Source: an uncultured virus (IMG/VR IMGVR_UViG_3300028586_000785)
Taxonomy: Duplodnaviria > Heunggongvirae > Uroviricota > Caudoviricetes
Virus record (IMG/VR): IMGVR_UViG_3300028586_000785
Length of the DNA: 53,150 bases
Direction: 5' to 3' (one strand)
The notes below the pieces were generated by a model. It ran no database searches. It was not told the DNA's origin and saw only the letters and a program-made list of their open reading frames with translations. This document shows, in pieces, positions 1-53,150 of this stretch (positions within the stretch are counted from its first letter, which is position 1; each line of letters begins with the position of its first letter). The translations under genes were made by a program, and so were the position numbers.

Positions 1-431
1 TTCTTGACCAAGATTGCAGAGATAACCTCGTGCCGAATAAGGCTTCTGTCAAGACCACGCGGCACATGAAGACCGTTCTTTCCCATGAACGCATCATTGA
101 GTTCATTGACGTAATCATCTTCTGATGCAAGGAATACGGGGGAGGATTTACCTAGGTCGTGAATACCGGCAAGGAAGATGGCAAGGGTGCGCGCATCATC
201 ATCGCCTCCCACGGCAATCGAGACATCCCTCTTTGCTGCCTCTGGTAGGTACTCATCATATAGTCTAGATGCGACTAGAGCCGTATCAGCAAGGTGTCGG
301 TACAGGGGCATCCAGAAGGTAGTGTCCTTACCCTTCTGGGTCTTACCCCAGACCGAACGCGCCGCAATAGATAGGCTCTCAGCCTTGCGTGCTACACGGA
401 GCGCGTGCTTCTCATGGTTAGTTGGCATCAT
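1..431 (-). CDS. cas3: Cas3-type HD nuclease N-terminus (partial, runs off the window edge)
   Basis: Not in the ORF track because it has no stop. Manual translation: MMPTNHEK...SVWGKTQKGKDTTFWMPLYRHLADTALVASRLYDEYLP...FLAGIHDLGKSSPVF...IRHEVISA, matching type I-E Cas3 HD motifs (WxK, PLxxHxxD, HDxGK). Whether a helicase domain follows cannot be seen. Confidence 0.75.
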   Translation of the reverse strand, partial: MMPTNHEKHALRVARKAESLSIAARSVWGKTQKGKDTTFWMPLYRHLADTALVASRLYDEYLPEAAKRDVSIAVGGDDDARTLAIFLAGIHDLGKSSPVFLASEDDYVNELNDAFMGKNGLHVPRGLDRSLIRHEVISAILVK

Positions 432-476
432 CAGACTACGATGATAGCCACCCTTCTACTAAAAGGCAAGTTGAGG

Positions 477-1292
477 TTATGGGGCGGTGTATGCGAATAC
501 CTGAGTGCTGATGGTCTCGTTCTTTGAAAGGTCTCCCTTTTCAAGAGAACGACACTTCGCTCCAACCTTGTAGTTCGTCTTTACGCCCTTGACCTTGTAG
601 TTGTCGTCGAGGAAGTCAAGAGACTGATTGTTGGAGCTAGACCATGCACCAGATTTTGTGCTGCCGTTGCCGTAAGTAACGCGAATCTGATAAGCGGGTG
701 CGGTGGTAGGACCACATGTGACACCCGTCCATGTGAGGTTTTCAACTCCATTGGTCATCGTGATTGATGCCGGGATGCCGATGGGTGCAGCAAGCCTGTC
801 AGGCACCGTTGGCTCAACATTGGCAGGCGGCACATATCCTGGTCTACAAGTAAGTGGGAGGGTTAGCTTGGCTTTTTCGACCGCAGTAGGGTTCTCAGAA
901 GAGACGTAATATATCTTGCCGGTCTTTACCTTGCCGGACACGATGTATTCATTGTTGTAACACCACTGCACAGTTGGGTTTTCTTTGAATGAAGATGTAG
1001 AGAACGTGTATGGATACTTCCACTTCGACAGGTTGTCTAACCCGCCGTTACTTGGCACGAAGTTCTGATTCACCGTACCCTTGGCAGCAATCCAAGCCTC
1101 CTGCGCAAAAGCCATATTGACTAGCTGTGTACGGACAACATTGTCTCGCTGGTTGTTGATAATGCCAGGCGCTGTGAGAGTTCCAGCAGCAATCAAGATT
1201 GCAGAAACAGCAACAGTGATTGTTTGCATGATCGAGTTCTCCGCGCGATCAGATCGCACAGAGGGCATTAGTTTTGTAAACCAGTTAGTCAT
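477..1292 (-). CDS. pilin/pseudopilin-like membrane-anchored protein with a beta-rich C-terminal domain
   Basis: Hydrophobic N-terminal helix (IMQTITVAVSAILIAAG) followed by QLVNMAFAQEAW, reminiscent of type IV pilin alpha1. Start chosen at MTNWF. Confidence 0.4.
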   Translation of the reverse strand: MTNWFTKLMPSVRSDRAENSIMQTITVAVSAILIAAGTLTAPGIINNQRDNVVRTQLVNMAFAQEAWIAAKGTVNQNFVPSNGGLDNLSKWKYPYTFSTSSFKENPTVQWCYNNEYIVSGKVKTGKIYYVSSENPTAVEKAKLTLPLTCRPGYVPPANVEPTVPDRLAAPIGIPASITMTNGVENLTWTGVTCGPTTAPAYQIRVTYGNGSTKSGAWSSSNNQSLDFLDDNYKVKGVKTNYKVGAKCRSLEKGDLSKNETISTQVFAYTAP

Positions 1293-1403
1293 CAACTCAT
1301 CCTCGGAACCGTCGTTTTTGGGTCTGTTTTGACGACGGTCACAGTTTCGTATCACTCTACACTACCTGCTAGTATCACCCCTGTTTTATTGGTAACATCA
1401 GGC

Positions 1404-2123
1404 ATGAGCACATCAATCGTAATACTTGCAGCAGGAAAGGGAACACGCCTCGGCATGCCGTTCCCCAAGCCACTCACGCCGATTGATGATGGCAGGACCA
1501 TTCTTGGTCGGTCTTTGGATCTCATCCATAGTGAGTTTGGTCCCCGCGCCGTCAACATTGTCGTCGGATTCCAGTCCGAACGAATTGTAGAAGCGTTTCC
1601 TACCGAGCGCTACATCTATAACGAACAGTACGACCAGACGAATACATCCAAATCACTTCTCAGAGCACTACGCGCTGTTCCATCCAAAGATGGTGTGATT
1701 TGGTTCAATGGTGATGTTGTTTTTGACGAAACCCTGTTGGCACGAGTCTCTCATTTCTTGATGGAAGAGCAGTCTTTCGTTGCGGTTAATACTTCAAGCG
1801 TTGCTGACGAAGAAGTGAAGTACACGGTAGATGAGTACGGATTTATCGACAAGCTATCGAAGACGGTTCCCGTCAAGGATGCGTTGGGTGAGGCTGTTGG
1901 TATCAACTACGTGTCACCGAGAAACAAGTTGGCTCTGATGCACAACCTCAATAAGGTGGGAAACCAAGACTACTTCGAAAGAGGTATAGAGCTGGCTATC
2001 ACCACTGGAGATTCCAATTACCTACCCGTTGACATTTCTGGGTTTGGTATGGGGGCAATGGAGGTTGATTTTCAAGAGGATCTTGAACGAACCAATATCG
2101 CTCTTCGGGGTGTTACTGGTTGA
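1404..2123 (+). CDS. nucleotidyltransferase (LicC/phosphocholine cytidylyltransferase-like)
   Basis: ILAAGKGTRLG...PKPL, NGDVVFD, EVDFQEDL motifs. Confidence 0.8.
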   Translation: MSTSIVILAAGKGTRLGMPFPKPLTPIDDGRTILGRSLDLIHSEFGPRAVNIVVGFQSERIVEAFPTERYIYNEQYDQTNTSKSLLRALRAVPSKDGVIWFNGDVVFDETLLARVSHFLMEEQSFVAVNTSSVADEEVKYTVDEYGFIDKLSKTVPVKDALGEAVGINYVSPRNKLALMHNLNKVGNQDYFERGIELAITTGDSNYLPVDISGFGMGAMEVDFQEDLERTNIALRGVTG

Positions 2124-3024
2124 TGCTATTGATGACTAGTACGCCGTCATCCTTACGATAAGCCTCGTAACCCTTTGCAGCTATTTGCTCACGGGCTGTA
2201 CTTCTAACTGACTCAGACGCATCCCTCTCTGCCGCTTCGAACAGTTGGAACACCGATAAGTTGGAGTTACCAGTGATGAAATTTCTTCGTACTTCTTCAT
2301 CCGAGTGCTTCAATAGAGCGCTACGTGCATCGCGGTCAAGGTACTTACGAGACTCCGATTTGGCAAGCTCTCTGACTACGCTGATATCGTCGTCCTCTAC
2401 GAAGACCTGAGCAGCAGCATTGTCCATACCGTAGATGGACTCCATGTACTCAGTCTTTTCGGCTCTATTCATCCGAGACACCTTTTCGCGGTGCTTGTCT
2501 TTCTGCAATCCAAGCAACTCTGCTTCGAGTGTTTTGACCTTCTCCTGCTTGGCAACTAAGTCAGGTCTCGTGTTCAAGACATAAGGACCATTGGAAGACT
2601 TTTCGAGCTTTCGCTGCGCAAGTGCCAAATCGTCTCTAACCCGCTCAATTGGCGTAGTTAGGTCAGGAAGACCACTATCTTTGGCGACCTGATAGGGAAT
2701 CACAGTGCTAACAGATGAGTCGTCTGAATGGATTGCTCCCCATCTAGCCTGGCTATCACCCTCGGACAAGGCACGACGGATACCCAGAGGCTGCAATCCC
2801 TCCAGAAGTTCACCGTAGCTCTGAACGACCCCATCGTAGTTTACTAGCTTCTTCATCGATTCTGTTTCAGGAGCGATGTAGGCGTTATTCTCTGGCTCTG
2901 CGGGTCTAGCTGGGTTGATCGAAGATATCCTGTTAGACCCTTTGTTGCTGTCATCAGCCCTTTTGTGGACAGTGGTGAGCTTGCCATTCTTATCGACAAT
3001 CGGGGTGGGTATCTTCGCATTCAT
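2113..3024 (-). CDS. hypothetical protein with N-terminal IVDKNG motif and helical-repeat-like C-terminus
   Basis: Long ORF; PIVDKNGKLTTVHKR at the N-terminus. Confidence 0.7.
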   Translation of the reverse strand: MNAKIPTPIVDKNGKLTTVHKRADDSNKGSNRISSINPARPAEPENNAYIAPETESMKKLVNYDGVVQSYGELLEGLQPLGIRRALSEGDSQARWGAIHSDDSSVSTVIPYQVAKDSGLPDLTTPIERVRDDLALAQRKLEKSSNGPYVLNTRPDLVAKQEKVKTLEAELLGLQKDKHREKVSRMNRAEKTEYMESIYGMDNAAAQVFVEDDDISVVRELAKSESRKYLDRDARSALLKHSDEEVRRNFITGNSNLSVFQLFEAAERDASESVRSTAREQIAAKGYEAYRKDDGVLVINSINQ

Positions 3025-3066
3025 GGATGACCTTTCTTGAACAATACTAGCTATCGCCACTGACAG

Positions 3067-3552
3067 CTATAGAGAGTCAAGAGCAACCTTTTCGGGATTT
3101 CCAAACCTTGTGGGCGTTTCCCCGGATATCCACCGACCGGATTTGTCTGCATCAGAGTAGTAACCCCATTCGATACTGTGGTCATCAAACCATTCGGAAA
3201 GTTCTAGGAGGATTGCTGCATGCAAGTCTTTCGCCGTGCCGCCAAGCTCACTAACATATTCAGCACTGGTTGATAGTGATAGCTCCGCATAGGGAATATG
3301 CGGGTTGACGTAATCATCCTCATCATCTTCCTCAAAGAGGGGCTTTCTACCGTCATCTTCGCCAAACTCTATACTTATCTGTACCGGCAGCGTGTCATCA
3401 TTACGGAAGTACATCTCGGTTCCGTAGTCAACCTGCTCTAAACTCGGGTCAATATGAACCACTTCGCGAGCCTTCTCAAACAAAGCTGATGCGGAGACTT
3501 TGGACTCTACAGAGATGGTGGTGCTATGTCGGGCTACTTGGTTCATATCCAT
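3067..3552 (-). CDS. hypothetical protein
   Basis: 161-aa acidic ORF. Confidence 0.6.
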   Translation of the reverse strand: MDMNQVARHSTTISVESKVSASALFEKAREVVHIDPSLEQVDYGTEMYFRNDDTLPVQISIEFGEDDGRKPLFEEDDEDDYVNPHIPYAELSLSTSAEYVSELGGTAKDLHAAILLELSEWFDDHSIEWGYYSDADKSGRWISGETPTRFGNPEKVALDSL

Positions 3553-3638
3553 GATGGTACAACCCGATTCTACCTATTTTGATGAAATCGCAGGGTATCG
3601 TTGCTACCGCAATACCGATTTTTAGGAACGAGTGAGCA

Positions 3639-4889
3639 ATGGCAAGGAACGAAGACCCGTTCGCAGACCCCTCAGTAGGTAATGGACAGCCTAACCAGTA
3701 CGAAATAGACCTTTCGTCTTTGCCTAGAAACGCAGTCGAGGATAATAGCCCCGAAGACCCAGAATGGGATCTGAATGCGACTGAGCTACCTCGACGTGCC
3801 GCATCTGATACGTCTCCTGAATACGCGGAGGAACCCGAGCAACCAGCACCAAGCCGTCCTGAAAGATTCGACCCAGAAAGTTCGAACGAAAGAGAATCCG
3901 GTAGACCCGAAAGACCTGGACGTACAGAACGACCTCCTAGAAGGGGACCAATGCCTTTCGAAGACAGAGAAGACGATGAAGAGGTTGACGATGAAGACTC
4001 TGATCAACCTGATGATTCCGATTCAACCTCAAAATTTGCCTTCCTGAGTAGATTGAACCCCAAGCCGCTAGTTGACAAGTTCCAAGGTCTTGACAAGAAG
4101 AAGAAAATCATGGTTGCTGGCGCTGCGGTCATTCTCTTGATCATCATCATTGTCATCATCGTCAGTGCAGTTGGTTCTATAGCGTCGGCTCTGTCGGGGG
4201 ATAACTCTAAGGATGATGAAAAGCCAAAGCCTTCGGCATCAGCATCAGTTGATCCCACCGCAGAGCCTTCAGCCAAGCCAGTACCAGAAGACACTAATAC
4301 ATGGGAACCTTCTCTTGCTGTCAAGGTGGGAGAAACCGGAGTGACTATTGATGGTGTGGAGATGACTGCACAATCAGTCAAGTGTGATGTTGCTGTTTCC
4401 GATAGCAACGGTGCACCATTAGAGTCAAAGGGTGGCGCATGGTGCCAACTTGATTTTGATGCAAAGAACATCTCTAACTCCGTCATTACGCTCAACTCAC
4501 AGAGGTTCTCACTGACTGCCACAGATGGCACGGTCTATACAGGCAATGGAGATTACGCCGATATTGGAGGAAACGTCATTGCTAAGCTTGCTTCCGATGA
4601 GTCGCTCTCAGGCTCTGTCTACTTTGCAGTACCAACAGCAACCAAGGCAGCTAGTGTTCAGATGTCTACATTCGGTAATGCTGGTGGCGGACCTATCGTC
4701 GTTAGCGTCAGCGATGCGGTCGCACCAGCGCCTGTCCCAGCCCCCGAGCCAGCGCCAAGCACGCCTACAGAAGAAGCGCCTTCCGAAGAGCCAGAAGGCA
4801 CTTCACCATCTGAAGATACATCTGAAGATACATCTGAAGAAGATGGTTCGTCAGAAAGTGGATGTTCGTTCTTGGTTTCATGTAAGTGA
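3639..4889 (+). CDS. single-pass membrane protein with DUF4352-like extracellular domain
   Basis: Disordered acidic N-terminus, TM segment IMVAGAAVILLIIIIVIIVS, Ig-like domain ending GSVYFAVP. Confidence 0.65.
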   Translation: MARNEDPFADPSVGNGQPNQYEIDLSSLPRNAVEDNSPEDPEWDLNATELPRRAASDTSPEYAEEPEQPAPSRPERFDPESSNERESGRPERPGRTERPPRRGPMPFEDREDDEEVDDEDSDQPDDSDSTSKFAFLSRLNPKPLVDKFQGLDKKKKIMVAGAAVILLIIIIVIIVSAVGSIASALSGDNSKDDEKPKPSASASVDPTAEPSAKPVPEDTNTWEPSLAVKVGETGVTIDGVEMTAQSVKCDVAVSDSNGAPLESKGGAWCQLDFDAKNISNSVITLNSQRFSLTATDGTVYTGNGDYADIGGNVIAKLASDESLSGSVYFAVPTATKAASVQMSTFGNAGGGPIVVSVSDAVAPAPVPAPEPAPSTPTEEAPSEEPEGTSPSEDTSEDTSEEDGSSESGCSFLVSCK

Positions 4890-4960
4890 TAGCCCATACA
4901 GGTTTTCCTCAGAATGGTCGGGTATGCTTCAACCGAAGTAGGATTGGGTAAATAGGCATC

Positions 4961-5641
4961 ATGTGGGTAGTTGATAAGTCCTCACCAGAGGAACTAATAT
5001 GGGATGGTCACTCCCATAGAGGTGAAAGAACCTCGGTCAAGAATGCGCTCCGCGAAGAAAAGCGAGCTAGGCATCGCTACGACATTCAAGATGCCGTAGA
5101 CCAGGCTGGTATCACTATCAAGGTGAACAGAGAGCTAAAACAGCTTGAGTCTAAGCTGCTAGAGCACGAAGTTGTTCTCGCTGTTCTGCCCGCAACACAC
5201 AGCGACGAACGAGGGCTACTAGTAGCTACTAACAGTCGCATCATGTTTGTGTTCTTGGGCTGGGTCAATAGAACCGAACTCGTCTATGACTACAGATCCA
5301 TCTCACACATGCGGTGGCTTGGAGGCTTCATAATGGGACGGATGCGTGCTTACGTCTTTGGCACTCAGTCCAGTATCAAGTTCACCCAGGTGTGGAATCC
5401 TGTAGGCAAGAAATTCGTTCACATCGTGAACAGTAGAACAGAGTCCATTAGCAATGTCACGCGAAGTGAGTTTGAATACAACAAGATAGCTCGCTCTACA
5501 AAGGCTACGGAATATCAAGTCAGACCTAACGATCTGCTTGCAAATGAGGTCGTAGAGCTTGACAGTCAGTTTGAGCTTGGACTCATTGAGAAGGATGTCT
5601 ACCTATCAAGCAAGTTAGACCTACTCAAGAGGATGACATAG
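4961..5641 (+). CDS. bacterial PH-domain protein
   Basis: E.VLAVL...GLLVATNSRIMFV...YRSI pattern typical of bPH domains; SHOCT-like C-terminal helix. Confidence 0.6.
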   Translation: MWVVDKSSPEELIWDGHSHRGERTSVKNALREEKRARHRYDIQDAVDQAGITIKVNRELKQLESKLLEHEVVLAVLPATHSDERGLLVATNSRIMFVFLGWVNRTELVYDYRSISHMRWLGGFIMGRMRAYVFGTQSSIKFTQVWNPVGKKFVHIVNSRTESISNVTRSEFEYNKIARSTKATEYQVRPNDLLANEVVELDSQFELGLIEKDVYLSSKLDLLKRMT

Positions 5642-5643
5642 AG

Positions 5644-5674
5644 AAACCCCCGGTAGATAACTACCGGGGGTTTT
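5644..5674 (+). terminator. intrinsic terminator (probably bidirectional)
   Basis: AAACCCCCGGTAG-ATAA-CTACCGGGGGTTTT. Confidence 0.7.
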
Positions 5675-5837
5675 CTTATGAGCCGATTGTCGGGTCTAGC
5701 AAATCACCATTGACGTAGGGGAACACATAAAGAACTAGCAATGCCACCACAACACTAGCTAGCACTAATAGTTGGACCACTTTTGCCCATCGAGGGCCAG
5801 GAAGTACTCTAAAAAGTGCACTGTACAAGGTTGCCCC

Positions 5838-6215
5838 TTAGCGGTAAACCAAGGTTGAGGCGGTGCTGTTCTCTTCTCTATCCACCGAATTACGAAGAGC
5901 AACTCCGAAGCGACCCTCGTTGTTATCCGAAATGAGATTGAGGACATACTTACTGGCGAGGATGGTATTGAGGCTAGCTGCAAGGTAAGCCTCCATCTTC
6001 TCTACAGCCTCACTGTGAAGGTCTCCACGACCTGCTACAGACTTATTGGTGTCATTCTGGTAAACGCTGTTTAGACGAACGAAGTACTCAGTCCAATCGC
6101 TTTCCGGATTAAGACCATAAGAGAAGGTCACCTCGCTTGCATTCGGCAACTGCGAGCACACGAATAGATCGATTGCGTTCACAATTTTGTCTGCCTGTAC
6201 TTGGTTCTTGGACAT
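5838..6215 (-). CDS. hypothetical protein
   Basis: 125-aa ORF with purine-rich RBS. Confidence 0.55.
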   Translation of the reverse strand: MSKNQVQADKIVNAIDLFVCSQLPNASEVTFSYGLNPESDWTEYFVRLNSVYQNDTNKSVAGRGDLHSEAVEKMEAYLAASLNTILASKYVLNLISDNNEGRFGVALRNSVDREENSTASTLVYR

Positions 6216-6282
6216 CTGTTCTTCTTTCGTTTCCGTCTTGGTGAAAAGCTACCACGAATTACACCGCACTAGGCTCTAGTTG

Positions 6283-7452
6283 TCAAGACCTTTTGATTCT
6301 TTGTGCAATCAGTTCTAGGTAGGAGTCAAAGGCTTCGATACCAATGCTATGACGACCTTCCAGCCTAGCCGCTTCGACTGTAGTCCCAGACCCGAGAAAT
6401 GGGTCGAGTACGACCCCATCTACGGGTGTTACAAGCCTCACCAACCACCTCATCAGTTCAAGCGGTTTGACGGACACATGAGTGCTTCCGTCATCGAGTA
6501 GAGGCTTCTCTTTCTTGGCTGCCTTCTTGTGATACAGGAATGCAGGGAAGTACTTCGATGTGACCTGCTGCACGGTTGATTTGGTGCTGGATTCAGTGGC
6601 TAGTTGGCTCACTGCGCAACCTTCTACGCAATCGTAGACAGGAACTGGGAACTTGATCACCTCGGTGGTGTACCTAGGCTTCTGTTCCTGACCGAATCCG
6701 CTCCAACCCTCTGTTCGATTGCGAACAAAAGAGTCGTCAGTAGTCCCAGACTGGATGCAGTGTTCTGAATGAGACAGTACGAAGTTTGGTGTCCATCTGC
6801 CCATAGGCTGTCCGTAGCTATCACGTTCAGCAGAACCCACTCGTGTCGCATCGATGTTGAAAACACCAGTGCCAAACTCTGCGATGTTCGATGTGATGTT
6901 TTTAGCCAGAATGGGCTTCTGTGCCACGATGATGGGTTCAAAACTTGGCTTCATTGCCGTTCCAGCGCCAGACCAGTCCTGATTGAGGTTATGGTTCTCT
7001 GGACTTGCTTCCAGTGCCTTAGCTGTCTCTTTGGCTACATTCATTGACTTGGGGAAGCCTTGACTAAACACCCACCCAATACCATCCTTGATGTCGAATC
7101 CAGCAAGCCTGATTGACATACCCATCAAATCCTGAGTGCGTGCACCAGCGAAAGCCAATACAAATCCTCCGGGCTTGAGAACCCTGAAGCACTCAGACCA
7201 TAGTGCGGGCGGTGGTACAAACTTATCCCACTCCATACCCATGAACCCCTTGCCCAAAGAAGGAATGAACTCTGTGTCTCCTGTTACCCAAGCGCGCAAC
7301 GCATCCGTCACCTTGCTGCTGGCAAGCTCTGTGAGGGCATATGGCGGGTCTGTAACAACAGAGTCCACCGAGTTATCCGGAAGGATTTTCAGCGCCTCTA
7401 ACGCCATTCCGTGAAACACGACAGTCTTTTCGTCGCGATAGTTTTCTTGCAT
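6283..7452 (-). CDS. DNA N6-adenine/N4-cytosine methyltransferase (beta class)
   Basis: VVTDPPY catalytic motif precedes H.SVKP and VLDPFLGSGTT SAM-binding motif. Confidence 0.9.
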   Translation of the reverse strand: MQENYRDEKTVVFHGMALEALKILPDNSVDSVVTDPPYALTELASSKVTDALRAWVTGDTEFIPSLGKGFMGMEWDKFVPPPALWSECFRVLKPGGFVLAFAGARTQDLMGMSIRLAGFDIKDGIGWVFSQGFPKSMNVAKETAKALEASPENHNLNQDWSGAGTAMKPSFEPIIVAQKPILAKNITSNIAEFGTGVFNIDATRVGSAERDSYGQPMGRWTPNFVLSHSEHCIQSGTTDDSFVRNRTEGWSGFGQEQKPRYTTEVIKFPVPVYDCVEGCAVSQLATESSTKSTVQQVTSKYFPAFLYHKKAAKKEKPLLDDGSTHVSVKPLELMRWLVRLVTPVDGVVLDPFLGSGTTVEAARLEGRHSIGIEAFDSYLELIAQRIKRS

Positions 7453-7565
7453 TTGAGAGTCTCTTTCAGTACCTCGGAACGATATCACCAGTAGTTTCAC
7501 GATGTGGGATTTCAAGCAAAACAGCGTGCTAGCATGACCCCACTTCAACAAGAAAGGTTGACCTT

Positions 7566-8282
7566 ATGTCTTCTCGCTTTACCATCCAAACGAGGAAGTT
7601 CCTTGGACTACTCGACGATCTTCTCATTACCGCTGGCAATATTCCTGACGATGAGACATTCAACGGAATCCACATCAGTTCCGCTCGTGGTCCGTGGGAA
7701 GAAGAGCCTGGTGATACTGACCTCATTGTCGGTATCTCTGGAAACGGTGAGGTTGTAGGAAACACATGGCTTCCTGGAATTGGTAGCATCGAGGCTGGTT
7801 TCTGGTCCAATGTCAACGTCAAGAACATCAAATATGTCTTCACTCCGCTTGCAAAGAAGCATGACAAGGACAACGCTGACGACCCCCACCACGTCACGAT
7901 TGTGGTGGACAATGGATTCATCACCATCATCGAAGAAACTGCCGATGAGCCTACCGAGCTTCAGTTCCCCGTCGAAGACAATGACTTCCCTCTCGAAGGA
8001 GTATCCAAGTGGATCACCGGTCAGTCTTCCGTCAATGCACCCAGGGACAAGAACAACGAGCCAGGAGAAGACGGCGCGTTGACCGTCTGGACACCCGCAC
8101 TCGGTCTAGTCCTTTCGGTAGCTAAGCGTCGTAAGCAGTTCCTTCGCCTTTACAGGGGCGACCACGCCGCTAAGATCTACCTGGCTCAGATTGGAGACAC
8201 GTGGCGAGGTGCCATCAAGCCACACGTTCCTGAGATTGGAACGATGGATGTAGATCAGCCCGATTCGGATCTGTTCCTCTAA
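7566..8282 (+). CDS. hypothetical protein
   Basis: 238-aa ORF with RBS GAAAGG and strong codon bias. Confidence 0.7.
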   Translation: MSSRFTIQTRKFLGLLDDLLITAGNIPDDETFNGIHISSARGPWEEEPGDTDLIVGISGNGEVVGNTWLPGIGSIEAGFWSNVNVKNIKYVFTPLAKKHDKDNADDPHHVTIVVDNGFITIIEETADEPTELQFPVEDNDFPLEGVSKWITGQSSVNAPRDKNNEPGEDGALTVWTPALGLVLSVAKRRKQFLRLYRGDHAAKIYLAQIGDTWRGAIKPHVPEIGTMDVDQPDSDLFL

Positions 8283-8291
8283 TCCACAAGA

Positions 8292-8327
8292 AAGAAGGGG
8301 TTGTGCTATTGAGCACAACCCCTTCTT
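8292..8327. terminator. bidirectional intrinsic terminator
   Basis: AAGAAGGGGTTGTGCT-ATTG-AGCACAACCCCTTCTT between convergent genes. Confidence 0.7.
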
Positions 8328-8789
8328 CTATTCAAGCCGCATTGCGACGTATCTATCTGCCGACTCTTGGTTGACCACCCTCAGTCTCTTGGCGGAGCCA
8401 AAAGCGCCGAGTGAGTAGAACATCTCGGCTAGCCGATCTGAAACGATATCCAGTCGGTCCAGTTGATCATCTTGGGAGTCGCAATCCGAAACGATGTCGC
8501 CACTGTTCATAACGACCGAACGATTAGTGATGTACAGGTCACCTGAGTTTATCTCGAAGTCGAACCTGAACTCTACAGCGCCCTTGAACTCTTTCCGGAT
8601 GAGCCTGACTGTTTGCTTATCTTCTGTGTCGGGGAATGATACATAGTCTAGGTCTGGCTTTGTCTTTGGTGCCTTGCTGCCTACTGCGGTGACTCTTTTT
8701 GCAGCGGTGCTAGACCCAGTAGACTTCTTGCGCACCGTGTTTCTTTTGCCGTTTTTGTCGATGATCTCTACGGGTTGTACTACAGACAT
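8328..8789 (-). CDS. hypothetical protein with N-terminal IIDKNG motif
   Basis: MSVVQPVEIIDKNGKRNTVRKK. Confidence 0.7.
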   Translation of the reverse strand: MSVVQPVEIIDKNGKRNTVRKKSTGSSTAAKRVTAVGSKAPKTKPDLDYVSFPDTEDKQTVRLIRKEFKGAVEFRFDFEINSGDLYITNRSVVMNSGDIVSDCDSQDDQLDRLDIVSDRLAEMFYSLGAFGSAKRLRVVNQESADRYVAMRLE

Positions 8790-8902
8790 TGATACTAGCC
8801 TTTCGATGCTACACACTATCGTAGCTTGTAGCTCTGACGGCGAATCTTAAAACAAGAACGCCCCTAAGTCAAGTTGCAACTTAGGGGCGTTCTACGAACT
8901 GT

Positions 8903-9322
8903 TTAGCTGAATGCGCTGGTGGCTGCGGCAGCCTTCTTGTTGAAGTCCATATCAGGGTCGTTGAAGTCGAGCTTATTGGTCTTCTTGAAAGAGATGTTCG
9001 GGATGCTCACTGCATCGGAATCGCTGTCAACAACAGTAGCCTTGAAGTGGTACTTATTGAACATCTCAAGATCGACATTTACGTCCTTAGGCTTTCCTGC
9101 TAGCTCAGCGACCATCAGTCGGTGAGACGGGAAGTCATCGGACTCATAAGTACCAAAAGGTGTGAACTCGCTCGTGGATTCATCACGAAGCATCTGCCAG
9201 AACCTGTTAGCACGTCGGACAGGCACCATTACGCGCACCATAACTGCCGTAGAGTCGTCACTGTTTTGCGGGAAGGCTCCCGGCTGGCTGGTGGGTTCGC
9301 TAGTGTTTACTAGAAGTGTCAT
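8903..9322 (-). CDS. hypothetical protein
   Basis: 139-aa ORF, RBS GGAAGG, terminator downstream. Confidence 0.6.
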   Translation of the reverse strand: MTLLVNTSEPTSQPGAFPQNSDDSTAVMVRVMVPVRRANRFWQMLRDESTSEFTPFGTYESDDFPSHRLMVAELAGKPKDVNVDLEMFNKYHFKATVVDSDSDAVSIPNISFKKTNKLDFNDPDMDFNKKAAAATSAFS

Positions 9323-9510
9323 TTTGGTACCTTCCTGTACTTTGAGCTACATTAGCACAGCCCACTGACCTTTGTCCAGTGAAAGCATCAGCTTTAGGGT
9401 GGCTATATCTCGATGTAGAGCTTGTTTTGGGGATACAATTATAGAGGACGGAATGGTCCTTTCCCAAACAAAACCCCTGTTGAGACAATGAAGTCCAACA
9501 GGGGTTTTTG

Positions 9511-9990
9511 TTACGCGATGTCTGCGTATAAGAAGTCTTCCTCATGGGATATCTTGTTCTTCTTACGGAAGATCATGAGTGTATCTTCGATACTACGACC
9601 GACTGTAAGAGCATCAACAATGAGTTCATCATCCATGACACCTGCTGATTGGTACTTAGCAAATGGCACTAGCGAGATGTCTTCTGACAAGATGTAGTGG
9701 AACCTATCTTCGTTACCGCCGAGAAGTGCAAACCATGCAGCACAGTCAAATTCGGTGATGCCAAAGTTGAGGCTTGATTCTGCTCGCTCTCGAAGAGACT
9801 GTCTTCCTGATACGCCCAAGGACTTATTGCGAGCGACAAGCATTCGTCTGAAATTGTTGAGACCTAGATACTCACTATCGGTGAGATTCCTTCCTCGTGA
9901 CTCAAAAGCTCTTTTGAGTCCTATCTGTTCCATTTTGAGATGTTCTCTGCGGGATACAGCGTGTGGTTGAGAGGATGGTCTTCTTGGCAA
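9511..9990 (-). CDS. hypothetical protein
   Basis: 159-aa ORF with GGAG RBS and TTG start. Confidence 0.55.
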   Translation of the reverse strand: MPRRPSSQPHAVSRREHLKMEQIGLKRAFESRGRNLTDSEYLGLNNFRRMLVARNKSLGVSGRQSLRERAESSLNFGITEFDCAAWFALLGGNEDRFHYILSEDISLVPFAKYQSAGVMDDELIVDALTVGRSIEDTLMIFRKKNKISHEEDFLYADIA

Positions 9991-10111
9991 TTCAACTCCA
10001 GGTTTTGATGTTCAATAGAGGTGAGGCTGTCCTGACAGTTGTGGGTCCGGCTTTACTTCCCTGTTCATCGCAGGTACTACCAAGACCCACAACCGAGATC
10101 AGGATCACCTC

Positions 10112-10387
10112 TTAGTTAGCAGCGAGAACGGCGTTGATACGGTCAGGGTTGAATCCCGACCAGTGATCAATGATGGTTCCTTCTTGGTCATATACGAGCA
10201 CGACAGGGGCGGAAGCGTAGCCAACGGAAGCCGCAAGCGAGATTGCCTCATCGTGATTGATAGCACTGTCAACGATTGTTAGGTCATAAGAACCAAACTT
10301 ACGAAGAGTAGCCTTGCAGGGCTGGCAACTCGGGCGAGTAATTACCTTGACTTCTGCGATTGTGGTCTTGTCCAATACGATGCTCAT
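10112..10387 (-). CDS. nrdH: NrdH-like glutaredoxin
   Basis: CQPC, SAPVV and HWSGFNPDRI motifs; AAGGAG RBS. Confidence 0.8.
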   Translation of the reverse strand: MSIVLDKTTIAEVKVITRPSCQPCKATLRKFGSYDLTIVDSAINHDEAISLAASVGYASAPVVLVYDQEGTIIDHWSGFNPDRINAVLAAN

Positions 10388-10526
10388 AGACTCTCCTTGT
10401 AGGTCTTTCTTATCAGTCCGAGCGGTGTAGAAATCCCTCGGTGTAATGTAGGTCAATACTGTCATAGTCGAATGACACCGGAATCGGTTTTGATCTATTG
10501 CTATGAAGAAGTTTAGTGCTAGCGTT

Positions 10527-10748
10527 CTAGTTGGATACCGAGGTAGTAAATGGGACGAACACGACTATCCAACCACTCACCATTAACGCAACACCAAACA
10601 CCACAAAGAAGAAGGGGTGTCGCTTCTTGGAGGCATATTCGCGAAGGAAGTAGATGTCCTTTTTGCGATATGCCGAGAACAGGAATGCGCCCTTAATGAG
10701 TAGATACAGCCCGAGCATGATGACCAGAAGACCCGCGAGGTCAACCAT
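10527..10748 (-). CDS. small two-TM membrane protein
   Basis: Two hydrophobic segments; start uncertain. Confidence 0.5.
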   Translation of the reverse strand: MVDLAGLLVIMLGLYLLIKGAFLFSAYRKKDIYFLREYASKKRHPFFFVVFGVALMVSGWIVVFVPFTTSVSN

Positions 10749-10824
10749 AGAGGTAATCAAACCAGCATCAAGATTGCTCTCTTCCGTGTATTGAATACTC
10801 AGCAGAGCCACTGGATATACCCGC

Positions 10825-11337
10825 TTACTTGTCTGCGCGAAGCTGCATCTCGGCGGTCGAAACAGTCGAACCCGGCTCTGATGGGATGTTGAAGATGCGT
10901 ACCTTGTCGAAGGGTGCGAGAATCTCATTGCTGGGCGGCACAGACTCGTCTACGGCACCCACCAGGATTACATCGATATCAGCCCTATTCTCATGAAGAA
11001 GTCTGATTACGGAATCGGGAATGAGGTCGAATCGCTCCACGTACAAAACGGCGCTTCTTGACGGCTTATTACCGCTGCGTCGAGGTCTCTGCACCCCTTC
11101 AATCCAGTTCTGAACAACATCTGCTTCTGAGGGGACAATCTCGCCTTCAGCCCCAGTGCCATCCTGACCTAAACGGATTCCCAGAAGAACCCTCTCTGAA
11201 TGCCTTTCAGCAAGTGCGTTAGCAATCGTCTTGGCATATCCCGAAGCTACCGGTACAAGGCTGGTACCAGCCGTGACAATGATGGCGTAAAGACCATCCT
11301 CCGGTACGTTATTCAGTGCATCCCACTCGTTACTCAT
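10825..11337 (-). CDS. hypothetical protein
   Basis: 170-aa ORF with AGGAG RBS. Confidence 0.6.
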   Translation of the reverse strand: MSNEWDALNNVPEDGLYAIIVTAGTSLVPVASGYAKTIANALAERHSERVLLGIRLGQDGTGAEGEIVPSEADVVQNWIEGVQRPRRSGNKPSRSAVLYVERFDLIPDSVIRLLHENRADIDVILVGAVDESVPPSNEILAPFDKVRIFNIPSEPGSTVSTAEMQLRADK

Positions 11338-11454
11338 TGCTCTCCTAAACTTGGGTGAATCGTATCATCTACGCAGGGCTAAGCAGCCAAGGTTGACAAA
11401 GTTCCACCAAGCACCCCAAGCACGGCTATTACCGATACAACGATTACCAATGAT

Positions 11455-12018
11455 TTACGCTTCTTGTCGGTCATCATCATGCCCATGTGCAGCCTTCTTT
11501 CTTTGTGATGCAATGCGGAACCCAAACACTACCATCAAAACTGCTAGAACCAGGATGATGTCGCCTGAGTATTGAGAGTTCATGAGGAATCCCACGAAAG
11601 GGATCTTGTAGAGAACCTTTCCTGTCACGTCGGCATCAGATATAGGTAAATCGCTACTGAGGTTGGCATCCCCCTTTGTTACAAATTCGTGTCTAGTTCC
11701 GCTCTCATTCTGTTCGGCACTGACCACTCTATGTACGATGGTTGTTGGCTCATATTGGTCTACCGTATTCGATGCCAAGTAGGTGATGACATCTCCCACC
11801 TCTATATCGTTGAGAGAGTATCTTGGGTTCACTACGATTAGGTCTCCGACCTTTAGCTCAGGCACCATCGAATCAGAGCTAACCACATACGTGTCGTTCT
11901 TGAACACCACCCGAGGGAAGAAAGAACCGGCAAGGAATACGGTTATCAGTACTAGCGCCAGAGATACGAGCAAGCCGTTACCAAACGACTTCAGATTCTG
12001 ACTTGCTCGCCTACTCAA
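11455..12018 (-). CDS. signal peptidase I (SipW/Sec11-type)
   Basis: VVSSDSMVP...GDLIVV, IVHRVV, TKGDAN motifs; TM segments at both ends. Confidence 0.85.
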   Translation of the reverse strand: MSRRASQNLKSFGNGLLVSLALVLITVFLAGSFFPRVVFKNDTYVVSSDSMVPELKVGDLIVVNPRYSLNDIEVGDVITYLASNTVDQYEPTTIVHRVVSAEQNESGTRHEFVTKGDANLSSDLPISDADVTGKVLYKIPFVGFLMNSQYSGDIILVLAVLMVVFGFRIASQRKKAAHGHDDDRQEA

Positions 12019-12036
12019 TATGACTCCACTCTAGGT

Positions 12037-12843
12037 TCAGCCCATTGTAGTTGCGGAACTACGTCTTCTGACGATAAACCCAAGCCAGAACAACAAGCTT
12101 CTGCCAATAGTCAGGCTGATGAATGAGATGGGAATAGTCACAGCGGCGGACAGACTCAATCCTTCAAGGATGTTGGGCAAGAACTGGAACCCATTGATAT
12201 GGTCTAGTGGAATGCCCACAAACAGGATCACGCTGATGGTAAAAAGCCAAGGGTGGCGAAGCGGCTTGATGAGGTAGGAAGCAATAGAACCAACCATCAT
12301 CGCACCTGCTGTGAATGCAAGCCCGTTTGACCATGATTCAATCTCTTGTAGACCAACCACGAACGATGTGAGCGAGACAATGATGGATAGTGCCGAGACA
12401 ACACCCACTACCTTACCCAAGGTAGTGGCAAGCACTAAGTCCAGAAAACGAGATCGCTTGTAACCTAACTTGATGAGGGTCGGCTCGAAGTCTATAGGCG
12501 GCGCAACCTTGGTGGTCGTGTCGTCTGACTGGCTTCGATTGCTGACGTTGGGTGTGGCAGTGTACTTAGGAACAAAAGGTGCGGGGTCTTCTTGCTTATG
12601 GCGCTGTGAAGAGTAGGCGCTGGTACGTACGTTAGTAGTTTCTTTAGGAGCCAGTGTCTTGTCGTAGTCTAGCTTCGAGGTGTAGTTGGACAGGATCGAA
12701 TAGGCATAGGTTACTTCGGCTGCCTTTTCCGTACTGCCTCCTGGGATATCAGGGTGACTTTCACGCATCTTGCGGCGATAGGCAACTTTGATATCTTCGT
12801 CTGTAGCACCCTGTGATACACCTAGTGTCTTGTAGTGACTCAT
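12037..12843 (-). CDS. J-domain membrane protein
   Basis: HYKTLGV...AYRR...HPD J-domain plus several C-terminal TM helices. Confidence 0.85.
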   Translation of the reverse strand: MSHYKTLGVSQGATDEDIKVAYRRKMRESHPDIPGGSTEKAAEVTYAYSILSNYTSKLDYDKTLAPKETTNVRTSAYSSQRHKQEDPAPFVPKYTATPNVSNRSQSDDTTTKVAPPIDFEPTLIKLGYKRSRFLDLVLATTLGKVVGVVSALSIIVSLTSFVVGLQEIESWSNGLAFTAGAMMVGSIASYLIKPLRHPWLFTISVILFVGIPLDHINGFQFLPNILEGLSLSAAVTIPISFISLTIGRSLLFWLGFIVRRRSSATTMG

Positions 12844-12960
12844 ATGGCTGCTCCCTTCACGAATCAACATTACCAACAAAGGACCGATTATGCAATTTCA
12901 TTGTTCACTAGTGTTATCCTATTGAAGTAGTTGTCCACTATTTCCGGAAGGAACAAGGAA

Positions 12961-13380
12961 ATGTCCACAGGAATTCTAGAGCACACCGATACATACCTCA
13001 GAACAGTATGCCCGTCCAATAGGCGCTCGGCATTGCAAGGGGTAATCTACGAAACTGCTGATGTCATCGATGATCAGTTGGTTGAGAGAATGGACGGCAA
13101 TTTCAATGTTGTCGTCACTCGACACGAAAGCGAATTTGCTGCCAATCACCAGTCCAGCCGCATCAACGCTGCTGGTGGATTCACTGCGGAAGTATTCGAC
13201 ACTATGGAAGCAGCTATGGCAATGCCTCCCGTCTTGGAAAAGAACGTAAAGTCTGTTCTCCCTCACCTATCCAACCGTTCTGCTGATACACAAAACGGTC
13301 TATGTGGATTGATGGTAGAGAGTGCTGGTGCTCCTTGTAAGCTCAAAGCTCTTCACCGTGGTAACTGCCGTACAAAGTAG
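12961..13380 (+). CDS. hypothetical protein with C-terminal C-x10-C-x5-H-x3-C motif
   Basis: Ends LCGLMVESAGAPCKLKALHRGNCRTK. Confidence 0.6.
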   Translation: MSTGILEHTDTYLRTVCPSNRRSALQGVIYETADVIDDQLVERMDGNFNVVVTRHESEFAANHQSSRINAAGGFTAEVFDTMEAAMAMPPVLEKNVKSVLPHLSNRSADTQNGLCGLMVESAGAPCKLKALHRGNCRTK

Positions 13381-13553
13381 CAGTGAATCAACTTTTCCAA
13401 AGTTTCTCAAATTAGTACTTGACACAACCTGATTGTTCTTGTACCGTAGCTCCTACATCAGAACTTGTCATCTAACGCATGTTCTGATAACTTGCGCATC
13501 TCACACTTTTAGTGTAAGCTCAATCGCAAGCAACACAAACAAGGAGAAACTAC

Positions 13554-14675
13554 ATGAATAACGAAGAGCGCGAAAGCCTATGGCAGGATCGACTTGCCGA
13601 GGTCAGCGATTTCTATAACAAGCACGGACGTAACCCGTCTTCGACCGTTACCGAAGAGGCAACACTAGCTTCTTGGTTTACGATGCAGCGTGTCCGACTT
13701 CGCTCGGGCAACATGCGTGCAGACCGAGCCGACCTGCTTGATCAGAAGCTCCCTCACTGGCGTGAGACGAGTAGCCGAACCGATAGGTTTAGCACGAACC
13801 TCGACGCTTATCTGAAGTTCACCTCCGACAACGACCGTACTCCCGTTTCATCTGCTGATGACGAGGAAGAGCGCAAGCTCGCCATCTGGATGTCCAACCA
13901 GAAGGCTCAGGCACGACGCGGTGAGGCATCTCCCGATTCGATTGCCACCCTCGACGAGAAGATTCCGGGATGGAATGACTGGCAGCGACAGAAACAGACT
14001 CGTGCCGATAACTACCCCGACTGGGACCAGAACCTCGACCTTTTGGTCAAGTTCCTCGATGACAATGGTGTCAAGCCCGTTTTCGAGTGTGAGAACGGTG
14101 AAGAGCGTCGGCTTGCCGCCTGGCTCAACAACCAGCGTCGTATGTTCCGTAAGGGTCAGATGGCTGATGACCGCGTAGCCAAGCTCGAAGAAGCTGTACC
14201 CTCTTGGAACGACCTGTCGCGTAATGATGGCAAGTGGAGCAAGAACCTTGCCCAGGTCAAGTCCTTCTTCGAGTCGAAGGGTTATGCTCCTGCCGCGAAC
14301 GCTGAAGATGCAGAAGAGCGTCGTCTAGCTCGTTGGTTCTTCGAGCAGAAGCGCAAGGTCAACTCTGGTAGTGCTGATGCACGAACTGATGAGTTCGTTG
14401 CTGCCCTACCCAACTGGGAAAACATCAAGGCTCCTACCAACGTTTCTAGCTGGGATGAGACCCTTGAGTCGTCTGCTGAGTACGTCAAGAACAACGGTTC
14501 GTTCCCTGCCACCACTTCAGAAGATCCCGAAGTGCGTCGTATGGGGTTCTGGGTCACTCGTAACCGCAAGTACCTCAAGGACGGCAAGCTCTCGAACGAC
14601 AAGCTCGCCAAGCTTGACGAGAAGCTGCCCAACTGGCGACGTGGAAGTCTTGGTCGTCCTTCACGAGCCGCATAA
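13554..14675 (+). CDS. tandem helicase-associated (HA) domain protein
   Basis: Five repeats of W..nL..l..F....G..P......E..LA.W...Qr........dr...Ld...P.W; AAGGAG RBS. Confidence 0.75.
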   Translation: MNNEERESLWQDRLAEVSDFYNKHGRNPSSTVTEEATLASWFTMQRVRLRSGNMRADRADLLDQKLPHWRETSSRTDRFSTNLDAYLKFTSDNDRTPVSSADDEEERKLAIWMSNQKAQARRGEASPDSIATLDEKIPGWNDWQRQKQTRADNYPDWDQNLDLLVKFLDDNGVKPVFECENGEERRLAAWLNNQRRMFRKGQMADDRVAKLEEAVPSWNDLSRNDGKWSKNLAQVKSFFESKGYAPAANAEDAEERRLARWFFEQKRKVNSGSADARTDEFVAALPNWENIKAPTNVSSWDETLESSAEYVKNNGSFPATTSEDPEVRRMGFWVTRNRKYLKDGKLSNDKLAKLDEKLPNWRRGSLGRPSRAA

Positions 14676-14682
14676 GTAACAA

Positions 14683-14724
14683 CGAAAACACCCGATGTGC
14701 CTCTCCTAGCATCGGGTGTTTTCG
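14683..14724 (+). terminator. intrinsic terminator
   Basis: CGAAAACACCCGATG...CATCGGGTGTTTTCG. Confidence 0.65.
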
Positions 14725-14766
14725 CGTTTCTAGAACATATCGAATGCTCTCGTGTAGCCTTCTTTT

Positions 14767-15369
14767 ATGCAGCAGGTCACCGGAGCAGGAGTTCCGTCCG
14801 CAAAACCCGATGGGATACCCGTACGCGAACTAACGTACGGCACCGTTGTCAGTATGACTGAGTATCTCTTGCCGTTTGTGGATGATACCGGAGAAATCGC
14901 TATTGGTTCTTTTGGACCTTCTGACAGACTCCGGTCGCATTTTGAATTGATGTCGCAGGTGATGCCTTGGGGAGTTTTCGCGGCATCATGCATCAAGCTT
15001 TGCAATCAAATGGTCGGCTTCATTGAGAACACTGATCGCCTAAGACTAGATGTGTGGAACGAAGCAAAGAGGCTCATCATCCACAATGCTGTACCCATAG
15101 CCGGTTTGTCGGGCATGTCGGAAGAACTACTTGCCGAGTCATTACAGTCATTCATCAACGATAGCGTGCTTGTCTTCTTGCTAGGAATCGATATCAAAGA
15201 GGTATCAAGTCCCACAAGCTTGGGATGTAGCGAGTACGAATACGCTGTATTGGTGACTGTAATTTCGTCGGCGCTCATCTTTGCATCAGCGAACTGCAAG
15301 GGTAGTCTCCACATCTCAGTTATCGAAGAGCTAAAGTCAAATCTGAACGGGATTGCACTCTCCATATAG
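14767..15369 (+). CDS. hypothetical protein
   Basis: 200-aa ORF; start uncertain. Confidence 0.5.
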   Translation: MQQVTGAGVPSAKPDGIPVRELTYGTVVSMTEYLLPFVDDTGEIAIGSFGPSDRLRSHFELMSQVMPWGVFAASCIKLCNQMVGFIENTDRLRLDVWNEAKRLIIHNAVPIAGLSGMSEELLAESLQSFINDSVLVFLLGIDIKEVSSPTSLGCSEYEYAVLVTVISSALIFASANCKGSLHISVIEELKSNLNGIALSI

Positions 15370-15414
15370 ATGTCGTCGCCACAGTGTAATCTAGTGGTAT
15401 CAAGGAGGACAATC

Positions 15415-16908
15415 TTGTCTATTGCTAACCGCGTACCCACAGCCATTGTCGATAAGAATGGCAAGCACACAACCGTGCATCGCTCGCCCGAGGGCATGAA
15501 CGACATCAAGAGTAGAATCGCAAAGATCGCCGCGCCCCAGGCTGTCGAAGTCTCTTCCATTGATGATGAGCCAGATTGGGACAGAGCAAGTCTTCCTACT
15601 CAGGAGTACACAATCAATTCAGCCACGGTGGGTAAGTTCGAGCACATCATCGAAAAGGCTAACAACCGATTGACACGAAGCGGTGTCGAAGAGCAGTTCG
15701 AATACTCTTACCGAAACGATGTCATTGAGAACCCAGACGGGTCGCACAAAGAAGTCATCATCGCAACGCTCAACAAGCCTGTCATCTCTAATGGTAATTG
15801 GACCTTTGCAGCAACACATGAGTTCACCCCAGCGGGCGAGGTCGTAAGCTACTTCTCATCTGAGGATGCTTCTTTCAAGCAGCCTGAGGATGCACACTGT
15901 GACCAGTGCAACACTAACCGCCGTCGAGAGCGCGTATACACCGTAACCAACTCTGACGACGAGTCGAAGCAGATTGGTTCTAGCTGCCTTGAACTCTTCA
16001 TGGGTGTCAAGCCAGAAGGTCTATGGTCCCTAAGTGACACCAAGATTGAAGAGTCGCTTTCTGAGCTTGAATCCCTATCCTTGGGCAGCAGAGATGGTGT
16101 TACTTACCCGCTTGAAGACATCATCGGAGTCGCTCTACAGGCAAGTAACAACGGTAAGGATTACGTCGCAAAGAGCAGAGGTACAAAAGAAAACCCTCCT
16201 ACTGCATACGCTGTCGAAATGAAGATGCAGGAAAAGCGAAACCCCGATACCTTTGACAAGAAGGCAATCCAGTCTGTTATTGACTACATCAGCAATGTCG
16301 ATTCCAACAACAGTGACTACCTTGACAACCTAAAAGCTATCTTCAAGCCAGGTGAGAATGGTGCTTTCGTCAAGAGTCGTCACATGGGTCTTGCTACGTC
16401 CGCTGTTGCTGCTTGGTACAGAGAGAACAACCAGCGAGAAGAGAGGGAAGCCAAGCCTCCTGTCAAGCAAGAATGGCTGGGTGCGAAGGGTGACAAGATT
16501 GAAAAGCCCATGACACTCACCCTAGAGTTCCGTAAAACCTTCTCAGGCGAGTATGGAGAATCAACACTCATGGTGTTCCGAGATCAAGACAATAGGCTTA
16601 TCAAGTGGGGCGCAAGCAACCCTCCCGATGTCTGGGAAGGCGGTAGTATCGATGTCGGTCGCGTTACGGTCAAAGAGCAAGCAATCTACAAGGATGATAA
16701 GCAGACTGCCATCATCAGACCGAAGGTGAACGGCGTTATCGATTCGGGTAATTACCCCGAATGGGTAGCTTACGACAAGGTAAGAGCACATGTTCAAGGT
16801 CTTCCCTCCGCTGAGGTTCAGTCTGTACTTGAGAAGTTCGAAGCGACCGGAAGTGTCGAGGGCAAAAGAGCCTTCCTTGCTAGTCTCCAAAGCACTCCAT
16901 CTTCATAG
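15415..16908 (+). CDS. hypothetical protein with N-terminal IVDKNG motif, Zn-binding Cys motif and OB-fold-like C-terminus
   Basis: AAGGAGG RBS before TTG at 15415; CDQC...QIGSSC. Confidence 0.7.
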   Translation: MSIANRVPTAIVDKNGKHTTVHRSPEGMNDIKSRIAKIAAPQAVEVSSIDDEPDWDRASLPTQEYTINSATVGKFEHIIEKANNRLTRSGVEEQFEYSYRNDVIENPDGSHKEVIIATLNKPVISNGNWTFAATHEFTPAGEVVSYFSSEDASFKQPEDAHCDQCNTNRRRERVYTVTNSDDESKQIGSSCLELFMGVKPEGLWSLSDTKIEESLSELESLSLGSRDGVTYPLEDIIGVALQASNNGKDYVAKSRGTKENPPTAYAVEMKMQEKRNPDTFDKKAIQSVIDYISNVDSNNSDYLDNLKAIFKPGENGAFVKSRHMGLATSAVAAWYRENNQREEREAKPPVKQEWLGAKGDKIEKPMTLTLEFRKTFSGEYGESTLMVFRDQDNRLIKWGASNPPDVWEGGSIDVGRVTVKEQAIYKDDKQTAIIRPKVNGVIDSGNYPEWVAYDKVRAHVQGLPSAEVQSVLEKFEATGSVEGKRAFLASLQSTPSS

Positions 16909-16990
16909 CAGAGGTTCGCGCCAAGATCGCAAAACTCAACTGAAGTTTACCTAGCGAATTGCGAGCAGTAGTGCTAACTTATACCCGCAC

Positions 16991-17034
16991 GTCAGGACAG
17001 CTAAACCGACAGCACTTGGTTTAGCTGTCCTGAC
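16991..17034. repeat. 19-bp inverted repeat immediately upstream of the Rep-like gene
   Basis: GTCAGGACAGCTAAACCGA-cagcac-TTGGTTTAGCTGTCCTGAC. Confidence 0.85.
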
Positions 17035-17057
17035 CATTTACCAAGGCTATAAAGGAG

Positions 17058-18425
17058 GTGCTCGGTACATACATGCAAGAGAACAATGTTGTAGCTCCCG
17101 AGCTAGCCCAGGAGGAAAGCATCAAGCTTTCCATTCCTAAGGTATCCTTTACCGAGTACCGAAAAGAGATTAGTTCATCTCGCAAGATACTTCGAAGCAT
17201 CAGTAGTTCGTATCGAATCAGGAACTGCCAGCGATACTCCAACGGCAACACATCAGACCAGACAATCATCGTTGATGGCTCAGGTCAGGTTGTTGAGGCT
17301 AGATTCTCCAAGTTGGCTATTTGCGGTCGTGCGTCTTGTCCTAACTGCGGTCAGATGCGAGGCATGAAGGCTGAGCGGCAGATAGAGGCGCTTATCAAGT
17401 CAGCGCAGCACAAGGGCGGTAGAGCACAACTTATCGTCTCTACGAGTCGCTCAGCAGCGCGGCTTGATCACGACGAGTTGATGCAGGTGCAGGCTAAGGC
17501 GTATGCGAAGTTCTTGGCTAAGATGAATGGTCGCGAGAAGTCAAAATTCAACGTCGCGGGTATCGTGCATATGCCTGAGATTAGCTACACCGAAGCAGGT
17601 ATCAACCCTCATAGCAACGTAGTGATTATCTACAGTGCTCATGTTCCTGACATCACCATGAAGCAGGTTGAAGACATTTACGCCCGCATCTGGATCGACA
17701 CTCACATTGCAGAGGGTCTGCCTCGACCCACTCGCAAGAATGGCGTGGTAGCTCAAGAGATATTCGACCCCACAATTGTCAGTGGCTACCTTACAAAATC
17801 GTACAAGCACGGCTTTCCCCGTTCGCTGTTCAATAACGGCTGGTTCAAGGAGAACGGTGACCTAGACGACTCTGGTAATGGGAATGTACGAAACCCCCAT
17901 GACATCTTGCGTCTCATCAATGGCAATCAAAAGCTCCGCAAGTTCTTTATCAACATGGACAAGCAGCAAGAGATTGTGCGGCTGGGAGGTCTGGAATTTG
18001 GGCTACTCAATAAGCAGGACGGCAGTATCACCGAACTAGACAAGCTGCCCAAGATCATTCGTCACTGGTACGACTACGAGACAGCCACCAAGGGCAAGAA
18101 CATCATCTCCGTGACCAAAGCAGTTCCTGATTCAGAACGTAGCAACGAGCAGTTCTGGGCAGAGGTTCATGAGATGGCTGAGGAATCCATGCGCGCGCCA
18201 AGCGATGACAGTCGAGTAACTATCACAGTTTCGTATGACCTACAGAAGTGGGTTGAATCCAGAAGTAGCGTGGATGATCTAATCATTGCTCTCAACTCTG
18301 CTGCGCTCTCAATAGAGCCTTCTGAGAACACCGAGGAATCCATCAGGACCGCGTTGAGTGCAGCAATGGATAGCTGGGAAGAACGTAAAGGAAAGCCCCT
18401 CAGAGAGGCTCCTATCGCCGCCTAG
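17058..18425 (+). CDS. rolling-circle Rep-like (HUH superfamily) protein
   Basis: C.RASCPNC Zn finger, EISYTEAGINPHSN motif II (degenerate), GYLTK motif III, WYDYE.ATKG. Confidence 0.65.
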   Translation: MLGTYMQENNVVAPELAQEESIKLSIPKVSFTEYRKEISSSRKILRSISSSYRIRNCQRYSNGNTSDQTIIVDGSGQVVEARFSKLAICGRASCPNCGQMRGMKAERQIEALIKSAQHKGGRAQLIVSTSRSAARLDHDELMQVQAKAYAKFLAKMNGREKSKFNVAGIVHMPEISYTEAGINPHSNVVIIYSAHVPDITMKQVEDIYARIWIDTHIAEGLPRPTRKNGVVAQEIFDPTIVSGYLTKSYKHGFPRSLFNNGWFKENGDLDDSGNGNVRNPHDILRLINGNQKLRKFFINMDKQQEIVRLGGLEFGLLNKQDGSITELDKLPKIIRHWYDYETATKGKNIISVTKAVPDSERSNEQFWAEVHEMAEESMRAPSDDSRVTITVSYDLQKWVESRSSVDDLIIALNSAALSIEPSENTEESIRTALSAAMDSWEERKGKPLREAPIAA

Positions 18426-19195
18426 AGGCGCGAGCGACATCTTCCTCTATGATTAGCGCGGAGAAGGCAAGCTTTACCGCTTGACTTCACGATTAGTCCG
18501 CACGTTCTTTCGTCCGCATCCTTACGATTGCGCTCAAATGCAAGTAGCGAATGGCGCTTCTTGCTCTTCTTGCTGCTTTTGATTGATTCATCATTGATGC
18601 TGTCCTGCATGACAACCGACTTGTAGTGGTTGGACAGGAACTCAGCCTTGGAGGGCAGAGAATCCCAATCGTAGCGGGCGTACAATCTCGGCGCATAGAC
18701 GGCAACTTCTTGCATGTGGTGATGTTGAGCAATCGTACCTGAGTCTTTAATCGGATCAACCATGAAGAACAGACCTTCCTCATGTGGTGCTAACTGGTTG
18801 CCTATGTAGCAATCAAGCGTTCCGTGGTCGAGGTTGAGGACGTACCCATACTCAGCAGACTGGAAATCAGATGGCTTGGTGGTACCGTATACGACTCCGT
18901 TATAGAGCATGTCTCTGGGACTACCAAGAGCCTCTTCCAGAACGCCTTCGGGGAATGCACCCACCTTTTCGGAGAAGTCCTCAGCGCCTTCATACCCAAA
19001 TGCCTTAGCAATTACATCATCATCCGAATTGGATGGGATCGTCTGCAATGTTGTGACCATGCGGAGCAAGTCTTCACGATTTGCCTCACGAACCCAGTCG
19101 AGGTAATGCGGTGCAAATGCCTCATAAGACGAGTCAACATTAGCGAGCTTCACGTCACCGTCGATTTCAAAGCCGAAAAAGCCGATGGCATCCAT
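18422..19195 (-). CDS. hypothetical protein with C-terminal C-x10-C-x5-H-x3-C motif
   Basis: Ends TCGLIVKSSGKACLLRANHRGRCRSRL. Confidence 0.65.
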   Translation of the reverse strand: MDAIGFFGFEIDGDVKLANVDSSYEAFAPHYLDWVREANREDLLRMVTTLQTIPSNSDDDVIAKAFGYEGAEDFSEKVGAFPEGVLEEALGSPRDMLYNGVVYGTTKPSDFQSAEYGYVLNLDHGTLDCYIGNQLAPHEEGLFFMVDPIKDSGTIAQHHHMQEVAVYAPRLYARYDWDSLPSKAEFLSNHYKSVVMQDSINDESIKSSKKSKKRHSLLAFERNRKDADERTCGLIVKSSGKACLLRANHRGRCRSRL

Positions 19196-19249
19196 TTACT
19201 GTTCTCTCAATCTAGTCTCTCGACTCATTCCGTTATTGTAGCTGGGGTA

Positions 19250-20341
19250 TTACTTGAAGATTGAGCTATCGAATTTCTTCTCGAACAGAGGAATGCTGTC
19301 TTTGTCCTCACGCTTTAGCTTAGCTACTACCTTGTCGTGCATGGTGCTTAGCGCCTCATCCTCAGACTGACCTCTCTTTGCCGCCAGAGCGGTAAGTAGA
19401 GTCCTCATGTCGGAGATCTTCTTGGATGCCCATTCATCTCTTGCCGCGTCCGCACCAAGGTCTCTTTCGGTGACATCGAGGTAGGTGAAGTTGTGCATGA
19501 TGCTGTCAACTAGTTCCATCTCGGCAGCACGTTCGGTCTTGATAACCGTGTACTTGTCAAGACGCAATGGCGTTCCATCAGGATTGGTAATGGACTTAGC
19601 GAGCTTAGCCGCATCAGCAGCAGCCTTCTTCTCAAAGCGCGCCTGACGCTCAGCTTTCTGCTGTGCTCTTGCTGGCGTGTCCATCTTGCTAGGTCGATTG
19701 GTGGTGTCTACGGGCGCATTAGGGAAACAGAATGTGCAGGCTTCCTCGCCAGCATCAGCAACAATCTCATCATCGGTGGAACCCGAACGATCTGCATGCC
19801 AGTGGAACTCAGTGGAGCTATTGCATGAACTGCAATGCATGCTGGTGTGTACGTGACCATTGCTGTTGGTCACCTGATAGAAACGACTCCACCCGCCACG
19901 GGCGGTAAACTCAGCCTCATAGGGTTCTGCCTCAATTTTGACATCATCGAGCAAAGCTCTCTCTTGCTCAATCTGGTTTTCAAGATCAGAAATCGTCTTC
20001 TGATACCTATTTGCGTAGTACCCATCTTTATCCTCTACGCCTCTTGCCTGAAGGTTCTGTAACTCTCGTGCGGTATGTGCGCGATACGACTCGATGCTTC
20101 CCTGAGCGCTCGAAATCTTGTTCATGTGCGTAAACATGCGCTGATAGATCTCCGCGAGCGGTACGTCGATATCAGCGGGAGCATCATGCTCAAAGGGGCG
20201 AGCCTGCTGAGAAGACAACTTGGGGGCGGGAGCGTTACCTAGGCGCTTACCTGTAGTGCCGTTGTCAATCTTCTTGTGACGAGTTGTCGCTACGCCATTC
20301 TTATCAACGATAGCTTCTGGTCTGGTGCTGTTGGATACCAT
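19250..20341 (-). CDS. hypothetical protein with N-terminal IVDKNG motif and His/Cys cluster
   Basis: AIVDKNGVATTRHKK; GHVH.SMHCSSC...CTFCFP. Confidence 0.7.
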   Translation of the reverse strand: MVSNSTRPEAIVDKNGVATTRHKKIDNGTTGKRLGNAPAPKLSSQQARPFEHDAPADIDVPLAEIYQRMFTHMNKISSAQGSIESYRAHTARELQNLQARGVEDKDGYYANRYQKTISDLENQIEQERALLDDVKIEAEPYEAEFTARGGWSRFYQVTNSNGHVHTSMHCSSCNSSTEFHWHADRSGSTDDEIVADAGEEACTFCFPNAPVDTTNRPSKMDTPARAQQKAERQARFEKKAAADAAKLAKSITNPDGTPLRLDKYTVIKTERAAEMELVDSIMHNFTYLDVTERDLGADAARDEWASKKISDMRTLLTALAAKRGQSEDEALSTMHDKVVAKLKREDKDSIPLFEKKFDSSIFK

Positions 20342-20409
20342 GTCTTCTCCCTTGTGCTCTATACATCATAGTCGATGGCACCGACTCTCTAGATGGTAGG
20401 ATTCGTTTC

Positions 20410-20943
20410 ATGGCAGAACGACTTTACCCCGACCGACAAAGATGCAAGAAGTGCAAGAAGGGTCTACAAGATACACCGGTAGTAGACGGTCTGTTTTGTT
20501 CATACTCGTGTGCAAAGATACCCCGCCCCTCCGATGATGTCGAAAAGGCACCGAGGAATTGTAAGCGTCAGGTCAATGGTGCATGGGGATTCAAGACACG
20601 ATTCAAGTACGAAGGCGAAGTACCCGCCAAATGGCGAAATGATCCCGCGACCAACATTTACCTATGTGATTACTGCCACAACCTGCACATCGGACATAAC
20701 GCGCCAGTAGCAAAAGAAGAGGCTACCCTACACCGGGCTGTTACTAGCTTGGAGCAACTAGGTTCAGTAATCCAAAGACACCGTGAGTCCAAAAACATCA
20801 CGAGGAAGCAAGTGGCGACCAAAATCAAAGTCCCCATTATCCGAGTCACTGAGATCGAAGAGGGCAGAAAAGAAGCGAAAGCCGAAGTCCTGTTCGCTGT
20901 TGTGCGTGAACTTCGGCTTTCGCTGGAAATCAAATCTCGTTAG
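20410..20943 (+). CDS. Zn-finger plus XRE-family HTH protein
   Basis: CKKC/FCSYSC and CDYC..LH motifs; C-terminal Cro/CI-like HTH (ITRKQVA...IEEG). Confidence 0.7.
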   Translation: MAERLYPDRQRCKKCKKGLQDTPVVDGLFCSYSCAKIPRPSDDVEKAPRNCKRQVNGAWGFKTRFKYEGEVPAKWRNDPATNIYLCDYCHNLHIGHNAPVAKEEATLHRAVTSLEQLGSVIQRHRESKNITRKQVATKIKVPIIRVTEIEEGRKEAKAEVLFAVVRELRLSLEIKSR

Positions 20944-21410
20944 AGGTACGGAAGGGCAATCTTTGCTGCATCCATCTTGGTCTCGACTGCTGCATCAGAA
21001 GAACGCATAGCGTATCCTCTCGAATCGCTCTGGTTGCTCGTACCATTACCAAGGTAGAGGCTGCCTCCAACTCGACCATCTACGTTTGAAACGAGACCAG
21101 AAACTACTTCAGCCGAAACCTGAACCTCATCAAAGGCGACGAACTTGGTACCGTTCTTCTCAACGGCATAGATGTTCTTACTTACCTCTGTGACGGTCGC
21201 ATCGGAGAAGTCGTTGCTGTTGATCGACAAGCGAGCAAGAAGGTCTCGTACAGCTTCCTTTGCCCTCTGCTCAGGTGCCGTCTGCTGAGGGCGAGAAGTA
21301 GGGAATGGAATTGGTCGAGCGAAGGGCTTTGGTGCCTCGCCAACCTTCTTATTGACCGTGGTGTGCTTGCCGTTCTTATCGACAATGGGGGTAGAAACAA
21401 CTGTTGACAT
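20940..21410 (-). CDS. hypothetical protein with N-terminal IVDKNG motif
   Basis: STPIVDKNGKHTTVNKK. Confidence 0.7.
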   Translation of the reverse strand: MSTVVSTPIVDKNGKHTTVNKKVGEAPKPFARPIPFPTSRPQQTAPEQRAKEAVRDLLARLSINSNDFSDATVTEVSKNIYAVEKNGTKFVAFDEVQVSAEVVSGLVSNVDGRVGGSLYLGNGTSNQSDSRGYAMRSSDAAVETKMDAAKIALPYL

Positions 21411-21511
21411 GAGGTGCCTTTCGTTCTGTCAAACCATTAGATGAACAGTATAGACACACAAGACGCAAAAGAGAAAGGGGCTGGATTTCTCCAACCCCTT
21501 TCCCAGGTGAT

Positions 21512-22048
21512 TCATGCCTCTACGAGACGAGGTGCCGGTGCGACGTAACCCAAGCTCTCGATGTTGGCTCCCGTAGCAGCCATAGCGAGAAGAAGGGTGT
21601 CAGTGCGGTAGACCGGCTTAGGCTCGAAGAGCAAGGTCATTCCAGCCTCCTCAGGGGTGCGGTCTGCCTTGAAGTTGTTGCACTTGAAGCACGCGGTGAT
21701 GGTGTTCATCCACGTGTACTTTCCTCCACGAGACTGAGGGACGATGTGATCAACCGTGTTACCCCACTTGCCGCAGTAGCCGCAGGTGTAGAGGTCACGG
21801 TCGAGCATCTTGGTACGAGACCAGTTCATCTCGTTGCTGTGTGCAGGGACAGGAACGATATCCTTGAACCGAACCACACGAGGAACACTAACCTTCTGGT
21901 CTCCACCAGCCGAACGGAAGAGGTCGCCATCTGCTTCTTCGATGATGTCTACACGGTTAGAAACGACGTATCCGACTGCACGACGGATGGACACGACACC
22001 GAGCGGCTCGTTGTCCTTGTTCAAAACAATTACTCCACGCATGACCAT
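21512..22048 (-). CDS. HNH endonuclease
   Basis: RDLYTCGYCG...TVDHIVPQSRGG...N.ITACFKCN..K. Confidence 0.9.
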   Translation of the reverse strand: MVMRGVIVLNKDNEPLGVVSIRRAVGYVVSNRVDIIEEADGDLFRSAGGDQKVSVPRVVRFKDIVPVPAHSNEMNWSRTKMLDRDLYTCGYCGKWGNTVDHIVPQSRGGKYTWMNTITACFKCNNFKADRTPEEAGMTLLFEPKPVYRTDTLLLAMAATGANIESLGYVAPAPRLVEA

Positions 22049-22272
22049 CCCTCCTTTCGTTTTATGGCTGGCAATTAGTGACTCAACTGCAATACTATTG
22101 CACGATTATCTGCTTGTCAAGTTGTTAAATGAAAATGGCTACGCTCATCACGCAGCCGAATGAGCACATGTGGTTCGTCGCTCTCTCATGTCTCAATTAT
22201 AGGGCGAGGTGGAGACATTGACACTGGCAATCTGATAGTCACCATGCTACTATCTGCGCCTAAGGAGCACGA

Positions 22273-23013
22273 GTGAATAACGAACAAATCTCGCTAGAAG
22301 TAGTCAAGCGAACCGACCCAAGATACCAAGAGATCAGGAATCGCCATTACGTCGAGAACAACGGTACTCACGGTCAGCAGCTTCACTTCATCATTCACTA
22401 TAACGGCTCTGTCGTTGGCATCATTTCTGGAGCATCTTCTGTCTATGGTGTTGGGGCGCGAGATGAGTTCTTCAAGATCCCCAAGGACCAGAAACTAAAA
22501 CAGAGCCTCTACCTACCTGCAATCATCAACAACACGGTGTTTCGCCTAGAATTTCACGAGAAGAACTTGGCTACTCAGGTTCTCTCTCTGTGGCGTAAGG
22601 TATGCGCTCAGCTTTGGGAAGACATCTACGGTGTCAAAGTGCTGGGCTTTGAGACATTCGTTGTGGAAAACGACACTCGCAAGGGTGCTCTTTACAAGGC
22701 TGATAACTGGGACTACCTAGGTGAGACAAAGGGCAATACCAAAGCTCACACTAAGGGTGGGCTGACCGCGCAACACACAAGGTCCGAGACTGACAAGAAG
22801 CTCATCTATGCCAAGTGGGCAACTAAGCGACCCGCTACCCCAAAGATCCCATATGTGTCGTCTTGGCGACAGTCCACACCAGAGGAAAAAGCGCGAGCCA
22901 AGAACATCGTGGAATACAAGCGACGACTAGAAGGGTTGCACATCTCTGGCATCAGTGATGTGCCGTTGAAAGAGGGCGTGGCACCAAAAGAGTTTTTCGA
23001 TCTGTTCGCTTGA
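22273..23013 (+). CDS. DruA/DUF4338-like (Mom-related) protein
   Basis: RHY, RDEFF, IINNTVFRL, NLATQVL, ETFV, GALYKADNWDYLGETKG motifs. Confidence 0.65.
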   Translation: MNNEQISLEVVKRTDPRYQEIRNRHYVENNGTHGQQLHFIIHYNGSVVGIISGASSVYGVGARDEFFKIPKDQKLKQSLYLPAIINNTVFRLEFHEKNLATQVLSLWRKVCAQLWEDIYGVKVLGFETFVVENDTRKGALYKADNWDYLGETKGNTKAHTKGGLTAQHTRSETDKKLIYAKWATKRPATPKIPYVSSWRQSTPEEKARAKNIVEYKRRLEGLHISGISDVPLKEGVAPKEFFDLFA

Positions 23014-23032
23014 CAAATGGTACCCTTCTCAA

Positions 23033-23659
23033 ATGAGTGAGGGTATTGACAGAGATAGGCTCAACAGGCTAGAAGCGCTGTTGCACAGACTAGGTTCTGC
23101 TGACCCTGCTGCTCACATCAAAGCAATCACGGTGACCAACCCAACCGCATCGAAGCCATACCACAATGATCAGCACTGCATCACTGTTGCTTTACGCGCT
23201 GCTGAAGGCGCTGCGGACTTCGGTTTCGTTCAATCCGATCAGCTAGCCATCACTCTCGCTGGTTTGTACCATGACTACAATCACACGTCACCTGATGACA
23301 ACATCAGTCGCCCCTTAGCTGTCGAAGGTGGTCTTATGCACACCGGGCTGATCGAGAAAGAGCGCCATCCTGGTTTCACATTGTCAGTTGGTGAAATGAT
23401 CTTCGAAGCGCGTCATGCCAAACGCCGTAAGTCGCCCAATAGGTACGGTTCGCGTTTTGTCTACGATGCTGACCATATGCAGATTCTAGAACCAGACTTC
23501 GACAAGTTCCTAGATGGACTCAATCAAGAGACCGGTAGGAAGCTCACACGAGAGTCATATCTAGCTGACCTACGCAAGCGTAAACTGTTTACGAGATGGT
23601 CCAAAGAATACACACTGGTCCGCATTCTCGACCCAGCGAGATTTGGTCTTACGGACTAA
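23033..23659 (+). CDS. HD-domain phosphohydrolase
   Basis: PYHN..H, AGLYHDYNH, DAD motifs. Confidence 0.75.
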   Translation: MSEGIDRDRLNRLEALLHRLGSADPAAHIKAITVTNPTASKPYHNDQHCITVALRAAEGAADFGFVQSDQLAITLAGLYHDYNHTSPDDNISRPLAVEGGLMHTGLIEKERHPGFTLSVGEMIFEARHAKRRKSPNRYGSRFVYDADHMQILEPDFDKFLDGLNQETGRKLTRESYLADLRKRKLFTRWSKEYTLVRILDPARFGLTD

Positions 23660-24320
23660 CGAGGATTCCGAATTGCGAACGGAGTGTGTCTGACGCTTCG
23701 AACATAGCTTCTTTGCTGGCGCAACTCGTACTGACAACGATTCCTTTATCTACCGAAGACAGTGCGCGAGCATATGTCCACGTATAAGCCCCACCGTTCT
23801 GAGTTCCTACACCAAGCACTTGTACTGTGGAGTCTAGGTTATACGTCAACTCAGCAACGCGAGCAGTTGAGACGGGAATATCTTGATTTAGCTCTTGACC
23901 CAACAAGGCAAGAGAGGCATCCTTATCCGCCAAATCTGACGGGTAATCTTTCAATGAGGCATCGATGGAGCAGTTTAGGGGAGTGTAGCTGTAGCTAGTC
24001 ACATCTCCCGCTTCCTCTATCAAAGACCAACCGCTTTCGAAGGGCTTCATCTCTGAAAGTTTGGCTGAAGCGGGAACATTAGATCCTTCGTCAAAAGTCA
24101 GCATGTTTGGCAGAACACCACCTGAGGTTACTGTACCTGGATCATCAGGAGTCTCAACAGCAATAGGCTCGCTAACCTCGTCCTCGCTGCTCGCAATCAC
24201 AAGGCTGTAAGGTATAGCAAACGTTGCCGCAATGAGGGAGATAGATGTCAGTATCTTGATGAAGAACGAGGGTTGGTAGATCCTTCGAGATCTTCTCGAT
24301 TCATCAGGCACAAAGGACAT
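23649..24320 (-). CDS. membrane-anchored secreted protein
   Basis: N-terminal TM segment, acidic extracellular domain. Confidence 0.6.
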   Translation of the reverse strand: MSFVPDESRRSRRIYQPSFFIKILTSISLIAATFAIPYSLVIASSEDEVSEPIAVETPDDPGTVTSGGVLPNMLTFDEGSNVPASAKLSEMKPFESGWSLIEEAGDVTSYSYTPLNCSIDASLKDYPSDLADKDASLALLGQELNQDIPVSTARVAELTYNLDSTVQVLGVGTQNGGAYTWTYARALSSVDKGIVVSTSCASKEAMFEASDTLRSQFGILVSP

Positions 24321-24373
24321 TCTTACTCATCTTCACTAGCGGGGAACACTGATAATAGCAGGGTTCCAAAACA

Positions 24374-25324
24374 CTAACTGATGCTTTCAGCGTAGCTGGC
24401 GTATTCCTCGGACACATCATCTGCAATACTCTGCGCGATGCTCTTGACTGTATCGACATCCTGGTTGAAGGACTGTGCAAGTCGAGCATTTCGGGCAAGC
24501 CTATCAGCACCCTCATTGAGTGGATGACCACTATGACCCTTTACCCATCGAAGCTCGACGTTCTTTCTACGCTTCAGTAGGTTATGGATATCCTCTGCAA
24601 GTCGCTCCGCTCTCTTACTAACCAATCTACTATCTGGCATTGACTTAGGGTCGCGCGCCATTTTGATAGCAAGTCTGTTGTCTACGAGGATTCGTATGTC
24701 CTGCTTATGCTCGATATTGGTCAGCATCTCTTGAATTGCTATCAGTTCACACACGAGAGAGCTTTCGCCCGTCTTGACTGCACCATAGCCAAAGCTACCA
24801 TCTGACGCTATCCATCCATAAGAGCCGCCTGCATAGAACCTATTGAGGCTTCCATCAGTGCCAACATATGTAACCTTGTCGGCAACATACTTGTCGGTGC
24901 CACTGCTACCATCCTGATTCTGCTCGTCTTGCCACCTTTCAGCAATCTTCTCGCCGCGCCATTTTGCAACAGCTTCGGTGACGACAACCCCGCCCGGGCT
25001 GGACTTACTTAGCTCGGACTGTAAGAGGAATCTTACGTTGCCGAACTCGACACCAATAGCGAGGATGTTCTTTCTGGGCGCACCAGGGTATACGAGAGCC
25101 TCGATAGATGCATTGGGGTACTCGCTAGCGACCTTCATACAGATATCCACCACCTGTGTAGATATGTCGCCACTAGAGCTTTCGCTAAAGGCGAACTCCT
25201 TCTCGGTCATCGAGAAATCATCCTGACCGTTATCTAGTGCTGAGACAAGGTAGCAGATTCCACCTGAGGTGGCTGAGTCGAAATGTATCTGAATTAGGGC
25301 ATAGTCACTCTGTTTGGCATTCAT
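24374..25324 (-). CDS. RNase HI-domain protein with N-terminal extension
   Basis: YVGTDGS, CELIAI, LVDN, WVKGHSGHPLNEGADRLAR. Confidence 0.85.
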   Translation of the reverse strand: MNAKQSDYALIQIHFDSATSGGICYLVSALDNGQDDFSMTEKEFAFSESSSGDISTQVVDICMKVASEYPNASIEALVYPGAPRKNILAIGVEFGNVRFLLQSELSKSSPGGVVVTEAVAKWRGEKIAERWQDEQNQDGSSGTDKYVADKVTYVGTDGSLNRFYAGGSYGWIASDGSFGYGAVKTGESSLVCELIAIQEMLTNIEHKQDIRILVDNRLAIKMARDPKSMPDSRLVSKRAERLAEDIHNLLKRRKNVELRWVKGHSGHPLNEGADRLARNARLAQSFNQDVDTVKSIAQSIADDVSEEYASYAESIS

Positions 25325-25391
25325 CTCTCATAATCTTGTCCCAAGCACCTTGCTTGATCACAGACCAATCTAGCAGACAAATCAGTCTAGG

Positions 25392-26684
25392 TCAAGATGA
25401 CAGATCGTCATTCCAGATCTTTCTAGCAGCAGTTAGTTGAGATGCACTACAAGTGTAGCCATATGTCGTGAAAGTCACTCCGCTGATGTCTTGTGCCATG
25501 CAGTCGGCAACATACTCAGCGTCATCACCGAAAGCTTCCTTTACGACCGGATCTGCGAGCACTCGGTAGTAACCCTCTCGGAAGTGGACAGTATGTCCAT
25601 ATTCGTGAGCAATGGTCTGCAACAGCATGTAGTCCTCATAGTACGATCTGTCCAGAATGGTTGGTGAGATGTACATTACTGTGGGGTCATCACTGCTGAC
25701 ACAGCCAGCGGCATTGCTTCGGTCACAAGGATTCTCTTGGTAGATGATTCCAATATCTTGACCACCCAAGGTATCGAGCATGTTCCTTACGTCATCTTCT
25801 CTGGTCGCACCAGAATGGAATTCTTCGGCACCAAGCTTTCTCTTTATCTCCGCTGAGGCTGTGTTCACGTCGGCGGCATTGACACTTATGCGTAGAGTCT
25901 CAGCAGCAACAACAAGAGCCTTTTCGGACTCACCTAGTAGTTCGGGAGTTGCGGTAGTATCAGCGACTAGGGTCTGTGCATCTGTAATCTTTTGCTGCAA
26001 GTCAGTAGCGTCAGCCTTACCCTCGGCGGACGCAGATATCTGTTGAGCAGTCCATACAGCCGTTGAGAGTTCTTCGGATGTCGAACCAGACTTGCTGTCT
26101 CCGGTACTCACCTTGGGAACAAAACCGCCTGTACTGTCGGCAATGGTGTTATTGACCTGTGCATATACGGGAATACCAGCAAAGACACCTGCAATCAGAG
26201 CCAAGATAACCGTCAAAGTGATTATCGGGTTCTTCTTCTTGATTGCTGAGTAGGCGATTGTCGATGGAATAGCTAGATCGCTTACCTCTGGTGTGTAATC
26301 ACGCGGGGCTGCCGGGGTAGCAGGATTCTGCCTGATGGGTCTGAATATAGGGCTGTCTTCAGCCAATGGCTCCTGAACACGTCTGATTTGCGGTGAGTGA
26401 CCTACCGGTTGCTCTTTGACAGGAACACCGAAGTCATGCCTCGCTTCGGTGTCATGAATCATGGGAACAAGCTTTGGCTTAGGTGGCACAAAGTAACCCT
26501 GCTGAGGCGTGATGAACGAAGGTGGCGGGTCGTTTCGAACTGGTTGGACCGGCTCATCGCCTAGCTCTGCGCGCTGTATTGCATCAAAGTACCTAATCCT
26601 CTCTTCTTGAGAGAGTTCATCAAACCTTTTGGCGGGCTTGTTTACGCCATCACTATTGCCAAACTCGGCAGGTCTATCACTCAA
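25392..26684 (-). CDS. membrane protein with C-terminal zinc-metallopeptidase-like domain
   Basis: TM helix; AHEYGH (HExxH) and E.VADC. Confidence 0.6.
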   Translation of the reverse strand: MSDRPAEFGNSDGVNKPAKRFDELSQEERIRYFDAIQRAELGDEPVQPVRNDPPPSFITPQQGYFVPPKPKLVPMIHDTEARHDFGVPVKEQPVGHSPQIRRVQEPLAEDSPIFRPIRQNPATPAAPRDYTPEVSDLAIPSTIAYSAIKKKNPIITLTVILALIAGVFAGIPVYAQVNNTIADSTGGFVPKVSTGDSKSGSTSEELSTAVWTAQQISASAEGKADATDLQQKITDAQTLVADTTATPELLGESEKALVVAAETLRISVNAADVNTASAEIKRKLGAEEFHSGATREDDVRNMLDTLGGQDIGIIYQENPCDRSNAAGCVSSDDPTVMYISPTILDRSYYEDYMLLQTIAHEYGHTVHFREGYYRVLADPVVKEAFGDDAEYVADCMAQDISGVTFTTYGYTCSASQLTAARKIWNDDLSS

Positions 26685-26688
26685 CTAC

Positions 26689-27150
26689 TTACCAGTCCTG
26701 CGTCGTTCCATCGGTATCGTTGTAACACGTGTCACCCTCACAACGAAGGTATGGCACACCGTCAAATGGAGGATTATCCTCGAACTTGATGGTCCACCCG
26801 TAGGTGCCGAAGTCAGAGTTGCACTTGGTCTCCTGATCGTAAACCTTGAAGGCAACCTTAGTCGCTTCTGTATCCGCTTTGGCAGCGATAGGTGTCTGCT
26901 TACAGTCACTGCTACCACTCGTGATAAAGGTGATCGTATCGCCCTCTAACGTGGGCGAGAACTCTTGGAAGGTGGTACTGAGATTCTCAATTACCTTATC
27001 CGTCTGCTCTTCAGTAAGCTCCGTGATAACCACGTTATCGCCATCTGTACTAGGCACAAGTGTGCCATCGCCACCGTTGCTACTTGAGCAGCCGGAAAGC
27101 ACACCACCAATCGTTAGTGCCAGGATTCCAATAGCAATGAGCTTCTTCAT
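26689..27150 (-). CDS. lipoprotein
   Basis: Signal peptide with lipobox LSGC. Confidence 0.7.
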   Translation of the reverse strand: MKKLIAIGILALTIGGVLSGCSSSNGGDGTLVPSTDGDNVVITELTEEQTDKVIENLSTTFQEFSPTLEGDTITFITSGSSDCKQTPIAAKADTEATKVAFKVYDQETKCNSDFGTYGWTIKFEDNPPFDGVPYLRCEGDTCYNDTDGTTQDW

Positions 27151-27152
27151 GG

Positions 27153-27797
27153 TCAGTTTCTTCCAGTCGATCCAATTCCGTTGACACCACGGTCTGATTC
27201 CGCAAGGTCAGCTACCTCAACGAAAAGCGGGTAGTCGTGCTCCTGAATTACTAGCTGAGCAATGCGATCCCCAACAGAGACTGCGTAGTCTTCATTCGTG
27301 GTGTTGTAAAGGATGACCTTCACCTCTCCCCGATATCCGGAATCGATGGTGCCAGGAGTGTTGAGAACAGTGATTCCCTGCTTAGCAGCTAGTCCAGAGC
27401 GCGGGTGAACGAGACCAACTCGACCCAATGGAATCTCAATTGCGATACCCGTTCCAACCATCTTGCGCTCACCTGCCGGAATTACTACATCCTCGACAGA
27501 GATCAAGTCAGCGCCCGCATCGGTCGCATGAGCAAAGTGAGGGATTACTGCGTTTTCATTCAGTCGCGTGACACGAATGTTGGCAGTGTGCATCTTGCCA
27601 GGTACGAACAGTTCTCCCTCAACGAGTCCATCCTCGACGAGTCGCTTTGCCGCAATCTTACTGAGCTTTGCTGCATCCTTGACACCAGCTTCGGCAAGCA
27701 CCGCTGAAATCCTATTCCAGACAAGCAAGGCGTGCTTACCGGTGATATGGGTTTCTACCTCGGGAACCTGGGGCTGGACATTCTGCACAATACTCAT
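27153..27797 (-). CDS. dut: dUTPase with N-terminal extension
   Basis: DAGADL, PRSGLA, GTIDSGYRGE, RIAQL, RG.NG.GSTG. Confidence 0.95.
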   Translation of the reverse strand: MSIVQNVQPQVPEVETHITGKHALLVWNRISAVLAEAGVKDAAKLSKIAAKRLVEDGLVEGELFVPGKMHTANIRVTRLNENAVIPHFAHATDAGADLISVEDVVIPAGERKMVGTGIAIEIPLGRVGLVHPRSGLAAKQGITVLNTPGTIDSGYRGEVKVILYNTTNEDYAVSVGDRIAQLVIQEHDYPLFVEVADLAESDRGVNGIGSTGRN

Positions 27798-27899
27798 TAC
27801 GAGCCTCTCGTTTTTGACTACCCAGAGGTTAGCATCCCCGGTCTCTGTGTGGGGATTAAATAGAAAGAAGGGGCGCACTGCGCCCCTTCTTCCCGGCTA

Positions 27900-28490
27900 C
27901 TAGAAGTCGATTGACTTGGTACGAACCTTCTCTAGCTGATTTTCTGCTTCGTCGTTACTAGCGTAGGTGGTAACGATAGCCGGTTCGCCAGTATAAGAAC
28001 CTACATCGTTGGTTTTGAACGAGACTAGTCGATTGTCAATGTCATCTCCGTCGCCAGCAATGTAGCTAATCCTGAAGCCCCCAGGAATTCTTTCTGCAAC
28101 CGGATCGGTAGCAATGCCAGCCATGTATAGCTCAACCGGGGTTACAGTAGCTACTAAGCCGCCCTCGCCTTGCTCTTTGAAGTAGATGAGTCCACCCTCT
28201 TCATATCCAGCATTGATTGTTCCATTACTGTTGTAGCTCCCGACATATCCTTCCGAGATGAGGTCTCTTTCACGGTACGAAATATGCGGCTTTACACCCT
28301 CTCCGATACTTACTTCTTCAACCGAAGAGGCGGTTGAAAATGCGGTCGCACCTGAACTAGGCGGCTTACTTACTGCACCTGTACGACCCTCATGCTGCGA
28401 AGTCTGCTTTCCCGGTGCTCTATAAACGGTACGAGTATGACCGTTTACGTCTACTGTTGTGCTCTGAATGAGATGTGATCTGTCTGACAT
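27900..28490 (-). CDS. hypothetical protein with N-terminal VDVNG motif (paralog of the next gene)
   Basis: TVDVNGHTRTVYRAP; shares NGTINA...AGIAT.P...YI.GD with 28514-29116. Confidence 0.7.
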   Translation of the reverse strand: MSDRSHLIQSTTVDVNGHTRTVYRAPGKQTSQHEGRTGAVSKPPSSGATAFSTASSVEEVSIGEGVKPHISYRERDLISEGYVGSYNSNGTINAGYEEGGLIYFKEQGEGGLVATVTPVELYMAGIATDPVAERIPGGFRISYIAGDGDDIDNRLVSFKTNDVGSYTGEPAIVTTYASNDEAENQLEKVRTKSIDF

Positions 28491-28513
28491 GATTACCTTA
28501 GGTAGTGGGTTGG

Positions 28514-29116
28514 TTATACGCTACGGAGTGCGTTTAGGGATTCTTCGGCGGCTAGGTTGCTTTCAAAGGTATTGAGTGTGCCTGGCTTGCCCGTATAGTC
28601 GCCAGCCTTATCGATGCTGAAAGTAACTGTGTGGTTATCGTTATCTTCTTCGTCTCCTACAATGTAGGTGATTTCGTACCCTTCTTCATTGGGCTTGATG
28701 ACAGGTGGGGTAGCAATGCCAGCATGGTAGTGGTCGTAAGGAACGGCAGTGAGGACTAATTTTTCATCCTTCGGATCTACAAAATACGTGATGCCATCAT
28801 CAGCTACGAGAGCGTTGATTGTTCCGTTATCGTTGGGTAGATTACCAGAATCCCACTCTTGATACATGTCGATGTAATCCTGAGCGTACTCGACGCGGTT
28901 CATCTCAGCCCATTTCGGATCGAAGCCATCTGTATCAAGCGGGAACTCCTGAGTGTGATCAGGTTCTATCTTGACTAGTCGTGAAGAAATTGGCGCACCG
29001 ATACCACCCGCACGATTTTCTTCCATAGGTACGGCGGAGTTAGGAGAACGGTAGACGGTCTTGGGGTGTCCATTGACATCGATGATAGTGTCTCGAATGA
29101 GGTGAGAACCAGGCAT
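28514..29116 (-). CDS. hypothetical protein with N-terminal IDVNG motif
   Basis: IIDVNGHPKTVYRSP. Confidence 0.7.
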   Translation of the reverse strand: MPGSHLIRDTIIDVNGHPKTVYRSPNSAVPMEENRAGGIGAPISSRLVKIEPDHTQEFPLDTDGFDPKWAEMNRVEYAQDYIDMYQEWDSGNLPNDNGTINALVADDGITYFVDPKDEKLVLTAVPYDHYHAGIATPPVIKPNEEGYEITYIVGDEEDNDNHTVTFSIDKAGDYTGKPGTLNTFESNLAAEESLNALRSV

Positions 29117-29210
29117 AGTGCTCCTTTGTTACCCATAGTCTACCGTTGGCTGGTGACAATCGTTAACGAAAGAAGGGGAGACCCCTTAGAATCTCCCCTT
29201 CTTGTGTACC

Positions 29211-30410
29211 TTAGCCCTTGACGCAGAGCACTGTTCTGAGGTGCTGGACAACCTCAACGAGGTCAGACTGCGAGTCCATGACGTGCTTCAAGTCTTTGTA
29301 TGCTGCCGGAATTTCGTCCACAACACCCTGGTCCTTGCGTGACTCTACACCCTGGGTCTGAGCAATCAGATCTTCGACTGTGTACTTACGCTTTGCAGCG
29401 CTTCTGCTCATCCTTCGACCAGCACCGTGAGATGCCGACTGGAACGAGGCATCGTTTCCTAGACCTCGAACTACGTATGAACCAGTACCCATCGAACCAG
29501 GGATTAGTGCCACATCACCTAGTCCAGCACGAATAGCACCCTTACGAGTCACTAGCATCTCTTCGCCATCGATGATCTCTTCCGCAACATAGTTGTGGTG
29601 AACGTTAATCTCTTCGTCAAAGGTTACGGTCTTCTTGTCACCGTAGTGCTTACGAAGCGCCTCTCTGAACAAAGCCATCATGATAGAACGAGAGCGTAGA
29701 GCGTACTCCTGTGCCCACATAAGGTCGTGGCGGTAAGCATCCATCTCAGGCGTACCAGAGATGAATACTGCTAGGTCACGATCAATGAGGTCAGAGTTGT
29801 GAGATAGCGTCTGCGCGATACCAATGTGACGCTCGGCAAGAGACTTACCGACGTTGCGAGACCCAGAGTGAAGAGTTAACCAAACGACACCATCTTCATC
29901 GACACAGAGTTCAATAAAGTGGTTTCCGCCGCCGAGTGTGCCCATCTGAGAGTGAGCGCGACCTTCGACAGAAGCAGCGTCCTTGTGAAGGTTCTTGAAG
30001 TCATCCCAGAAGATATCCCAACCCTTTTCAAGACCAAGCTGACGTACATTGACATCCCTATCGTGACCTCGGAACCCCACTGGAATGGAGTTCTCAATCG
30101 ATGCCCTCAACTGAGGAAGGCGCTCTAGATCCTCTTCACGCAAGCTGGTCCGAACAGCAACCACTCCGCAACCAATGTCTACACCAACAGCGTTGGGAGA
30201 TACAGCCTGCTTCATGGCGATTACCGAACCAACAGTAGCGCCCTTTCCTACGTGGACATCAGGCATGACGCGAACGCCGTGAACCCAAGGCATCGATGAG
30301 ATGTTGCGCAACTGCTTGAGGGCATCCTGCTCAACTTCCCACTCGTTTGCCCACATGTGTACTGGTGACTTTGTTCCCCGAAGCTCTACCGGGAATCCTA
30401 ACTCGTTCAT
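29211..30410 (-). CDS. rtcB: RNA ligase RtcB
   Basis: MPDVH.G, VGVDIGCG, GTLGGGNHFIE, HSGSR, HHNY, PGSMG, SHGAGR, DEIP.AYK. Confidence 0.97.
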   Translation of the reverse strand: MNELGFPVELRGTKSPVHMWANEWEVEQDALKQLRNISSMPWVHGVRVMPDVHVGKGATVGSVIAMKQAVSPNAVGVDIGCGVVAVRTSLREEDLERLPQLRASIENSIPVGFRGHDRDVNVRQLGLEKGWDIFWDDFKNLHKDAASVEGRAHSQMGTLGGGNHFIELCVDEDGVVWLTLHSGSRNVGKSLAERHIGIAQTLSHNSDLIDRDLAVFISGTPEMDAYRHDLMWAQEYALRSRSIMMALFREALRKHYGDKKTVTFDEEINVHHNYVAEEIIDGEEMLVTRKGAIRAGLGDVALIPGSMGTGSYVVRGLGNDASFQSASHGAGRRMSRSAAKRKYTVEDLIAQTQGVESRKDQGVVDEIPAAYKDLKHVMDSQSDLVEVVQHLRTVLCVKG

Positions 30411-30537
30411 TGCTTTCTCTTTCTATTGACTGACGCGGAATGGTGATAATGCCTAGCCATTCCATCTAGGCTAAGTGTGAGAAGAGCCTCCCTTATATCG
30501 ATAAGGGAGGCTCTTGGCATGTCACACTGTTGACTCA

Positions 30538-31035
30538 TTAGAGTGCGAACAGTGTTTCCATGTCATATCCAGTTGACGCGATCTCTCGCACCAAGACCTC
30601 CTGCTGGTAGACAGGTCTTGGCTGGAATCGAAGAGCCATGTTAGCTTCCTCGGGTGTCTTGTTGGACTTCTTACCGTTGCATGGCTGGCATGCAGAGATG
30701 AGGTTCATCCACGTGTTCTTACCTCCACGCGACTTAGGCTGGATGTGGTCAACTGTTCTAGCGTGCTTACCGCAGTAAGCACACGTGTAGTTGTCACGGA
30801 TCAAAACCTTCTTGAAGCGAGGCTGCATTTCACCGTTACGGTATGGCACCTTGACCATCTTGGTGAAACGAACAGCGATAGGGATGGGGAACTCACCGGA
30901 TGAAGTCTTCACCACAGCGCCTTCACGAGCACGGACGATTTCTACACGTCCCTTGAAAACATTGCTCATAGCCTTGTGGAGCGAAACGACACCAAGAGGC
31001 TCGTAACTTGCATTCAATACGATTACACCGGTCAT
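30538..31035 (-). CDS. HNH endonuclease at the distal end of the tRNA array
   Basis: RDNYTCAYCG...TVDHIQPKSRGG...NLISACQPCN; paralog of 21512-22048. Confidence 0.9.
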   Translation of the reverse strand: MTGVIVLNASYEPLGVVSLHKAMSNVFKGRVEIVRAREGAVVKTSSGEFPIPIAVRFTKMVKVPYRNGEMQPRFKKVLIRDNYTCAYCGKHARTVDHIQPKSRGGKNTWMNLISACQPCNGKKSNKTPEEANMALRFQPRPVYQQEVLVREIASTGYDMETLFAL

Positions 31036-31105
31036 GTTTCATCTCCTTATCTATGCTCGGCTGTGGCGCTTTAGAATTGTGACACTACATCGTGAATAAA
31101 GAAAG

Positions 31106-31182
31106 TGGTCGGAATGACAAGATTTGAACTTGCGACCCCCTGTCCCCCAGACAGGTGCGCTACCAAGCTGCGCCACATCCCG
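31106..31182 (-). tRNA. tRNA-Pro(GGG)
   Basis: Cloverleaf, encoded CCA. Confidence 0.95.
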
Positions 31183-31213
31183 TTAGCCCTTTTGACGATA
31201 AGGGCATCGTTAG

Positions 31214-31287
31214 GGTGATCGACGGGAGTTGAACCCGCAACCAACAGGTTCACGACCTGCCGCTCTGCCAGTTGAGCTACGAAAACC
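31214..31287 (-). tRNA. tRNA-His(GTG), degenerate
   Basis: G-1:C73 pair; two acceptor mismatches; C33 instead of U33. Confidence 0.65.
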
Positions 31288-31397
31288 ATACGCCAGGAAG
31301 CCTGGCTCTTGCTGTGTGAGTTTGTATTAGCCACTCACAGGCTCTGTGCGCCTGTCTCAGCGCCTAACATGTAGATGCTGAAATGAGCCACAGAGAT

Positions 31398-31563
31398 TGG
31401 TGGAGCGCCGTAGACTCGACCTACGGTAACGGTACATCGCTGCCCGCTATTTCTCTCTTTGGCACTACTGCATTCGACATGATGTAGGTTACCGAAAGAA
31501 CTGATGCCGCGTTCATGACTACTCCTGTTGTCAACAGGAAGGTTTCATGGACTCATTCACCCC
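31398..31563 (-). ncRNA. CCA-ended tRNA-like element (5' boundary uncertain)
   Basis: Ends CGTAG-GTCGAGT-CTACG GCGCTCC A CCA; 5' GGGGTG could pair with CGCTCC (G3:U70). Confidence 0.35.
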
Positions 31564-31565
31564 TG

Positions 31566-31639
31566 TCGGAATAGGGGGAGTTGAACCCCCGACCTCTCGC
31601 CCCCGAAGCGAGCGCGCTACCAAGCTGCGCCATATTCCG
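31566..31639 (-). tRNA. tRNA-Pro(CGG)
   Basis: Cloverleaf. Confidence 0.95.
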
Positions 31640-31995
31640 TAAATCGCAACCAAGCCAGTCCGGTTTAACAGCCTTCATGGAAGCAGGGTTATGATCCCTG
31701 AACTATGCTCTTGATCACTGGTGGATTATCACCACTCTTGTCACTTGGGCGACCAGTCAAGTCACTTGCTGTCTTCCACGATGGGTACGCAGTATTCGGA
31801 ATCTATACCTCACAAATCAGCAAGTCCAGCGAACACCCGTTAGGGCACTACCAGCAAGCTTAATCGTCTCATCCGCTTGTGATTCGAGCCAGGCACTCAG
31901 TCTTCATCACCAGACATCGTTCTTTCCACGGTGAACGACCACCCTCATCGACTCATTTCCTTGATGACTAATCAAATCTGTCGATGTCTCCCCAG

Positions 31996-32068
31996 TGCCC
32001 CGTACTGGACTCGAACCAGTGACCTACTCTTTAGGAAAGAGGTATTCTATCCGCTGAACTAACGGGGC
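31996..32068 (-). tRNA. tRNA-Arg(CCT)
   Basis: Cloverleaf. Confidence 0.9.
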
Positions 32069-32074
32069 ATATCG

Positions 32075-32545
32075 CTATACCGACTTCTGCCAAATCATGA
32101 AGTCAGTACCAACGTAGTAAACAACGTGCGGGTCCACATGAGTTGCAGTGAAGCCAGACGTAGAGAGAATGTGTTGCATGGATTTTGAACCAGGGTGAAC
32201 ACTTGCGGTGAAGTGCTTTGTCCCAGATGCCATAGCATCTTCAAGCAGCCTATCAACTATCAATCGACCGATACCGTGACCCTTAGTGGATACGTAGACA
32301 CCCGAGATATATCCGGACGTTACGTCAATGAAGCCGGTACCGACAATCCGCTCACCATCTCTCGCGATGAGGCAGATACTTGAATCCAATTTTGCAAGTA
32401 CATCAGTAGGGCTGTACTCACCATCAAGCCATGCTCCAATATTGGGATGGTCAAGATGGGGCGAAGCCAGCGAAACACTGGCTACATGGTCGATAACAGA
32501 TTGAACATCTCCGACATTCATCGGAGTGATTACCAGATTGACCAA
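32075..32545 (-). CDS. GNAT-family N-acetyltransferase inside the tRNA array
   Basis: IVGTG...ISGVYV..KGHGIGRLIV acetyl-CoA motif A. Confidence 0.75.
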   Translation of the reverse strand: MVNLVITPMNVGDVQSVIDHVASVSLASPHLDHPNIGAWLDGEYSPTDVLAKLDSSICLIARDGERIVGTGFIDVTSGYISGVYVSTKGHGIGRLIVDRLLEDAMASGTKHFTASVHPGSKSMQHILSTSGFTATHVDPHVVYYVGTDFMIWQKSV

Positions 32546-32573
32546 TGCAGTTTTCCATTTCGTTTACTTCGAG

Positions 32574-32646
32574 TGGATCTAAGGGGACTCGAACCCCTGA
32601 CCCCCTGCATGCCATGCAGGTGCGCTACCAACTGCGCCATAGACCC
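32574..32646 (-). tRNA. tRNA-Ala(GGC)
   Basis: Cloverleaf, G3:U70. Confidence 0.95.
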
Positions 32647-32647
32647 G

Positions 32648-32719
<72 letters not shown>

Positions 32720-32966
32720 ACAACCGCAACCAAGGCTGCGTTGTGCATGTTGTCTAGACTACTAGACCACGGTGTACCACCGGCTGATTTTTGATAAGAC
32801 ATCCTGCGCTAACAGCAAGTCAACGGGAATCAGAACCCGAAGAACCCAGAAGCCTCCACACGTAGGTGAGAAGACTTCCGGAAGTAGCAAGATTTTGTGT
32901 GAGTCCATGTGCACTGGGTTCTCATTTTGTACTTGCTGTTACCGAGAGATCCTGTCCCCGGCTCTG

Positions 32967-33039
32967 AGCCACCTAAGAGATTCGAACTCTTGACCTTCCG
33001 ATTACGAAACGGATGCTCTACCAACTGAGCTAAGGCGGC
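32967..33039 (-). tRNA. tRNA-Thr(CGT)
   Basis: Cloverleaf. Confidence 0.92.
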
Positions 33040-33062
33040 GAAGCACCTTGCGGTGCCGATGT

Positions 33063-33272
33063 TTAGTCCTCGTCGTAGACTGAAAAGTCAAACGTTCGAG
33101 GGAACGGGGTGAGGTTGTTGATGAAGGTGTCATCCTCCATGTTGTAAACCACACTACCCGACCGGTTGGCAGTGTTTTCGAGAATCTGACCCAACCTGAG
33201 TTGTGGGTTAGCCTTCCAATACCGACGTAGTTCGTCAAGTACCAGTTCGATGCGCTGTTCGTCTCTTGCCAT
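33063..33272 (-). CDS. small hypothetical protein
   Basis: GAGGA RBS; MARDEQRIELVLDELRRYWKANPQLRLGQIL. Confidence 0.65.
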   Translation of the reverse strand: MARDEQRIELVLDELRRYWKANPQLRLGQILENTANRSGSVVYNMEDDTFINNLTPFPRTFDFSVYDED

Positions 33273-33334
33273 GTGTTCCTCTTCCGTTGTGTTTCTGGAA
33301 GCATACACTGTGAGAGCATTCATCTGGATGTAAC

Positions 33335-33410
33335 TGGTGCCCCCGACTGGACTCGAACCAGCGACCTTTACTTTCGGAAAGTAGTGCTCTATCCACTGAG
33401 CTACAAAGGC
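33335..33410 (-). tRNA. tRNA-Arg(CCG)
   Basis: Cloverleaf, encoded CCA. Confidence 0.9.
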
Positions 33411-33413
33411 AAA

Positions 33414-33449
33414 GATGATAGCTGCTTCGTTTCCGACCTGACTATCACC
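33414..33449 (-). ncRNA. SRP RNA domain IV (helix 8)-like mini-hairpin
   Basis: GGTGATAG-TCAGG-TCG-GAAA-CGA-AGCAG-CTATCATC versus 4.5S RNA GUCAGG-UCC-GGAA-GGA-AGCAGC. Confidence 0.65.
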
Positions 33450-33461
33450 AGTACTGTGTGC

Positions 33462-33833
33462 CTATCTAGGCAACGAGGTTTCGAGATACATCTTCTGCAT
33501 CAATTCGGCAAAGAGTGCAACGAACTCGTCTTCGTCGAGAAAACCTGCGTAATCGTCACCTGTCACACCGTTCTTGAAAGTGACGTAATCACTCTCGGGT
33601 ACATGCCGAGCAGGACGACCAATTGTCAGCGAAGCGCAGTCGCTTCTAAATCGGAAATAGAACTGAGCATACCCAAGGTAAGTCCCTGTGGCTTGGAATG
33701 GTACTGCTCCACCAGCCCTCTCAAAAGAGAGACCAGGAAAGAGAGGTTCAATCCTGTCTTTTGCGACATCAATCATCTTGACAACAGGCTCGCTGTCATC
33801 GTTCTCATTCATATCTACACTGAGCATTGCCAT
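33462..33833 (-). CDS. hypothetical protein
   Basis: 123-aa ORF with GAGGGG RBS between tRNAs. Confidence 0.6.
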   Translation of the reverse strand: MAMLSVDMNENDDSEPVVKMIDVAKDRIEPLFPGLSFERAGGAVPFQATGTYLGYAQFYFRFRSDCASLTIGRPARHVPESDYVTFKNGVTGDDYAGFLDEDEFVALFAELMQKMYLETSLPR

Positions 33834-33846
33834 TCCCCTCTTTGAG

Positions 33847-33919
33847 AGCCGACTAGGGGACTTGAACCCCTAACCTACGCATTACAAGTGCGTTGCGCTA
33901 CCAATTGCGCCAAGTCGGC
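33847..33919 (-). tRNA. tRNA-Thr(TGT)
   Basis: Cloverleaf. Confidence 0.95.
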
Positions 33920-33981
33920 ATGTTCTGCTACTGAGTAAACAGTAGCAGAGTTGATGGTGAGTTCCAAATTGAGTACCTAGC

Positions 33982-34191
33982 TCAATAGAACACATCGATA
34001 TCTGCATACGTACTAGCACCCCCGCTTGACGTAACCATGATTTCTACCGCATTGGATAGACACAGTTCGCAACATCCGACTTCTACCACCCTGGTATCGA
34101 ACGAGATACGCTCTTCATCACCAACAGTGAATCCGTTTTCTCTCAGAATTTCTCTACCCCATGCAATCAACAACGACGACGAATTCATCAT
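33982..34191 (-). CDS. small hypothetical protein
   Basis: 69-aa ORF with GGAAGG RBS. Confidence 0.4.
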   Translation of the reverse strand: MMNSSSLLIAWGREILRENGFTVGDEERISFDTRVVEVGCCELCLSNAVEIMVTSSGGASTYADIDVFY

Positions 34192-34260
34192 TCACTTCCT
34201 TCCGCTTGTGTGAACCAATATTCCACACGCCTGAAGGTTGTTATGTGCTGCTGATTAGCG

Positions 34261-34333
34261 TGCGCCTGAAGGGAATCGAACCCCCGACCTGTTGATCCGT
34301 AGTCAACCGCTCTATCCCCTGAGCTACAAACGC
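34261..34333 (-). tRNA. tRNA-Arg(ACG)
   Basis: Cloverleaf. Confidence 0.93.
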
Positions 34334-34436
34334 AATGAGCGGGAAATTCGAGGATCAGTTACCGACACGCTCATGGGTAACCGCCTATTTGGACGAAGCT
34401 TTATACACGGTTGGTTATCGTCCATTGCAACCGTTG

Positions 34437-34509
34437 TGCCCTCGGCAGGATTCGAACCTGCGACCAAGAGATTAGAAGGCTCCTGCTCTATCCCCTGAGC
34501 TACGAGGGC
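34437..34509 (-). tRNA. tRNA-Arg(TCT)
   Basis: Cloverleaf. Confidence 0.93.
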
Positions 34510-34585
34510 GGGATGAGAGGTGTGGTCCCTCTACCAAGAGCGTTGTTGAGGCACTCGAAGTAGTTTCAACAAAACCACACCGTCG

Positions 34586-34657
34586 AGCGGATGACGAGAA
34601 TCGGACTCGCGACATTCACCTTGGCAAGGTGACGCTCTACCACTGAGCTACATCCGC
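34586..34657 (-). tRNA. tRNA-Gly(GCC)
   Basis: Cloverleaf. Confidence 0.92.
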
Positions 34658-34703
34658 ATGTGGTACTTACAAACCGCTGGTGACCCAGCAACTTGCAAAA
34701 CCG

Positions 34704-34798
34704 TGGAACTGATCGGGATCGAACCGATACCTTCTGAAACGCGCGCCGCTCCTTGCTCTACCCGCCACTATTGCAAATGGCTATTGAGCTACAGTCCC
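34704..34798 (-). ncRNA. tRNA-Ala-like RNA with a hairpin inserted in the D-loop
   Basis: GGGACTG/CAGTTCC-A (G3:U70); GCTC-AATA[GCCATT-TGCAAT-AGTGGC]GGGTA-GAGC; anticodon loop GG-CGC-GC; TTCGA T-loop. Confidence 0.75.
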
Positions 34799-35120
34799 AT
34801 GTATTCGGAAGCTAGGAAGCTTCATATAGCTAGCTTACCGAATCCTAAAGGGTTTGTCTAGTAAACAGTGACCCATTAGTGGTAATGCTGTAACCCCACA
34901 TTACTAGGGTGCTTACTCCATCGCCACTAATCGTCGCAGCTAAGGCGGGTAAAGCAAACCCGCTTCCCAGTTACTAGCTGGGAATCAGAGCCTCAGTGAG
35001 TTTGACTACTTCGATAAGCCACTACAGCTTCTCTCGGCAACCACTTTACTGAGGTTGAGGCTTGAATCTCCCCTCACATTGCGGTAGTTAGTCGCTATGC
35101 AAGAGCTTCATCAAGCTTTG

Positions 35121-35192
35121 AGCGGTCAAATGGACTTGAACCATCAACTCTTAGCTGGAAGCTAAGTTGCCATACCCGGAGGCTCTGACCGC
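35121..35192 (-). tRNA. tRNA-Gly(TCC), atypical
   Basis: Perfect acceptor and anticodon stems; G at position 8 and an unusual D-arm. Confidence 0.75.
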
Positions 35193-35270
35193 ATGTGGTC
35201 TTTTCTTCTTCTCGTACCCGGACTAGGAGACCTTACCTACCGGGACCATAATGGCTGATCATTTCCATCG

Positions 35271-35342
35271 AGCGGATGACGAGATTCGAACTCGCGACCC
35301 TAACCTTGGCAAGGTTATGCGCTACCACTGCGCCACATCCGC
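35271..35342 (-). tRNA. tRNA-Gly(GCC)
   Basis: Cloverleaf. Confidence 0.95.
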
Positions 35343-35605
35343 ATGTCGTGATGCACCTAGCTTATACGATTTCATCCAACGCGTTTGGATTCTTCGTACT
35401 TACTAGGTACTTCACTATGGCGCTTTCATCCATATGCTTCATAATGAAGTCTGCGAGAGCCGAATTCCGTCTCGCACCCAGGTCCGCTAGCCCTGTTTCC
35501 GGTTTAGTCTATGCAACCCCTCTACTCCGGCAGAGTCCTAACTTTTCACTGCGGTTCACACAGAGGCGTTAGGAAGCCTTCACCGTATTTCCGGTGATGC
35601 CACAG

Positions 35606-35676
35606 AGGGGATGACGGGAATCGAACCCGCGACATCAGTTTGGAAAACTGAGGCTTTACCATTAAGCTACATCCCC
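35606..35676 (-). tRNA. tRNA-Gly(TCC)
   Basis: Cloverleaf. Confidence 0.95.
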
Positions 35677-35821
35677 ACAGAGCCTAGCTCGTATTCATGA
35701 ACAACCACTGCAAGAACTACCAAGCAGTCATTATCCTAACCGGCGACTAGGGTATAAACAGTACACACACGTATCCGCACTCGGGGTAGTTAGTCCCTAA
35801 ACTTCAACAGCTTCTTGTTCG

Positions 35822-35895
35822 TGGATCTGACGCGACTCGAACGCGCAACATTCTCCGTGCAAGGGAGACGCTCTACCAATTGGAGCTACAGACCC
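35822..35895 (-). tRNA. tRNA-Ala(TGC)
   Basis: Cloverleaf. Confidence 0.92.
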
Positions 35896-36140
35896 ATGTG
35901 TTCCGTTTCCGCACGCTTGCAATCGTTTGGCATCAAAGGGAAGTAAGTCACGGAACACGAACCTACCGACTGTGCCGTCCACGTGGGAAGACACCCTGCA
36001 ATTATCTCAAGACCTTCATCGTTACATACCACCTGTGTCACCAGGCGCTCCCGAATCGACGGGAGAATGTTTTTACCAGACGTTTGACGACATCTGGTGT
36101 CTTGGTTTTTACCTAAGTAGACTAAGCTACGAAGATAAAG

Positions 36141-36214
36141 CGACCCTGACCGGACTTGAACCGGCGACCTCCGCCGTGACAGGGCGGCGCTCTAACCAAC
36201 TGAGCTACAAAGTC
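36141..36214 (-). tRNA. tRNA-Asp(GTC)
   Basis: Cloverleaf. Confidence 0.93.
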
Positions 36215-36272
36215 ATATTTCTAATTACGCTGTTGTGTTGTAAATATCCGAACCTCTTGACGAGATGTTACC

Positions 36273-36301
36273 AGCTTACACACCTTGTCTCCACTTGTCA
36301 A
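36273..36301 (-). promoter_or_regulatory. sigmaA-type internal promoter
   Basis: TTGACA-17-TAAGCT with extended TG. Confidence 0.7.
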
Positions 36302-36315
36302 GCCCATTTCCATAA

Positions 36316-36583
36316 TTCCCGTCGAAACGAAAGATTACCCACGGTAGAGGTCATCGGGGAGCATCCCAGCCAAAGCAAGGAGTTGATGAATCAGAAGGTT
36401 GGGGCGGTTCATCCCTACCGGAGTAGGGATTGGAATGGACGTGGAGGTCGTCAAGGTTCACCCCTTCCGCAGAAGGGAATGATTGGGTCTAACGGTCGCA
36501 GCGGATCATCCCTAGCGAACTAAGGAACTTCACAATGCGAAGGTCAGGGTGGAGCATCCCGTTACCGGGAACCTCTTGCGAGG
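36316..36583 (-). repeat. array of five degenerate structured repeats with ~48-nt period
   Basis: Plus-strand motif GGTY-N5-GGWKCAYCCC-N(6-10)-RGGA, with GGWKCA at 36358, 36406, 36455, 36503 and 36551. Confidence 0.75.
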
Positions 36584-36659
36584 TGGTGACCGTAGAGGGA
36601 TTTGAACCCCCGACATCTAGCGAGTCATGCTAGCGCTCTACCAACTGAGCTATACGGTC
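36584..36659 (-). tRNA. tRNA-Val(GAC)
   Basis: Cloverleaf, encoded CCA. Confidence 0.93.
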
Positions 36660-36831
36660 ATGTAGCACCTGTTTCGTCGGTTGCATACGTCGGACTTCGA
36701 CCGATGAATTTCATGCCGTGCGCACACCATGAAATCCAGCACACAACAGCACCGTGGTGCTGCGAGTCCCAATCTTAGCACATTGTCTGCTTATTGGAAC
36801 CCTACCTCATCAGAGTAGTGATGAAGTTGAG

Positions 36832-36906
36832 TGGGGTGAGCGGGACTTGAACCCGCGAATCGTCGAATTATGAGTTCGGTGCCTTAACCAGCTTGGCTAC
36901 CACCCC
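36832..36906 (-). tRNA. tRNA-CAT (Ile2 or elongator Met)
   Basis: Cloverleaf with CAT anticodon. Confidence 0.88.
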
Positions 36907-36961
36907 TTGTTCATAATAAGAGTGTAACCCGACAGACCAATCAAAGTCAAATCGAGCATCG

Positions 36962-37034
36962 AGGCGACGACCGGATTCGAACCGGCATAATCTTCTTTTG
37001 CAGAGAAGCGGCTGACCTTTCACACCACATCGCC
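36962..37034 (-). tRNA. tRNA-Cys(GCA)
   Basis: Cloverleaf, U73, weak D-stem. Confidence 0.88.
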
Positions 37035-37158
37035 ATATTGCCTAACCCGCCAACCCTATGATTTCTCATTTCCGTTGCTTGACTTCCCTCACGGACTGTT
37101 GTGGGAAAGTTAGGACTTCTGCGAGCGTTGCAACCTTACGTACCGGATACTCGCATTG

Positions 37159-37231
37159 CTCCTCCATGTGGACTCGAACCACAAACCTGTCGGTTAACAG
37201 CCGACTGCTCTGCCAATTGAGCTATAGAGGA
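37159..37231 (-). tRNA. tRNA-Asn(GTT)
   Basis: Cloverleaf. Confidence 0.95.
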
Positions 37232-37358
37232 ATATGGTGACCAAGACTAGGCTCCTGCTGAGGGAGCTTCCGACACCTTTCACCTAATCCAACTTCTCGG
37301 GCGCTTCGCCTACGCCATGTTTCAGTGACTGCATGATGAACCACATGCTACGGTTTTC

Positions 37359-37442
37359 GATAGTAAAACGATTCCGAGTCGATACCTCCCGTTAGTCCTC
37401 TGTACACAAGGCGGGCGTGCTGCCAATTACACCACTACTATC
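37359..37442 (-). ncRNA. tRNA-like RNA with expanded anticodon arm
   Basis: GATAGTAG/TTACTATC stem, canonical D-arm GTGT-AATTGGCA-GCAC, CCCG[CCTTGTGTACAGAGG-ACTAA]CGGG, degenerate T-arm. Confidence 0.55.
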
Positions 37443-37467
37443 TCATCGCTGGTATCCCAACGACTTG

Positions 37468-37540
37468 TACCCCCGGAGAATTTCGAAATCTCGACCCGCG
37501 GATTAAAAGTCCGATGCTCTAACCTCTGAGCTACGGGGGC
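37468..37540 (-). tRNA. tRNA-Lys(TTT)
   Basis: Cloverleaf. Confidence 0.9.
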
Positions 37541-37692
37541 TTATTCGGTCGGTGAGCGACTTTGCAGTATCCCTAGCCGACCTATTCGTTGACGAGGCAC
37601 CAATCCCCTTTGTCCTACCCAGCACGCAACGAAGTACCCGTTCTGGTAGTGAGATCCCATCGCAGCCTGCAAAAGCTGTATGGAATCGGTCG

Positions 37693-37765
37693 TGGCTCCG
37701 ACCGGCATCGATCCGGTGACCTCGCGATTTTCAGTCGTGCGCTCTACCAACTGAGCTACAGAGCC
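37693..37765 (-). tRNA. tRNA-Phe(GAA)
   Basis: Cloverleaf. Confidence 0.92.
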
Positions 37766-37910
37766 ATTTGGTGATAGGTCAGTGCAGTACATGCCTATCA
37801 CTCGCCAGTCGCTTCGTTTCTGCAAGTTCCACGACTGGGTATTGCATTCTCCGCACACCGGAGAAAACTAAAGGTATGAAACCCAGTGTTACTACCGACC
37901 TAAGCCGGAG

Positions 37911-37995
37911 TGCCCGTACCGAGACTTGAACTCGGATGGTCCGTAAGGACCGCTAGCACCTGAAGCTAGTGCGTCTGCCATTCCGCCATACGGGC
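37911..37995 (-). tRNA. tRNA-Leu(CAG)
   Basis: Cloverleaf with long variable arm. Confidence 0.95.
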
Positions 37996-38010
37996 ATGTG
38001 TTCAACCTAT

Positions 38011-38580
38011 CTATATTATTACGTCAGGTTTGTTGCTTTCGAATGACAAGATGTATTCAATCGCATTCTGCATGATTACAACATCATCATTGAAAAAACC
38101 TAATCCTACATTGCATCCATGACAAAGAAGACCTCTAACAGCACCAGTTTTATGCGAATGATCAATGCAGGGCGGCTTTCCTATCTCAGCGAAACCGGTC
38201 TTGCAAATCAAGCAAGCAAAGTCTTGGGCTACTAGCATAGCTTCGTACTCATGGTACAGCAGACCATACTTAATAAGTATCTTTCTTGTACGCTCAGCCT
38301 CTGATGAAATAGACCACTCTACTCTTTTACTGTCTCGTCGGCATATCTTGCATCTGCTTTGGTACCCATCGCCTCGACCTCTATTGAAGTCGAATTCAGA
38401 TACATTCTTTACCAAACTGCATTTGCTACATAGCTTCGTAACCTTCTGTGTAGAAGTCTTTTTGTTCTGGTAAGACCTAGCACACTCTTTACATTTGGAA
38501 CTGTAACCAGACTTCCTTGTTTTATCTGGATAGAAGTCTGACGATATTTTGTCTGTTTTACATTTGTAACATCTGAGCAT
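38011..38580 (-). CDS. endonuclease VII-family (homing-type) nuclease
   Basis: CLIC...IDHSHKTGAVRGLLCHGCNVGLG; two N-terminal CxxC...CxxC repeats; visibly AT-richer than flanks. Confidence 0.85.
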   Translation of the reverse strand: MLRCYKCKTDKISSDFYPDKTRKSGYSSKCKECARSYQNKKTSTQKVTKLCSKCSLVKNVSEFDFNRGRGDGYQSRCKICRRDSKRVEWSISSEAERTRKILIKYGLLYHEYEAMLVAQDFACLICKTGFAEIGKPPCIDHSHKTGAVRGLLCHGCNVGLGFFNDDVVIMQNAIEYILSFESNKPDVII

Positions 38581-38610
38581 TTGGCGATACTATCGCATCT
38601 GCTGAGTTAA

Positions 38611-38851
38611 TTCAATCAACCCGTAAGCCGAGTTCTGTTTTAGACTGTCATCTGTCTGAGCCGCCTACCCGTCTTTCAAAGGGCGGCAATTCCCTCAGAC
38701 TGTTTGGCGTTGCTTACATCCTGCACCCTACTTCTTAAGCTAGGCTTAGTGGTTCTTGAGCGACAAACCAAAAGTTTGTCTACCACACGGTAATTGCCGA
38801 AAAGCTCGGACTTTCCTAAGGCTTGCGCCCTCGACAGTCCAGTTGATTGAA
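38611..38851 (-). ncRNA. rnpB: RNase P RNA, minimal (~241 nt)
   Basis: P1 TTCAATCAAC/GTTGATTGAA; P2 GACTGTC/GACAGTC; CR-I AGGAAAGTCCGAGCT; AGCAA; AGACAGATG; CR-V ACAGAACTCGGCTTAC. Confidence 0.88.
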
Positions 38852-38854
38852 AAT

Positions 38855-38998
38855 TGGGTGACTGAGCCGGATTTACACCAGCGACCTCATGAGCCGTATC
38901 CTCATGAACTTTGTTACGAGCGTGGTTATCGTCTCAACCCGAGACACTCGGTATGCATCCCAAGTGTTTGTCTTTTCGCCCTACAAGCTACCAGTCAC
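38855..38998 (-). ncRNA. CCA-ended tRNA-scaffold RNA with ~70-nt branched D-loop insert
   Basis: GTGACTGG/TCAGTCAC-CCA; TCATGAG-GATACGG-CTCATGA anticodon arm; GCTGG-TGTAAAT-CCGGC T-arm. Confidence 0.7.
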
Positions 38999-38999
38999 G

Positions 39000-39072
<73 letters not shown>

Positions 39073-39281
39073 TTATGCAGGATTTCCCGGTTACTACCCC
39101 GGTTTACCTGCGACTGGTGCCAGACCAGTCAACCGCTCTTGCGATGGTCCTGCAAGAGAAGGCGCGCACTAGGGTATCCCGTAAGCGACACGGGGCAATT
39201 TCTGGTATTACTACCCTCCCGTTTGGCTGGGAGACAGCCTTTCTGCTAGTAAGGCAGAAACATTCTCTCGTTTCCGAGAAG

Positions 39282-39354
39282 TGCGCCTGGAGGGACTCGA
39301 ACCCCCAACCTTTTCGTCCGTAGCGAAATGCTCTATCCGTTGAGCTACAGGCGC
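39282..39354 (-). tRNA. tRNA-Arg(ACG)
   Basis: Cloverleaf. Confidence 0.95.
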
Positions 39355-39553
39355 ATTGTGTGGGATTATGACTCTTACCAAGGGGTCGGACACCCACGAC
39401 GCTCTTCACGCAAGAACGCTAAACGGGACACGCGGTCACCTCGTAGTCCATAAGGGACGGTGTTAAAGCTAACCGACAACTAGGTTACTACGGAGAACCC
39501 TGCCCTTGCACTTGGTGTGTGCGATTCATCTCACTAGCAGTACTACTAATGGA

Positions 39554-39629
<76 letters not shown>

Positions 39630-39829
39630 ATGTTGACGACTTAGAGGGCAGCTAATCATTTCTACTCCCATATCGTCTGATGAGGTTAACGCTCGGTACT
39701 CATCCATCTTGCGGCACCCTTGCAACCAAGGACCGCTAGATACCGCCGGTTTCCCTTTCGGGACGAACATGCTCCCCCGCGCTGGTCAAGTGATTAGTTC
39801 GCCAGTTATGCAGTTTGTCATGTTCCGAG

Positions 39830-39903
39830 TGGTCGTAGGTGGACTTGAACCACCGACCCCTTCGTTATCAGCGAAGTGCTCTAACCAACTGAGCTATACA
39901 ACC
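39830..39903 (-). tRNA. tRNA-Ile(GAT)
   Basis: Cloverleaf. Confidence 0.95.
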
Positions 39904-39965
39904 ATTGCCGCTTTCGCGGCGTTTCCTCTATGTAGTTACCAAAGTAGTTCCTTGTTGATATCTCT

Positions 39966-39995
39966 ACCTTAGCAACATGTTTGTGTTGTTGTCAA
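39966..39995 (-). promoter_or_regulatory. sigmaA-type internal promoter
   Basis: TTGACA-18-TAAGGT. Confidence 0.65.
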
Positions 39996-40020
39996 GTCCA
40001 AACGAGAAAAAGTTTGGAAG

Positions 40021-40111
40021 TGGAAACGGAGGCGGGATTTGAACCACTTATGCGCGTATGAAAGCCTCTAGGTTATGAGCCTAGCAAGATACCGAACTTC
40101 TTTACTCCGTA
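40021..40111 (-). tRNA. initiator-Met-like tRNA(CAT) with insertion in the variable/T region
   Basis: CTAGG-CTCATAA-CCTAG, U1.U72 mismatch, encoded CCA, ~14 extra nt before a mispaired T-stem. Confidence 0.6.
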
Positions 40112-40113
40112 AG

Positions 40114-40188
40114 TGACGCATACGGGACTTGAACCCGTAACCTTCGCCGTGAAAGGGCGATGCAACTGACCAATTGTGCTAATGCGCC
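40114..40188 (-). tRNA. tRNA-Glu(TTC)
   Basis: Cloverleaf. Confidence 0.92.
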
Positions 40189-40294
40189 AGAACTCTCAAT
40201 ACGAGAGCCTTTGCGGACTGGATACCGCGACCACGATGCAATCATCTGCCATTTCTCTTTGTCTCCACCGGATTCCAGGAGAGACATTGAGCAG

Positions 40295-40368
40295 TAGGGA
40301 TATGCGGACTTGAACCGCAGACCTCTTCGTTATCAGCGAAGCGCTCTAACCAACTGAGCTACACCCCT
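40295..40368 (-). tRNA. tRNA-Ile(GAT)
   Basis: Cloverleaf. Confidence 0.95.
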
Positions 40369-40467
40369 AAGTGGTTGCTCCGAAAAATCTCGACACAACC
40401 GGTATTGGCGAGAGATCTCTTCGTCACTTACGGTAATGAGCCGATAGTGATGATTGAAGAGGAAGCG

Positions 40468-40540
40468 TGGAGTCTAGGAGAATCGAACTCCTGACATCCT
40501 GCTTGCAAAGCAGGCGCTCTACCAACTGAGCTAAGACCCC
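40468..40540 (-). tRNA. tRNA-Ala(TGC)
   Basis: Cloverleaf. Confidence 0.95.
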
Positions 40541-40748
40541 GAACAAAACCGGCATTTGAGAAGTGCGTATCTAAACTCGGGCTTCTCGCGGTAATCTCTT
40601 ACCAATTCACCTGACCTCTCGCTTTCACGCTAGGTCCAACTCGCTTGCCGGTGTCGGAACAAACCTTGCGGTTCATGCCTAGCATCTTCTAGTTACAAGC
40701 AGAAGATGCTATCTATAAATCCCAGGTCTAAGACCCTTCGTTGTAACG

Positions 40749-40822
40749 TTGCGGGGGATGGATTTGAACCACCGACTTCTAGGTTATGAGCCTAGCGGGC
40801 TACCGAACTGCCCTACCCCGCA
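40749..40822 (-). tRNA. tRNA-Met(CAT), initiator-like
   Basis: TGCGGGG-TA-GGGCAGTTCGGTAGCCC; CAT anticodon. Confidence 0.9.
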
Positions 40823-41010
40823 TCACTGTTCCTCGATACTAGCACAGAGGCTATGCTCTGCACAATAGTTCGTGGAAGATAAATGGTCTCGCTGCGAGGA
40901 TCGATCCCCGCACTGCCTTGGACGACAGCCAATGCCCGGGCGACTGGTAAGGGGATATCACTCCCTACCGCACTGACTGCGACTGTACAATCTACGTCAG
41001 TAACCATAAG

Positions 41011-41084
41011 CACCCCGTACCGGATTCGAACCGGCATCTTTACACATATATGCAAACGACATTCTCCGTTAGTCGCAACAGGGC
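41011..41084 (-). ncRNA. tRNA-like RNA with 6-nt anticodon loop (TATATG)
   Basis: GCCCTGT/ACGGGGT acceptor, CGAC/GTCG D-stem, GCCGG-TTCGAAT-CCGGT. Confidence 0.65.
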
Positions 41085-41163
41085 ACCTTCCAAGTCACCT
41101 TCATCTAGAAATCAGGTGACTCTTCGGTTGAGACGGCTAAGAGCCAGTGGCTCTCACCGTTTG

Positions 41164-41236
<73 letters not shown>

Positions 41237-41354
41237 ATGTGCTGCGCGAAGACTATCTGAGTAAGCTTCCTCATACGACAACCGCAGCTTGCGCCCCGCA
41301 CGGAACAATCATCCCGCCGAACTTGAATCGAGACCTTGCAAAGCCTCTCAACCG

Positions 41355-41431
41355 TACCCCCAGATGGACTTGAACCACCGCCTCCCGCCACACACGGACG
41401 AGCGCTCTGTTCTCTACTGAGCTACAAGGGT
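41355..41431 (-). ncRNA. tRNA-like RNA with aberrant D-loop and anticodon loop
   Basis: GCTC-AGTAGAGAACA-GAGC (no GG), CTCGTC-CGTGTGT-GGCGGG, canonical T-arm. Confidence 0.6.
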
Positions 41432-41548
41432 ATAACTGGATACTAACCCGACCCAGCACAGGCATCAAATTGTTCTACATGAGGTTTGATGAACTCGCGT
41501 CTTGTTCGTAACCCCGTCAAGCTTTAGGGGCATTGTTGCAACATTGCG

Positions 41549-41622
41549 TGCCAACTACCGGAGCCGAACCGGTGACCTACTGCTTTTCAAACAGTCGCTC
41601 TGTCCAACTGAGCTAAGATGGC
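41549..41622 (-). tRNA. tRNA-Phe(GAA)
   Basis: Cloverleaf. Confidence 0.88.
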
Positions 41623-41750
41623 AAGTGGGTTGATTACGCCTCAGTAGTTCAACCCTGGTGCAAAAGACCTCCTGAGGAAGGCTACGTAGTGTCTTTCGCT
41701 AGTTATCTAACCCTCCAATGGTTCCGGAGTGCGGAGTCTTTGGGTTATCG

Positions 41751-41824
41751 TGACGCTGACGGGACTTGAACCCGCAACCTTCTGGCTGAGAACCAGATGC
41801 AACTGCCAATTGTGCTACAGCGCC
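41751..41824 (-). tRNA. tRNA-Glu(CTC)
   Basis: Cloverleaf. Confidence 0.92.
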
Positions 41825-42033
41825 ATAACAACTTTTCGCATCAGGACGATTAGCCCCTGCATCTCACCAGAACTAACTAGTGCGGATTTCTTTATCCCAT
41901 GCGATGTTGTGTTCCTAGTGTGGTCTATCAACCGGCTCCCTACACCGGAATCTCCCGCCCTCGGCGGTTGGGTTGGACTTTCCCTATTGACATGTGTTTT
42001 TCAGGAGACACTAGTACGTCCTGCACATTTACT

Positions 42034-42063
42034 ACCTTACAGTAGTAGCTTCTCTCTTGTCAA
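42034..42063 (-). promoter_or_regulatory. sigmaA-type internal promoter
   Basis: TTGACA-18-TAAGGT. Confidence 0.65.
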
Positions 42064-42088
42064 GTCGAAACAAGAAGTTTTTGAAACG

Positions 42089-42163
42089 TAGCGCAGACGG
42101 GACTCGAACCCGCAACCTTCGCCGTGAAAGGGCGATGCAACTAGCCGATTGTGCTACTGCGCC
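42089..42163 (-). tRNA. tRNA-Glu(TTC)
   Basis: Cloverleaf. Confidence 0.92.
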
Positions 42164-42404
42164 AAACACTAAGCTGAGTATGACCAACTTAGGATGCCGA
42201 TGGATACATCATCATGCGCAGCGGTCAGATATTCACCCGACATTCCTACACAAAGCGTTCCACCTCAATATCAGCAACCTCCGGCAAGAGGTTTCATACT
42301 GCTGTCCTAGGGGTATACGGGCTAATACCTAGGAACCCAAAATGACCTTGCCGGGTCATCCCGTTAGATAATGAGTGTAGTCAAGACCTTCCTCATCATC
42401 TTTG

Positions 42405-42478
42405 TCGCTCAGGGCAGACTCGAACTGCCGCATAACACCGTTATGAGCGGTGCGCCTTACCATCTTGGCTACTGAGCG
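42405..42478 (-). tRNA. tRNA-CAT (Met or Ile2)
   Basis: Cloverleaf with CAT anticodon. Confidence 0.88.
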
Positions 42479-42628
42479 TCAGAAGTCCATCGTACTGTCA
42501 TCACGACGTTCGATGGACCTGATTGGTGATGCATGATAAGCGTGCAATAGCAATCACCGGGCAACATCATTACAGCAACGGCACTCATTGCAACTACCAT
42601 TGCACCGGTAGTCCTGTAAATCAGTGCG

Positions 42629-42710
42629 TGCCCGATGAGAGACTTGAACTCTCACGTCCGAAGACACAGGAACCTAAATCCTGCGTGTCTGCCAATTTCA
42701 CCAATCGGGC
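42629..42710 (-). tRNA. tRNA-Leu(TAG)
   Basis: Cloverleaf with long variable arm. Confidence 0.95.
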
Positions 42711-42714
42711 ATTC

Positions 42715-43039
42715 TGGTGGTCCCTAGCCGGACTTGAACCGGCACCTCCGCCATCCTAATCGCATACGCTGGGCGGCGCTCTACCTAAACCCACCTTCAC
42801 AAGCCTTCCAGTGCGCTACTGACCTCCGATAATCACCTTTGCTAGTTCTCGTCTTACTCACGCAAGCAGTGTTCCCACAGCCTGTCAGGGGTTTCGCCTG
42901 ACTCCTTTTTATAGCTTATGCGATTGTTACCGTAAGCTCTTACTTGCGCTTTCTTCCGAGTTTCACATCGGCTTTCTCTTTGGTGTTTACACACCTTGTT
43001 TCTTGCTCCAACACCAAGGGTTCATTGAGCTATAGAGAA
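42715..43039 (-). ncRNA. 325-nt CCA-ended tRNA-scaffold RNA with ~237-nt D-loop insert
   Basis: TTCTCTA-TA-GCTC-AAT[GAACCC...GGGTTT]AGGTA-GAGC-G-CCGCC-(19-nt loop)-GGCGG-AGGT-GCCGG-TTCAAGT-CCGGC-TAGGGACC-ACCA. Confidence 0.75.
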
Positions 43040-43099
43040 AATCTAGGTCCAAGTGTCATCTTATGCTTCCTGGTAATCAGGGCTGCTTGAACTCTATTG

Positions 43100-43190
43100 C
43101 GGAGAGGGTGGGATTTGAACCCACGGTAGGATGTGACACCTACGGCAGCTTTCGAAACTGCTGCACTAAGCCGGACTATGCGACCCCTCC
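43100..43190 (-). tRNA. tRNA-Ser(CGA)
   Basis: Cloverleaf with long variable arm. Confidence 0.95.
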
Positions 43191-43364
43191 AAAACTCATG
43201 TGAAGCTATCGATGGGCAGTTCCTTTCGGAATACATCACCTGCCGTCAACGTCTGCCGACGTATGAGACGACTCGATACCACTTCACACCATCCACAACA
43301 GCGATACCATGCTGTTCGATGACTTTCTAATCCCTTTTTGGTATCTGAATCAGAACATAATTCG

Positions 43365-43438
43365 GGTGGACGACGGGGCTTGAACCCGCGACATCCGGCT
43401 CCACAAGCCAGCGCTCTACCAACTGAGCTACGCCCACC
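43365..43438 (-). tRNA. tRNA-His(GTG)
   Basis: Cloverleaf, G-1:C73. Confidence 0.95.
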
Positions 43439-43478
43439 ATATCATTGCAACAAGCCAGTCACGCCGGTTGCGAACCGA

Positions 43479-43597
43479 CGACGCTTGGGGATTCGAACCC
43501 CGCATACAATGATGTGCTGCAAGTTTTCGGCTTTTCGTAACCGCAATGGGGTTGCGCCCCATCAGCCCCTCTACATAGGCTGTGAACTTACGAGCGT
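43479..43597 (-). ncRNA. tRNA-scaffold RNA with three hairpins in the D-loop
   Basis: ACGCTCG/CAAGCGT, AGTT/AACT D-stem enclosing CAGCCT..GGGCTG, ATGGGG..CCCCAT and CGGTT..AGCCG; GGGG-TTCGAAT-CCCC. Confidence 0.55.
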
Positions 43598-43871
43598 TCT
43601 TTTTTACATCTGAACGGGCATCGATTGCATTCATTTGCCTCGGTGCTTGAAGTGATGGTGTATTCGCACAAGGGTTCACATAACCCCTCCCTCGGATTTG
43701 CCGTCTGCGACGATAGGCTCCTAGGACCGATCCGGTGTACAAGTGTGGAAGAACGCCTCTAATCGCATCTCTACGTTCTCAGTAAGACTCACCCATGCGA
43801 TGCGATTTCTCTACATACCTTGCGGCGTACATGGAAGCCTTGCCTTACTGCAAGTACCCGAAGGTACTTTG

Positions 43872-43944
<73 letters not shown>

Positions 43945-44141
43945 GTATGTCGAAAGAGTGATCAAACCCTTCCGACCCGAAACAGCCGAAGCCATTCCGT
44001 AGATTTCCTAACGGGATCAACCGAAGCATCTTCTTGACGTAAGACACCTAGAATCGCAACGACTTAAATTCAGTTCAATGTCGTCATAGAACAGCCATTC
44101 ACCCAGGCTTACCGGGACTTTCGTTTGGAAGACGAGAAGTG

Positions 44142-44232
44142 CGGAATCGGAGAGATTTGAACTCTCGGAACCCTTTGAGGGGTTCGCCACCTTTCCAAGA
44201 TGGTGCACTCGGCCAGACTATGCGACGATTCC
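44142..44232 (-). tRNA. tRNA-Ser(GGA)
   Basis: Cloverleaf with long variable arm. Confidence 0.95.
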
Positions 44233-44428
44233 ATAAAGCCTTTTCAGTAAAGACCGCGAGCTATTGCAACACGGCACCCCATCTGAGTCATCCAAGGCAA
44301 TTGCTCCTTTCAGTGGTATCACCGCCGATGTACTTTCTGACGGTTAGCCAGAAGTTGCATCAACGGTGCTGAATTGAGCGAGGACTAAAATGTTCTCCCA
44401 TACCAAGGGTTACTTAGATTAGCCTTTG

Positions 44429-44517
44429 CGGAGTCGGAGAGATTTGAACTCTCGGTACCCTTTCGGGTACTCCACCTTAGCAGGGTGGTGCACTAAGCCA
44501 GACTATGCGACGACTCC
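44429..44517 (-). tRNA. tRNA-Ser(GCT)
   Basis: Cloverleaf with long variable arm. Confidence 0.95.
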
Positions 44518-44589
44518 ATTTTGCTCAACCAACTTCGTTGAGCTTGTTTCCTCTTTTGTGTTTTCAAGATTCGTTGTTGCTATAAACCA

Positions 44590-44619
44590 ACCTTAGCAGG
44601 CTGGTTTTCCTTTTGTCAA
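44590..44619 (-). promoter_or_regulatory. sigmaA-type internal promoter
   Basis: TTGACA-18-TAAGGT. Confidence 0.65.
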
Positions 44620-44663
44620 GTCGAAACCGAAGTTTCTTTGACATTTCCTACGACTGTAGGTTG

Positions 44664-44736
44664 TGGACGTTAGGAGATTTGAACTCCTGACCCCTGCCTT
44701 GCAAAAGCAGTGCTCTACCAACTGAGCTAAACCCCC
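44664..44736 (-). tRNA. tRNA-Ala(TGC)
   Basis: Cloverleaf with one G.G acceptor mismatch. Confidence 0.88.
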
Positions 44737-44752
44737 AAGGGCACAAACAGAT

Positions 44753-44908
44753 TTTACGTGACGGGACTTGAACCCGCAAGGAGACTCAGTGTGATATCCA
44801 TTTCTAGATACCCGCCTACTCCGGTGGATGTCGCCCAATGCTTTACAACCCACCGGCTGTAAAGTTTAGGTGCTAGTCCACTGCGTTTGCCAATTTCGCC
44901 ACACGCTA
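44753..44908 (-). ncRNA. tRNA-Leu-like scaffold with inserts in the anticodon loop and variable arm
   Basis: Leu-type D-arm GGCGAAATTGGCAAACGC, GTGGA[48 nt]TCCAC, ~46-nt variable arm, GCGGG-TTCAAGT-CCCGT. Confidence 0.7.
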
Positions 44909-44956
44909 CTGACTGTTTGTGAAAGGGAACGAGCATGTCTGCCCTATTTACCTTTG

Positions 44957-45043
44957 CGGAGCGGGTGGGATTCGAACCCACGGTGGTTTTACCCACGGCA
45001 GTTTTCAAGACTGCTGCACTAAGCCGGACTATGCGACCACTCC
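44957..45043 (-). tRNA. tRNA-Ser(TGA)
   Basis: Cloverleaf with long variable arm. Confidence 0.95.
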
Positions 45044-45362
45044 ATGTTGCTGGTAACTTTCTTCGGTTCGGTCAGTTCCTTTCGGAATACATCAACCTTG
45101 CCGCTTACTTGTCTATAGTCTGACAGAACCCAGCGATTTTGTCAACCCAATCTTATCGCGGCTGATTGGGAGTACCGCATTACCTCACGACGGGATGCCT
45201 TCGCGTCTAAGTAACTCTCCTACCCTATGGCATCAGGATATTGGAGCCAGAACTAATAAGTCTAGTCGGGGCTGCTCACGTTCAACAACCCCTCGGGGCT
45301 TTCACCCTATCCCGGTCATACCCTCCCGGTCTGGACTAAGGACTCTCACCTAAATATGTGCT

Positions 45363-45438
45363 CCTACGTAGCCTGTTACCATGCAGACGACCCATGAATT
45401 GTGGATCGTGCCGGTATCGAACCGGAACTTCTCGTAAG
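45363..45438 (-). ncRNA. circularly permuted tRNA-like element (YrlA/Y-RNA-like order)
   Basis: T-arm CCGG-TTCGATA-CCGG, then ACGATCC-(ACAATTCAT)-GGGTCGT closed acceptor stem, then D-like ATGGTAA. Confidence 0.6.
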
Positions 45439-45444
45439 TGGTAG

Positions 45445-45833
45445 TGGAGATGGCGGGAGTCGAACCCGCGTGTTGCTTGATAAGTCAAAATCTTCTACGT
45501 GCGTAGTCCATTTGGGGCGTTTATCGACTCTGGCGGGTTGGTATGGACACCGGCTCGCTATCGTCTAACTACCATGATTACGATACTTGCTACCCAGTAG
45601 TTAGGCGGCGTATCGGATTCCTCTTTGCTGATGCCTAGTTCCTGCCGTGAATCATTCTGCAATTGGAAGCTGAGACAGACTCCTTAGAGACCCTCAGCGA
45701 TTAAGCTGCGAGTGCGAAGTCGTTGCGAGATGCGTTTGCATTTCTTTTTGCCCGATGTGATTTACGTGGTCACCAGACAATCCACGGCACGCTTCCTTTC
45801 GCCTGTATCAACCAGTCGAAACCAAGCATCCCC
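45445..45833 (-). ncRNA. ssrA: tmRNA, tag (A)ANASRNDFALAA*
   Basis: 5' GGGGATGCTTGGTTTCGAC; 3' GCGGGTTCGACTCCCGCCATCTCCA; tag frame at 45701-45739. Confidence 0.95.
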
Positions 45834-46013
45834 TTTGGTGGACCCCTTTACGGAAAGCCCTGAGTCCAGCCAGCCCGAAGACTCTTTGGACACCGCCTCT
45901 TTCGAGGAAAGAATATGTGAAGATGGGGATGATTAGACTACGCGGGTTCATCCTGACCTTGATACATCAACACCCGGGTCATCTTCCTGACCGTTCTACT
46001 AGATGCTAATTCG

Positions 46014-46183
46014 ATTCCTTGGTGGGGCTTGAACCCACATTCTTGACTACCCGCTGAAGCAGGTCTGTTTTACCAATCTACGAATTAAACTACAGCTACC
46101 ACCAGGGTCGCTGGGAGGATTCGAACCTCCATCTCTTAAGACCTACATATCGTAGGCGCGCACCGCCAATGTGCTTCAAGGAA
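46014..46183 (-). ncRNA. tandem double-tRNA RNA with swapped acceptor strands
   Basis: Two D/anticodon/T-arm sets; outer TTCCTTG/CAAGGAA and inner CAGCGACC-CTGGT-GGTAGCTG stems. Confidence 0.7.
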
Positions 46184-46205
46184 AAATTGCGGCGAAAACG
46201 CCTTG

Positions 46206-46278
46206 CTCCCCCACGTGGACTCGAACCACGAACCGTTCGGTTAACAGCCGAATGCTCTGCCAATTGAGCTACAGAGGA
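46206..46278 (-). tRNA. tRNA-Asn(GTT)
   Basis: Cloverleaf. Confidence 0.95.
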
Positions 46279-46336
46279 ATATGTCTGCGTAGCAATACCG
46301 ACTCTACGGTACGATGCGCGTTACCACACCGTGAAG

Positions 46337-46409
46337 CTCCCCCAACTGGACTCGAACCAATGACCTAGAAGTTAACAGCTTCCCGCTCTACCAACTGAGC
46401 TATGGAGGA
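46337..46409 (-). tRNA. tRNA-Asn(GTT)
   Basis: Cloverleaf. Confidence 0.93.
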
Positions 46410-46572
46410 ATAGAGAGTATCTAGATTTTGAAGTTCATCAGGGTCTTCTCTCAGTTACCCACTAGTAGTGAACAAACATTCGTTTTCACGCATCACCTCG
46501 GGTGACGAACCCGAGACGAATCACGCACTCAAACTCAACACGCCAGTCAGACGCACTAAGCAGTTTGTTACG

Positions 46573-46646
46573 TCGGGATGACAGGATTTGAACCTGCGAC
46601 CTTCCGCCCCCAAAACGGACGCGCTACCAAGCTACGCTACACCCCG
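46573..46646 (-). tRNA. tRNA-Pro(TGG)
   Basis: Cloverleaf. Confidence 0.95.
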
Positions 46647-46694
46647 TGGTGTTTATGTTGTTGCATTGTTGCAAAAGGGTTTTGGAACCCTTCG

Positions 46695-46766
46695 TCGGAA
46701 TAGGGTGGATCGAACACCCGACTTTCAAGCCCCTAACTTGACCGCATACCGCTTGCGTATATTCCG
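46695..46766 (-). tRNA. tRNA-Pro(AGG)
   Basis: CGGAATA/TATTCCG-A Pro-type acceptor; TCAAG-TT-AGG-GG-CTTGA. Confidence 0.85.
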
Positions 46767-46782
46767 AAAATCTTCATTACTG

Positions 46783-46856
46783 TGCGCCTGGCGGGACTCG
46801 AACCCGCACTGTACTGATTTTAAGTCGGCTGCCTCCTGCCATTGGGCTACAAGCGC
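46783..46856 (-). tRNA. tRNA-Leu(TAA), short variable arm
   Basis: GCCGA-CT-TAA-AA-TCAGT; actinobacterial-type short arm. Confidence 0.9.
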
Positions 46857-46900
46857 AGGTAGGCTTCTGACTATGCTGGTTATTCTCAGCCTACAACCCG

Positions 46901-46982
46901 TACCCCTAATCGGACTTGAACCGATACTCCGTGAGGAAGCGCATTTTGAGTGCACCGCGTCTGCCAATTCCGCCATAGGGGC
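46901..46982 (-). tRNA. tRNA-Leu(CAA)
   Basis: Cloverleaf with long variable arm. Confidence 0.95.
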
Positions 46983-47013
46983 ATGTACTTTTGCTCTGTT
47001 GTCTTGTTCCACA

Positions 47014-47043
47014 ACTGTACACCACCGAATCCGATGTTGTCAA
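47014..47043 (-). promoter_or_regulatory. sigmaA-type internal promoter
   Basis: TTGACA-18-TACAGT. Confidence 0.6.
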
Positions 47044-47120
47044 GCTAAGATTGCGGGGTCATCCACCCCATACGGTGATGAGCCGTATGGTTGAGTCATC
47101 ATCTCAATGAAGTATTCCCC

Positions 47121-47207
47121 TGGTGCGCGCGGAGGGACTTGAACCCTCACGTCCTTACGAACACTAACCCCTCAAGCTAGCGCGTCTGCCAATTCCGCCA
47201 CGTGCGC
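47121..47207 (-). tRNA. tRNA-Leu(GAG)
   Basis: Cloverleaf, encoded CCA. Confidence 0.95.
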
Positions 47208-47314
47208 ATATCGTATATTTGAGTCGATACCTCGACTTGCACTATCCAGCTAACCTGACCGCACTGCTACTGTTGTACTTCTTTAAACACCCTCGGTGCG
47301 GAGAGTCTGTTTTG

Positions 47315-47386
<72 letters not shown>

Positions 47387-47484
47387 GCATCCAGAATGCT
47401 AACAGATGGAGCGGCGCGAAATTGTATAGTCACCGTTCTGGAATGCTCGGCGGTTGCATGACCTAAGTCACACCTCGCCTTGTG

Positions 47485-47556
47485 CTCCCCCACCAGGATT
47501 CAAACCTAGACCTAACAGCTCCAAAGGCTGTCGTGCTGTCGTTACACTATGGGGGA
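47485..47556 (-). tRNA. tRNA-Gln(TTG)
   Basis: Cloverleaf. Confidence 0.88.
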
Positions 47557-47605
47557 TCATGCTCTTACGAGCAATCTGCGCACACTAAGATCCGTGCGCA
47601 AGTAC

Positions 47606-47691
47606 ATGATAAGCGAGCAGGAATCGAACCTACCTCTCCTGACGTGCGCCAGACGGTGCCATTACCTTACCAGCGACCTATCTCTTATCAT
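47606..47691 (-). ncRNA. tRNA-like RNA with elongated acceptor and D stems
   Basis: TGATAAGAGA/TCGCTTATCA, extended D-arm, collapsed anticodon loop, GTAGG-TTCGATT-CCTGC. Confidence 0.6.
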
Positions 47692-47695
47692 TACG

Positions 47696-47767
47696 CTCCC
47701 CGACCAGGACTCGAACCTAGAATAACTGGACCAGAACCAGTCGTGTTGCCAATTACACCATCGGGGA
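47696..47767 (-). tRNA. tRNA-Gln(CTG)
   Basis: Cloverleaf. Confidence 0.95.
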
Positions 47768-47884
47768 ATACATGCATTTAGGGCTGCTTGTTCACCACGA
47801 TGCAAAGGAAATTCCCTTAGACTTGACGGCGGTTCGTCACTCTGTAAGAGGCATGTCGTAGGAGCCTCACCCTTGTGTTATGCG

Positions 47885-47958
47885 CTCCCCACCTAGGACT
47901 CGAACCTAGAACCCTTTGGTCCAGAACCAAATGCAACTGCCAATTGTGCTAGCGGGGA
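47885..47958 (-). tRNA. tRNA-Gln(CTG)
   Basis: Cloverleaf. Confidence 0.92.
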
Positions 47959-48117
47959 AGATGGTTATTGAATCTCTTCAATAACCCCTCTGGGACTGAC
48001 ACCAGAGAATTGGGTCGTGATACAAGGTCTAATCCTTGCTAGGGCGTATACAACTCCATGACACCTCGCGGCTTATCAGCGGGTTCATATCACAACAATG
48101 AGGTAGCAAGCTACCAG

Positions 48118-48192
48118 CGTCTATGACGGGACTCGAACCCGCGACTTCCACCGTGACAGGGTGGCACTCTAAACCGACTGAGCTACACAGAC
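48118..48192 (-). tRNA. tRNA-Asp(GTC)
   Basis: Cloverleaf. Confidence 0.93.
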
Positions 48193-48198
48193 ATGTTT

Positions 48199-48271
48199 TG
48201 ACGAAGGCGAGACTCGAACTCCCATGCACGAGTTTTCAGACTCGCTGGCTGACCAATTAGCCCACTTCATC
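48199..48271 (-). ncRNA. tRNA-like RNA with 8-nt anticodon loop (TCTGAAAA)
   Basis: GATGAAG/CTTCGTC-A, GGCT-AATTGGTC-AGCC, GCGAG/CTCGT, TTCGAGT T-loop. Confidence 0.65.
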
Positions 48272-48446
48272 GGGTGAGGATTTCTCCCTCCCTTTTGCAT
48301 CGAGTAGAACCACACCACGGTCCTATACGCGCTCTCACGCCGCATTCTGGTTTATGCTAACTCGAAACCATGACATCCTGCACTGCTAGTTTCTGATTGG
48401 GGTACCTCCGCACAGTCTTGTTCAGCACATTCCGCTTTAGGTTTTG

Positions 48447-48516
48447 TGAGATTTGCTGATTTGAACAGCGTCTCCCACCTCCTCGGCGGGCGCTCTAACC
48501 ATTGAGCTATTATCTC
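48447..48516 (-). ncRNA. degenerate tRNA-like RNA (loop CG-AGG-AG)
   Basis: Canonical D-arm, CCCGC/GTGGG, 4-bp T-stem, two acceptor mismatches. Confidence 0.6.
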
Positions 48517-48621
48517 TGTTCCTTTTTGTGATGTGAACAGCTTCTAACCGCTCCTGTGAGAAGCGGCACCACGAAACCTAACCATCATTTCATCCTGAGC
48601 CTCACAGACCCAGGACTACTG

Positions 48622-48694
48622 CTCCCCCACGTGGACTCGAACCACGAACCATCTCATTAACAGTGAGACGCTCTGCCAATTGAGCTACAGAGGA
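48622..48694 (-). tRNA. tRNA-Asn(GTT)
   Basis: Cloverleaf. Confidence 0.95.
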
Positions 48695-48792
48695 ATATCC
48701 TTTGGTATACGGAAGGAAAGTCCGTGTTCAAGCCTCACTACTGCCTTCGACGAGAGGTCTCGCAGGGATGATGAACATTATCGGCTATACCG

Positions 48793-48866
48793 CGACTCTA
48801 ACGGGACTTGAACCCGCGACTTCCACCTTGACAGGGTGGCACTCTAACCAACTGAGCTATAGAGCC
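48793..48866 (-). tRNA. tRNA-Asp(GTC)
   Basis: Cloverleaf. Confidence 0.95.
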
Positions 48867-48995
48867 AAACGTTGTCAAGCCTTTGTGACCGCTCTGCGAT
48901 CACTAGTACACCGTGCCACGGCGCTTGACTGTTACCCCTTATGCTTTGGACACTTACCTTGTACTTCGGTTCGTGCTACCCGCCACAATGGCATG

Positions 48996-49068
48996 TGCTT
49001 CCCGAGAATTTCGAAATCTCGACCCTCCGGTTAAGAGCCGGATGCTCTATCCTCTGAGCTAGAGAAGC
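48996..49068 (-). tRNA. tRNA-Lys(CTT)
   Basis: Cloverleaf. Confidence 0.9.
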
Positions 49069-49071
49069 GTA

Positions 49072-49221
49072 TGGTTGACGGTGTGGAATTCTCACCCACG
49101 AAGCTTCGTTCCTGAATCTACACGCTACTAGGAGTACGACTTCCTTTCACCCTTTCCTCAGTACTATGAAGCGCCGGTTTTACCAACCGGTGTATTTGTT
49201 TACGTCTTTACATAACCGTCT
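49072..49221 (-). ncRNA. CCA-ended tRNA-like RNA with expanded D and anticodon regions
   Basis: GACGGT/ACCGTC-AA-CCA, GCTTC...GAAGC stem, GTGGG-TGAGAAT-TCCAC T-arm variant. Confidence 0.5.
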
Positions 49222-49406
49222 TTCCCATTACTGGGAGGGATCGACCGTGTTAACCCGGTATGTGATTCCCTTTATCCATTGCTGGACATTTATGTGCGCA
49301 ATACAAAGTCTTGGGCGGGCTATCATTATCCCTTGTCACTTCCGTCTTTTCAAGCCAGTACGGAACTTTATATCGCTGTCCCCAGCTACGCGCGTAGTTG
49401 GGTTTG

Positions 49407-49489
49407 TGGCAAGTGAGGGATTCGAACCCCCGAAGTCTATTGACGGCTGATTTACAGTCAGATCCCTTTGGCCGCTTGGGTAACTTGCC
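49407..49489 (-). tRNA. tRNA-Tyr(GTA)
   Basis: Cloverleaf with long variable arm. Confidence 0.95.
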
Positions 49490-49583
49490 ATGCACGCAAA
49501 CAGGGAGCGACCCTATCCACTTCGAACATTACGCTAGTGTTCGCTACGTCTAGTTTCTCTCGCCGGAGTGACTAGCAAAGAGG

Positions 49584-49665
49584 TGGTAGCTGAGGGATTC
49601 GAACCCCCGCAGGCTTAGCCGTCGCGTTTACAGCGCGGTGTCGTTGACCACTTGACTAAACTACC
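49584..49665 (-). tRNA. tRNA-Tyr(GTA)
   Basis: Cloverleaf with long variable arm. Confidence 0.9.
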
Positions 49666-49916
49666 ATTACTGATGAGAACGACAACCAAGTCCTTCATTT
49701 TGAGCCATTGGCTATATAACGGCATGTTGGCTGCCGCCCTCATCAAACCTTGTCGTGCCTCCCTCGCTCCGAAGAGCTTGTGATTATACGATAAGGAGTG
49801 GAATAGGTTTTGGCGACCTATTCCCTTTCTTTATCCACTGTGTAGTTGCCAAGATGGGTAAGTTTCTACCCACATAACCTTCCTAGCATCTTCGTTTCCT
49901 CCGCTAGGGGGTTTTG

Positions 49917-49989
49917 CAGGGATGACAGGACTTGAACCTGCAACACCCGGTTTTGGAGACCGGTGCTCTACCAATTGAGCTACATCCCT
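49917..49989 (-). tRNA. tRNA-Trp(CCA), first tRNA of the array
   Basis: Cloverleaf. Confidence 0.95.
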
Positions 49990-50038
49990 ATATTGTGTTG
50001 TGTCTTGCTTTTCTGTGTTTCTCGGTTGCTATAGTTCT

Positions 50039-50067
50039 AACTTAGCAGAGCTTCGTAACCGTGTCAA
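50039..50067 (-). promoter_or_regulatory. sigmaA-type promoter just before the first tRNA
   Basis: TTGACA-17-TAAGTT. Confidence 0.65.
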
Positions 50068-50141
50068 GCTATTTCCAGAAATTCTTTGAGAATCTTTTTC
50101 GTGGTGCTGGTGGTGCTGTGTTTGTTGCTGGTGATACATGC

Positions 50142-50187
50142 AAAAAGCCGGGAGTCCCCGTGCTTTCGCTTTGGGTGACTCCCGGCT
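50142..50187 (-). terminator. intrinsic terminator / candidate attenuator hairpin
   Basis: AGCCGGGAGTCACCC-AAAGCGAAAGCAC-GGGGACTCCCGGCT-TTTT. Confidence 0.8.
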
Positions 50188-50215
50188 AATTATGCCTTGG
50201 GTAGGTTCAATGATC

Positions 50216-50371
50216 CTACTTGTCGAGTACACCTCCGACGAAACCGCTATTCAATTGACCAAGCTTATAGGCTGGTGTTGCAATATCTGAGCACACGGGG
50301 GACTGCCATTTCTGAGCAGCAACGAGCGTACGCTGTTCAGCGTGTCCGTTCGTAAATAGCTGCTTCATCAT
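50216..50371 (-). CDS. candidate leader peptide (51 aa, contains all 20 amino acids)
   Basis: AGGAG RBS at 50382-50386; MMKQLFTNGHAEQRTLVAAQKWQSPVCSDIATPAYKLGQLNSGFVGGVLDK*; below the ORF-track cutoff. Confidence 0.55.
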   Translation of the reverse strand: MMKQLFTNGHAEQRTLVAAQKWQSPVCSDIATPAYKLGQLNSGFVGGVLDK

Positions 50372-50442
50372 GTGCGATGTGCTCCTGGGTTAGGTCAAGT
50401 GTTCTTGACGGTTTAGTGTGAGGCGTTTTACCCTACGTGTAG

Positions 50443-50471
50443 AGACTACACACATCAAAGTGTGTTTGCAA
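50443..50471 (-). promoter_or_regulatory. promoter upstream of the leader ORF
   Basis: TTGCAA-17-TAGTCT with extended TG. Confidence 0.55.
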
Positions 50472-50621
50472 CCGTTTTCGGAAACTTTCTCGAAAAACTT
50501 TTGCGAGGTGTCTCTGTACCTCTTATTACTAGTGTGGTGGTAACCACCGACATCCTCAATGGTACCACACTTGTTTCGGCTCTGCCACACCATCTAGCAG
50601 AGCCGAAACCTAGTGCATTCT

Positions 50622-51641
50622 CTACGAGAGAGTTACGTCCACCTTCGAGAAGTCCTGCTTGGTGTGTGAACCTCGGCGGGTGATTGTGGCTGCATCTAGC
50701 GCACGATCCTTGTCAAGCGTATAGAGGAACGAGTCGTCCTCGTTGAGAGCCATCCAGACTGTCTGGGAGGGATTAGCCTTGTGACCACCACCGGCAAAGG
50801 CATCTTCAAATCCTCCGCCAGCCTTCTGCTGGAACATACGACCGTAGTTGCTATCCATATTCTCTCGTCCATGCTCAAAGGAAGCAATGGCTGGTGCAAC
50901 GTTGGGACCAACAAAGTAGACCGTACGTTCAACGCCATTTATTTCAGCCTTGTGCTCAGCATACTGAAGCTCAGGTGCTTCTCTCATCTGACGAATAGCC
51001 TTAGGGATAGCCCCGTACTCATATTCACTGGAACCCATGTACTCAAATTCGTAGTAAGCACCGAATGTATCTGGCTTGTCCGTGTCGTCCTTGGTCTTTC
51101 GATTGAGAATCTGGGAGGTGTAGAAGAGATTGCTTTCATAAAGAGAGTCACTCTTGAAGTCAACAGACTTCGTGACCGGACCATTGATCACATCGTCAGT
51201 TGTGGCATCGACAGACTCAAATCCCGGAACGGAGGGAACGGCGAAGTCGCTGTACATTTCATCGTCTCGACCCGTGATGGTCAGAATCTTTTCGGCAATT
51301 TCTCTTCTCTTGGCTGCGTCTGCACCAAAATGGTCATTGATGGAGTTGAATAACGCATCTGAGAGCTTACCGAAATAGGGGGTATCCGTATCCAATAAAC
51401 GCTTGACCTGACCCCAGTCGTAATCCACCCCTCGCTTCTTGATAGTTGCACCCTTTTCCTTGTACAACTCACCGATAGCGGTACGAACCGCACGCTGGTA
51501 GGAAGGGGCGGGTGGCTTAGACGCAACCGCGCTCACACGCGATGCTGCCGAAGAGGCACCCTTGTTGAGGTTCTTGTGCACGGTGGTGCTCTTACCGTTC
51601 TTATCAACAATCGACGTTGCTACAGTGTTTGGTGAAGTCAT
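50622..51641 (-). CDS. hypothetical protein with N-terminal IVDKNG motif
   Basis: TSIVDKNGKSTTVHKN; C-terminal domain with FEYMGSSEYEYGAIP. Confidence 0.75.
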   Translation of the reverse strand: MTSPNTVATSIVDKNGKSTTVHKNLNKGASSAASRVSAVASKPPAPSYQRAVRTAIGELYKEKGATIKKRGVDYDWGQVKRLLDTDTPYFGKLSDALFNSINDHFGADAAKRREIAEKILTITGRDDEMYSDFAVPSVPGFESVDATTDDVINGPVTKSVDFKSDSLYESNLFYTSQILNRKTKDDTDKPDTFGAYYEFEYMGSSEYEYGAIPKAIRQMREAPELQYAEHKAEINGVERTVYFVGPNVAPAIASFEHGRENMDSNYGRMFQQKAGGGFEDAFAGGGHKANPSQTVWMALNEDDSFLYTLDKDRALDAATITRRGSHTKQDFSKVDVTLS

Positions 51642-51731
51642 GAAAGAATTCTACCATTTGGCTCAGACACCGTTCTGGTTAAACGACTACACCCCGGACC
51701 AGCCCAGTCCGGGGTGTAGTGAGATGAAGTG

Positions 51732-52448
51732 TTATGCCTCGACGTTGGTGGTCGTGGCGGGAGAGGTGATAACGGCTCGGGGGCTGCTCTTCACCTCGAA
51801 CGTCTCGGGGTGAGCCTTGCGAAGACGACCAAGCTGGTAGGAAGCAGACTGAACACTGGGAGCGCCAGTCCAACGCATCATGTCGGAAGCGGTGACCGCC
51901 TTGCCCTTCGCCACGTGGTTCTTGACGAGAACGAGAATCTGGTTATCGGTCTTCTTCTTGGTGCCGATGACGATCTCTCCATCCTTGTTGGTCGCCTTGA
52001 CGGTGGAACCGGAGCGCTTCTTCTGGCGGTGGATGAGGATGGCGAGGAGGTGGATGACGAACATGAGCGCGACAGGAGGTGCAGCAGCCATGATGGTGGA
52101 AGTGGTGACATCAAGCTCGCGGGTGTCATTGAGAGCCACGTGGCGGGCGTTGAGGATGATCGATGCAGCAGAGAAGAGTGCGAGCACGGACCAGGAGTAG
52201 AACTTCTCACCCCGCTTGTTCTCGAACGAAGCCAGGTAGAAGATGGCGACGGTGGCAGCGAGGATGGGACCGTCGATGATGATGGGGAAGATCCACGACA
52301 CCATCTCGGGGTTACCACTGGCGACGAACATCTCGGTCAGTGCGCGGAACGAGAGCGTGAACGCACCGATACCGATGATGGTGAGCAGGATGACCGCGAA
52401 CACCTGGAGGGAGTTTGCGGAGGTCTTCATTGCGGGCTGGTTCGACAT
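51732..52448 (-). CDS. DUF2637-like membrane protein (actinobacterial mobile elements)
   Basis: AFTLSFRAL...SWIFPIIIDG...SIILNARH...AAPPVALM..HLL; high GC3. Confidence 0.75.
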   Translation of the reverse strand: MSNQPAMKTSANSLQVFAVILLTIIGIGAFTLSFRALTEMFVASGNPEMVSWIFPIIIDGPILAATVAIFYLASFENKRGEKFYSWSVLALFSAASIILNARHVALNDTRELDVTTSTIMAAAPPVALMFVIHLLAILIHRQKKRSGSTVKATNKDGEIVIGTKKKTDNQILVLVKNHVAKGKAVTASDMMRWTGAPSVQSASYQLGRLRKAHPETFEVKSSPRAVITSPATTTNVEA

Positions 52449-52538
52449 GGTGTGCCTTTCGTTGTGACTAAGTTCTGTGGGCTGTTGTTGCTACACAGTT
52501 ATCTTAGTACGAACTTAGACAAGATGTCAAGTCAGTCT

Positions 52539-53150
52539 TTAGCTAAGTACGATTACTTGGTGCTTAGCCTTCGTCTCTTCTATCTCAACTGGGTTGGAAC
52601 CTTGAACGTATACCGTTCCGAAAGCATTGTCTTCGGGGACAACCACTACGGAAGCATCATCCTTGGAAACCATGTCTGCGCCTACACCAGCCGACAGAAT
52701 TACTGTCACGTGTGAAGATCCACTGGCTGTAATCTCAGGAGTGTGGCGCTCTCCATAAGTCTTGATGACAGCGTTACCGGCGCTCACATTGATGCGTGCC
52801 TTCTTCATCGTATCGAGGTGAATAAGAACGGGGCTATCTCCGCAGTCAAGATCTAACGAACCATCGTCGTTCAGAGAGTAGTCGGTAATCATGAACAAGG
52901 ACGACTCGTCTGTGGGCGTGTCCGCCACCACCTTATTGATAGCCCGTTCATTACCGGCTGGTCTGATCGACACATAGCGACCATCGGAGTATGCGTTGAG
53001 ATCGAAATCATCTTCACCAATAGCCTTCTGGGGCGTAACAAAGCTCACTCTCTGAGCAGCGCTAGACTTATCAGGTCTTTTGTACACGGTCGTCAGCCGA
53101 CCATTTACATCGACAACCCTCTGAGCGTTATAGGGATGAGCGACCGCCAT
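52539..53150 (-). CDS. hypothetical protein with N-terminal VVDVNG motif
   Basis: RVVDVNGRLTTVYKRP; beta-solenoid-like C-terminus; start codon is at the window edge. Confidence 0.65.
   Translation of the reverse strand: MAVAHPYNAQRVVDVNGRLTTVYKRPDKSSAAQRVSFVTPQKAIGEDDFDLNAYSDGRYVSIRPAGNERAINKVVADTPTDESSLFMITDYSLNDDGSLDLDCGDSPVLIHLDTMKKARINVSAGNAVIKTYGERHTPEITASGSSHVTVILSAGVGADMVSKDDASVVVVPEDNAFGTVYVQGSNPVEIEETKAKHQVIVLS

Follow-up and report, generated by a model that had tools for sequence, protein, structure and literature searches.

A minus-strand array of hairpin units, which follows a tRNA-Val(GAC) gene in the DNA of an uncultured virus of the Caudoviricetes, is probably a non-canonical CRISPR array serving the phage's own type I-E effector (Cas3, Cse1, Cas7, Cas5, Cas6e); we put the probability of this reading at about 0.7. 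The window, that is, the whole stretch of DNA analysed, comprises 53,150 nucleotides. Within it the array consists of five guides and six repeats, the last repeat degenerate and the others full, and one unit is made of a 29-nt repeat and a guide of 19-20 nt. As read from the sequence, each unit is a look-alike of a type I-E repeat, with a 7-bp hairpin, a tetraloop and an 8-nt handle AUGMWCCN, to which the guide is joined. All guides are antisense to tRNAs, and a related phage carries the array together with a type I-E cas operon. The features are listed in Table 1.

Table 1. Features of the array, its surroundings and the cas3 end in the window.
Feature	Position	Strand	Basis
cas3 5' end (HD domain), runs off the window start	3..431 (ORF 431->3)	-	Pfam Cas3_HD, E 1e-21
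tRNA-Asp(GTC), next downstream gene	36140..36214	-	ARAGORN
Promoter-like TTGACA-N17-TAAGCT, just downstream of the array	36273..36301	-	conserved in G001
Terminal degenerate repeat, handle unconserved	36309..36337	-	by eye; no R2 match at E <= 10
Guide 5, 19 nt, antisense to tRNA-Val(CAC) positions 34-52	36338..36356	-	viral-contig matches; identical in G001
Repeat 5, UUUG loop, handle AUGCUCCC	36357..36385	-	R2 32.1 bits
Guide 4, 19 nt, tRNA-antisense register	36386..36404	-	8.85 vs 5.38 shuffled; reached by 0/300 shuffles
Repeat 4, stem UCCCUAC/GUAGGGA, UCCG loop, handle AUGAACCG	36405..36433	-	R2 37.1 bits
Guide 3, 20 nt, tRNA-antisense register	36434..36453	-	7.47 vs 5.21 shuffled; reached by 2/300 shuffles
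Repeat 3, UGCG loop, handle GUGAACCU	36454..36482	-	R2 31.7 bits
Guide 2, 19 nt, tRNA-antisense register	36483..36501	-	7.38/19 vs 5.14 shuffled; reached by 1/300 shuffles
Repeat 2, stem UCCUUAG/CUAGGGA, UUCG loop, handle AUGAUCCG	36502..36530	-	R2 36.6 bits
Guide 1, 19 nt, antisense to tRNA-Ala(CGC) positions 34-52	36531..36549	-	viral-contig matches; identical in G001
Repeat 1, I-E-like, shorter (5-bp) stem, GUAA loop, handle AUGCUCCA	36550..36574	-	R2 23.5 bits
Small hairpin CCUC-GCAA-GAGG, directly after the tRNA-Val CCA end	36572..36583	-	read from sequence
tRNA-Val(GAC), immediately upstream of the array in the transcript	36584..36659	-	ARAGORN; Rfam tRNA 66.3 bits

Layout, RNA structure and transcription of the array

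The motif GGRTGMWCC-N5-RACC has five exact matches in the window (0 mismatches), every one on the minus strand. They lie at 36349, 36397, 36446, 36494 and 36542, with spacings of 48, 49, 48 and 48 nt, and a separate repeat search of the window recovered the same spacings. When one mismatch was allowed, eight matches were found compared with 0.87 +/- 0.85 expected, and 0/100 shuffles reached eight. The five units and their N5 strings are thus as the initial annotation had listed them. A sixth, degenerate hairpin with a UUCG loop (36332-36317) lies in phase with the array, the phase being judged by eye. The promoter-like site behind the array is one of six similar minus-strand sites within the tRNA region. 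ARAGORN found 67 tRNAs in the window, with neither Ala(CGC) nor Val(CAC) among them; a tmRNA and an RNase P-like RNA are also attributed to the phage.

The first hairpin of the unit has seven pairs, 89.4% of cells are paired, and three pairs are changed on both sides. Its covariation was 0.176 compared with 0.083 in shuffles, of which none of 500 reached 0.176. This indicates that the variable first hairpin described earlier is real. The second variable segment had been called 'usually a hairpin', a description that did not hold, as a trial helix was paired in just 28% of cells. Long-range pairs within or between units given by RNAalifold were not general. The fold of the whole region gave z = -1.6 for the minus strand and -0.07 for the plus strand. 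The hairpin loops of the five units are UUCG, UGCG, UCCG, GUAA and UUUG, and these are RNA-type tetraloops solely when read on the minus strand, consistent with the initial claim of a minus-strand array acting at the RNA level within the tRNA transcription unit. Covarying stems with UNCG/GNRA loops point to RNA and disfavour an origin as well as a DNA binding-site array, the alternative that had been named as refuting that claim.

Several other candidates were rejected. A K-turn or box C/D element does not fit since the 5' side of the hairpin base lacks a conserved GA. Protein coding was rejected because unit 2 of the window contains a TAG stop and one unit is 49 nt long, and because changes between the phages alter residues (by eye). 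A 10-nt likeness of unit 5 to the 3' end of tRNA-Val is at chance level, which argues against tRNA-linked mobile hairpin elements. A link to Ro/Y-RNA was dismissed as the related phage has no TROVE domain.

Contigs from all four metatranscriptome runs (4/4) cover the array with 0 differences, DNA carry-over being possible. They extend over the whole spacer (36230-36573), which suggests that some transcripts, at least, are unprocessed; neither strand nor ends are visible in these contigs. They also cross the array and the promoter-like site, so that a transcription terminator was rejected, partial termination being still compatible. In the same contigs the tRNA genes are mostly uncovered and the spacers are covered, a pattern unusable as evidence of processing.

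Type I-E likeness and the cas genes

We built a covariance model, R2, from the 10 phage repeats alone. On a 30-kb stretch of E. coli K-12 it gave 25 matches at E <= 10 (13.9-26.1 bits). Thirteen of them adjoin cas2 at 60-62-nt spacing (mostly 61), ten lie in the second repeat cluster, and the remaining two are both strands of one repeat-like site between cas3 and casA. The model thereby found 23 E. coli K-12 I-E repeats, at 17.1-22.1 bits. It also detected three repeats at 61-nt spacing in a viral locus (L111; 25.2 bits). Real repeats each score modestly (17-26 bits, E about 1e-3), and the background outside arrays is at most 16.8 bits across about 0.9 Mb; the best such scores were 12.4 bits in the window, 15.0 in the related phage G001 (next to cas6e), 13.2 in phage Zooman and 16.8 in pSTRVI01. 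R2 had no match at E <= 1 in the genome G002, and the I-E repeat variant of Streptomyces pSTRVI01 was undetected by both model R1 and R2. A covariance search of this kind was among the checks proposed with the initial annotation, which had called the array 'unlike a CRISPR'; the R2 matches and the type I-E cas genes of the relative speak against that statement.

Other comparisons agree with this. Window 10- and 11-mers recur among the I-E repeats published for P. aeruginosa, Bifidobacterium, Streptomyces and Pelobacter, the last 11 nt of repeat 4 are the last 11 nt of the published P. aeruginosa I-E repeat, and the sole Rfam match of the array is a CRISPR repeat family. The array shares with type I-E arrays of E. 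coli K-12, P. aeruginosa SMC4386 and actinobacteria the 29-nt repeat and an identical layout: 4-5 nt come first, then a 7-bp stem capped by a tetraloop, and lastly an 8-nt handle that ends in CC(N). Both the handle and the lower stem (UCCC/GGGA) have counterparts among natural variants, the array closes with a degenerate repeat, and the cas genes are of type I-E. The array differs from these systems in that its repeats are not near-identical (mean pairwise identity of the five window repeats 0.57, range 0.41-0.76), in guides of 19-20 nt with a 48-nt period instead of the standard 32-33 nt and 61, in the lack of Cas1 and of a separate cse2 found in the operon, and in its position inside a tRNA operon. 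The upper stems of the repeats differ with pairing retained, and every repeat keeps UCC(C/U)...GGA as its lower stem and AUGMWCCN as its 8-nt handle.

No partner gene had been recognised in the window before. We found that ORF 431->3 encodes the N-terminus of Cas3, which over 143 aa shares 88% identity with the Cas3 (977 aa) of G001, a related 203-kb phage whose genome is 96% complete. These 143 aa are all that the window itself holds of a cas operon. The G001 operon reads cas3-cse1-cas7e-cas5e-cas6e in Pfam searches, and the NCBIfam type I-E models for CasA, CasC, CasD and CasE score above cut-off. Judging by this layout, the rest of the operon of the window phage should lie just beyond the window start. 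Directly after cas6e, G001 carries a one-guide mini-array of the same build as the array. Cas1 is absent from G001 at E <= 1 (the E. coli control was positive), and no separate cse2 gene was found in its cas operon. The C-terminus of Cse1, a protein of 684 aa, has a weak Pfam match to Cse2 (E 0.029, 15.2 bits, below the 24.6 cut-off); no homologues were found to align with it, and its single-sequence fold reached pLDDT 47, too poor for a structure search. The array and the cas genes are 36-45 kb apart, and their link is suggested by co-occurrence in two related genomes.

In G001 the array is kept as five units with compensatory changes in the stems; unit lengths are 46-48 nt, and each of the last four measures exactly 48. 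These five units also form one open frame of 16-codon repeats. Two near-identical metagenome contigs (L061 and L062) carry the array as well, and where near-identical contigs differ by SNPs, the change lies in a loop or makes a U.G pair C-G. Relatives were sought with double-unit patterns in viral, metagenome and genome contigs, and beyond G001, L061 and L062 this search gave just unrelated coding repeats. Model R1 found nothing in Microbacterium phage Zooman. A Cas7e profile search yielded one partial and more distant relative, G003 (58 kb, 20% complete), and this fragment has no such array and no tRNAs.

The guides and their tRNA matches

Whether the variable segments are complementary to tRNA had been proposed as a check, and it proved to be the key one. 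All 10 guides of the two phages are antisense to tRNAs in one register, scoring 7.4-8.9/19 compared with 4.6-4.9 elsewhere, and at most 2/300 shuffles per guide reach these scores. The best tRNA-register score among 113 control 19-mers from other spacers was 6.53. The guide of the mini-array scored 6.87, which 2/300 shuffles reach. The register corresponds to tRNA positions 34-52, from the anticodon to the T-stem, and ends at the invariant GTTC of the T-loop.

Natural targets were sought in viral contigs with guides 1 and 5 plus the GTTC flank, any base being allowed at guide positions 6, 12 and 18. Guide 1 matched 27 loci, 25 of which are tRNA-Ala(CGC) genes or 3' fragments (6 complete genes). 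All three loci matched by guide 5 are tRNA-Val(CAC) sequence, one of them a complete gene. Mismatches are confined to positions 6, 12 or 18 for guide 1 and to positions 12 and 18 for guide 5, a pattern that is not an independent result because the search accepted any base at 6, 12 and 18. Requiring all 19 positions would give no match, as position 18 differs in 30/30 loci. Cascade does not pair guide positions 12 and 18. The guide 1 pattern occurred in 0/401 genomes of one unrelated phylum. Against the phage's own tRNAs the best match of any guide is at most 14/19, and G001 has no further guide-1 site at <= 3 mismatches. Within the phage (window, L001 and L097), possible guide targets are merely chance-level 10-12-mers and no guide match to a promoter rises above chance; BLAST of the array against phage genomes in general, at E <= 10, gave no tRNA matches.

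Between the two phages the guides are 74-100% identical (mean 90%), compared with 55-76% for the repeats. Guides 1 and 5 are identical in both, guide 4 differs from its G001 counterpart at position 12 only, and position 12 is changed in all three diverged guide pairs.

These features fit the following scheme. The array would be transcribed as the trailer of tRNA-Val within the phage tRNA operon. By analogy with I-E systems, Cas6e would cut 3' of each hairpin, and the predicted products are crRNAs of about 48 nt composed of handle, guide and next hairpin. The layout is indeed that of an array cut into guide RNAs of roughly this length, as had been predicted earlier. The crRNAs may load a shortened Cascade. 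The guides are presumably fixed, given that Cas1 is lacking and that they are conserved between relatives, and they would pair with bacterial tRNA genes from anticodon to T-stem. Because all of them end at the T-loop GTTC, every target would offer the same PAM-side flank. The outcome may be degradation by Cas3 starting at tRNA genes, or silencing through binding alone. The implied PAM, AAC on the non-target strand, is to our knowledge not among the strong E. coli I-E PAMs. E. coli I-E interference is reported to require spacers > 20 nt (PMC5159557), so guides of 19-20 nt may only bind.

Alternative explanations and meaning for the phage

The array could instead be a Racr- or Cracr-like RNA anti-CRISPR decoy, whose mimics absorb or reprogramme the Cas6e or Cascade of a host I-E system and do not serve a phage effector. 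We consider this unlikely. Phages are reported to carry repeat mimics inhibiting I-E, I-F, I-C and V-A systems (PMC10651486), viral crRNA-like arrays of 2-3 units with 17-24-nt pseudo-spacers are reported too (10.1101/2024.10.29.618823), and the unit handles AUGCUCC, AUGAUCC, GUGAACC and AUGAACC are variants that occur in different natural I-E repeats, as a multi-variant decoy needs. However, the phage has a complete I-E interference operon of its own with a mini-array of the same unusual build directly after cas6e, its guides are more conserved than its repeats, which a pure decoy would not need, and the guide matches found in viral contigs are tRNA genes, not cas or creT promoters. Cracr and the host CreR/CreA do resemble the array in degenerate repeat-like units, pseudo-spacers of 17-27 nt and small size, and are described as acting by binding rather than cutting (10.1101/2024.10.29.618823, 10.1101/2023.03.03.530964). 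As presented in the same two sources, they take over Cas proteins of the host and have 2-3 guides, which match promoters of cas or toxin genes, whereas this phage brings its own Cas3 and Cascade, 5 + 1 guides and matches to tRNA genes. Racr are likewise phage-borne CRISPR repeat mimics, type I-E included; those described in the consulted part of PMC10651486 are solitary units without guides or cas genes, in contrast to the six tandem units, conserved guides and own cas operon found here. The TIGR-type array read by a Nop-domain Tas protein, to which the initial annotation had compared the array, has a negligible probability. The array is like stem-loop TIGR arrays, loosely, in alternating constant segments with variable palindromes, and like TIGR-Tas in its short guides, little repeat conservation and presence in phages (PMC12045711). 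The comparison fails because a Nop protein is missing and the geometry is wrong: the Nop domain (PF01798) has 0 matches in G001 at E <= 10 (controls matched in 5/14 genomes) and is likewise missing from 40 window ORFs, a unit carries a single guide of 19-20 nt and not two of 8-12 nt, and the hairpin is local and tetraloop-closed, not enclosing spacers. The box C/D layout with dual 9-nt spacers set out in the consulted part of PMC12045711 is absent here. Read from its sequence features, the array with its tRNA-register guides is probably a variant of type I-E CRISPR and not of TIGR type.

Decay would give a different picture, that of a functionless CRISPR array inherited with the cas genes, whose spacers once came from tRNA genes or tRNA-att sites. 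The non-identical repeats (mean 0.57), the short spacers and the lack of Cas1 would suit such a relic. We regard it as very unlikely, given that compensatory changes preserve hairpin pairing, the lower stem and handle are invariant in 10/10 units, unit number and period are conserved, and the SNPs of near-identical contigs hit loops or make U.G into C-G; guides 1 and 5, moreover, are identical across phages despite diverged repeats (55-69% identity). Hardly probable at all is a non-CRISPR structured trailer of the tRNA precursor, be it a Rho loading site, an RNase E cluster or a set of exonuclease-blocking hairpins. It is true that no other 80-nt stretch of the 19-kb tRNA region is as skewed to C over G as one within the array (31 C vs 12 G), that 8/10 units have RA↓CCU in agreement with the RNase E motif RN↓CNU of mycobacteria (PMC10641625), and that UNCG/GNRA hairpins are common in tRNA spacers (24/143 on the minus strand vs 2/95 on the plus strand). 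However, none of these ideas predicts the I-E repeat likeness, the cas operon or the tRNA-antisense guides, RNA contigs run through the array, and five further promoters of this family come after their tRNA without an intervening array. The C-richness and the RACC core result from antisense to the G-rich variable-loop/T-stem segment of tRNA, and we rejected the Rho loading site and the RNase E cluster as by-products of this antisense.

Returning to the array as a guide source for the phage's own type I-E effector, among its closest parallels are the CRISPR-Cas systems of huge phages and ICP1, reported to have no acquisition genes, compact arrays (median six repeats) and sometimes host translation-related targets (PMC7162821). 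Missing acquisition genes, compactness and translation-related targets are shared with the array here, whereas the repeats of those arrays are ordinary and identical. Targeting of tRNA by all guides in one register is not described for huge phages in the consulted part of PMC7162821, whose supplementary tables may list more targets. The Cas12r-CRISPR of phage Lalka is of type V with normal 32-33-nt spacers, and its protospacers are placed inside elements and not in the tRNA sequence itself in the consulted part of the report (10.64898/2026.04.20.719267). A literature word search gave no description of an array such as this one; it matched words, not meaning, so absence is unproven.

With guides that match tRNA genes of bacteria, the virus may direct CRISPR against the translation genes of its host while supplying its own 67 tRNAs. 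A bolder reading, which we offer tentatively and at somewhat under even odds, is that a phage of about 200 kb carries a hard-wired, acquisition-free 'mini' I-E weapon against bacterial tRNA genes as part of a complete translation take-over. Its targets would include tRNA-Ala(CGC) and tRNA-Val(CAC), isoacceptors that the phage does not encode, and host decoding capacity would be replaced by the phage's 67 tRNAs, tmRNA and RNase P-like RNA. One register would serve for every guide with the universal T-loop as PAM-side flank, and the guide array would be expressed as part of the tRNA operon. Deliberately diversified repeats would make the array recombination-resistant and hard for CRISPR finders. 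The purpose may be RNA-guided host shut-off, or the exclusion of rivals carrying tRNA-att sites.

The array suggests that CRISPR arrays which look functional can be built of repeats that diverge from one another and of guides of 19-20 nt. The Racr pipeline is reported to discard clustered repeats (PMC10651486), and divergent clustered repeats would therefore be missed both by it and by finders that rely on repeat identity. For the mechanism of Cascade and for tool building, an I-E complex that is shortened in nature, uses 20-nt guides and possibly has Cse1 fused to Cse2 would be of interest, and escape-proof targets could be obtained by taking as constant flank a tRNA feature that is conserved universally. 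If the reading is true, this is a phage CRISPR with fixed guides that all hit tRNA genes, and it would give a concrete, testable reason for the near-complete tRNA sets of some large phages.

Repeat architecture of the array

The motif GGRTGMWCC-N5-RACC occurs five times in the window with zero mismatches, all in the array, at spacings of 48, 49, 48 and 48 nt. No shuffled sequence came near this count and a repeat search agreed with the spacings, so the periodicity described by the initial annotation is real. Each unit opens with a hairpin in which the three lowest pairs are constant (U-A, C-G, C-G) and the pairs above them show compensatory variation; pairing holds in 89% of cells, with both-sided change at 3 pairs. 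Read on the minus strand, but not on the plus strand, the loops (UUCG, UGCG, UCCG, GUAA, UUUG) belong to the stable RNA tetraloops. After the fifth unit comes another in-phase hairpin, the sixth, capped by a UUCG loop. A hairpin in the second variable segment, previously called usual, is not general. An orthologous array is present in G001, the one close relative found (an IMG/VR contig of 202,737 bp with an estimated completeness of 96%, whose RtcB shares 92% identity with that of the window); its five units measure 46-48 nt, each of the last four being exactly 48 nt long. The window also has near-identical counterparts in two short metagenome contigs, whose few SNPs lie in loops or change a U.G pair to C-G. 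A covariance model of the unit (R1) matched only these five units in each genome. The G001 array also forms one open frame of 16-codon repeats. We rejected this coding frame as accidental, since in the window it is broken by a stop codon and a frameshift.

The units have type I-E-type repeat architecture. The sole Rfam match at E <= 10 was a CRISPR repeat family. The window 10- and 11-mers GGGATGAACCG, GGGATGATCCG and GGGATGCTCC were found within published type I-E repeats, including that of P. aeruginosa SMC4386 (...GGGGATGAACCG) and actinobacterial repeats ending in ...GGGGATGATCCC, ...GGGGATGCTCC, ...GGAGGTGAACCG and ...GGGGGTGTTCCG. With four bases of 5' flank, the first 29 nt of each unit show the I-E layout of a 7-bp stem, a tetraloop and an 8-nt handle; unit 4 and the P. 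aeruginosa repeat are alike at 19 of 29 positions by eye, the last 11 included. As a formal test of I-E likeness, a second covariance model (R2) was built solely from the ten phage repeats. In 30 kb of E. coli K-12, R2 recovered 13 repeats adjoining cas2 (spacing 60-62 nt, mostly 61), and 10 more in a second cluster. The best E. coli match was a solitary repeat-like site lying between cas3 and casA, which R2 hit on either strand; its stem, UCCCUAC/GUAGGGA, is identical to the stem of phage unit 4, and the site is described as part of a known regulatory mini-array by Shmakov et al. (10.1101/2023.03.03.530964). R2 also found an ordinary 61-nt array in another viral contig. Outside arrays, its matches were at or below 16.8 bits in the window, G001, Zooman and pSTRVI01, and there was none at E <= 1 in G002 (~0.9 Mb together).

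The initial annotation had loosely compared the array to TIGR systems, in which, as described in PMC12045711, a unit holds two ~9-nt spacers between box C/D repeats and a Nop-domain Tas protein is required. No Nop domain was found in G001 or in 40 window ORFs, and the TIGR reading was therefore dropped in favour of a type I-E CRISPR. The statement that the window has no Nop partner gene thus stands for these 40 ORFs; a partner gene of another kind, a Cas3 HD ORF (431->3), does start in the window.

Conserved guides antisense to tRNA genes

Subtraction of the 29-nt repeat leaves a guide of 19-20 nt in each unit. Guides 1 and 5 are identical between the window and G001, and guide 4 differs at one base (position 12). 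In our own alignment, guide 2 differs at four bases (positions 9, 12, 15, 19) and guide 3 at five (1, 2, 10, 12, 19). Inter-phage identity is 74-100% for guides (mean 90%) versus only 55-76% for repeats, a comparison resting, like all those between phages here, on two independent lineages. Every sixth guide base in type I Cascade is flipped out and unpaired. Position 12 was altered in all three diverged guide pairs (chance ~0.003, own arithmetic). Flip-out of the sixth base is stated for I-F1 in 10.1101/2023.03.03.530964.

The reverse complement of each guide reads like a stretch of tRNA that starts with the first base of the anticodon and ends at the fourth base of the T-stem, and RACC is constant in every guide because it is the complement of GGUY at the variable-loop/T-stem junction. 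[quoted passage not shown]

Natural targets were sought by scanning viral contigs with the complement of guides 1 and 5 plus GTTC, any base being permitted at guide positions 6, 12 and 18. Because the pattern fixes 20 bases, less than one chance match is expected by our own estimate, for a collection whose size is not given. Guide 1 matched 27 loci, 25 of which have a CGC anticodon and continue as the 3' part of tRNA-Ala; ARAGORN predicted a complete tRNA-Ala(CGC) in 6. Several of these contigs contain the tRNA-Ala fragment twice, as with att sites. All three loci of guide 5 are tRNA-Val(CAC) sequence, one of them a complete gene. Of the positions left free in the pattern, 12 and 18 both mismatched in 26 loci; 3 loci mismatched at 18 alone and 1 at all three (6, 12 and 18). 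The guide 1 pattern had no match in 401 genomes of one unrelated phylum. No guide matched a phage tRNA at more than 14 of 19 positions, and G001 has no second guide 1 site with <= 3 mismatches.

cas operon, transcription and tRNA cluster

G001 encodes five consecutive proteins, Cas3 (977 aa, HD + helicase), Cse1 (684 aa), Cas7e, Cas5e and Cas6e, all assigned to type I-E by NCBIfam. Cas1 is absent from G001, and a separate cse2 gene was not found in its cas operon. The window is antiparallel to G001. Its first ORF runs off the end and its Cas3 HD domain is 88% identical to that of G001; therefore the cas operon begins within the window and extends past its edge. In the window, 36 kb separate the array from cas3; in G001, the array is about 45 kb away from cas6e. 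Directly after G001 cas6e, R2 gave two weak matches 45 nt apart, the first with a hairpin UCCCA-GUGA-UGGGA and the handle AUGUUCCU, followed by ~19 nt, a canonical-looking stem and a degenerate handle. This element is a one-guide mini-array built like the tRNA-linked array; its guide scored 6.87 against tRNAs, best at shift 0, and is tRNA-antisense in the same register as the array guides. Cse1 of G001 exceeds the Cse1 proteins of solved structure (502-558 aa) by ~180 aa, and its C-terminal part gave a weak Cse2 match (E 0.029). A fusion of Cse1 with Cse2, which would suit a shorter complex, is possible but unsupported. Nine metagenomic Cas7e proteins are the closest (52-76% identity), and the next tier (~40%) is actinobacterial I-E Cas7; together with the best phage matches, these tiers hint at an actinobacterial host or origin.

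The array is present in RNA libraries: zero-difference contigs covered it in all four metatranscriptome runs examined, although neither strand nor ends can be read from these contigs and the libraries may contain DNA. RNA contigs span other tRNA spacers too, several at greater depth. The tRNA spacers (31.2-49.9 kb) are long, up to ~1 kb, and rich in UNCG/GNRA-loop hairpins on the transcribed strand; such loops make up 24/143 four-base-loop hairpins there versus 2/95 on the opposite strand. Promoter-like sites recur every 2.4-3.7 kb through the tRNA cluster, one directly after the array.

The window has phage-like gene content (RtcB, HNH and endonuclease VII nucleases, dUTPase, DNA methylase) and occurs in metagenomes of leaf litter, straw and the phyllosphere, as well as in six metatranscriptome runs from leaf litter. 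Its minus strand carries 67 tRNA genes, a tmRNA and an RNase P class-A-like RNA at 31.1-50.0 kb. Three C34 isoacceptors, Ala(CGC), Val(CAC) and Gly(CCC), are missing from the 67 tRNAs; the natural matches of guides 1 and 5 correspond precisely to the first two. With 79.2 bits (E 8e-23, model positions 1-367 spanned), the RNase P-like RNA falls short of the gathering score of 100; an RNase P RNA carried by a phage would be unusual. Endonuclease VII and HNH ORFs are located in or next to the tRNA cluster, an arrangement shared with Microbacterium phage Zooman, and are likely homing endonucleases; the DruA-like and ArdC-N/metallopeptidase proteins are possible defence or counter-defence genes.

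Locations of features (L003 and L097, array and cas-operon stretches of G001; L091, E. coli K-12 stretch)
Feature	Location	Strand	Remarks
Run X10 RNA contig	window 36230-36573
Run X12 RNA contig	window 36232-36572
Run X17 RNA contig	window 36279-36569
Run X19 RNA contigs	window 36237-36387 and 36362-36512
Promoter-like family	window 50067, 47043, 44619, 42063, 39995, 36301; also 52530	-	CTTGACA-N17/18-TAAGGT/TAAGCT/TAAGTT/TACAGT
67 tRNA genes	window 31106-49989	-	most anticodons covered
tmRNA	window 45444-45833	-	tag peptide ANASRNDFALAA; ARAGORN; Rfam 125 bits
RNase P class-A-like RNA	window 38608-38850	-	bacterial type, shortened, 243 nt
Endonuclease VII and HNH ORFs	window 38011-38580, 30538-31035, 21512-22048	-
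DruA-like (Druantia) domain protein	window 22273-23013	+
Array in G001	L003 2952-3240
Cse1	L097 7207-9261
One-guide mini-array	L097 11761-11850 = G001 121761-121850
ArdC-N/metallopeptidase protein	L097 13480-14523	+	near cas operon
Solitary repeat-like site	L091 9482-9510	+
Second repeat cluster	E. coli K-12 stretch, 28422-29408

Known systems and proposed action

The array departs from textbook CRISPR in its non-identical repeats, its spacer length and the lack of Cas1, but shares the repeat fold, cas genes and protospacer matches. [quoted passage not shown] Unlike these, as far as the cited sources describe them, the phage here combines its own complete I-E effector with diversified repeats, 19-20-nt guides and an array in a tRNA operon far from the cas genes, and every guide addresses tRNA genes in one register.

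The array would be co-transcribed with the tRNAs, and Cas6e would cleave after each hairpin to give ~48-nt crRNAs. A shortened Cascade may then form on the 19-20-nt guides; E. coli Cascade on shortened guides is described as assembling with fewer Cas7 subunits, and interference as needing > 20 nt (PMC5159557). The complex would bind tRNA genes beside the T-loop, and the conserved GTT would supply the PAM-side flank, AAC on the other strand. The outcome may be either DNA degradation by Cas3 or a block by binding alone. Since elements integrating into these tRNA genes carry the identical sequence, rival mobile elements may be the real or additional targets, which can be compared with the Lalka phage system (10.64898/2026.04.20.719267), whose spacers are described as matching elements that integrate into tRNA genes.

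Follow-up and report, generated by a model that had tools for sequence, protein, structure and literature searches.

Here we describe a predicted RNase P RNA of 241 nt in the tRNA array of a huge phage. The RNA lies on the minus strand of a 53,150-nucleotide stretch of DNA from an uncultured virus (hereafter, the window). RNase P RNA is the ribozyme that trims the 5′ end of new tRNAs; to our knowledge, its gene is normally strictly cellular and is regarded as that of a universal housekeeping ribozyme. On the evidence of sequence comparison, we consider the viral RNA to be a genuine but shrunken member of class A, in which the catalytic domain is complete and the specificity domain is cut down to a small remnant. 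The preliminary description of this DNA had assigned the RNA to a genomic island that would carry its own tRNA 5′-maturation ribozyme. The part of this claim that concerns the RNA holds up, as a reduced homologue with a selected fold is present, and such a ribozyme is its best reading because the fold of the catalytic domain is under selection. The part that concerns the carrier does not: it is a huge phage, of about 200 kb judged by a relative, and not a genomic island.

Identification of the RNA

The RNA was identified by its match to the Rfam model of bacterial type A RNase P RNA and by covariation among its relatives:

38611–38851, minus strand: reduced class-A RNase P RNA (RF00010 match and covariation in 19 relatives)

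Measured from P1 to P1 (38851–38611), the RNA spans 241 nt, which is the extent given in the preliminary description. When positions 38000–39000 were searched by cmscan with E-value reporting, positions 38608–38850 (minus strand) matched RF00010 (RNaseP_bact_a) from model position 1 to 367 with 79.2 bits and an E-value of 4.1e-24. The model has 367 positions and a gathering score of 100 bits. A default Rfam scan of the whole window, which applies the gathering threshold, reported one tmRNA, 64 tRNAs and no RNase P RNA; the RNA is missed there because 79.2 bits lies below the curated cut-off of 100. The match to RNaseP_bact_a to which the preliminary description had pointed is therefore found by E-value and falls short at the curated threshold. 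The cmscan alignment retains P1–P4, J5/15, P15–P17 and the 3′ strands of P2, P4 and P1, and the single-sequence fold of the RNA gives a z of −2.9.

Other weak Rfam matches within 38000–39000 (snoRNA models and a group II intron domain, with E-values of 0.5–6) were rejected as chance. Scans for promoters and terminators gave nothing above shuffles, with one promoter-like site versus 1.6 expected and three terminator-like sites versus 2.0 expected.

Fold and catalytic domain

The fold was assessed in a subtype set of 19 distinct RNAs that includes the RNA of the window (the duplicates L120 and L169 were dropped) and that was aligned by MAFFT without a structure reference. The secondary structure put to the test was derived from the sequence of the window, P4 and P6 being treated as pseudoknots. 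Across the 19 sequences, 90.1% of cells pair, versus 33.1–43.2% with slid partners, a comparison in which the drawn structure is favoured because it was taken from one of the aligned sequences. Compensatory changes on both sides were found in 48 of the 70 pairs. The covariation score of 0.549, as against 0.186 in shuffles, was reached by 0 of 500 shuffles. Covariation is distributed over P1, P2, P3, P5, P6, P15, P16 and P17, and argues that the catalytic-domain fold is under selection. The predicted elements of this domain are as follows, with pair counts for the 19 sequences:

38851–38842 with 38620–38611, minus strand: P1, both-side changes in 10 of 10 pairs
38839–38833 with 38649–38643, minus strand: P2, 7 bp, both-side changes in 6 of 7 pairs
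38831–38818, minus strand: P3 with a GCAA loop, both-side changes in 5 of 5 pairs
38805–38817, minus strand: CR-I and the 5′ strand of P4, AGGAAAGUCCGAG; the P4 strand 38813–38805 pairs with 38625–38632
38623–38638, minus strand: CR-V and the 3′ strand of P4, ACAGAACUCGGCUUAC, placed by cmscan, the alignment of 19 and the pair count
38799–38792 (5′ strand) with 38691–38684 (P17 loop), minus strand: P6, an 8-bp pseudoknot, both-side changes in 7 of 8 pairs
38662–38709, minus strand: P15–P16–P17 arm, with covarying pairs in P15 (3 of 4), P16 (3 of 4) and P17 (2 of 4)
38709–38706 with 38665–38662, minus strand: P15
38710–38712, minus strand: J5/15 linker CAA, the equivalent of E. coli A248

All helices of the catalytic domain, P1–P6 and P15–P17, are thus retained. 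They include every element that had been claimed beforehand (P1, P2, P3, both strands of P4, P6 and P15), each present on the minus strand. P5 shows both-side changes in two of its three pairs. The P4 helix comprises eight pairs and carries a bulged U. It is paired in 100% of cells, with two of its eight pairs covarying and the rest invariant, an invariance of P4 and its motifs that is partly forced, since exact P4 motifs served to retrieve the relatives. AGGAAAGUCCG is unchanged in 19 of 19 sequences, as are the GCAA at 38710–38713 (J5/15), the GG of L15 (GGGUAGG, 38664–38670), the GAU in CR-IV and the motif ACAGAA..CGGCUUA.

Two of these invariant motifs correspond to known points of contact with the substrate. 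In the available part of a review of bacterial RNase P specificity (PMC10731613), the GGU of L15 is the pairing site for the RCC at the 3′ end of the tRNA, and A248 in J5/15 reads the leader base at −1, N(−1). By analogy with that account, L15 of the phage RNA would pair with the RCC and its J5/15 would read N(−1).

The P18 helix is absent. At the 24-position stretch of the model between the 3′ strand of P15 and CR-IV, cmscan places 0 inserted bases, and no extra sequence is present at the P18 site in the 18 subtype sequences other than L211.

A remnant of the specificity domain

In known type A enzymes, the specificity domain docks the tRNA elbow. In the phage RNA, about 85 nt lie between the 5′ strand of P6 and the 3′ strand of P5, so that the strong reduction of this domain and the absence of P18, both noted in the preliminary description, are borne out. 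What is left is organized in three helices:

38720–38790, minus strand: remnant specificity domain, with P7, stem SA and hairpin Px

RNAalifold, run on the specificity region alone, returned three helices that are the same as those drawn independently. P7 (CC/GG) is invariant. Stem SA (GUGG/CCAC), in which three of four pairs covary, encloses a hairpin of variable length (38762–38780). Hairpin Px has 4 bp (38742–38745 with 38725–38728) and a loop of 13 nt (38729–38741) with the near-constant sequence A-R-C-Y-U-A-A-R-A-A-G-Y-A. The remnant helices could not be mapped onto P8–P14: the region has no recognisable P8, P9 or P12–P14, no CR-II or CR-III motif was recognised in it, and cmscan left P7–P14 of RF00010 unaligned to the remnant, which was handled as local insertions. 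In the available part of PMC5839562, P8 is the docking partner of P18; here, both are missing, which fits a joint loss. That the Px loop stands in for the classical elbow-docking module is offered as conjecture only.

The tRNA array and the relative

The RNase P RNA is embedded in a dense array and shares its strand with every tRNA gene in it:

31106–49989, minus strand: array of 67 tRNA genes and one tmRNA (ARAGORN)
45442–45833, minus strand: tmRNA, mid-array (RF00023, 125 bits), with the tag peptide ANASRNDFALAA
38999–39072, minus strand: tRNA-Lys(ctt), the upstream neighbour of the RNase P RNA (Rfam scan and ARAGORN)
37910–37995, minus strand: tRNA-Leu(cag), the next tRNA downstream (Rfam scan and ARAGORN)
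38011–38580, minus strand: homing-type ORF of the Endonuclease VII family (Pfam PF02945, 2.2e-18; phrog_2633, 5e-41)
29211–30410, minus strand: RtcB RNA ligase at the edge of the array (Pfam PF01139, 3e-120; phrog_1075)

The window is collinear with 61.7–114.7 kb of a 203-kb IMG/VR record (hereafter G001; CheckV completeness 96%) at 65–90% identity, with 38,623 of the 53,150 window bases aligned. G001 has 65 tRNA/tmRNA genes in 64.9–81.8 kb and carries an 85%-identical copy of the RNase P RNA (L119) with conserved synteny. In this relative, the RNA lies downstream of tRNA-Arg(acg), and only 2 nt separate its 3′ end from tRNA-Leu(cag), whereas in the window tRNA-Lys(ctt) is an extra upstream gene relative to G001 and the RNA is separated from tRNA-Leu(cag) by 612 nt containing the Endonuclease VII-family ORF. 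As the two genes are only 2 nt apart in the 203-kb relative, the 612-nt segment looks like a homing-endonuclease insertion into the array, probably a recent one. Because this insertion intervenes, the 3′ end of the window RNA would not be made by cleavage of tRNA-Leu(cag).

The homing-endonuclease gene inserted alongside, together with a score below the Rfam gathering threshold, is what host DNA that was captured and is now decaying, or a chance match to a few motifs, might be expected to show. We regard such an origin as hardly credible, as it is contradicted by the E-value of 4e-24, by compensatory changes in 48 of 70 pairs and by the synteny with an 85%-identical copy.

Leaders and 3′ ends of the phage tRNAs

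The array also allows the putative substrates to be compared with published preferences. Among the 67 tRNA leaders, U(−1) is found in 47, A(−2) in 39 and A(−4) in 35, and G(−3) in none, which gives the consensus A(−4), Y(−3), A(−2), U(−1); G(+1) is present in 49 of the 67 genes. In the available part of PMC10731613, U(−1) is read by A248, the combination A(−2)U(−1) is optimal and N(−4) is read by aromatic residues of rnpA. The leaders of the window match these preferences, and the tRNAs look like good, ordinary RNase P substrates.

At the other end, a C follows the discriminator in 60 of the 67 tRNA genes and a full CCA is encoded in 6 of the 67. A tRNA nucleotidyltransferase is present in the relative (L357:8389–10065 in G001, by PHROG match) and RtcB, which has a tRNA repair function, in the window. 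Taken with the few encoded CCAs, these two enzymes suggest a phage tRNA maturation kit.

Three odd tRNA-like genes were noted in the array and are probably the D-loop-expanded RNAs of the preliminary description:

40021–40111, minus strand: 91-nt ‘tRNA-Met’, 34.1 bits
41354–41431, minus strand: 78-nt ‘tRNA-Thr’, 38.3 bits, anticodon at position 38
48199–48271, minus strand: tRNA-like gene with a 2-base anticodon call

The presence in the array of such low-scoring, oversized tRNA-like genes raises the question of whether these RNAs, the tmRNA precursor or phage mRNAs, and not tRNA leaders, are the main substrates. A shrunken elbow domain would be expected to relax the dependence on T-loop and D-loop, in line with the tolerance of abnormal elbows that the preliminary description had suggested, and tmRNA and some phage RNAs are among the known targets of RNase P in the available part of PMC10731613. 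Even so, we consider this very unlikely: no specific link of the RNA to any of these was found, the leader consensus is common to the ordinary tRNAs, and reduced copies also occur in arrays made up of ordinary tRNAs.

Distribution of phage and related copies

IMG/VR was scanned for two exact P4 motifs at a set gap, which in the window is 169 nt. The scans gave three loci at gaps of 125–155 nt, seven at 155–185 nt and four at 185–215 nt. All 14 of these reduced loci match RF00010 over its full length, with 49.7–170.9 bits, four of them above the cut-off. Each lies among 3–31 tRNA genes on its own strand, with 0 tRNAs on the opposite strand, and in nine of the 14 a tRNA starts no more than 10 nt from the 3′ end of the RNA. 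At larger gaps, loci in an array (defined here as at least three same-strand tRNAs within 2 kb) account for 8 of 13 (215–245 nt), 11 of 28 (245–275 nt) and 6 of 20 (275–305 nt). Many of the larger-gap loci off arrays have repeated identical spacings, and their surroundings are read as host flanks. In this sample, the largest phage RNase P RNAs are thus of full size and the smallest of about 207 nt, and every reduced one is embedded in an array. In each of five phage records, there is exactly one match to RF00010, and that match is the reduced RNA.

The smallest examples lie in tRNA arrays on large contigs: an RNA of 207 nt (L123:3966–4172, plus strand, 118.5 bits) on a contig of 191 kb, and one of 209 nt (L122:3985–4193, minus strand) on a contig of 124 kb. 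Three further IMG/VR loci (L116, L121 and L127) form a high-GC subgroup with RF00010 scores of 50–60 bits and arrays in which tRNAs are spaced by a single base; they represent a lineage of their own among phage RNase P RNAs.

Elsewhere, the P4 pattern was found at no fewer than 116 loci in metagenomes and at 112 in species genomes. The possibility that the species-genome hits are all reduced RNase P RNAs was rejected after a check of five genomes, of which one has a sole copy of 255 nt, one a full-length RNA with the motif inside it and three an RF00010 match elsewhere. As not all of them are reduced RNase P RNAs, the 112 hits were used for a negative result alone, namely that the window-type specificity-domain motif is present in 0 of these 112 loci. 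The same motif is present in 5 of the 14 viral loci and in 15 of the 116 metagenome loci, the latter counted among the matches listed. A same-strand tRNA lies in the fetched flank of 16 of these 20 motif-bearing loci, again with the metagenome part taken from the matches listed.

A blastn search of GenBank phages with the window RNA and the RNAs of two relatives, a method that is blind to such short motifs, gave no match. In openly searchable full texts, we found no report of a phage, or of such an array, with a gene for RNase P RNA, and no paper there contains the phrase “phage-encoded RNase P”.

RNAs of the window type were also seen on two large metagenome contigs, of 883 kb (L188) and 885 kb (L185). 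The former has three tRNAs upstream of the RNA and ORFans alongside, and in the latter the RNA is flanked by type IV pilin-like ORFs. These contigs may represent small-genome cells in which the window type is the sole RNase P RNA, and hence a possible donor lineage.

Partner protein, expression and function

RnpA, the protein partner of the bacterial enzyme, was sought with PF00825 in five phage records with reduced copies, two of them at least 96% complete, and was found in none of the five; the same search was positive in 10 of 14 control genomes. Nor was RnpA found among the 40 ORFs of the window. Since the phage encodes no such protein, RnpA of the host is the most likely partner.

Assembled contigs from four metatranscriptome libraries span the RNA without mismatch:

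38354–38841: metatranscriptome contig cover, X15
38553–39270: metatranscriptome contig cover, X16
38525–38976: metatranscriptome contig cover, X17
38537–38835: metatranscriptome contig cover, X18

As these are assembled contigs with broad cover (20–28 of the 30 bins of a 5-kb stretch) and possible carry-over of DNA, they give neither the ends, nor the strand, nor the level of the RNA. Its expression is not contradicted by them.

The observations from which a function can be proposed are the homology of the RNA, its conserved fold, its place in the genome and the lack of a phage rnpA. In the reading that we favour, and that we hold to be probable, the RNA is catalytically active and, with RnpA supplied by the host, removes the leaders from the tRNA and tmRNA precursors of the phage. 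It would be transcribed within a long precursor of the tRNA array, would assemble with RnpA of the host and would cleave the 5′ leaders of the 67 tRNAs and the tmRNA, with the result that the phage gains processing capacity, or independence from host RNase P RNA, during infection. In the relatives in which a tRNA abuts the 3′ end of the RNA, cleavage of that tRNA would also free the ribozyme. Against this reading stand the score under the curated Rfam threshold, the loss of most of the elbow-docking domain and, in the window, the 612-nt insertion between the RNA and the next tRNA. On the loss of the domain, the available part of PMC5839562 describes a catalytic domain that cleaves alone, a P18 that can be spared once the specificity domain is gone, and the importance of a P6-type contact, which the phage RNA retains with 8 bp; in the E. 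coli constructs of that study, removal of the specificity domain lowers efficiency.

A more elaborate version of the same idea, tentative and in our view somewhat doubtful, would make the RNA the self-freeing ribozyme core of the phage tRNA-maturation kit, alongside RtcB and the CCA-adding enzyme. It would leave the polycistronic tRNA precursor by cleaving the tRNA next to its 3′ end, and would dock tRNAs via the Px loop, a new and much smaller module in the place of the classical P9–P14. Were it true, tRNA production would continue under a shut-off of host RNase P RNA or under tRNA-directed defences.

The absence of RnpA from five of five phage records is open to a different interpretation, in which the RNA is an active ribozyme that works without RnpA, either unaided or together with a phage protein that escaped recognition and takes the place of the specificity domain. 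There are many large family-less ORFs in the window and in the relative, and the 8-bp P6 could stabilise a protein-poor core. We consider this unlikely. A(−4) is found in 35 of the 67 leaders, at a position that is read by rnpA according to the available part of PMC10731613, which suggests an RnpA-type protein, and an unsystematic look found no conserved partner gene adjoining the RNA.

The lack of a phage rnpA also puts the RNA in competition with the RNase P RNA of the host for this protein, and its reduced specificity domain might weaken turnover, as the available part of PMC5839562 would allow. The RNA could then be a decoy or regulator that binds host RnpA or pre-tRNAs and so starves or redirects host RNase P, with catalysis irrelevant. 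This appears quite unlikely to us, as motifs that a protein sponge would not need (P4 with its bulged U, GCAA in J5/15 and GG in L15) do not vary in any of the 19 sequences, and the 67 tRNAs of the phage themselves need RNase P, so that blocking it would hurt the phage.

Relation to known RNase P RNAs and tRNA arrays

The phage RNA shares with type A RNase P RNA (RF00010; rnpB/M1) the succession P1–P2–P3, P4 with CR-I and CR-V, P5, P6, P15–P17, the GGU of L15 and the adenosines of J5/15. It differs from type A in its length (241 nt versus the 367-position model), the absence of P18, the three-helix remnant of about 85 nt and the sub-threshold score, and in being encoded by a phage within an array of tRNA genes, no rnpA having been found in the phage records checked. 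The best reading of these sequence features is that the RNA descends from type A RNase P RNA and works like it.

Three kinds of reduced RNase P RNA offer a closer comparison. In the available part of Lui, Nielsen & Arkin 2021 (PMC8172020), CPR bacteria have reduced RNase P RNAs that lack P12, P13, P14 and P18 and that were found at a lowered RF00010 threshold. In a Shapirobacteria genome that we examined, the only RNase P RNA is 255 nt long and scores 91.4 bits. The phage RNA resembles the CPR RNAs so described in being of bacterial type, in lacking P12–P14 and P18 and in matching RF00010 only at a lowered threshold, whereas they are the sole chromosomal gene of a cell and the phage RNA is viral and lies in a tRNA array.

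Archaeal type T RNAs of Thermoproteaceae, as presented in the available part of Chan, Brown & Lowe 2012 (PMC3579882), retain nearly all of the catalytic domain and have lost the greater part of the specificity domain; they are missed by standard models and have an archaeal core with a P2 of 3 bp, a shortened P15 and a P5/P15 linker of 2 nt. The phage RNA is like them in keeping the catalytic domain, in having lost most of the specificity domain and in being missed by standard models. Unlike them, it is viral and has a P2 of 7 bp, a P5/P15 linker of 3 nt (CAA) and a bacterial P15–P17/P6 arm, and the two reductions look independent. Finally, Eco CP RPR is a laboratory deletion in which a type A core without specificity domain and P18 still cleaves (Mao et al. 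2018, PMC5839562, available part). By contrast, the phage RNA is natural and conserved, and keeps a small, remodelled specificity domain. Phage RNAs of this type would represent a natural experiment in type A minimisation, with 241 nt here, down to 207 nt in phage relatives and an elbow domain that is nearly gone, and could provide compact natural scaffolds in structural studies and in engineering. The number of such RNAs is probably underestimated, because relatives below the threshold are invisible to default Rfam annotation.

With its dense same-strand tRNAs, tmRNA and homing endonucleases, the array itself is like the tRNA arrays of huge phages and mobile elements. Huge phages carry tRNA sets, and the tRNA array units of mycobacteria are reportedly dense tRNA clusters. 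A conserved viral version of RNase P RNA would add a ribozyme to the translation-related functions of huge phages, and would make it possible to test directly whether phages free themselves from the tRNA processing of the host.

Gene content and occurrence of the phage

Gene content was examined in G001 by a PHROG search that took in 74 ORFs of at least 250 aa. Matches were found to DNA polymerase, clamp loader, helicases and both ribonucleotide reductase subunits, and also to thymidylate synthase, NAD-dependent ligase, topoisomerase II, SbcCD and NAMPT. No capsid or terminase family was matched at 1e-10 among these 74 large ORFs. Most ORFs of the window have no family assignment, and those that could be recognised are typical of phages: two HNH endonucleases, the Endonuclease VII-family ORF, RtcB, a dUTPase, an RNase H, an N6/N4 DNA methylase and a DnaJ-domain protein. 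One further ORF adjoins an HD-domain phosphohydrolase:

22273–23013, plus strand: ORF matching a DruA-like (Druantia) Pfam family (2.6e-12) and, weakly, a Mom-like PHROG

DNA near-identical to that of the window was found in metagenome runs from leaf litter, phyllosphere, straw and plants (20 holders in 17 studies). One run that is labelled with a single organism (X4) holds 58% of the sampled words of window positions 36000–41000. It may be a culture that contains the window phage or a close relative, and so a possible pointer to the host.

Follow-up and report, generated by a model that had tools for sequence, protein, structure and literature searches.

A conserved 51-codon reading frame and a strong terminator at the head of a viral tRNA array: a separate small gene is more likely than a sensor of tRNA shortage

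The DNA analysed here, which we call the window, is a stretch of 53,150 nucleotides from an uncultured virus (IMG/VR IMGVR_UViG_3300028586_000785). Its minus strand carries a large tRNA array that runs from 49989 down to 31106 and comprises 67 tRNA genes and one tmRNA (68 genes in the ARAGORN list). The array is flanked by phage-type genes that code for RtcB, HNH and endonuclease VII nucleases, RNase H, dUTPase, a DNA methyltransferase and a DUF2637 protein. RtcB is closest to Microbacterium phages (57-58% identity), and the DUF2637 and HA-domain proteins suggest an actinobacterial host. Protein genes also sit in the gaps of the array, among them genes for a GNAT protein and an endonuclease VII and ORFs of 69-123 aa.

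The DNA comparison was made with one relative, a 202,737-base IMG/VR record that IMG/VR classes as a provirus. The order of upstream gene, unit, second promoter, tRNA-Trp and two tRNA-Tyr genes is the same in this relative, and the succession promoter, Shine-Dalgarno sequence (SD), ORF, stop hairpin, terminator and array is kept in both of the two DNA copies. A blastn search of the phage GenBank collection with 49900-50700 matched only the tRNA-Trp, and tblastn searches of the same collection with the peptide and with its 339-aa neighbour gave no match. Scans of genome collections for more relatives returned nothing, and further viral scans gave no new relative, their returns being the relative contig already known or the spurious locus L007, which matches over 11 residues only and is without tRNAs. 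The metagenome locus L003 was likewise spurious, since it lies inside a larger frame and is without tRNAs, and the tRNA-Trp neighbourhood of Arthrobacter phage Atuin was set aside as not comparable.

Between the gene for the 339-aa protein and the tRNA-Trp, the minus strand holds the series of features collected in Table 1. The promoter-like site P2 sits between the terminator and the array, about 75-100 nt beyond the terminator. An earlier note had interpreted this region as a leader-peptide attenuator, and its inventory of parts was accurate: the promoter hexamers of P1, the AGGAG ribosome-binding site (RBS), the 51-codon ORF, the strong U-tailed terminator towards the array and, entered there as a caveat, a second promoter after the terminator are all present on the minus strand.

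Table 1. Features between the upstream protein gene and the first gene of the tRNA array
Feature	Position	Strand	Identity to relative	Remarks
13-bp hairpin without U-tract	50573..50609	-	51%	After the stop (50622) of the 339-aa gene; upstream edge of the conserved unit
Block with TGGTACCAT (50567-50559) and repeated GTGGT(T)ACCA motif	50523..50570	-	81-89%	Contains the candidate promoter P0
Small hairpin GAGGT...ACCTC	50505..50522	-	44%	
Promoter-like P1	50443..50502	-	60%	A/T-rich upstream motif, then TTGCAA (50471-50466), 17 nt, TAGTCT (50448-50443); relative: TCGACA-17-TATTCT
5' UTR	50372..50442	-	75%	5' hairpin 50436-50418; conserved hairpin GTCAAG-AACA-CTTGAC 50409-50394
RBS AGGAG	50386-50382	-		10 nt before the ATG
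51-codon ORF (stop included)	50216..50371	-	87%	Encodes MMKQLFTNGHAEQRTLVAAQKWQSPVCSDIATPAYKLGQLNSGFVGGVLDK; family of seven peptides
Long-range helix, 5' strand	50353..50375	-		Start codon and first ~6 codons; pairs with 50253-50229
Long-range helix, 3' strand	50229..50253	-		About codons 40-48, L-N-S-G-F-V-G-G; overlaps the 'antiterminator' of the earlier note (50233-50225)
Hairpin GUAGG...CCUAC with the UAG stop	50201..50219	-		Relative: GUAGA...UCUAC
Intrinsic terminator	50142..50187	-	89-91% (41/46 positions)	11 + 3 bp stem, GC-GAAA-GC mini-hairpin cap, then UUUUU
Promoter-like P2 for the array	50039..50098	-	60-72%	Same upstream motif; TTGACA (50067-50062), 17 nt, TAAGTT (50044-50039); relative: TTGACA-17-TACATT
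tRNA-Trp(CCA)	49916..49989	-	96%	First gene of the array

The terminator is the strongest of the 11 minus-strand sites in the window that combine a hairpin with a T-run (dG <= -14). Its 41-nt hairpin folds at -28.6 kcal/mol and, in a context of 60 nt, at -34.0 kcal/mol (z = -6.7 against shuffles); with a G+C-rich hairpin followed immediately by a U-tract it has the make-up of an intrinsic (Rho-independent) terminator. On our best reading, the ORF, the terminator and their surroundings are the core of a self-contained transcription unit of ~0.3-0.4 kb, which would run from ~50550 (or 50436) to 50142.

Comparison with the relative showed that conservation is distributed unevenly over the region. 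The blastn match begins at 50569; identity is 37% at the end of the upstream gene, 36% in the spacer from stop codon to terminator and 30% in the spacer from terminator to P2, against the values for the ORF and the terminator given in Table 1. Within the ORF dN is 0.10 and dS 0.32 (dN/dS 0.30), with 82% identity at third positions, and codons 38-51 have no third-position change between the two DNA copies. The upstream 339-aa protein is 56% identical, with a dS of 3.6. Because third positions of the ORF are 82% identical compared with 30-36% for the spacers, and because dS in the upstream gene is 3.6, the ORF is constrained as a nucleotide sequence besides its coding frame. We rejected an overlapping antisense gene as the cause of this synonymous constraint, because the antisense frame is interrupted in the relative; in both DNA copies the sense frame alone stays open. 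The terminator is conserved in its sequence, GNRA-capped loop included, unlike a comparison terminator of the same element at 21470, which drifts with compensatory changes and is ~70% identical by hand count. Membership in a repeated terminator family was rejected as the reason for this conservation, because the unit is unique both in the window and in the record of the relative.

Three other hairpins keep their stems through sequence change. At 50573..50609 both arms have wholly changed and the 13-bp stem is still kept; at 50505..50522 a two-sided change (U-A to C-G) maintains the stem around a diverged loop; and in the stop-codon hairpin a G-C pair has become A-U in the relative, with an unrelated loop and a surrounding spacer that is only 36% identical.

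The ORF uses 38 distinct codons (37 in the relative), and all 20 amino acids have appeared in its peptide by residue 35, as the earlier note had reported. The most frequent residues are Q, L, G and A, with five scattered occurrences each, and no runs of regulatory codons were found within the 51 codons. A complete set of residues is also present in 9 of the window's 117 mechanical ORFs of 45-57 aa. When the first 51 codons of mechanical ORFs 51-70 codons long are taken, 4 of 113 stretches have it; among 51-codon windows drawn from the 26 long ORFs, 5 of 678 do, and for random peptides of protein-like composition the figure is 2.1%. These frequencies bear out the caution in the earlier note that such a set can arise by chance: in a single sequence of ~51 codons it is uncommon, not rare, and only moderately unusual. 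At least 38 distinct codons were found in 5 of the 678 real-gene windows, which places the ORF in the top 0.7%, and in 6.2% of the mechanical ORFs.

Searches of libraries of 5.8 and 1.8 billion proteins yielded a peptide family of seven members, all of 50-51 aa, that was seen in one small lineage only; an 814-aa protein (P0007) was discarded as a chance repeat match. Eight columns are invariant in the seven peptides (M1, A11, W22, S24, L40, N41, G46 and G47), and the blocks FTNGHA, KWQSP and QLNSGFVGG can still be recognised in members of only 39-47% identity. Frame, length and ends are kept in all seven members down to 39% identity, and in P0005 an internal insertion of two residues is balanced by a C-terminus that is two residues shorter. 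The retained length of 50-51 aa, the invariant columns, the conserved blocks and the offset insertion in P0005 support translation, and the ORF is a conserved and very probably translated frame. The 51-aa peptide matched no PHROGs family, the seven members matched no Pfam family at E <= 1, and an atlas search with the peptide gave no usable match; the AlphaFold model of the peptide (pLDDT 57.7) was too poor for a fold search. The peptide is non-hydrophobic, and none of its stretches would span a membrane.

The full set of 20 residues is found in five of the seven members, the divergent P0005 and P0006 included, and P0003 and P0008 are without Cys. Cys occupies three different columns across the family, with a new position in P0005 and P0006, and His has moved in P0005. 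When the positions that differ from the window peptide were redrawn from three to four backgrounds, the chance of a complete set was 2-8% for P0005 and 3-10% for P0006, figures that come from two lineages in a family where one clade lost Cys and that hinge mostly on the assumed frequency of Cys. As an out-of-sample test, this retention gives limited support to the idea of the earlier note.

The 301-nt RNA is predicted to fold at -106.8 kcal/mol, compared with -80.8 +/- 4.9 kcal/mol for shuffles (z = -5.3). Its long-range helix (50375-50353/50253-50229) has a predicted energy of -26.2 kcal/mol against -16.3 +/- 3.5 for shuffles (P 0.004) and, in the relative, of -22.0 kcal/mol (P 0.056); the change of codon 3 from AAG to CGA preserves two of its pairs. 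Since the start-codon region is held in this helix by codons 40-48, ribosomes probably have no access to the finished RNA. The hok mRNA of a type I toxin-antitoxin system and the MS2 maturation gene are also closed by long-distance pairing and are translated only when nascent or after processing. The unit resembles them in that the start region of a small ORF pairs with a distant segment, in a structured and apparently stable RNA.

Substitutions between the two copies break fewer pairs than expected (30 versus 41.9, P 0.0025); two-sided changes number 3 in 105 consensus pairs, which is at chance level (P 0.45). Since single-sequence global folds transfer poorly between the copies (of the variable pairs, 30 of 44 in the window's fold and 31 of 40 in the relative's are broken in the other copy), we relied on local helices only. 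Searched against Rfam at E <= 10, the stretch 49000-51000 returned 13 matches; only four, all tRNAs, were above threshold, and no leader, T-box or sRNA family was found. A T-box, which the sequence GGUGGU(U)ACC in 50570-50523 had brought to mind, was dropped because no model matched and because the block lies ~350 nt from the terminator.

Upstream of both P1 and P2 lies a common 37-nt motif, present in the window in just these two copies against 0.00 expected, and P2 has consensus promoter-like hexamers that are conserved in the relative. Tandem P1-P2 promoters with A/T-rich upstream elements are well known from the E. coli rrn operons, where they precede rRNA and tRNA genes. Here, too, two similar promoter-like sites with a shared motif stand in tandem before a stable-RNA operon; unlike in rrn, an ORF and a strong terminator lie between them, and contigs from RNA libraries start upstream of P1. 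A consensus scan found no plus-strand promoter-like site within the unit.

Part of 49800-50700 was present in 24 listed sequencing runs, 22 of which are on record as RNA. In all four of the runs examined, contigs cover the unit (50130-50536, 50094-50520, 50185-50539 and 50212-50541), which thus appears in RNA-library contigs as a discrete piece of 330-430 nt, the contigs themselves showing neither strand nor true ends nor RNA versus DNA origin. Their upstream ends (50520-50541) lie ~85-105 nt beyond the expected start of P1. It follows that the RNA would begin upstream of the P1 start and that P1, which the earlier note had named as the promoter, is not the sole start. For the upstream start we infer either P0, a candidate extended -10 promoter at TGGTACCAT that is conserved in both copies, or transcription that continues past the hairpin without U-tract at the end of the upstream gene. 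At the other end, the X2 contig extends 48 nt beyond the U-tract and an X1 contig reaches 21 nt upstream of the expected start of P2, so some read-through of the terminator is possible. Among the pieces listed, none joins the unit to the tRNA-Trp; uncovered stretches (50054-50129 in X1, and most of the upstream gene) were given no weight.

The reading that we tentatively prefer, with confidence that stops a little short of even, is a small-protein gene that stands on its own within a highly structured RNA, with a terminator that insulates the tRNA operon. It is the best reading because of the conserved downstream promoter, the protein-like peptide family, the ordinary quality of the complementarity to the terminator described below, and the competing long-range helix. 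The protein genes in other gaps of the array offer a precedent. The unit would consist of one or two promoters, a long structured 5' UTR, an SD, the 51-codon gene, the stop hairpin and the strong terminator, and would belong, as a small-protein gene in its own right, to a large actinophage-like element. Its RNA is discrete and, to judge by the RNA-library contigs, easily detected. By ending transcription from upstream, the terminator would insulate the tRNA operon, which would start at its own consensus promoter, P2. The long-range helix would close the finished RNA and so leave nascent or remodelled RNA as the main template for the peptide.

Several observations count against this reading. 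The constrained RNA sequence would be unusual for a plain protein gene, and the conservation of the terminator as a sequence, loop included and unlike that at 21470, also speaks against it. A plain small protein gives no reason for the retained set of 20 residues. The lack of a family, fold or atlas match for the peptide, together with its poor AlphaFold model, also weighs against it, as does the possible read-through seen in the X2 and X1 contigs.

A ribosome-mediated attenuator, the proposal of the earlier note, is in our view unlikely, and a separate mini-gene is more likely than a sensor of tRNA shortage. Under the attenuator, smooth translation of the leader would lead to a stop at 50142, stalled ribosomes would allow read-through into the array, and P2 would supply basal transcription only. 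The ORF would then be a pan-amino-acid test ORF in which selection keeps one copy of each amino acid, and read-through into the array of 67 tRNAs would act as a homeostatic sensor of decoding capacity on top of P2, a proposal that we hold to be equally doubtful. The attenuator is kept alive by the strong conservation of synonymous sites and of the terminator sequence, and by the amino-acid set, which stays complete in five of the seven peptides in spite of the moves of Cys and His. RNA switches that share their sequence with a reading frame typically combine a maintained frame with frozen synonymous sites and a frozen terminator, and the order of elements kept in both DNA copies, the high codon diversity and the X2 contig that goes beyond the terminator are in its favour as well. 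On the other side are the conserved consensus promoter between terminator and array, the two family members without Cys, and the eight invariant columns, which resemble those of a functional peptide.

The two complementarities described in the earlier note do exist, with duplex energies of -8.8 and -14.9 kcal/mol, but they are no better than chance or are lost in the relative. When the 13-nt 5' arm of the terminator was compared with the 237-nt upstream RNA, the best duplex was the segment that the note had singled out, at -10.6 kcal/mol, against -13.8 for shuffles (P 0.96), and the whole 5' arm against the 30 nt ending at the stop codon gave P 0.22-0.42. The apical 8 nt of the arm against the 30 nt before the stop gave P 0.002-0.011, for a half that was chosen after the fact. 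In this post hoc case GGUG.ACUC, located 7-17 nt ahead of the stop codon, can form a duplex of -10.7 kcal/mol with the arm's apical half; it lies where a terminating ribosome would cover it, a point for the attenuator. The pairing with the 3' arm reaches -19.6 kcal/mol (P 0.04) in the window and -13.5 kcal/mol (P 0.6) in the relative, and since it involves the strand made last, it could not pre-empt the hairpin and would be mechanistically irrelevant. For the 5'-arm pairing both partners are invariant, hence no covariation is seen. Of the conservation that the earlier note had asked for, the short ORF is kept with the full set in five of seven peptides, but no covariation of terminator and antiterminator was found.

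The supposition that a stall would free the antiterminator is not supported. An equilibrium simulation, in which a 30-nt ribosome mask was stepped along the ORF on nascent RNA, gave an antiterminator probability of <= 0.08 at every sampled codon of the window; in the relative it was 0.3 and rose to 0.56-0.89 only at codons 36-41. A stall at any codon, as the note had it, would also exceed the geometry, which at best covers stalls in the first ~10 codons. The antiterminator segment has competing partners in the start region, through the long-range helix, and in the 5' UTR. The alternative fold lies above the terminated fold by 4.2 kcal/mol (171 nt) to 11.0 kcal/mol (101 nt) in the window and by 6.3 to 12.4 kcal/mol in the relative, and the small differences at 171 nt (4.2 and 6.3) are in favour of a switch. 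Known antiterminators are also weaker than their terminators, so that energy alone is compatible with switching. As a whole, the attenuator reading retains the conserved ORF, the structure overlapping it and the retained amino-acid set, and loses ground on the pairings, the stall simulation and the downstream promoter.

The attenuators closest to the unit are the leader peptides of amino-acid operons, namely trpL and hisL and the multivalent thrL and ilvL of E. coli and Salmonella. The unit shares with them the order of promoter, SD, short ORF and terminator, structure over the ORF, and a segment near the stop that is complementary to the 5' arm. It differs from them in having no regulatory codon runs, and instead 20 amino acids and 38 codons; in its length of 51 codons, which exceeds that of known leader peptides; in an antiterminator at chance level, without covariation and without an Rfam leader match; and in a conserved predicted promoter between the terminator and the genes that would be regulated, here tRNAs.

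Less probable again is that the RNA itself is the product, a stable structured RNA with a regulatory or dual function, acting in trans or binding protein and made from tRNA-type promoters, with the ORF being secondary. The low energy of the 301-nt fold and the constrained synonymous sites would agree with this, as would the smaller than expected number of broken pairs, the hairpins kept by two-sided changes, the GNRA-capped terminator conserved with its loop, the presence in RNA libraries of many runs and the promoter motif common to the unit and the tRNA promoter. However, a frame, length and ends maintained in seven of seven members at such divergence are rare for an untranslated RNA, Rfam gave no match, most variable pairs of the window fold break and two-sided changes stay at chance level. 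Several dual-function RNAs that also encode a peptide are known, such as RNAIII/hld, SgrS/SgrT and SR1/SR1P. The unit is similar to these in being an RNA of ~0.3-0.4 kb with both coding and nucleotide constraint and a strong terminator, and differs in that its ORF spans half of the RNA and in that it has no known target or base-pairing region.

A translation-locked prophage mRNA of the type I toxin kind, closed and stable, activated by processing and checked by an antisense RNA, is very improbable, for although the long structured 5' UTR, the start closed by a long-range helix, the strong terminator, the small ORF in a stable and detectable RNA and the provirus class of the relative would suit it, the peptide, unlike that of hok, is non-hydrophobic and without a membrane span, the consensus scan gave no promoter for an antisense partner within the unit, and the antisense frame is broken in the relative.

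Judging by the openings of the respective abstracts, tRNA arrays are known in mycobacteria, in their phages and in other viruses (PMC5966550, PMC6409571). The array studied here is similar to them in that dozens of tRNA genes stand together in a block carried by a mobile or viral element, to which a tmRNA and a nearby RtcB are added here; it differs in the leader unit at its head, of which the abstract openings of those two papers make no mention. Phage tRNA arrays are seen, as far as titles and abstract openings tell, as tools against tRNA-cleaving host defences and against codon mismatch (PMC10264068, PMC11464382, PMC11555353). Literature on the attenuation of phage tRNA genes was not found among the titles and abstract openings surveyed.

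We know of no account of how phage tRNA arrays are switched on. If it is true that the unit gates the array, this would be a new use of attenuation, as a general sensor of translation capacity. If the unit is a separate gene, it would still be a conserved and expressed small-protein or RNA unit, and the unusual double constraint on its peptide and its RNA recommends it as a compact subject for functional study.

Comparison of the window with its relative, the syntenic IMG/VR record, showed that the similarity between the two drops sharply at the hairpin that follows the stop codon of the upstream 339-aa gene. The 13-bp stem of this hairpin is kept in the relative, although both arms are wholly different in sequence, and the drop in similarity may mark a mosaic joint. 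Strain variants were found in the RNA-library contigs at positions 50430, 50479 and 50510 (run X21), the first of them also in run X1, and all three lie within the 5' UTR and promoter region. These contigs do span the 51-codon ORF, and none of the variants listed from them falls inside it. Among the first tRNA genes of the array, the tRNA-Trp/tRNA-Tyr spacer and the spacer between the two tRNA-Tyr genes show 78-87% identity to the relative, whereas the spacers flanking the terminator show 30-36%. Both conserved spacers are spanned by RNA-library contigs, and they may hold processing signals or more small RNAs.

Features of the array and its surroundings (window coordinates)
Feature	Position	Strand	Remarks
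Hairpin	50573-50609	-	Directly 3' of upstream gene's stop; 13-bp stem without U-tract
tRNA-Trp/tRNA-Tyr spacer; tRNA-Tyr/tRNA-Tyr spacer	49666-49915; 49490-49581	-	Conserved
tRNA, isotype uncalled	48199-48271	-	Two-base 'anticodon' (ga); ARAGORN
tmRNA	45444-45833	-	Within tRNA array; tag ANASRNDFALAA
tRNA-Met(cat)	40021-40111	-	91 nt; far longer than array's other Met genes
Protein genes in array gaps	32075-32545; 33063-33323; 33462-33833; 33982-34191; 38011-38580	-	
HNH nuclease gene	30538-31035		
RtcB RNA ligase	29211-30410	-	57-58% to Microbacterium phage RtcB
246-aa protein	22273-23013	+	Match to Druantia defence protein DruA (PF14236, E 2.6e-12)

The tRNA of uncalled isotype lies immediately upstream of a tRNA-Asp gene, and its position in the relative is occupied by a 72-nt gene called as tRNA-Leu(taa) (L002 4765-4836). 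The long tRNA-Met(cat) gene may contain an insertion or an intron. Of the protein genes in the array gaps, one encodes a GNAT acetyltransferase and one an endonuclease VII-like protein, while three are ORFs without family match (86, 123 and 69 aa). Genes for an RtcB RNA ligase and an HNH nuclease are found at the array's distal end, in keeping with a tRNA repair kit. A DruA-like protein is also encoded inside this phage-like element.

The window's 51-codon ORF product, P0001, was recorded from 14 contigs, the longest of 805,269 bases, and the corresponding peptide of the relative is carried on a contig of 654,127 bases. IMG/VR classifies the relative's record (G001) as a provirus. A chromosome or a very large replicon may carry the element as an insertion.
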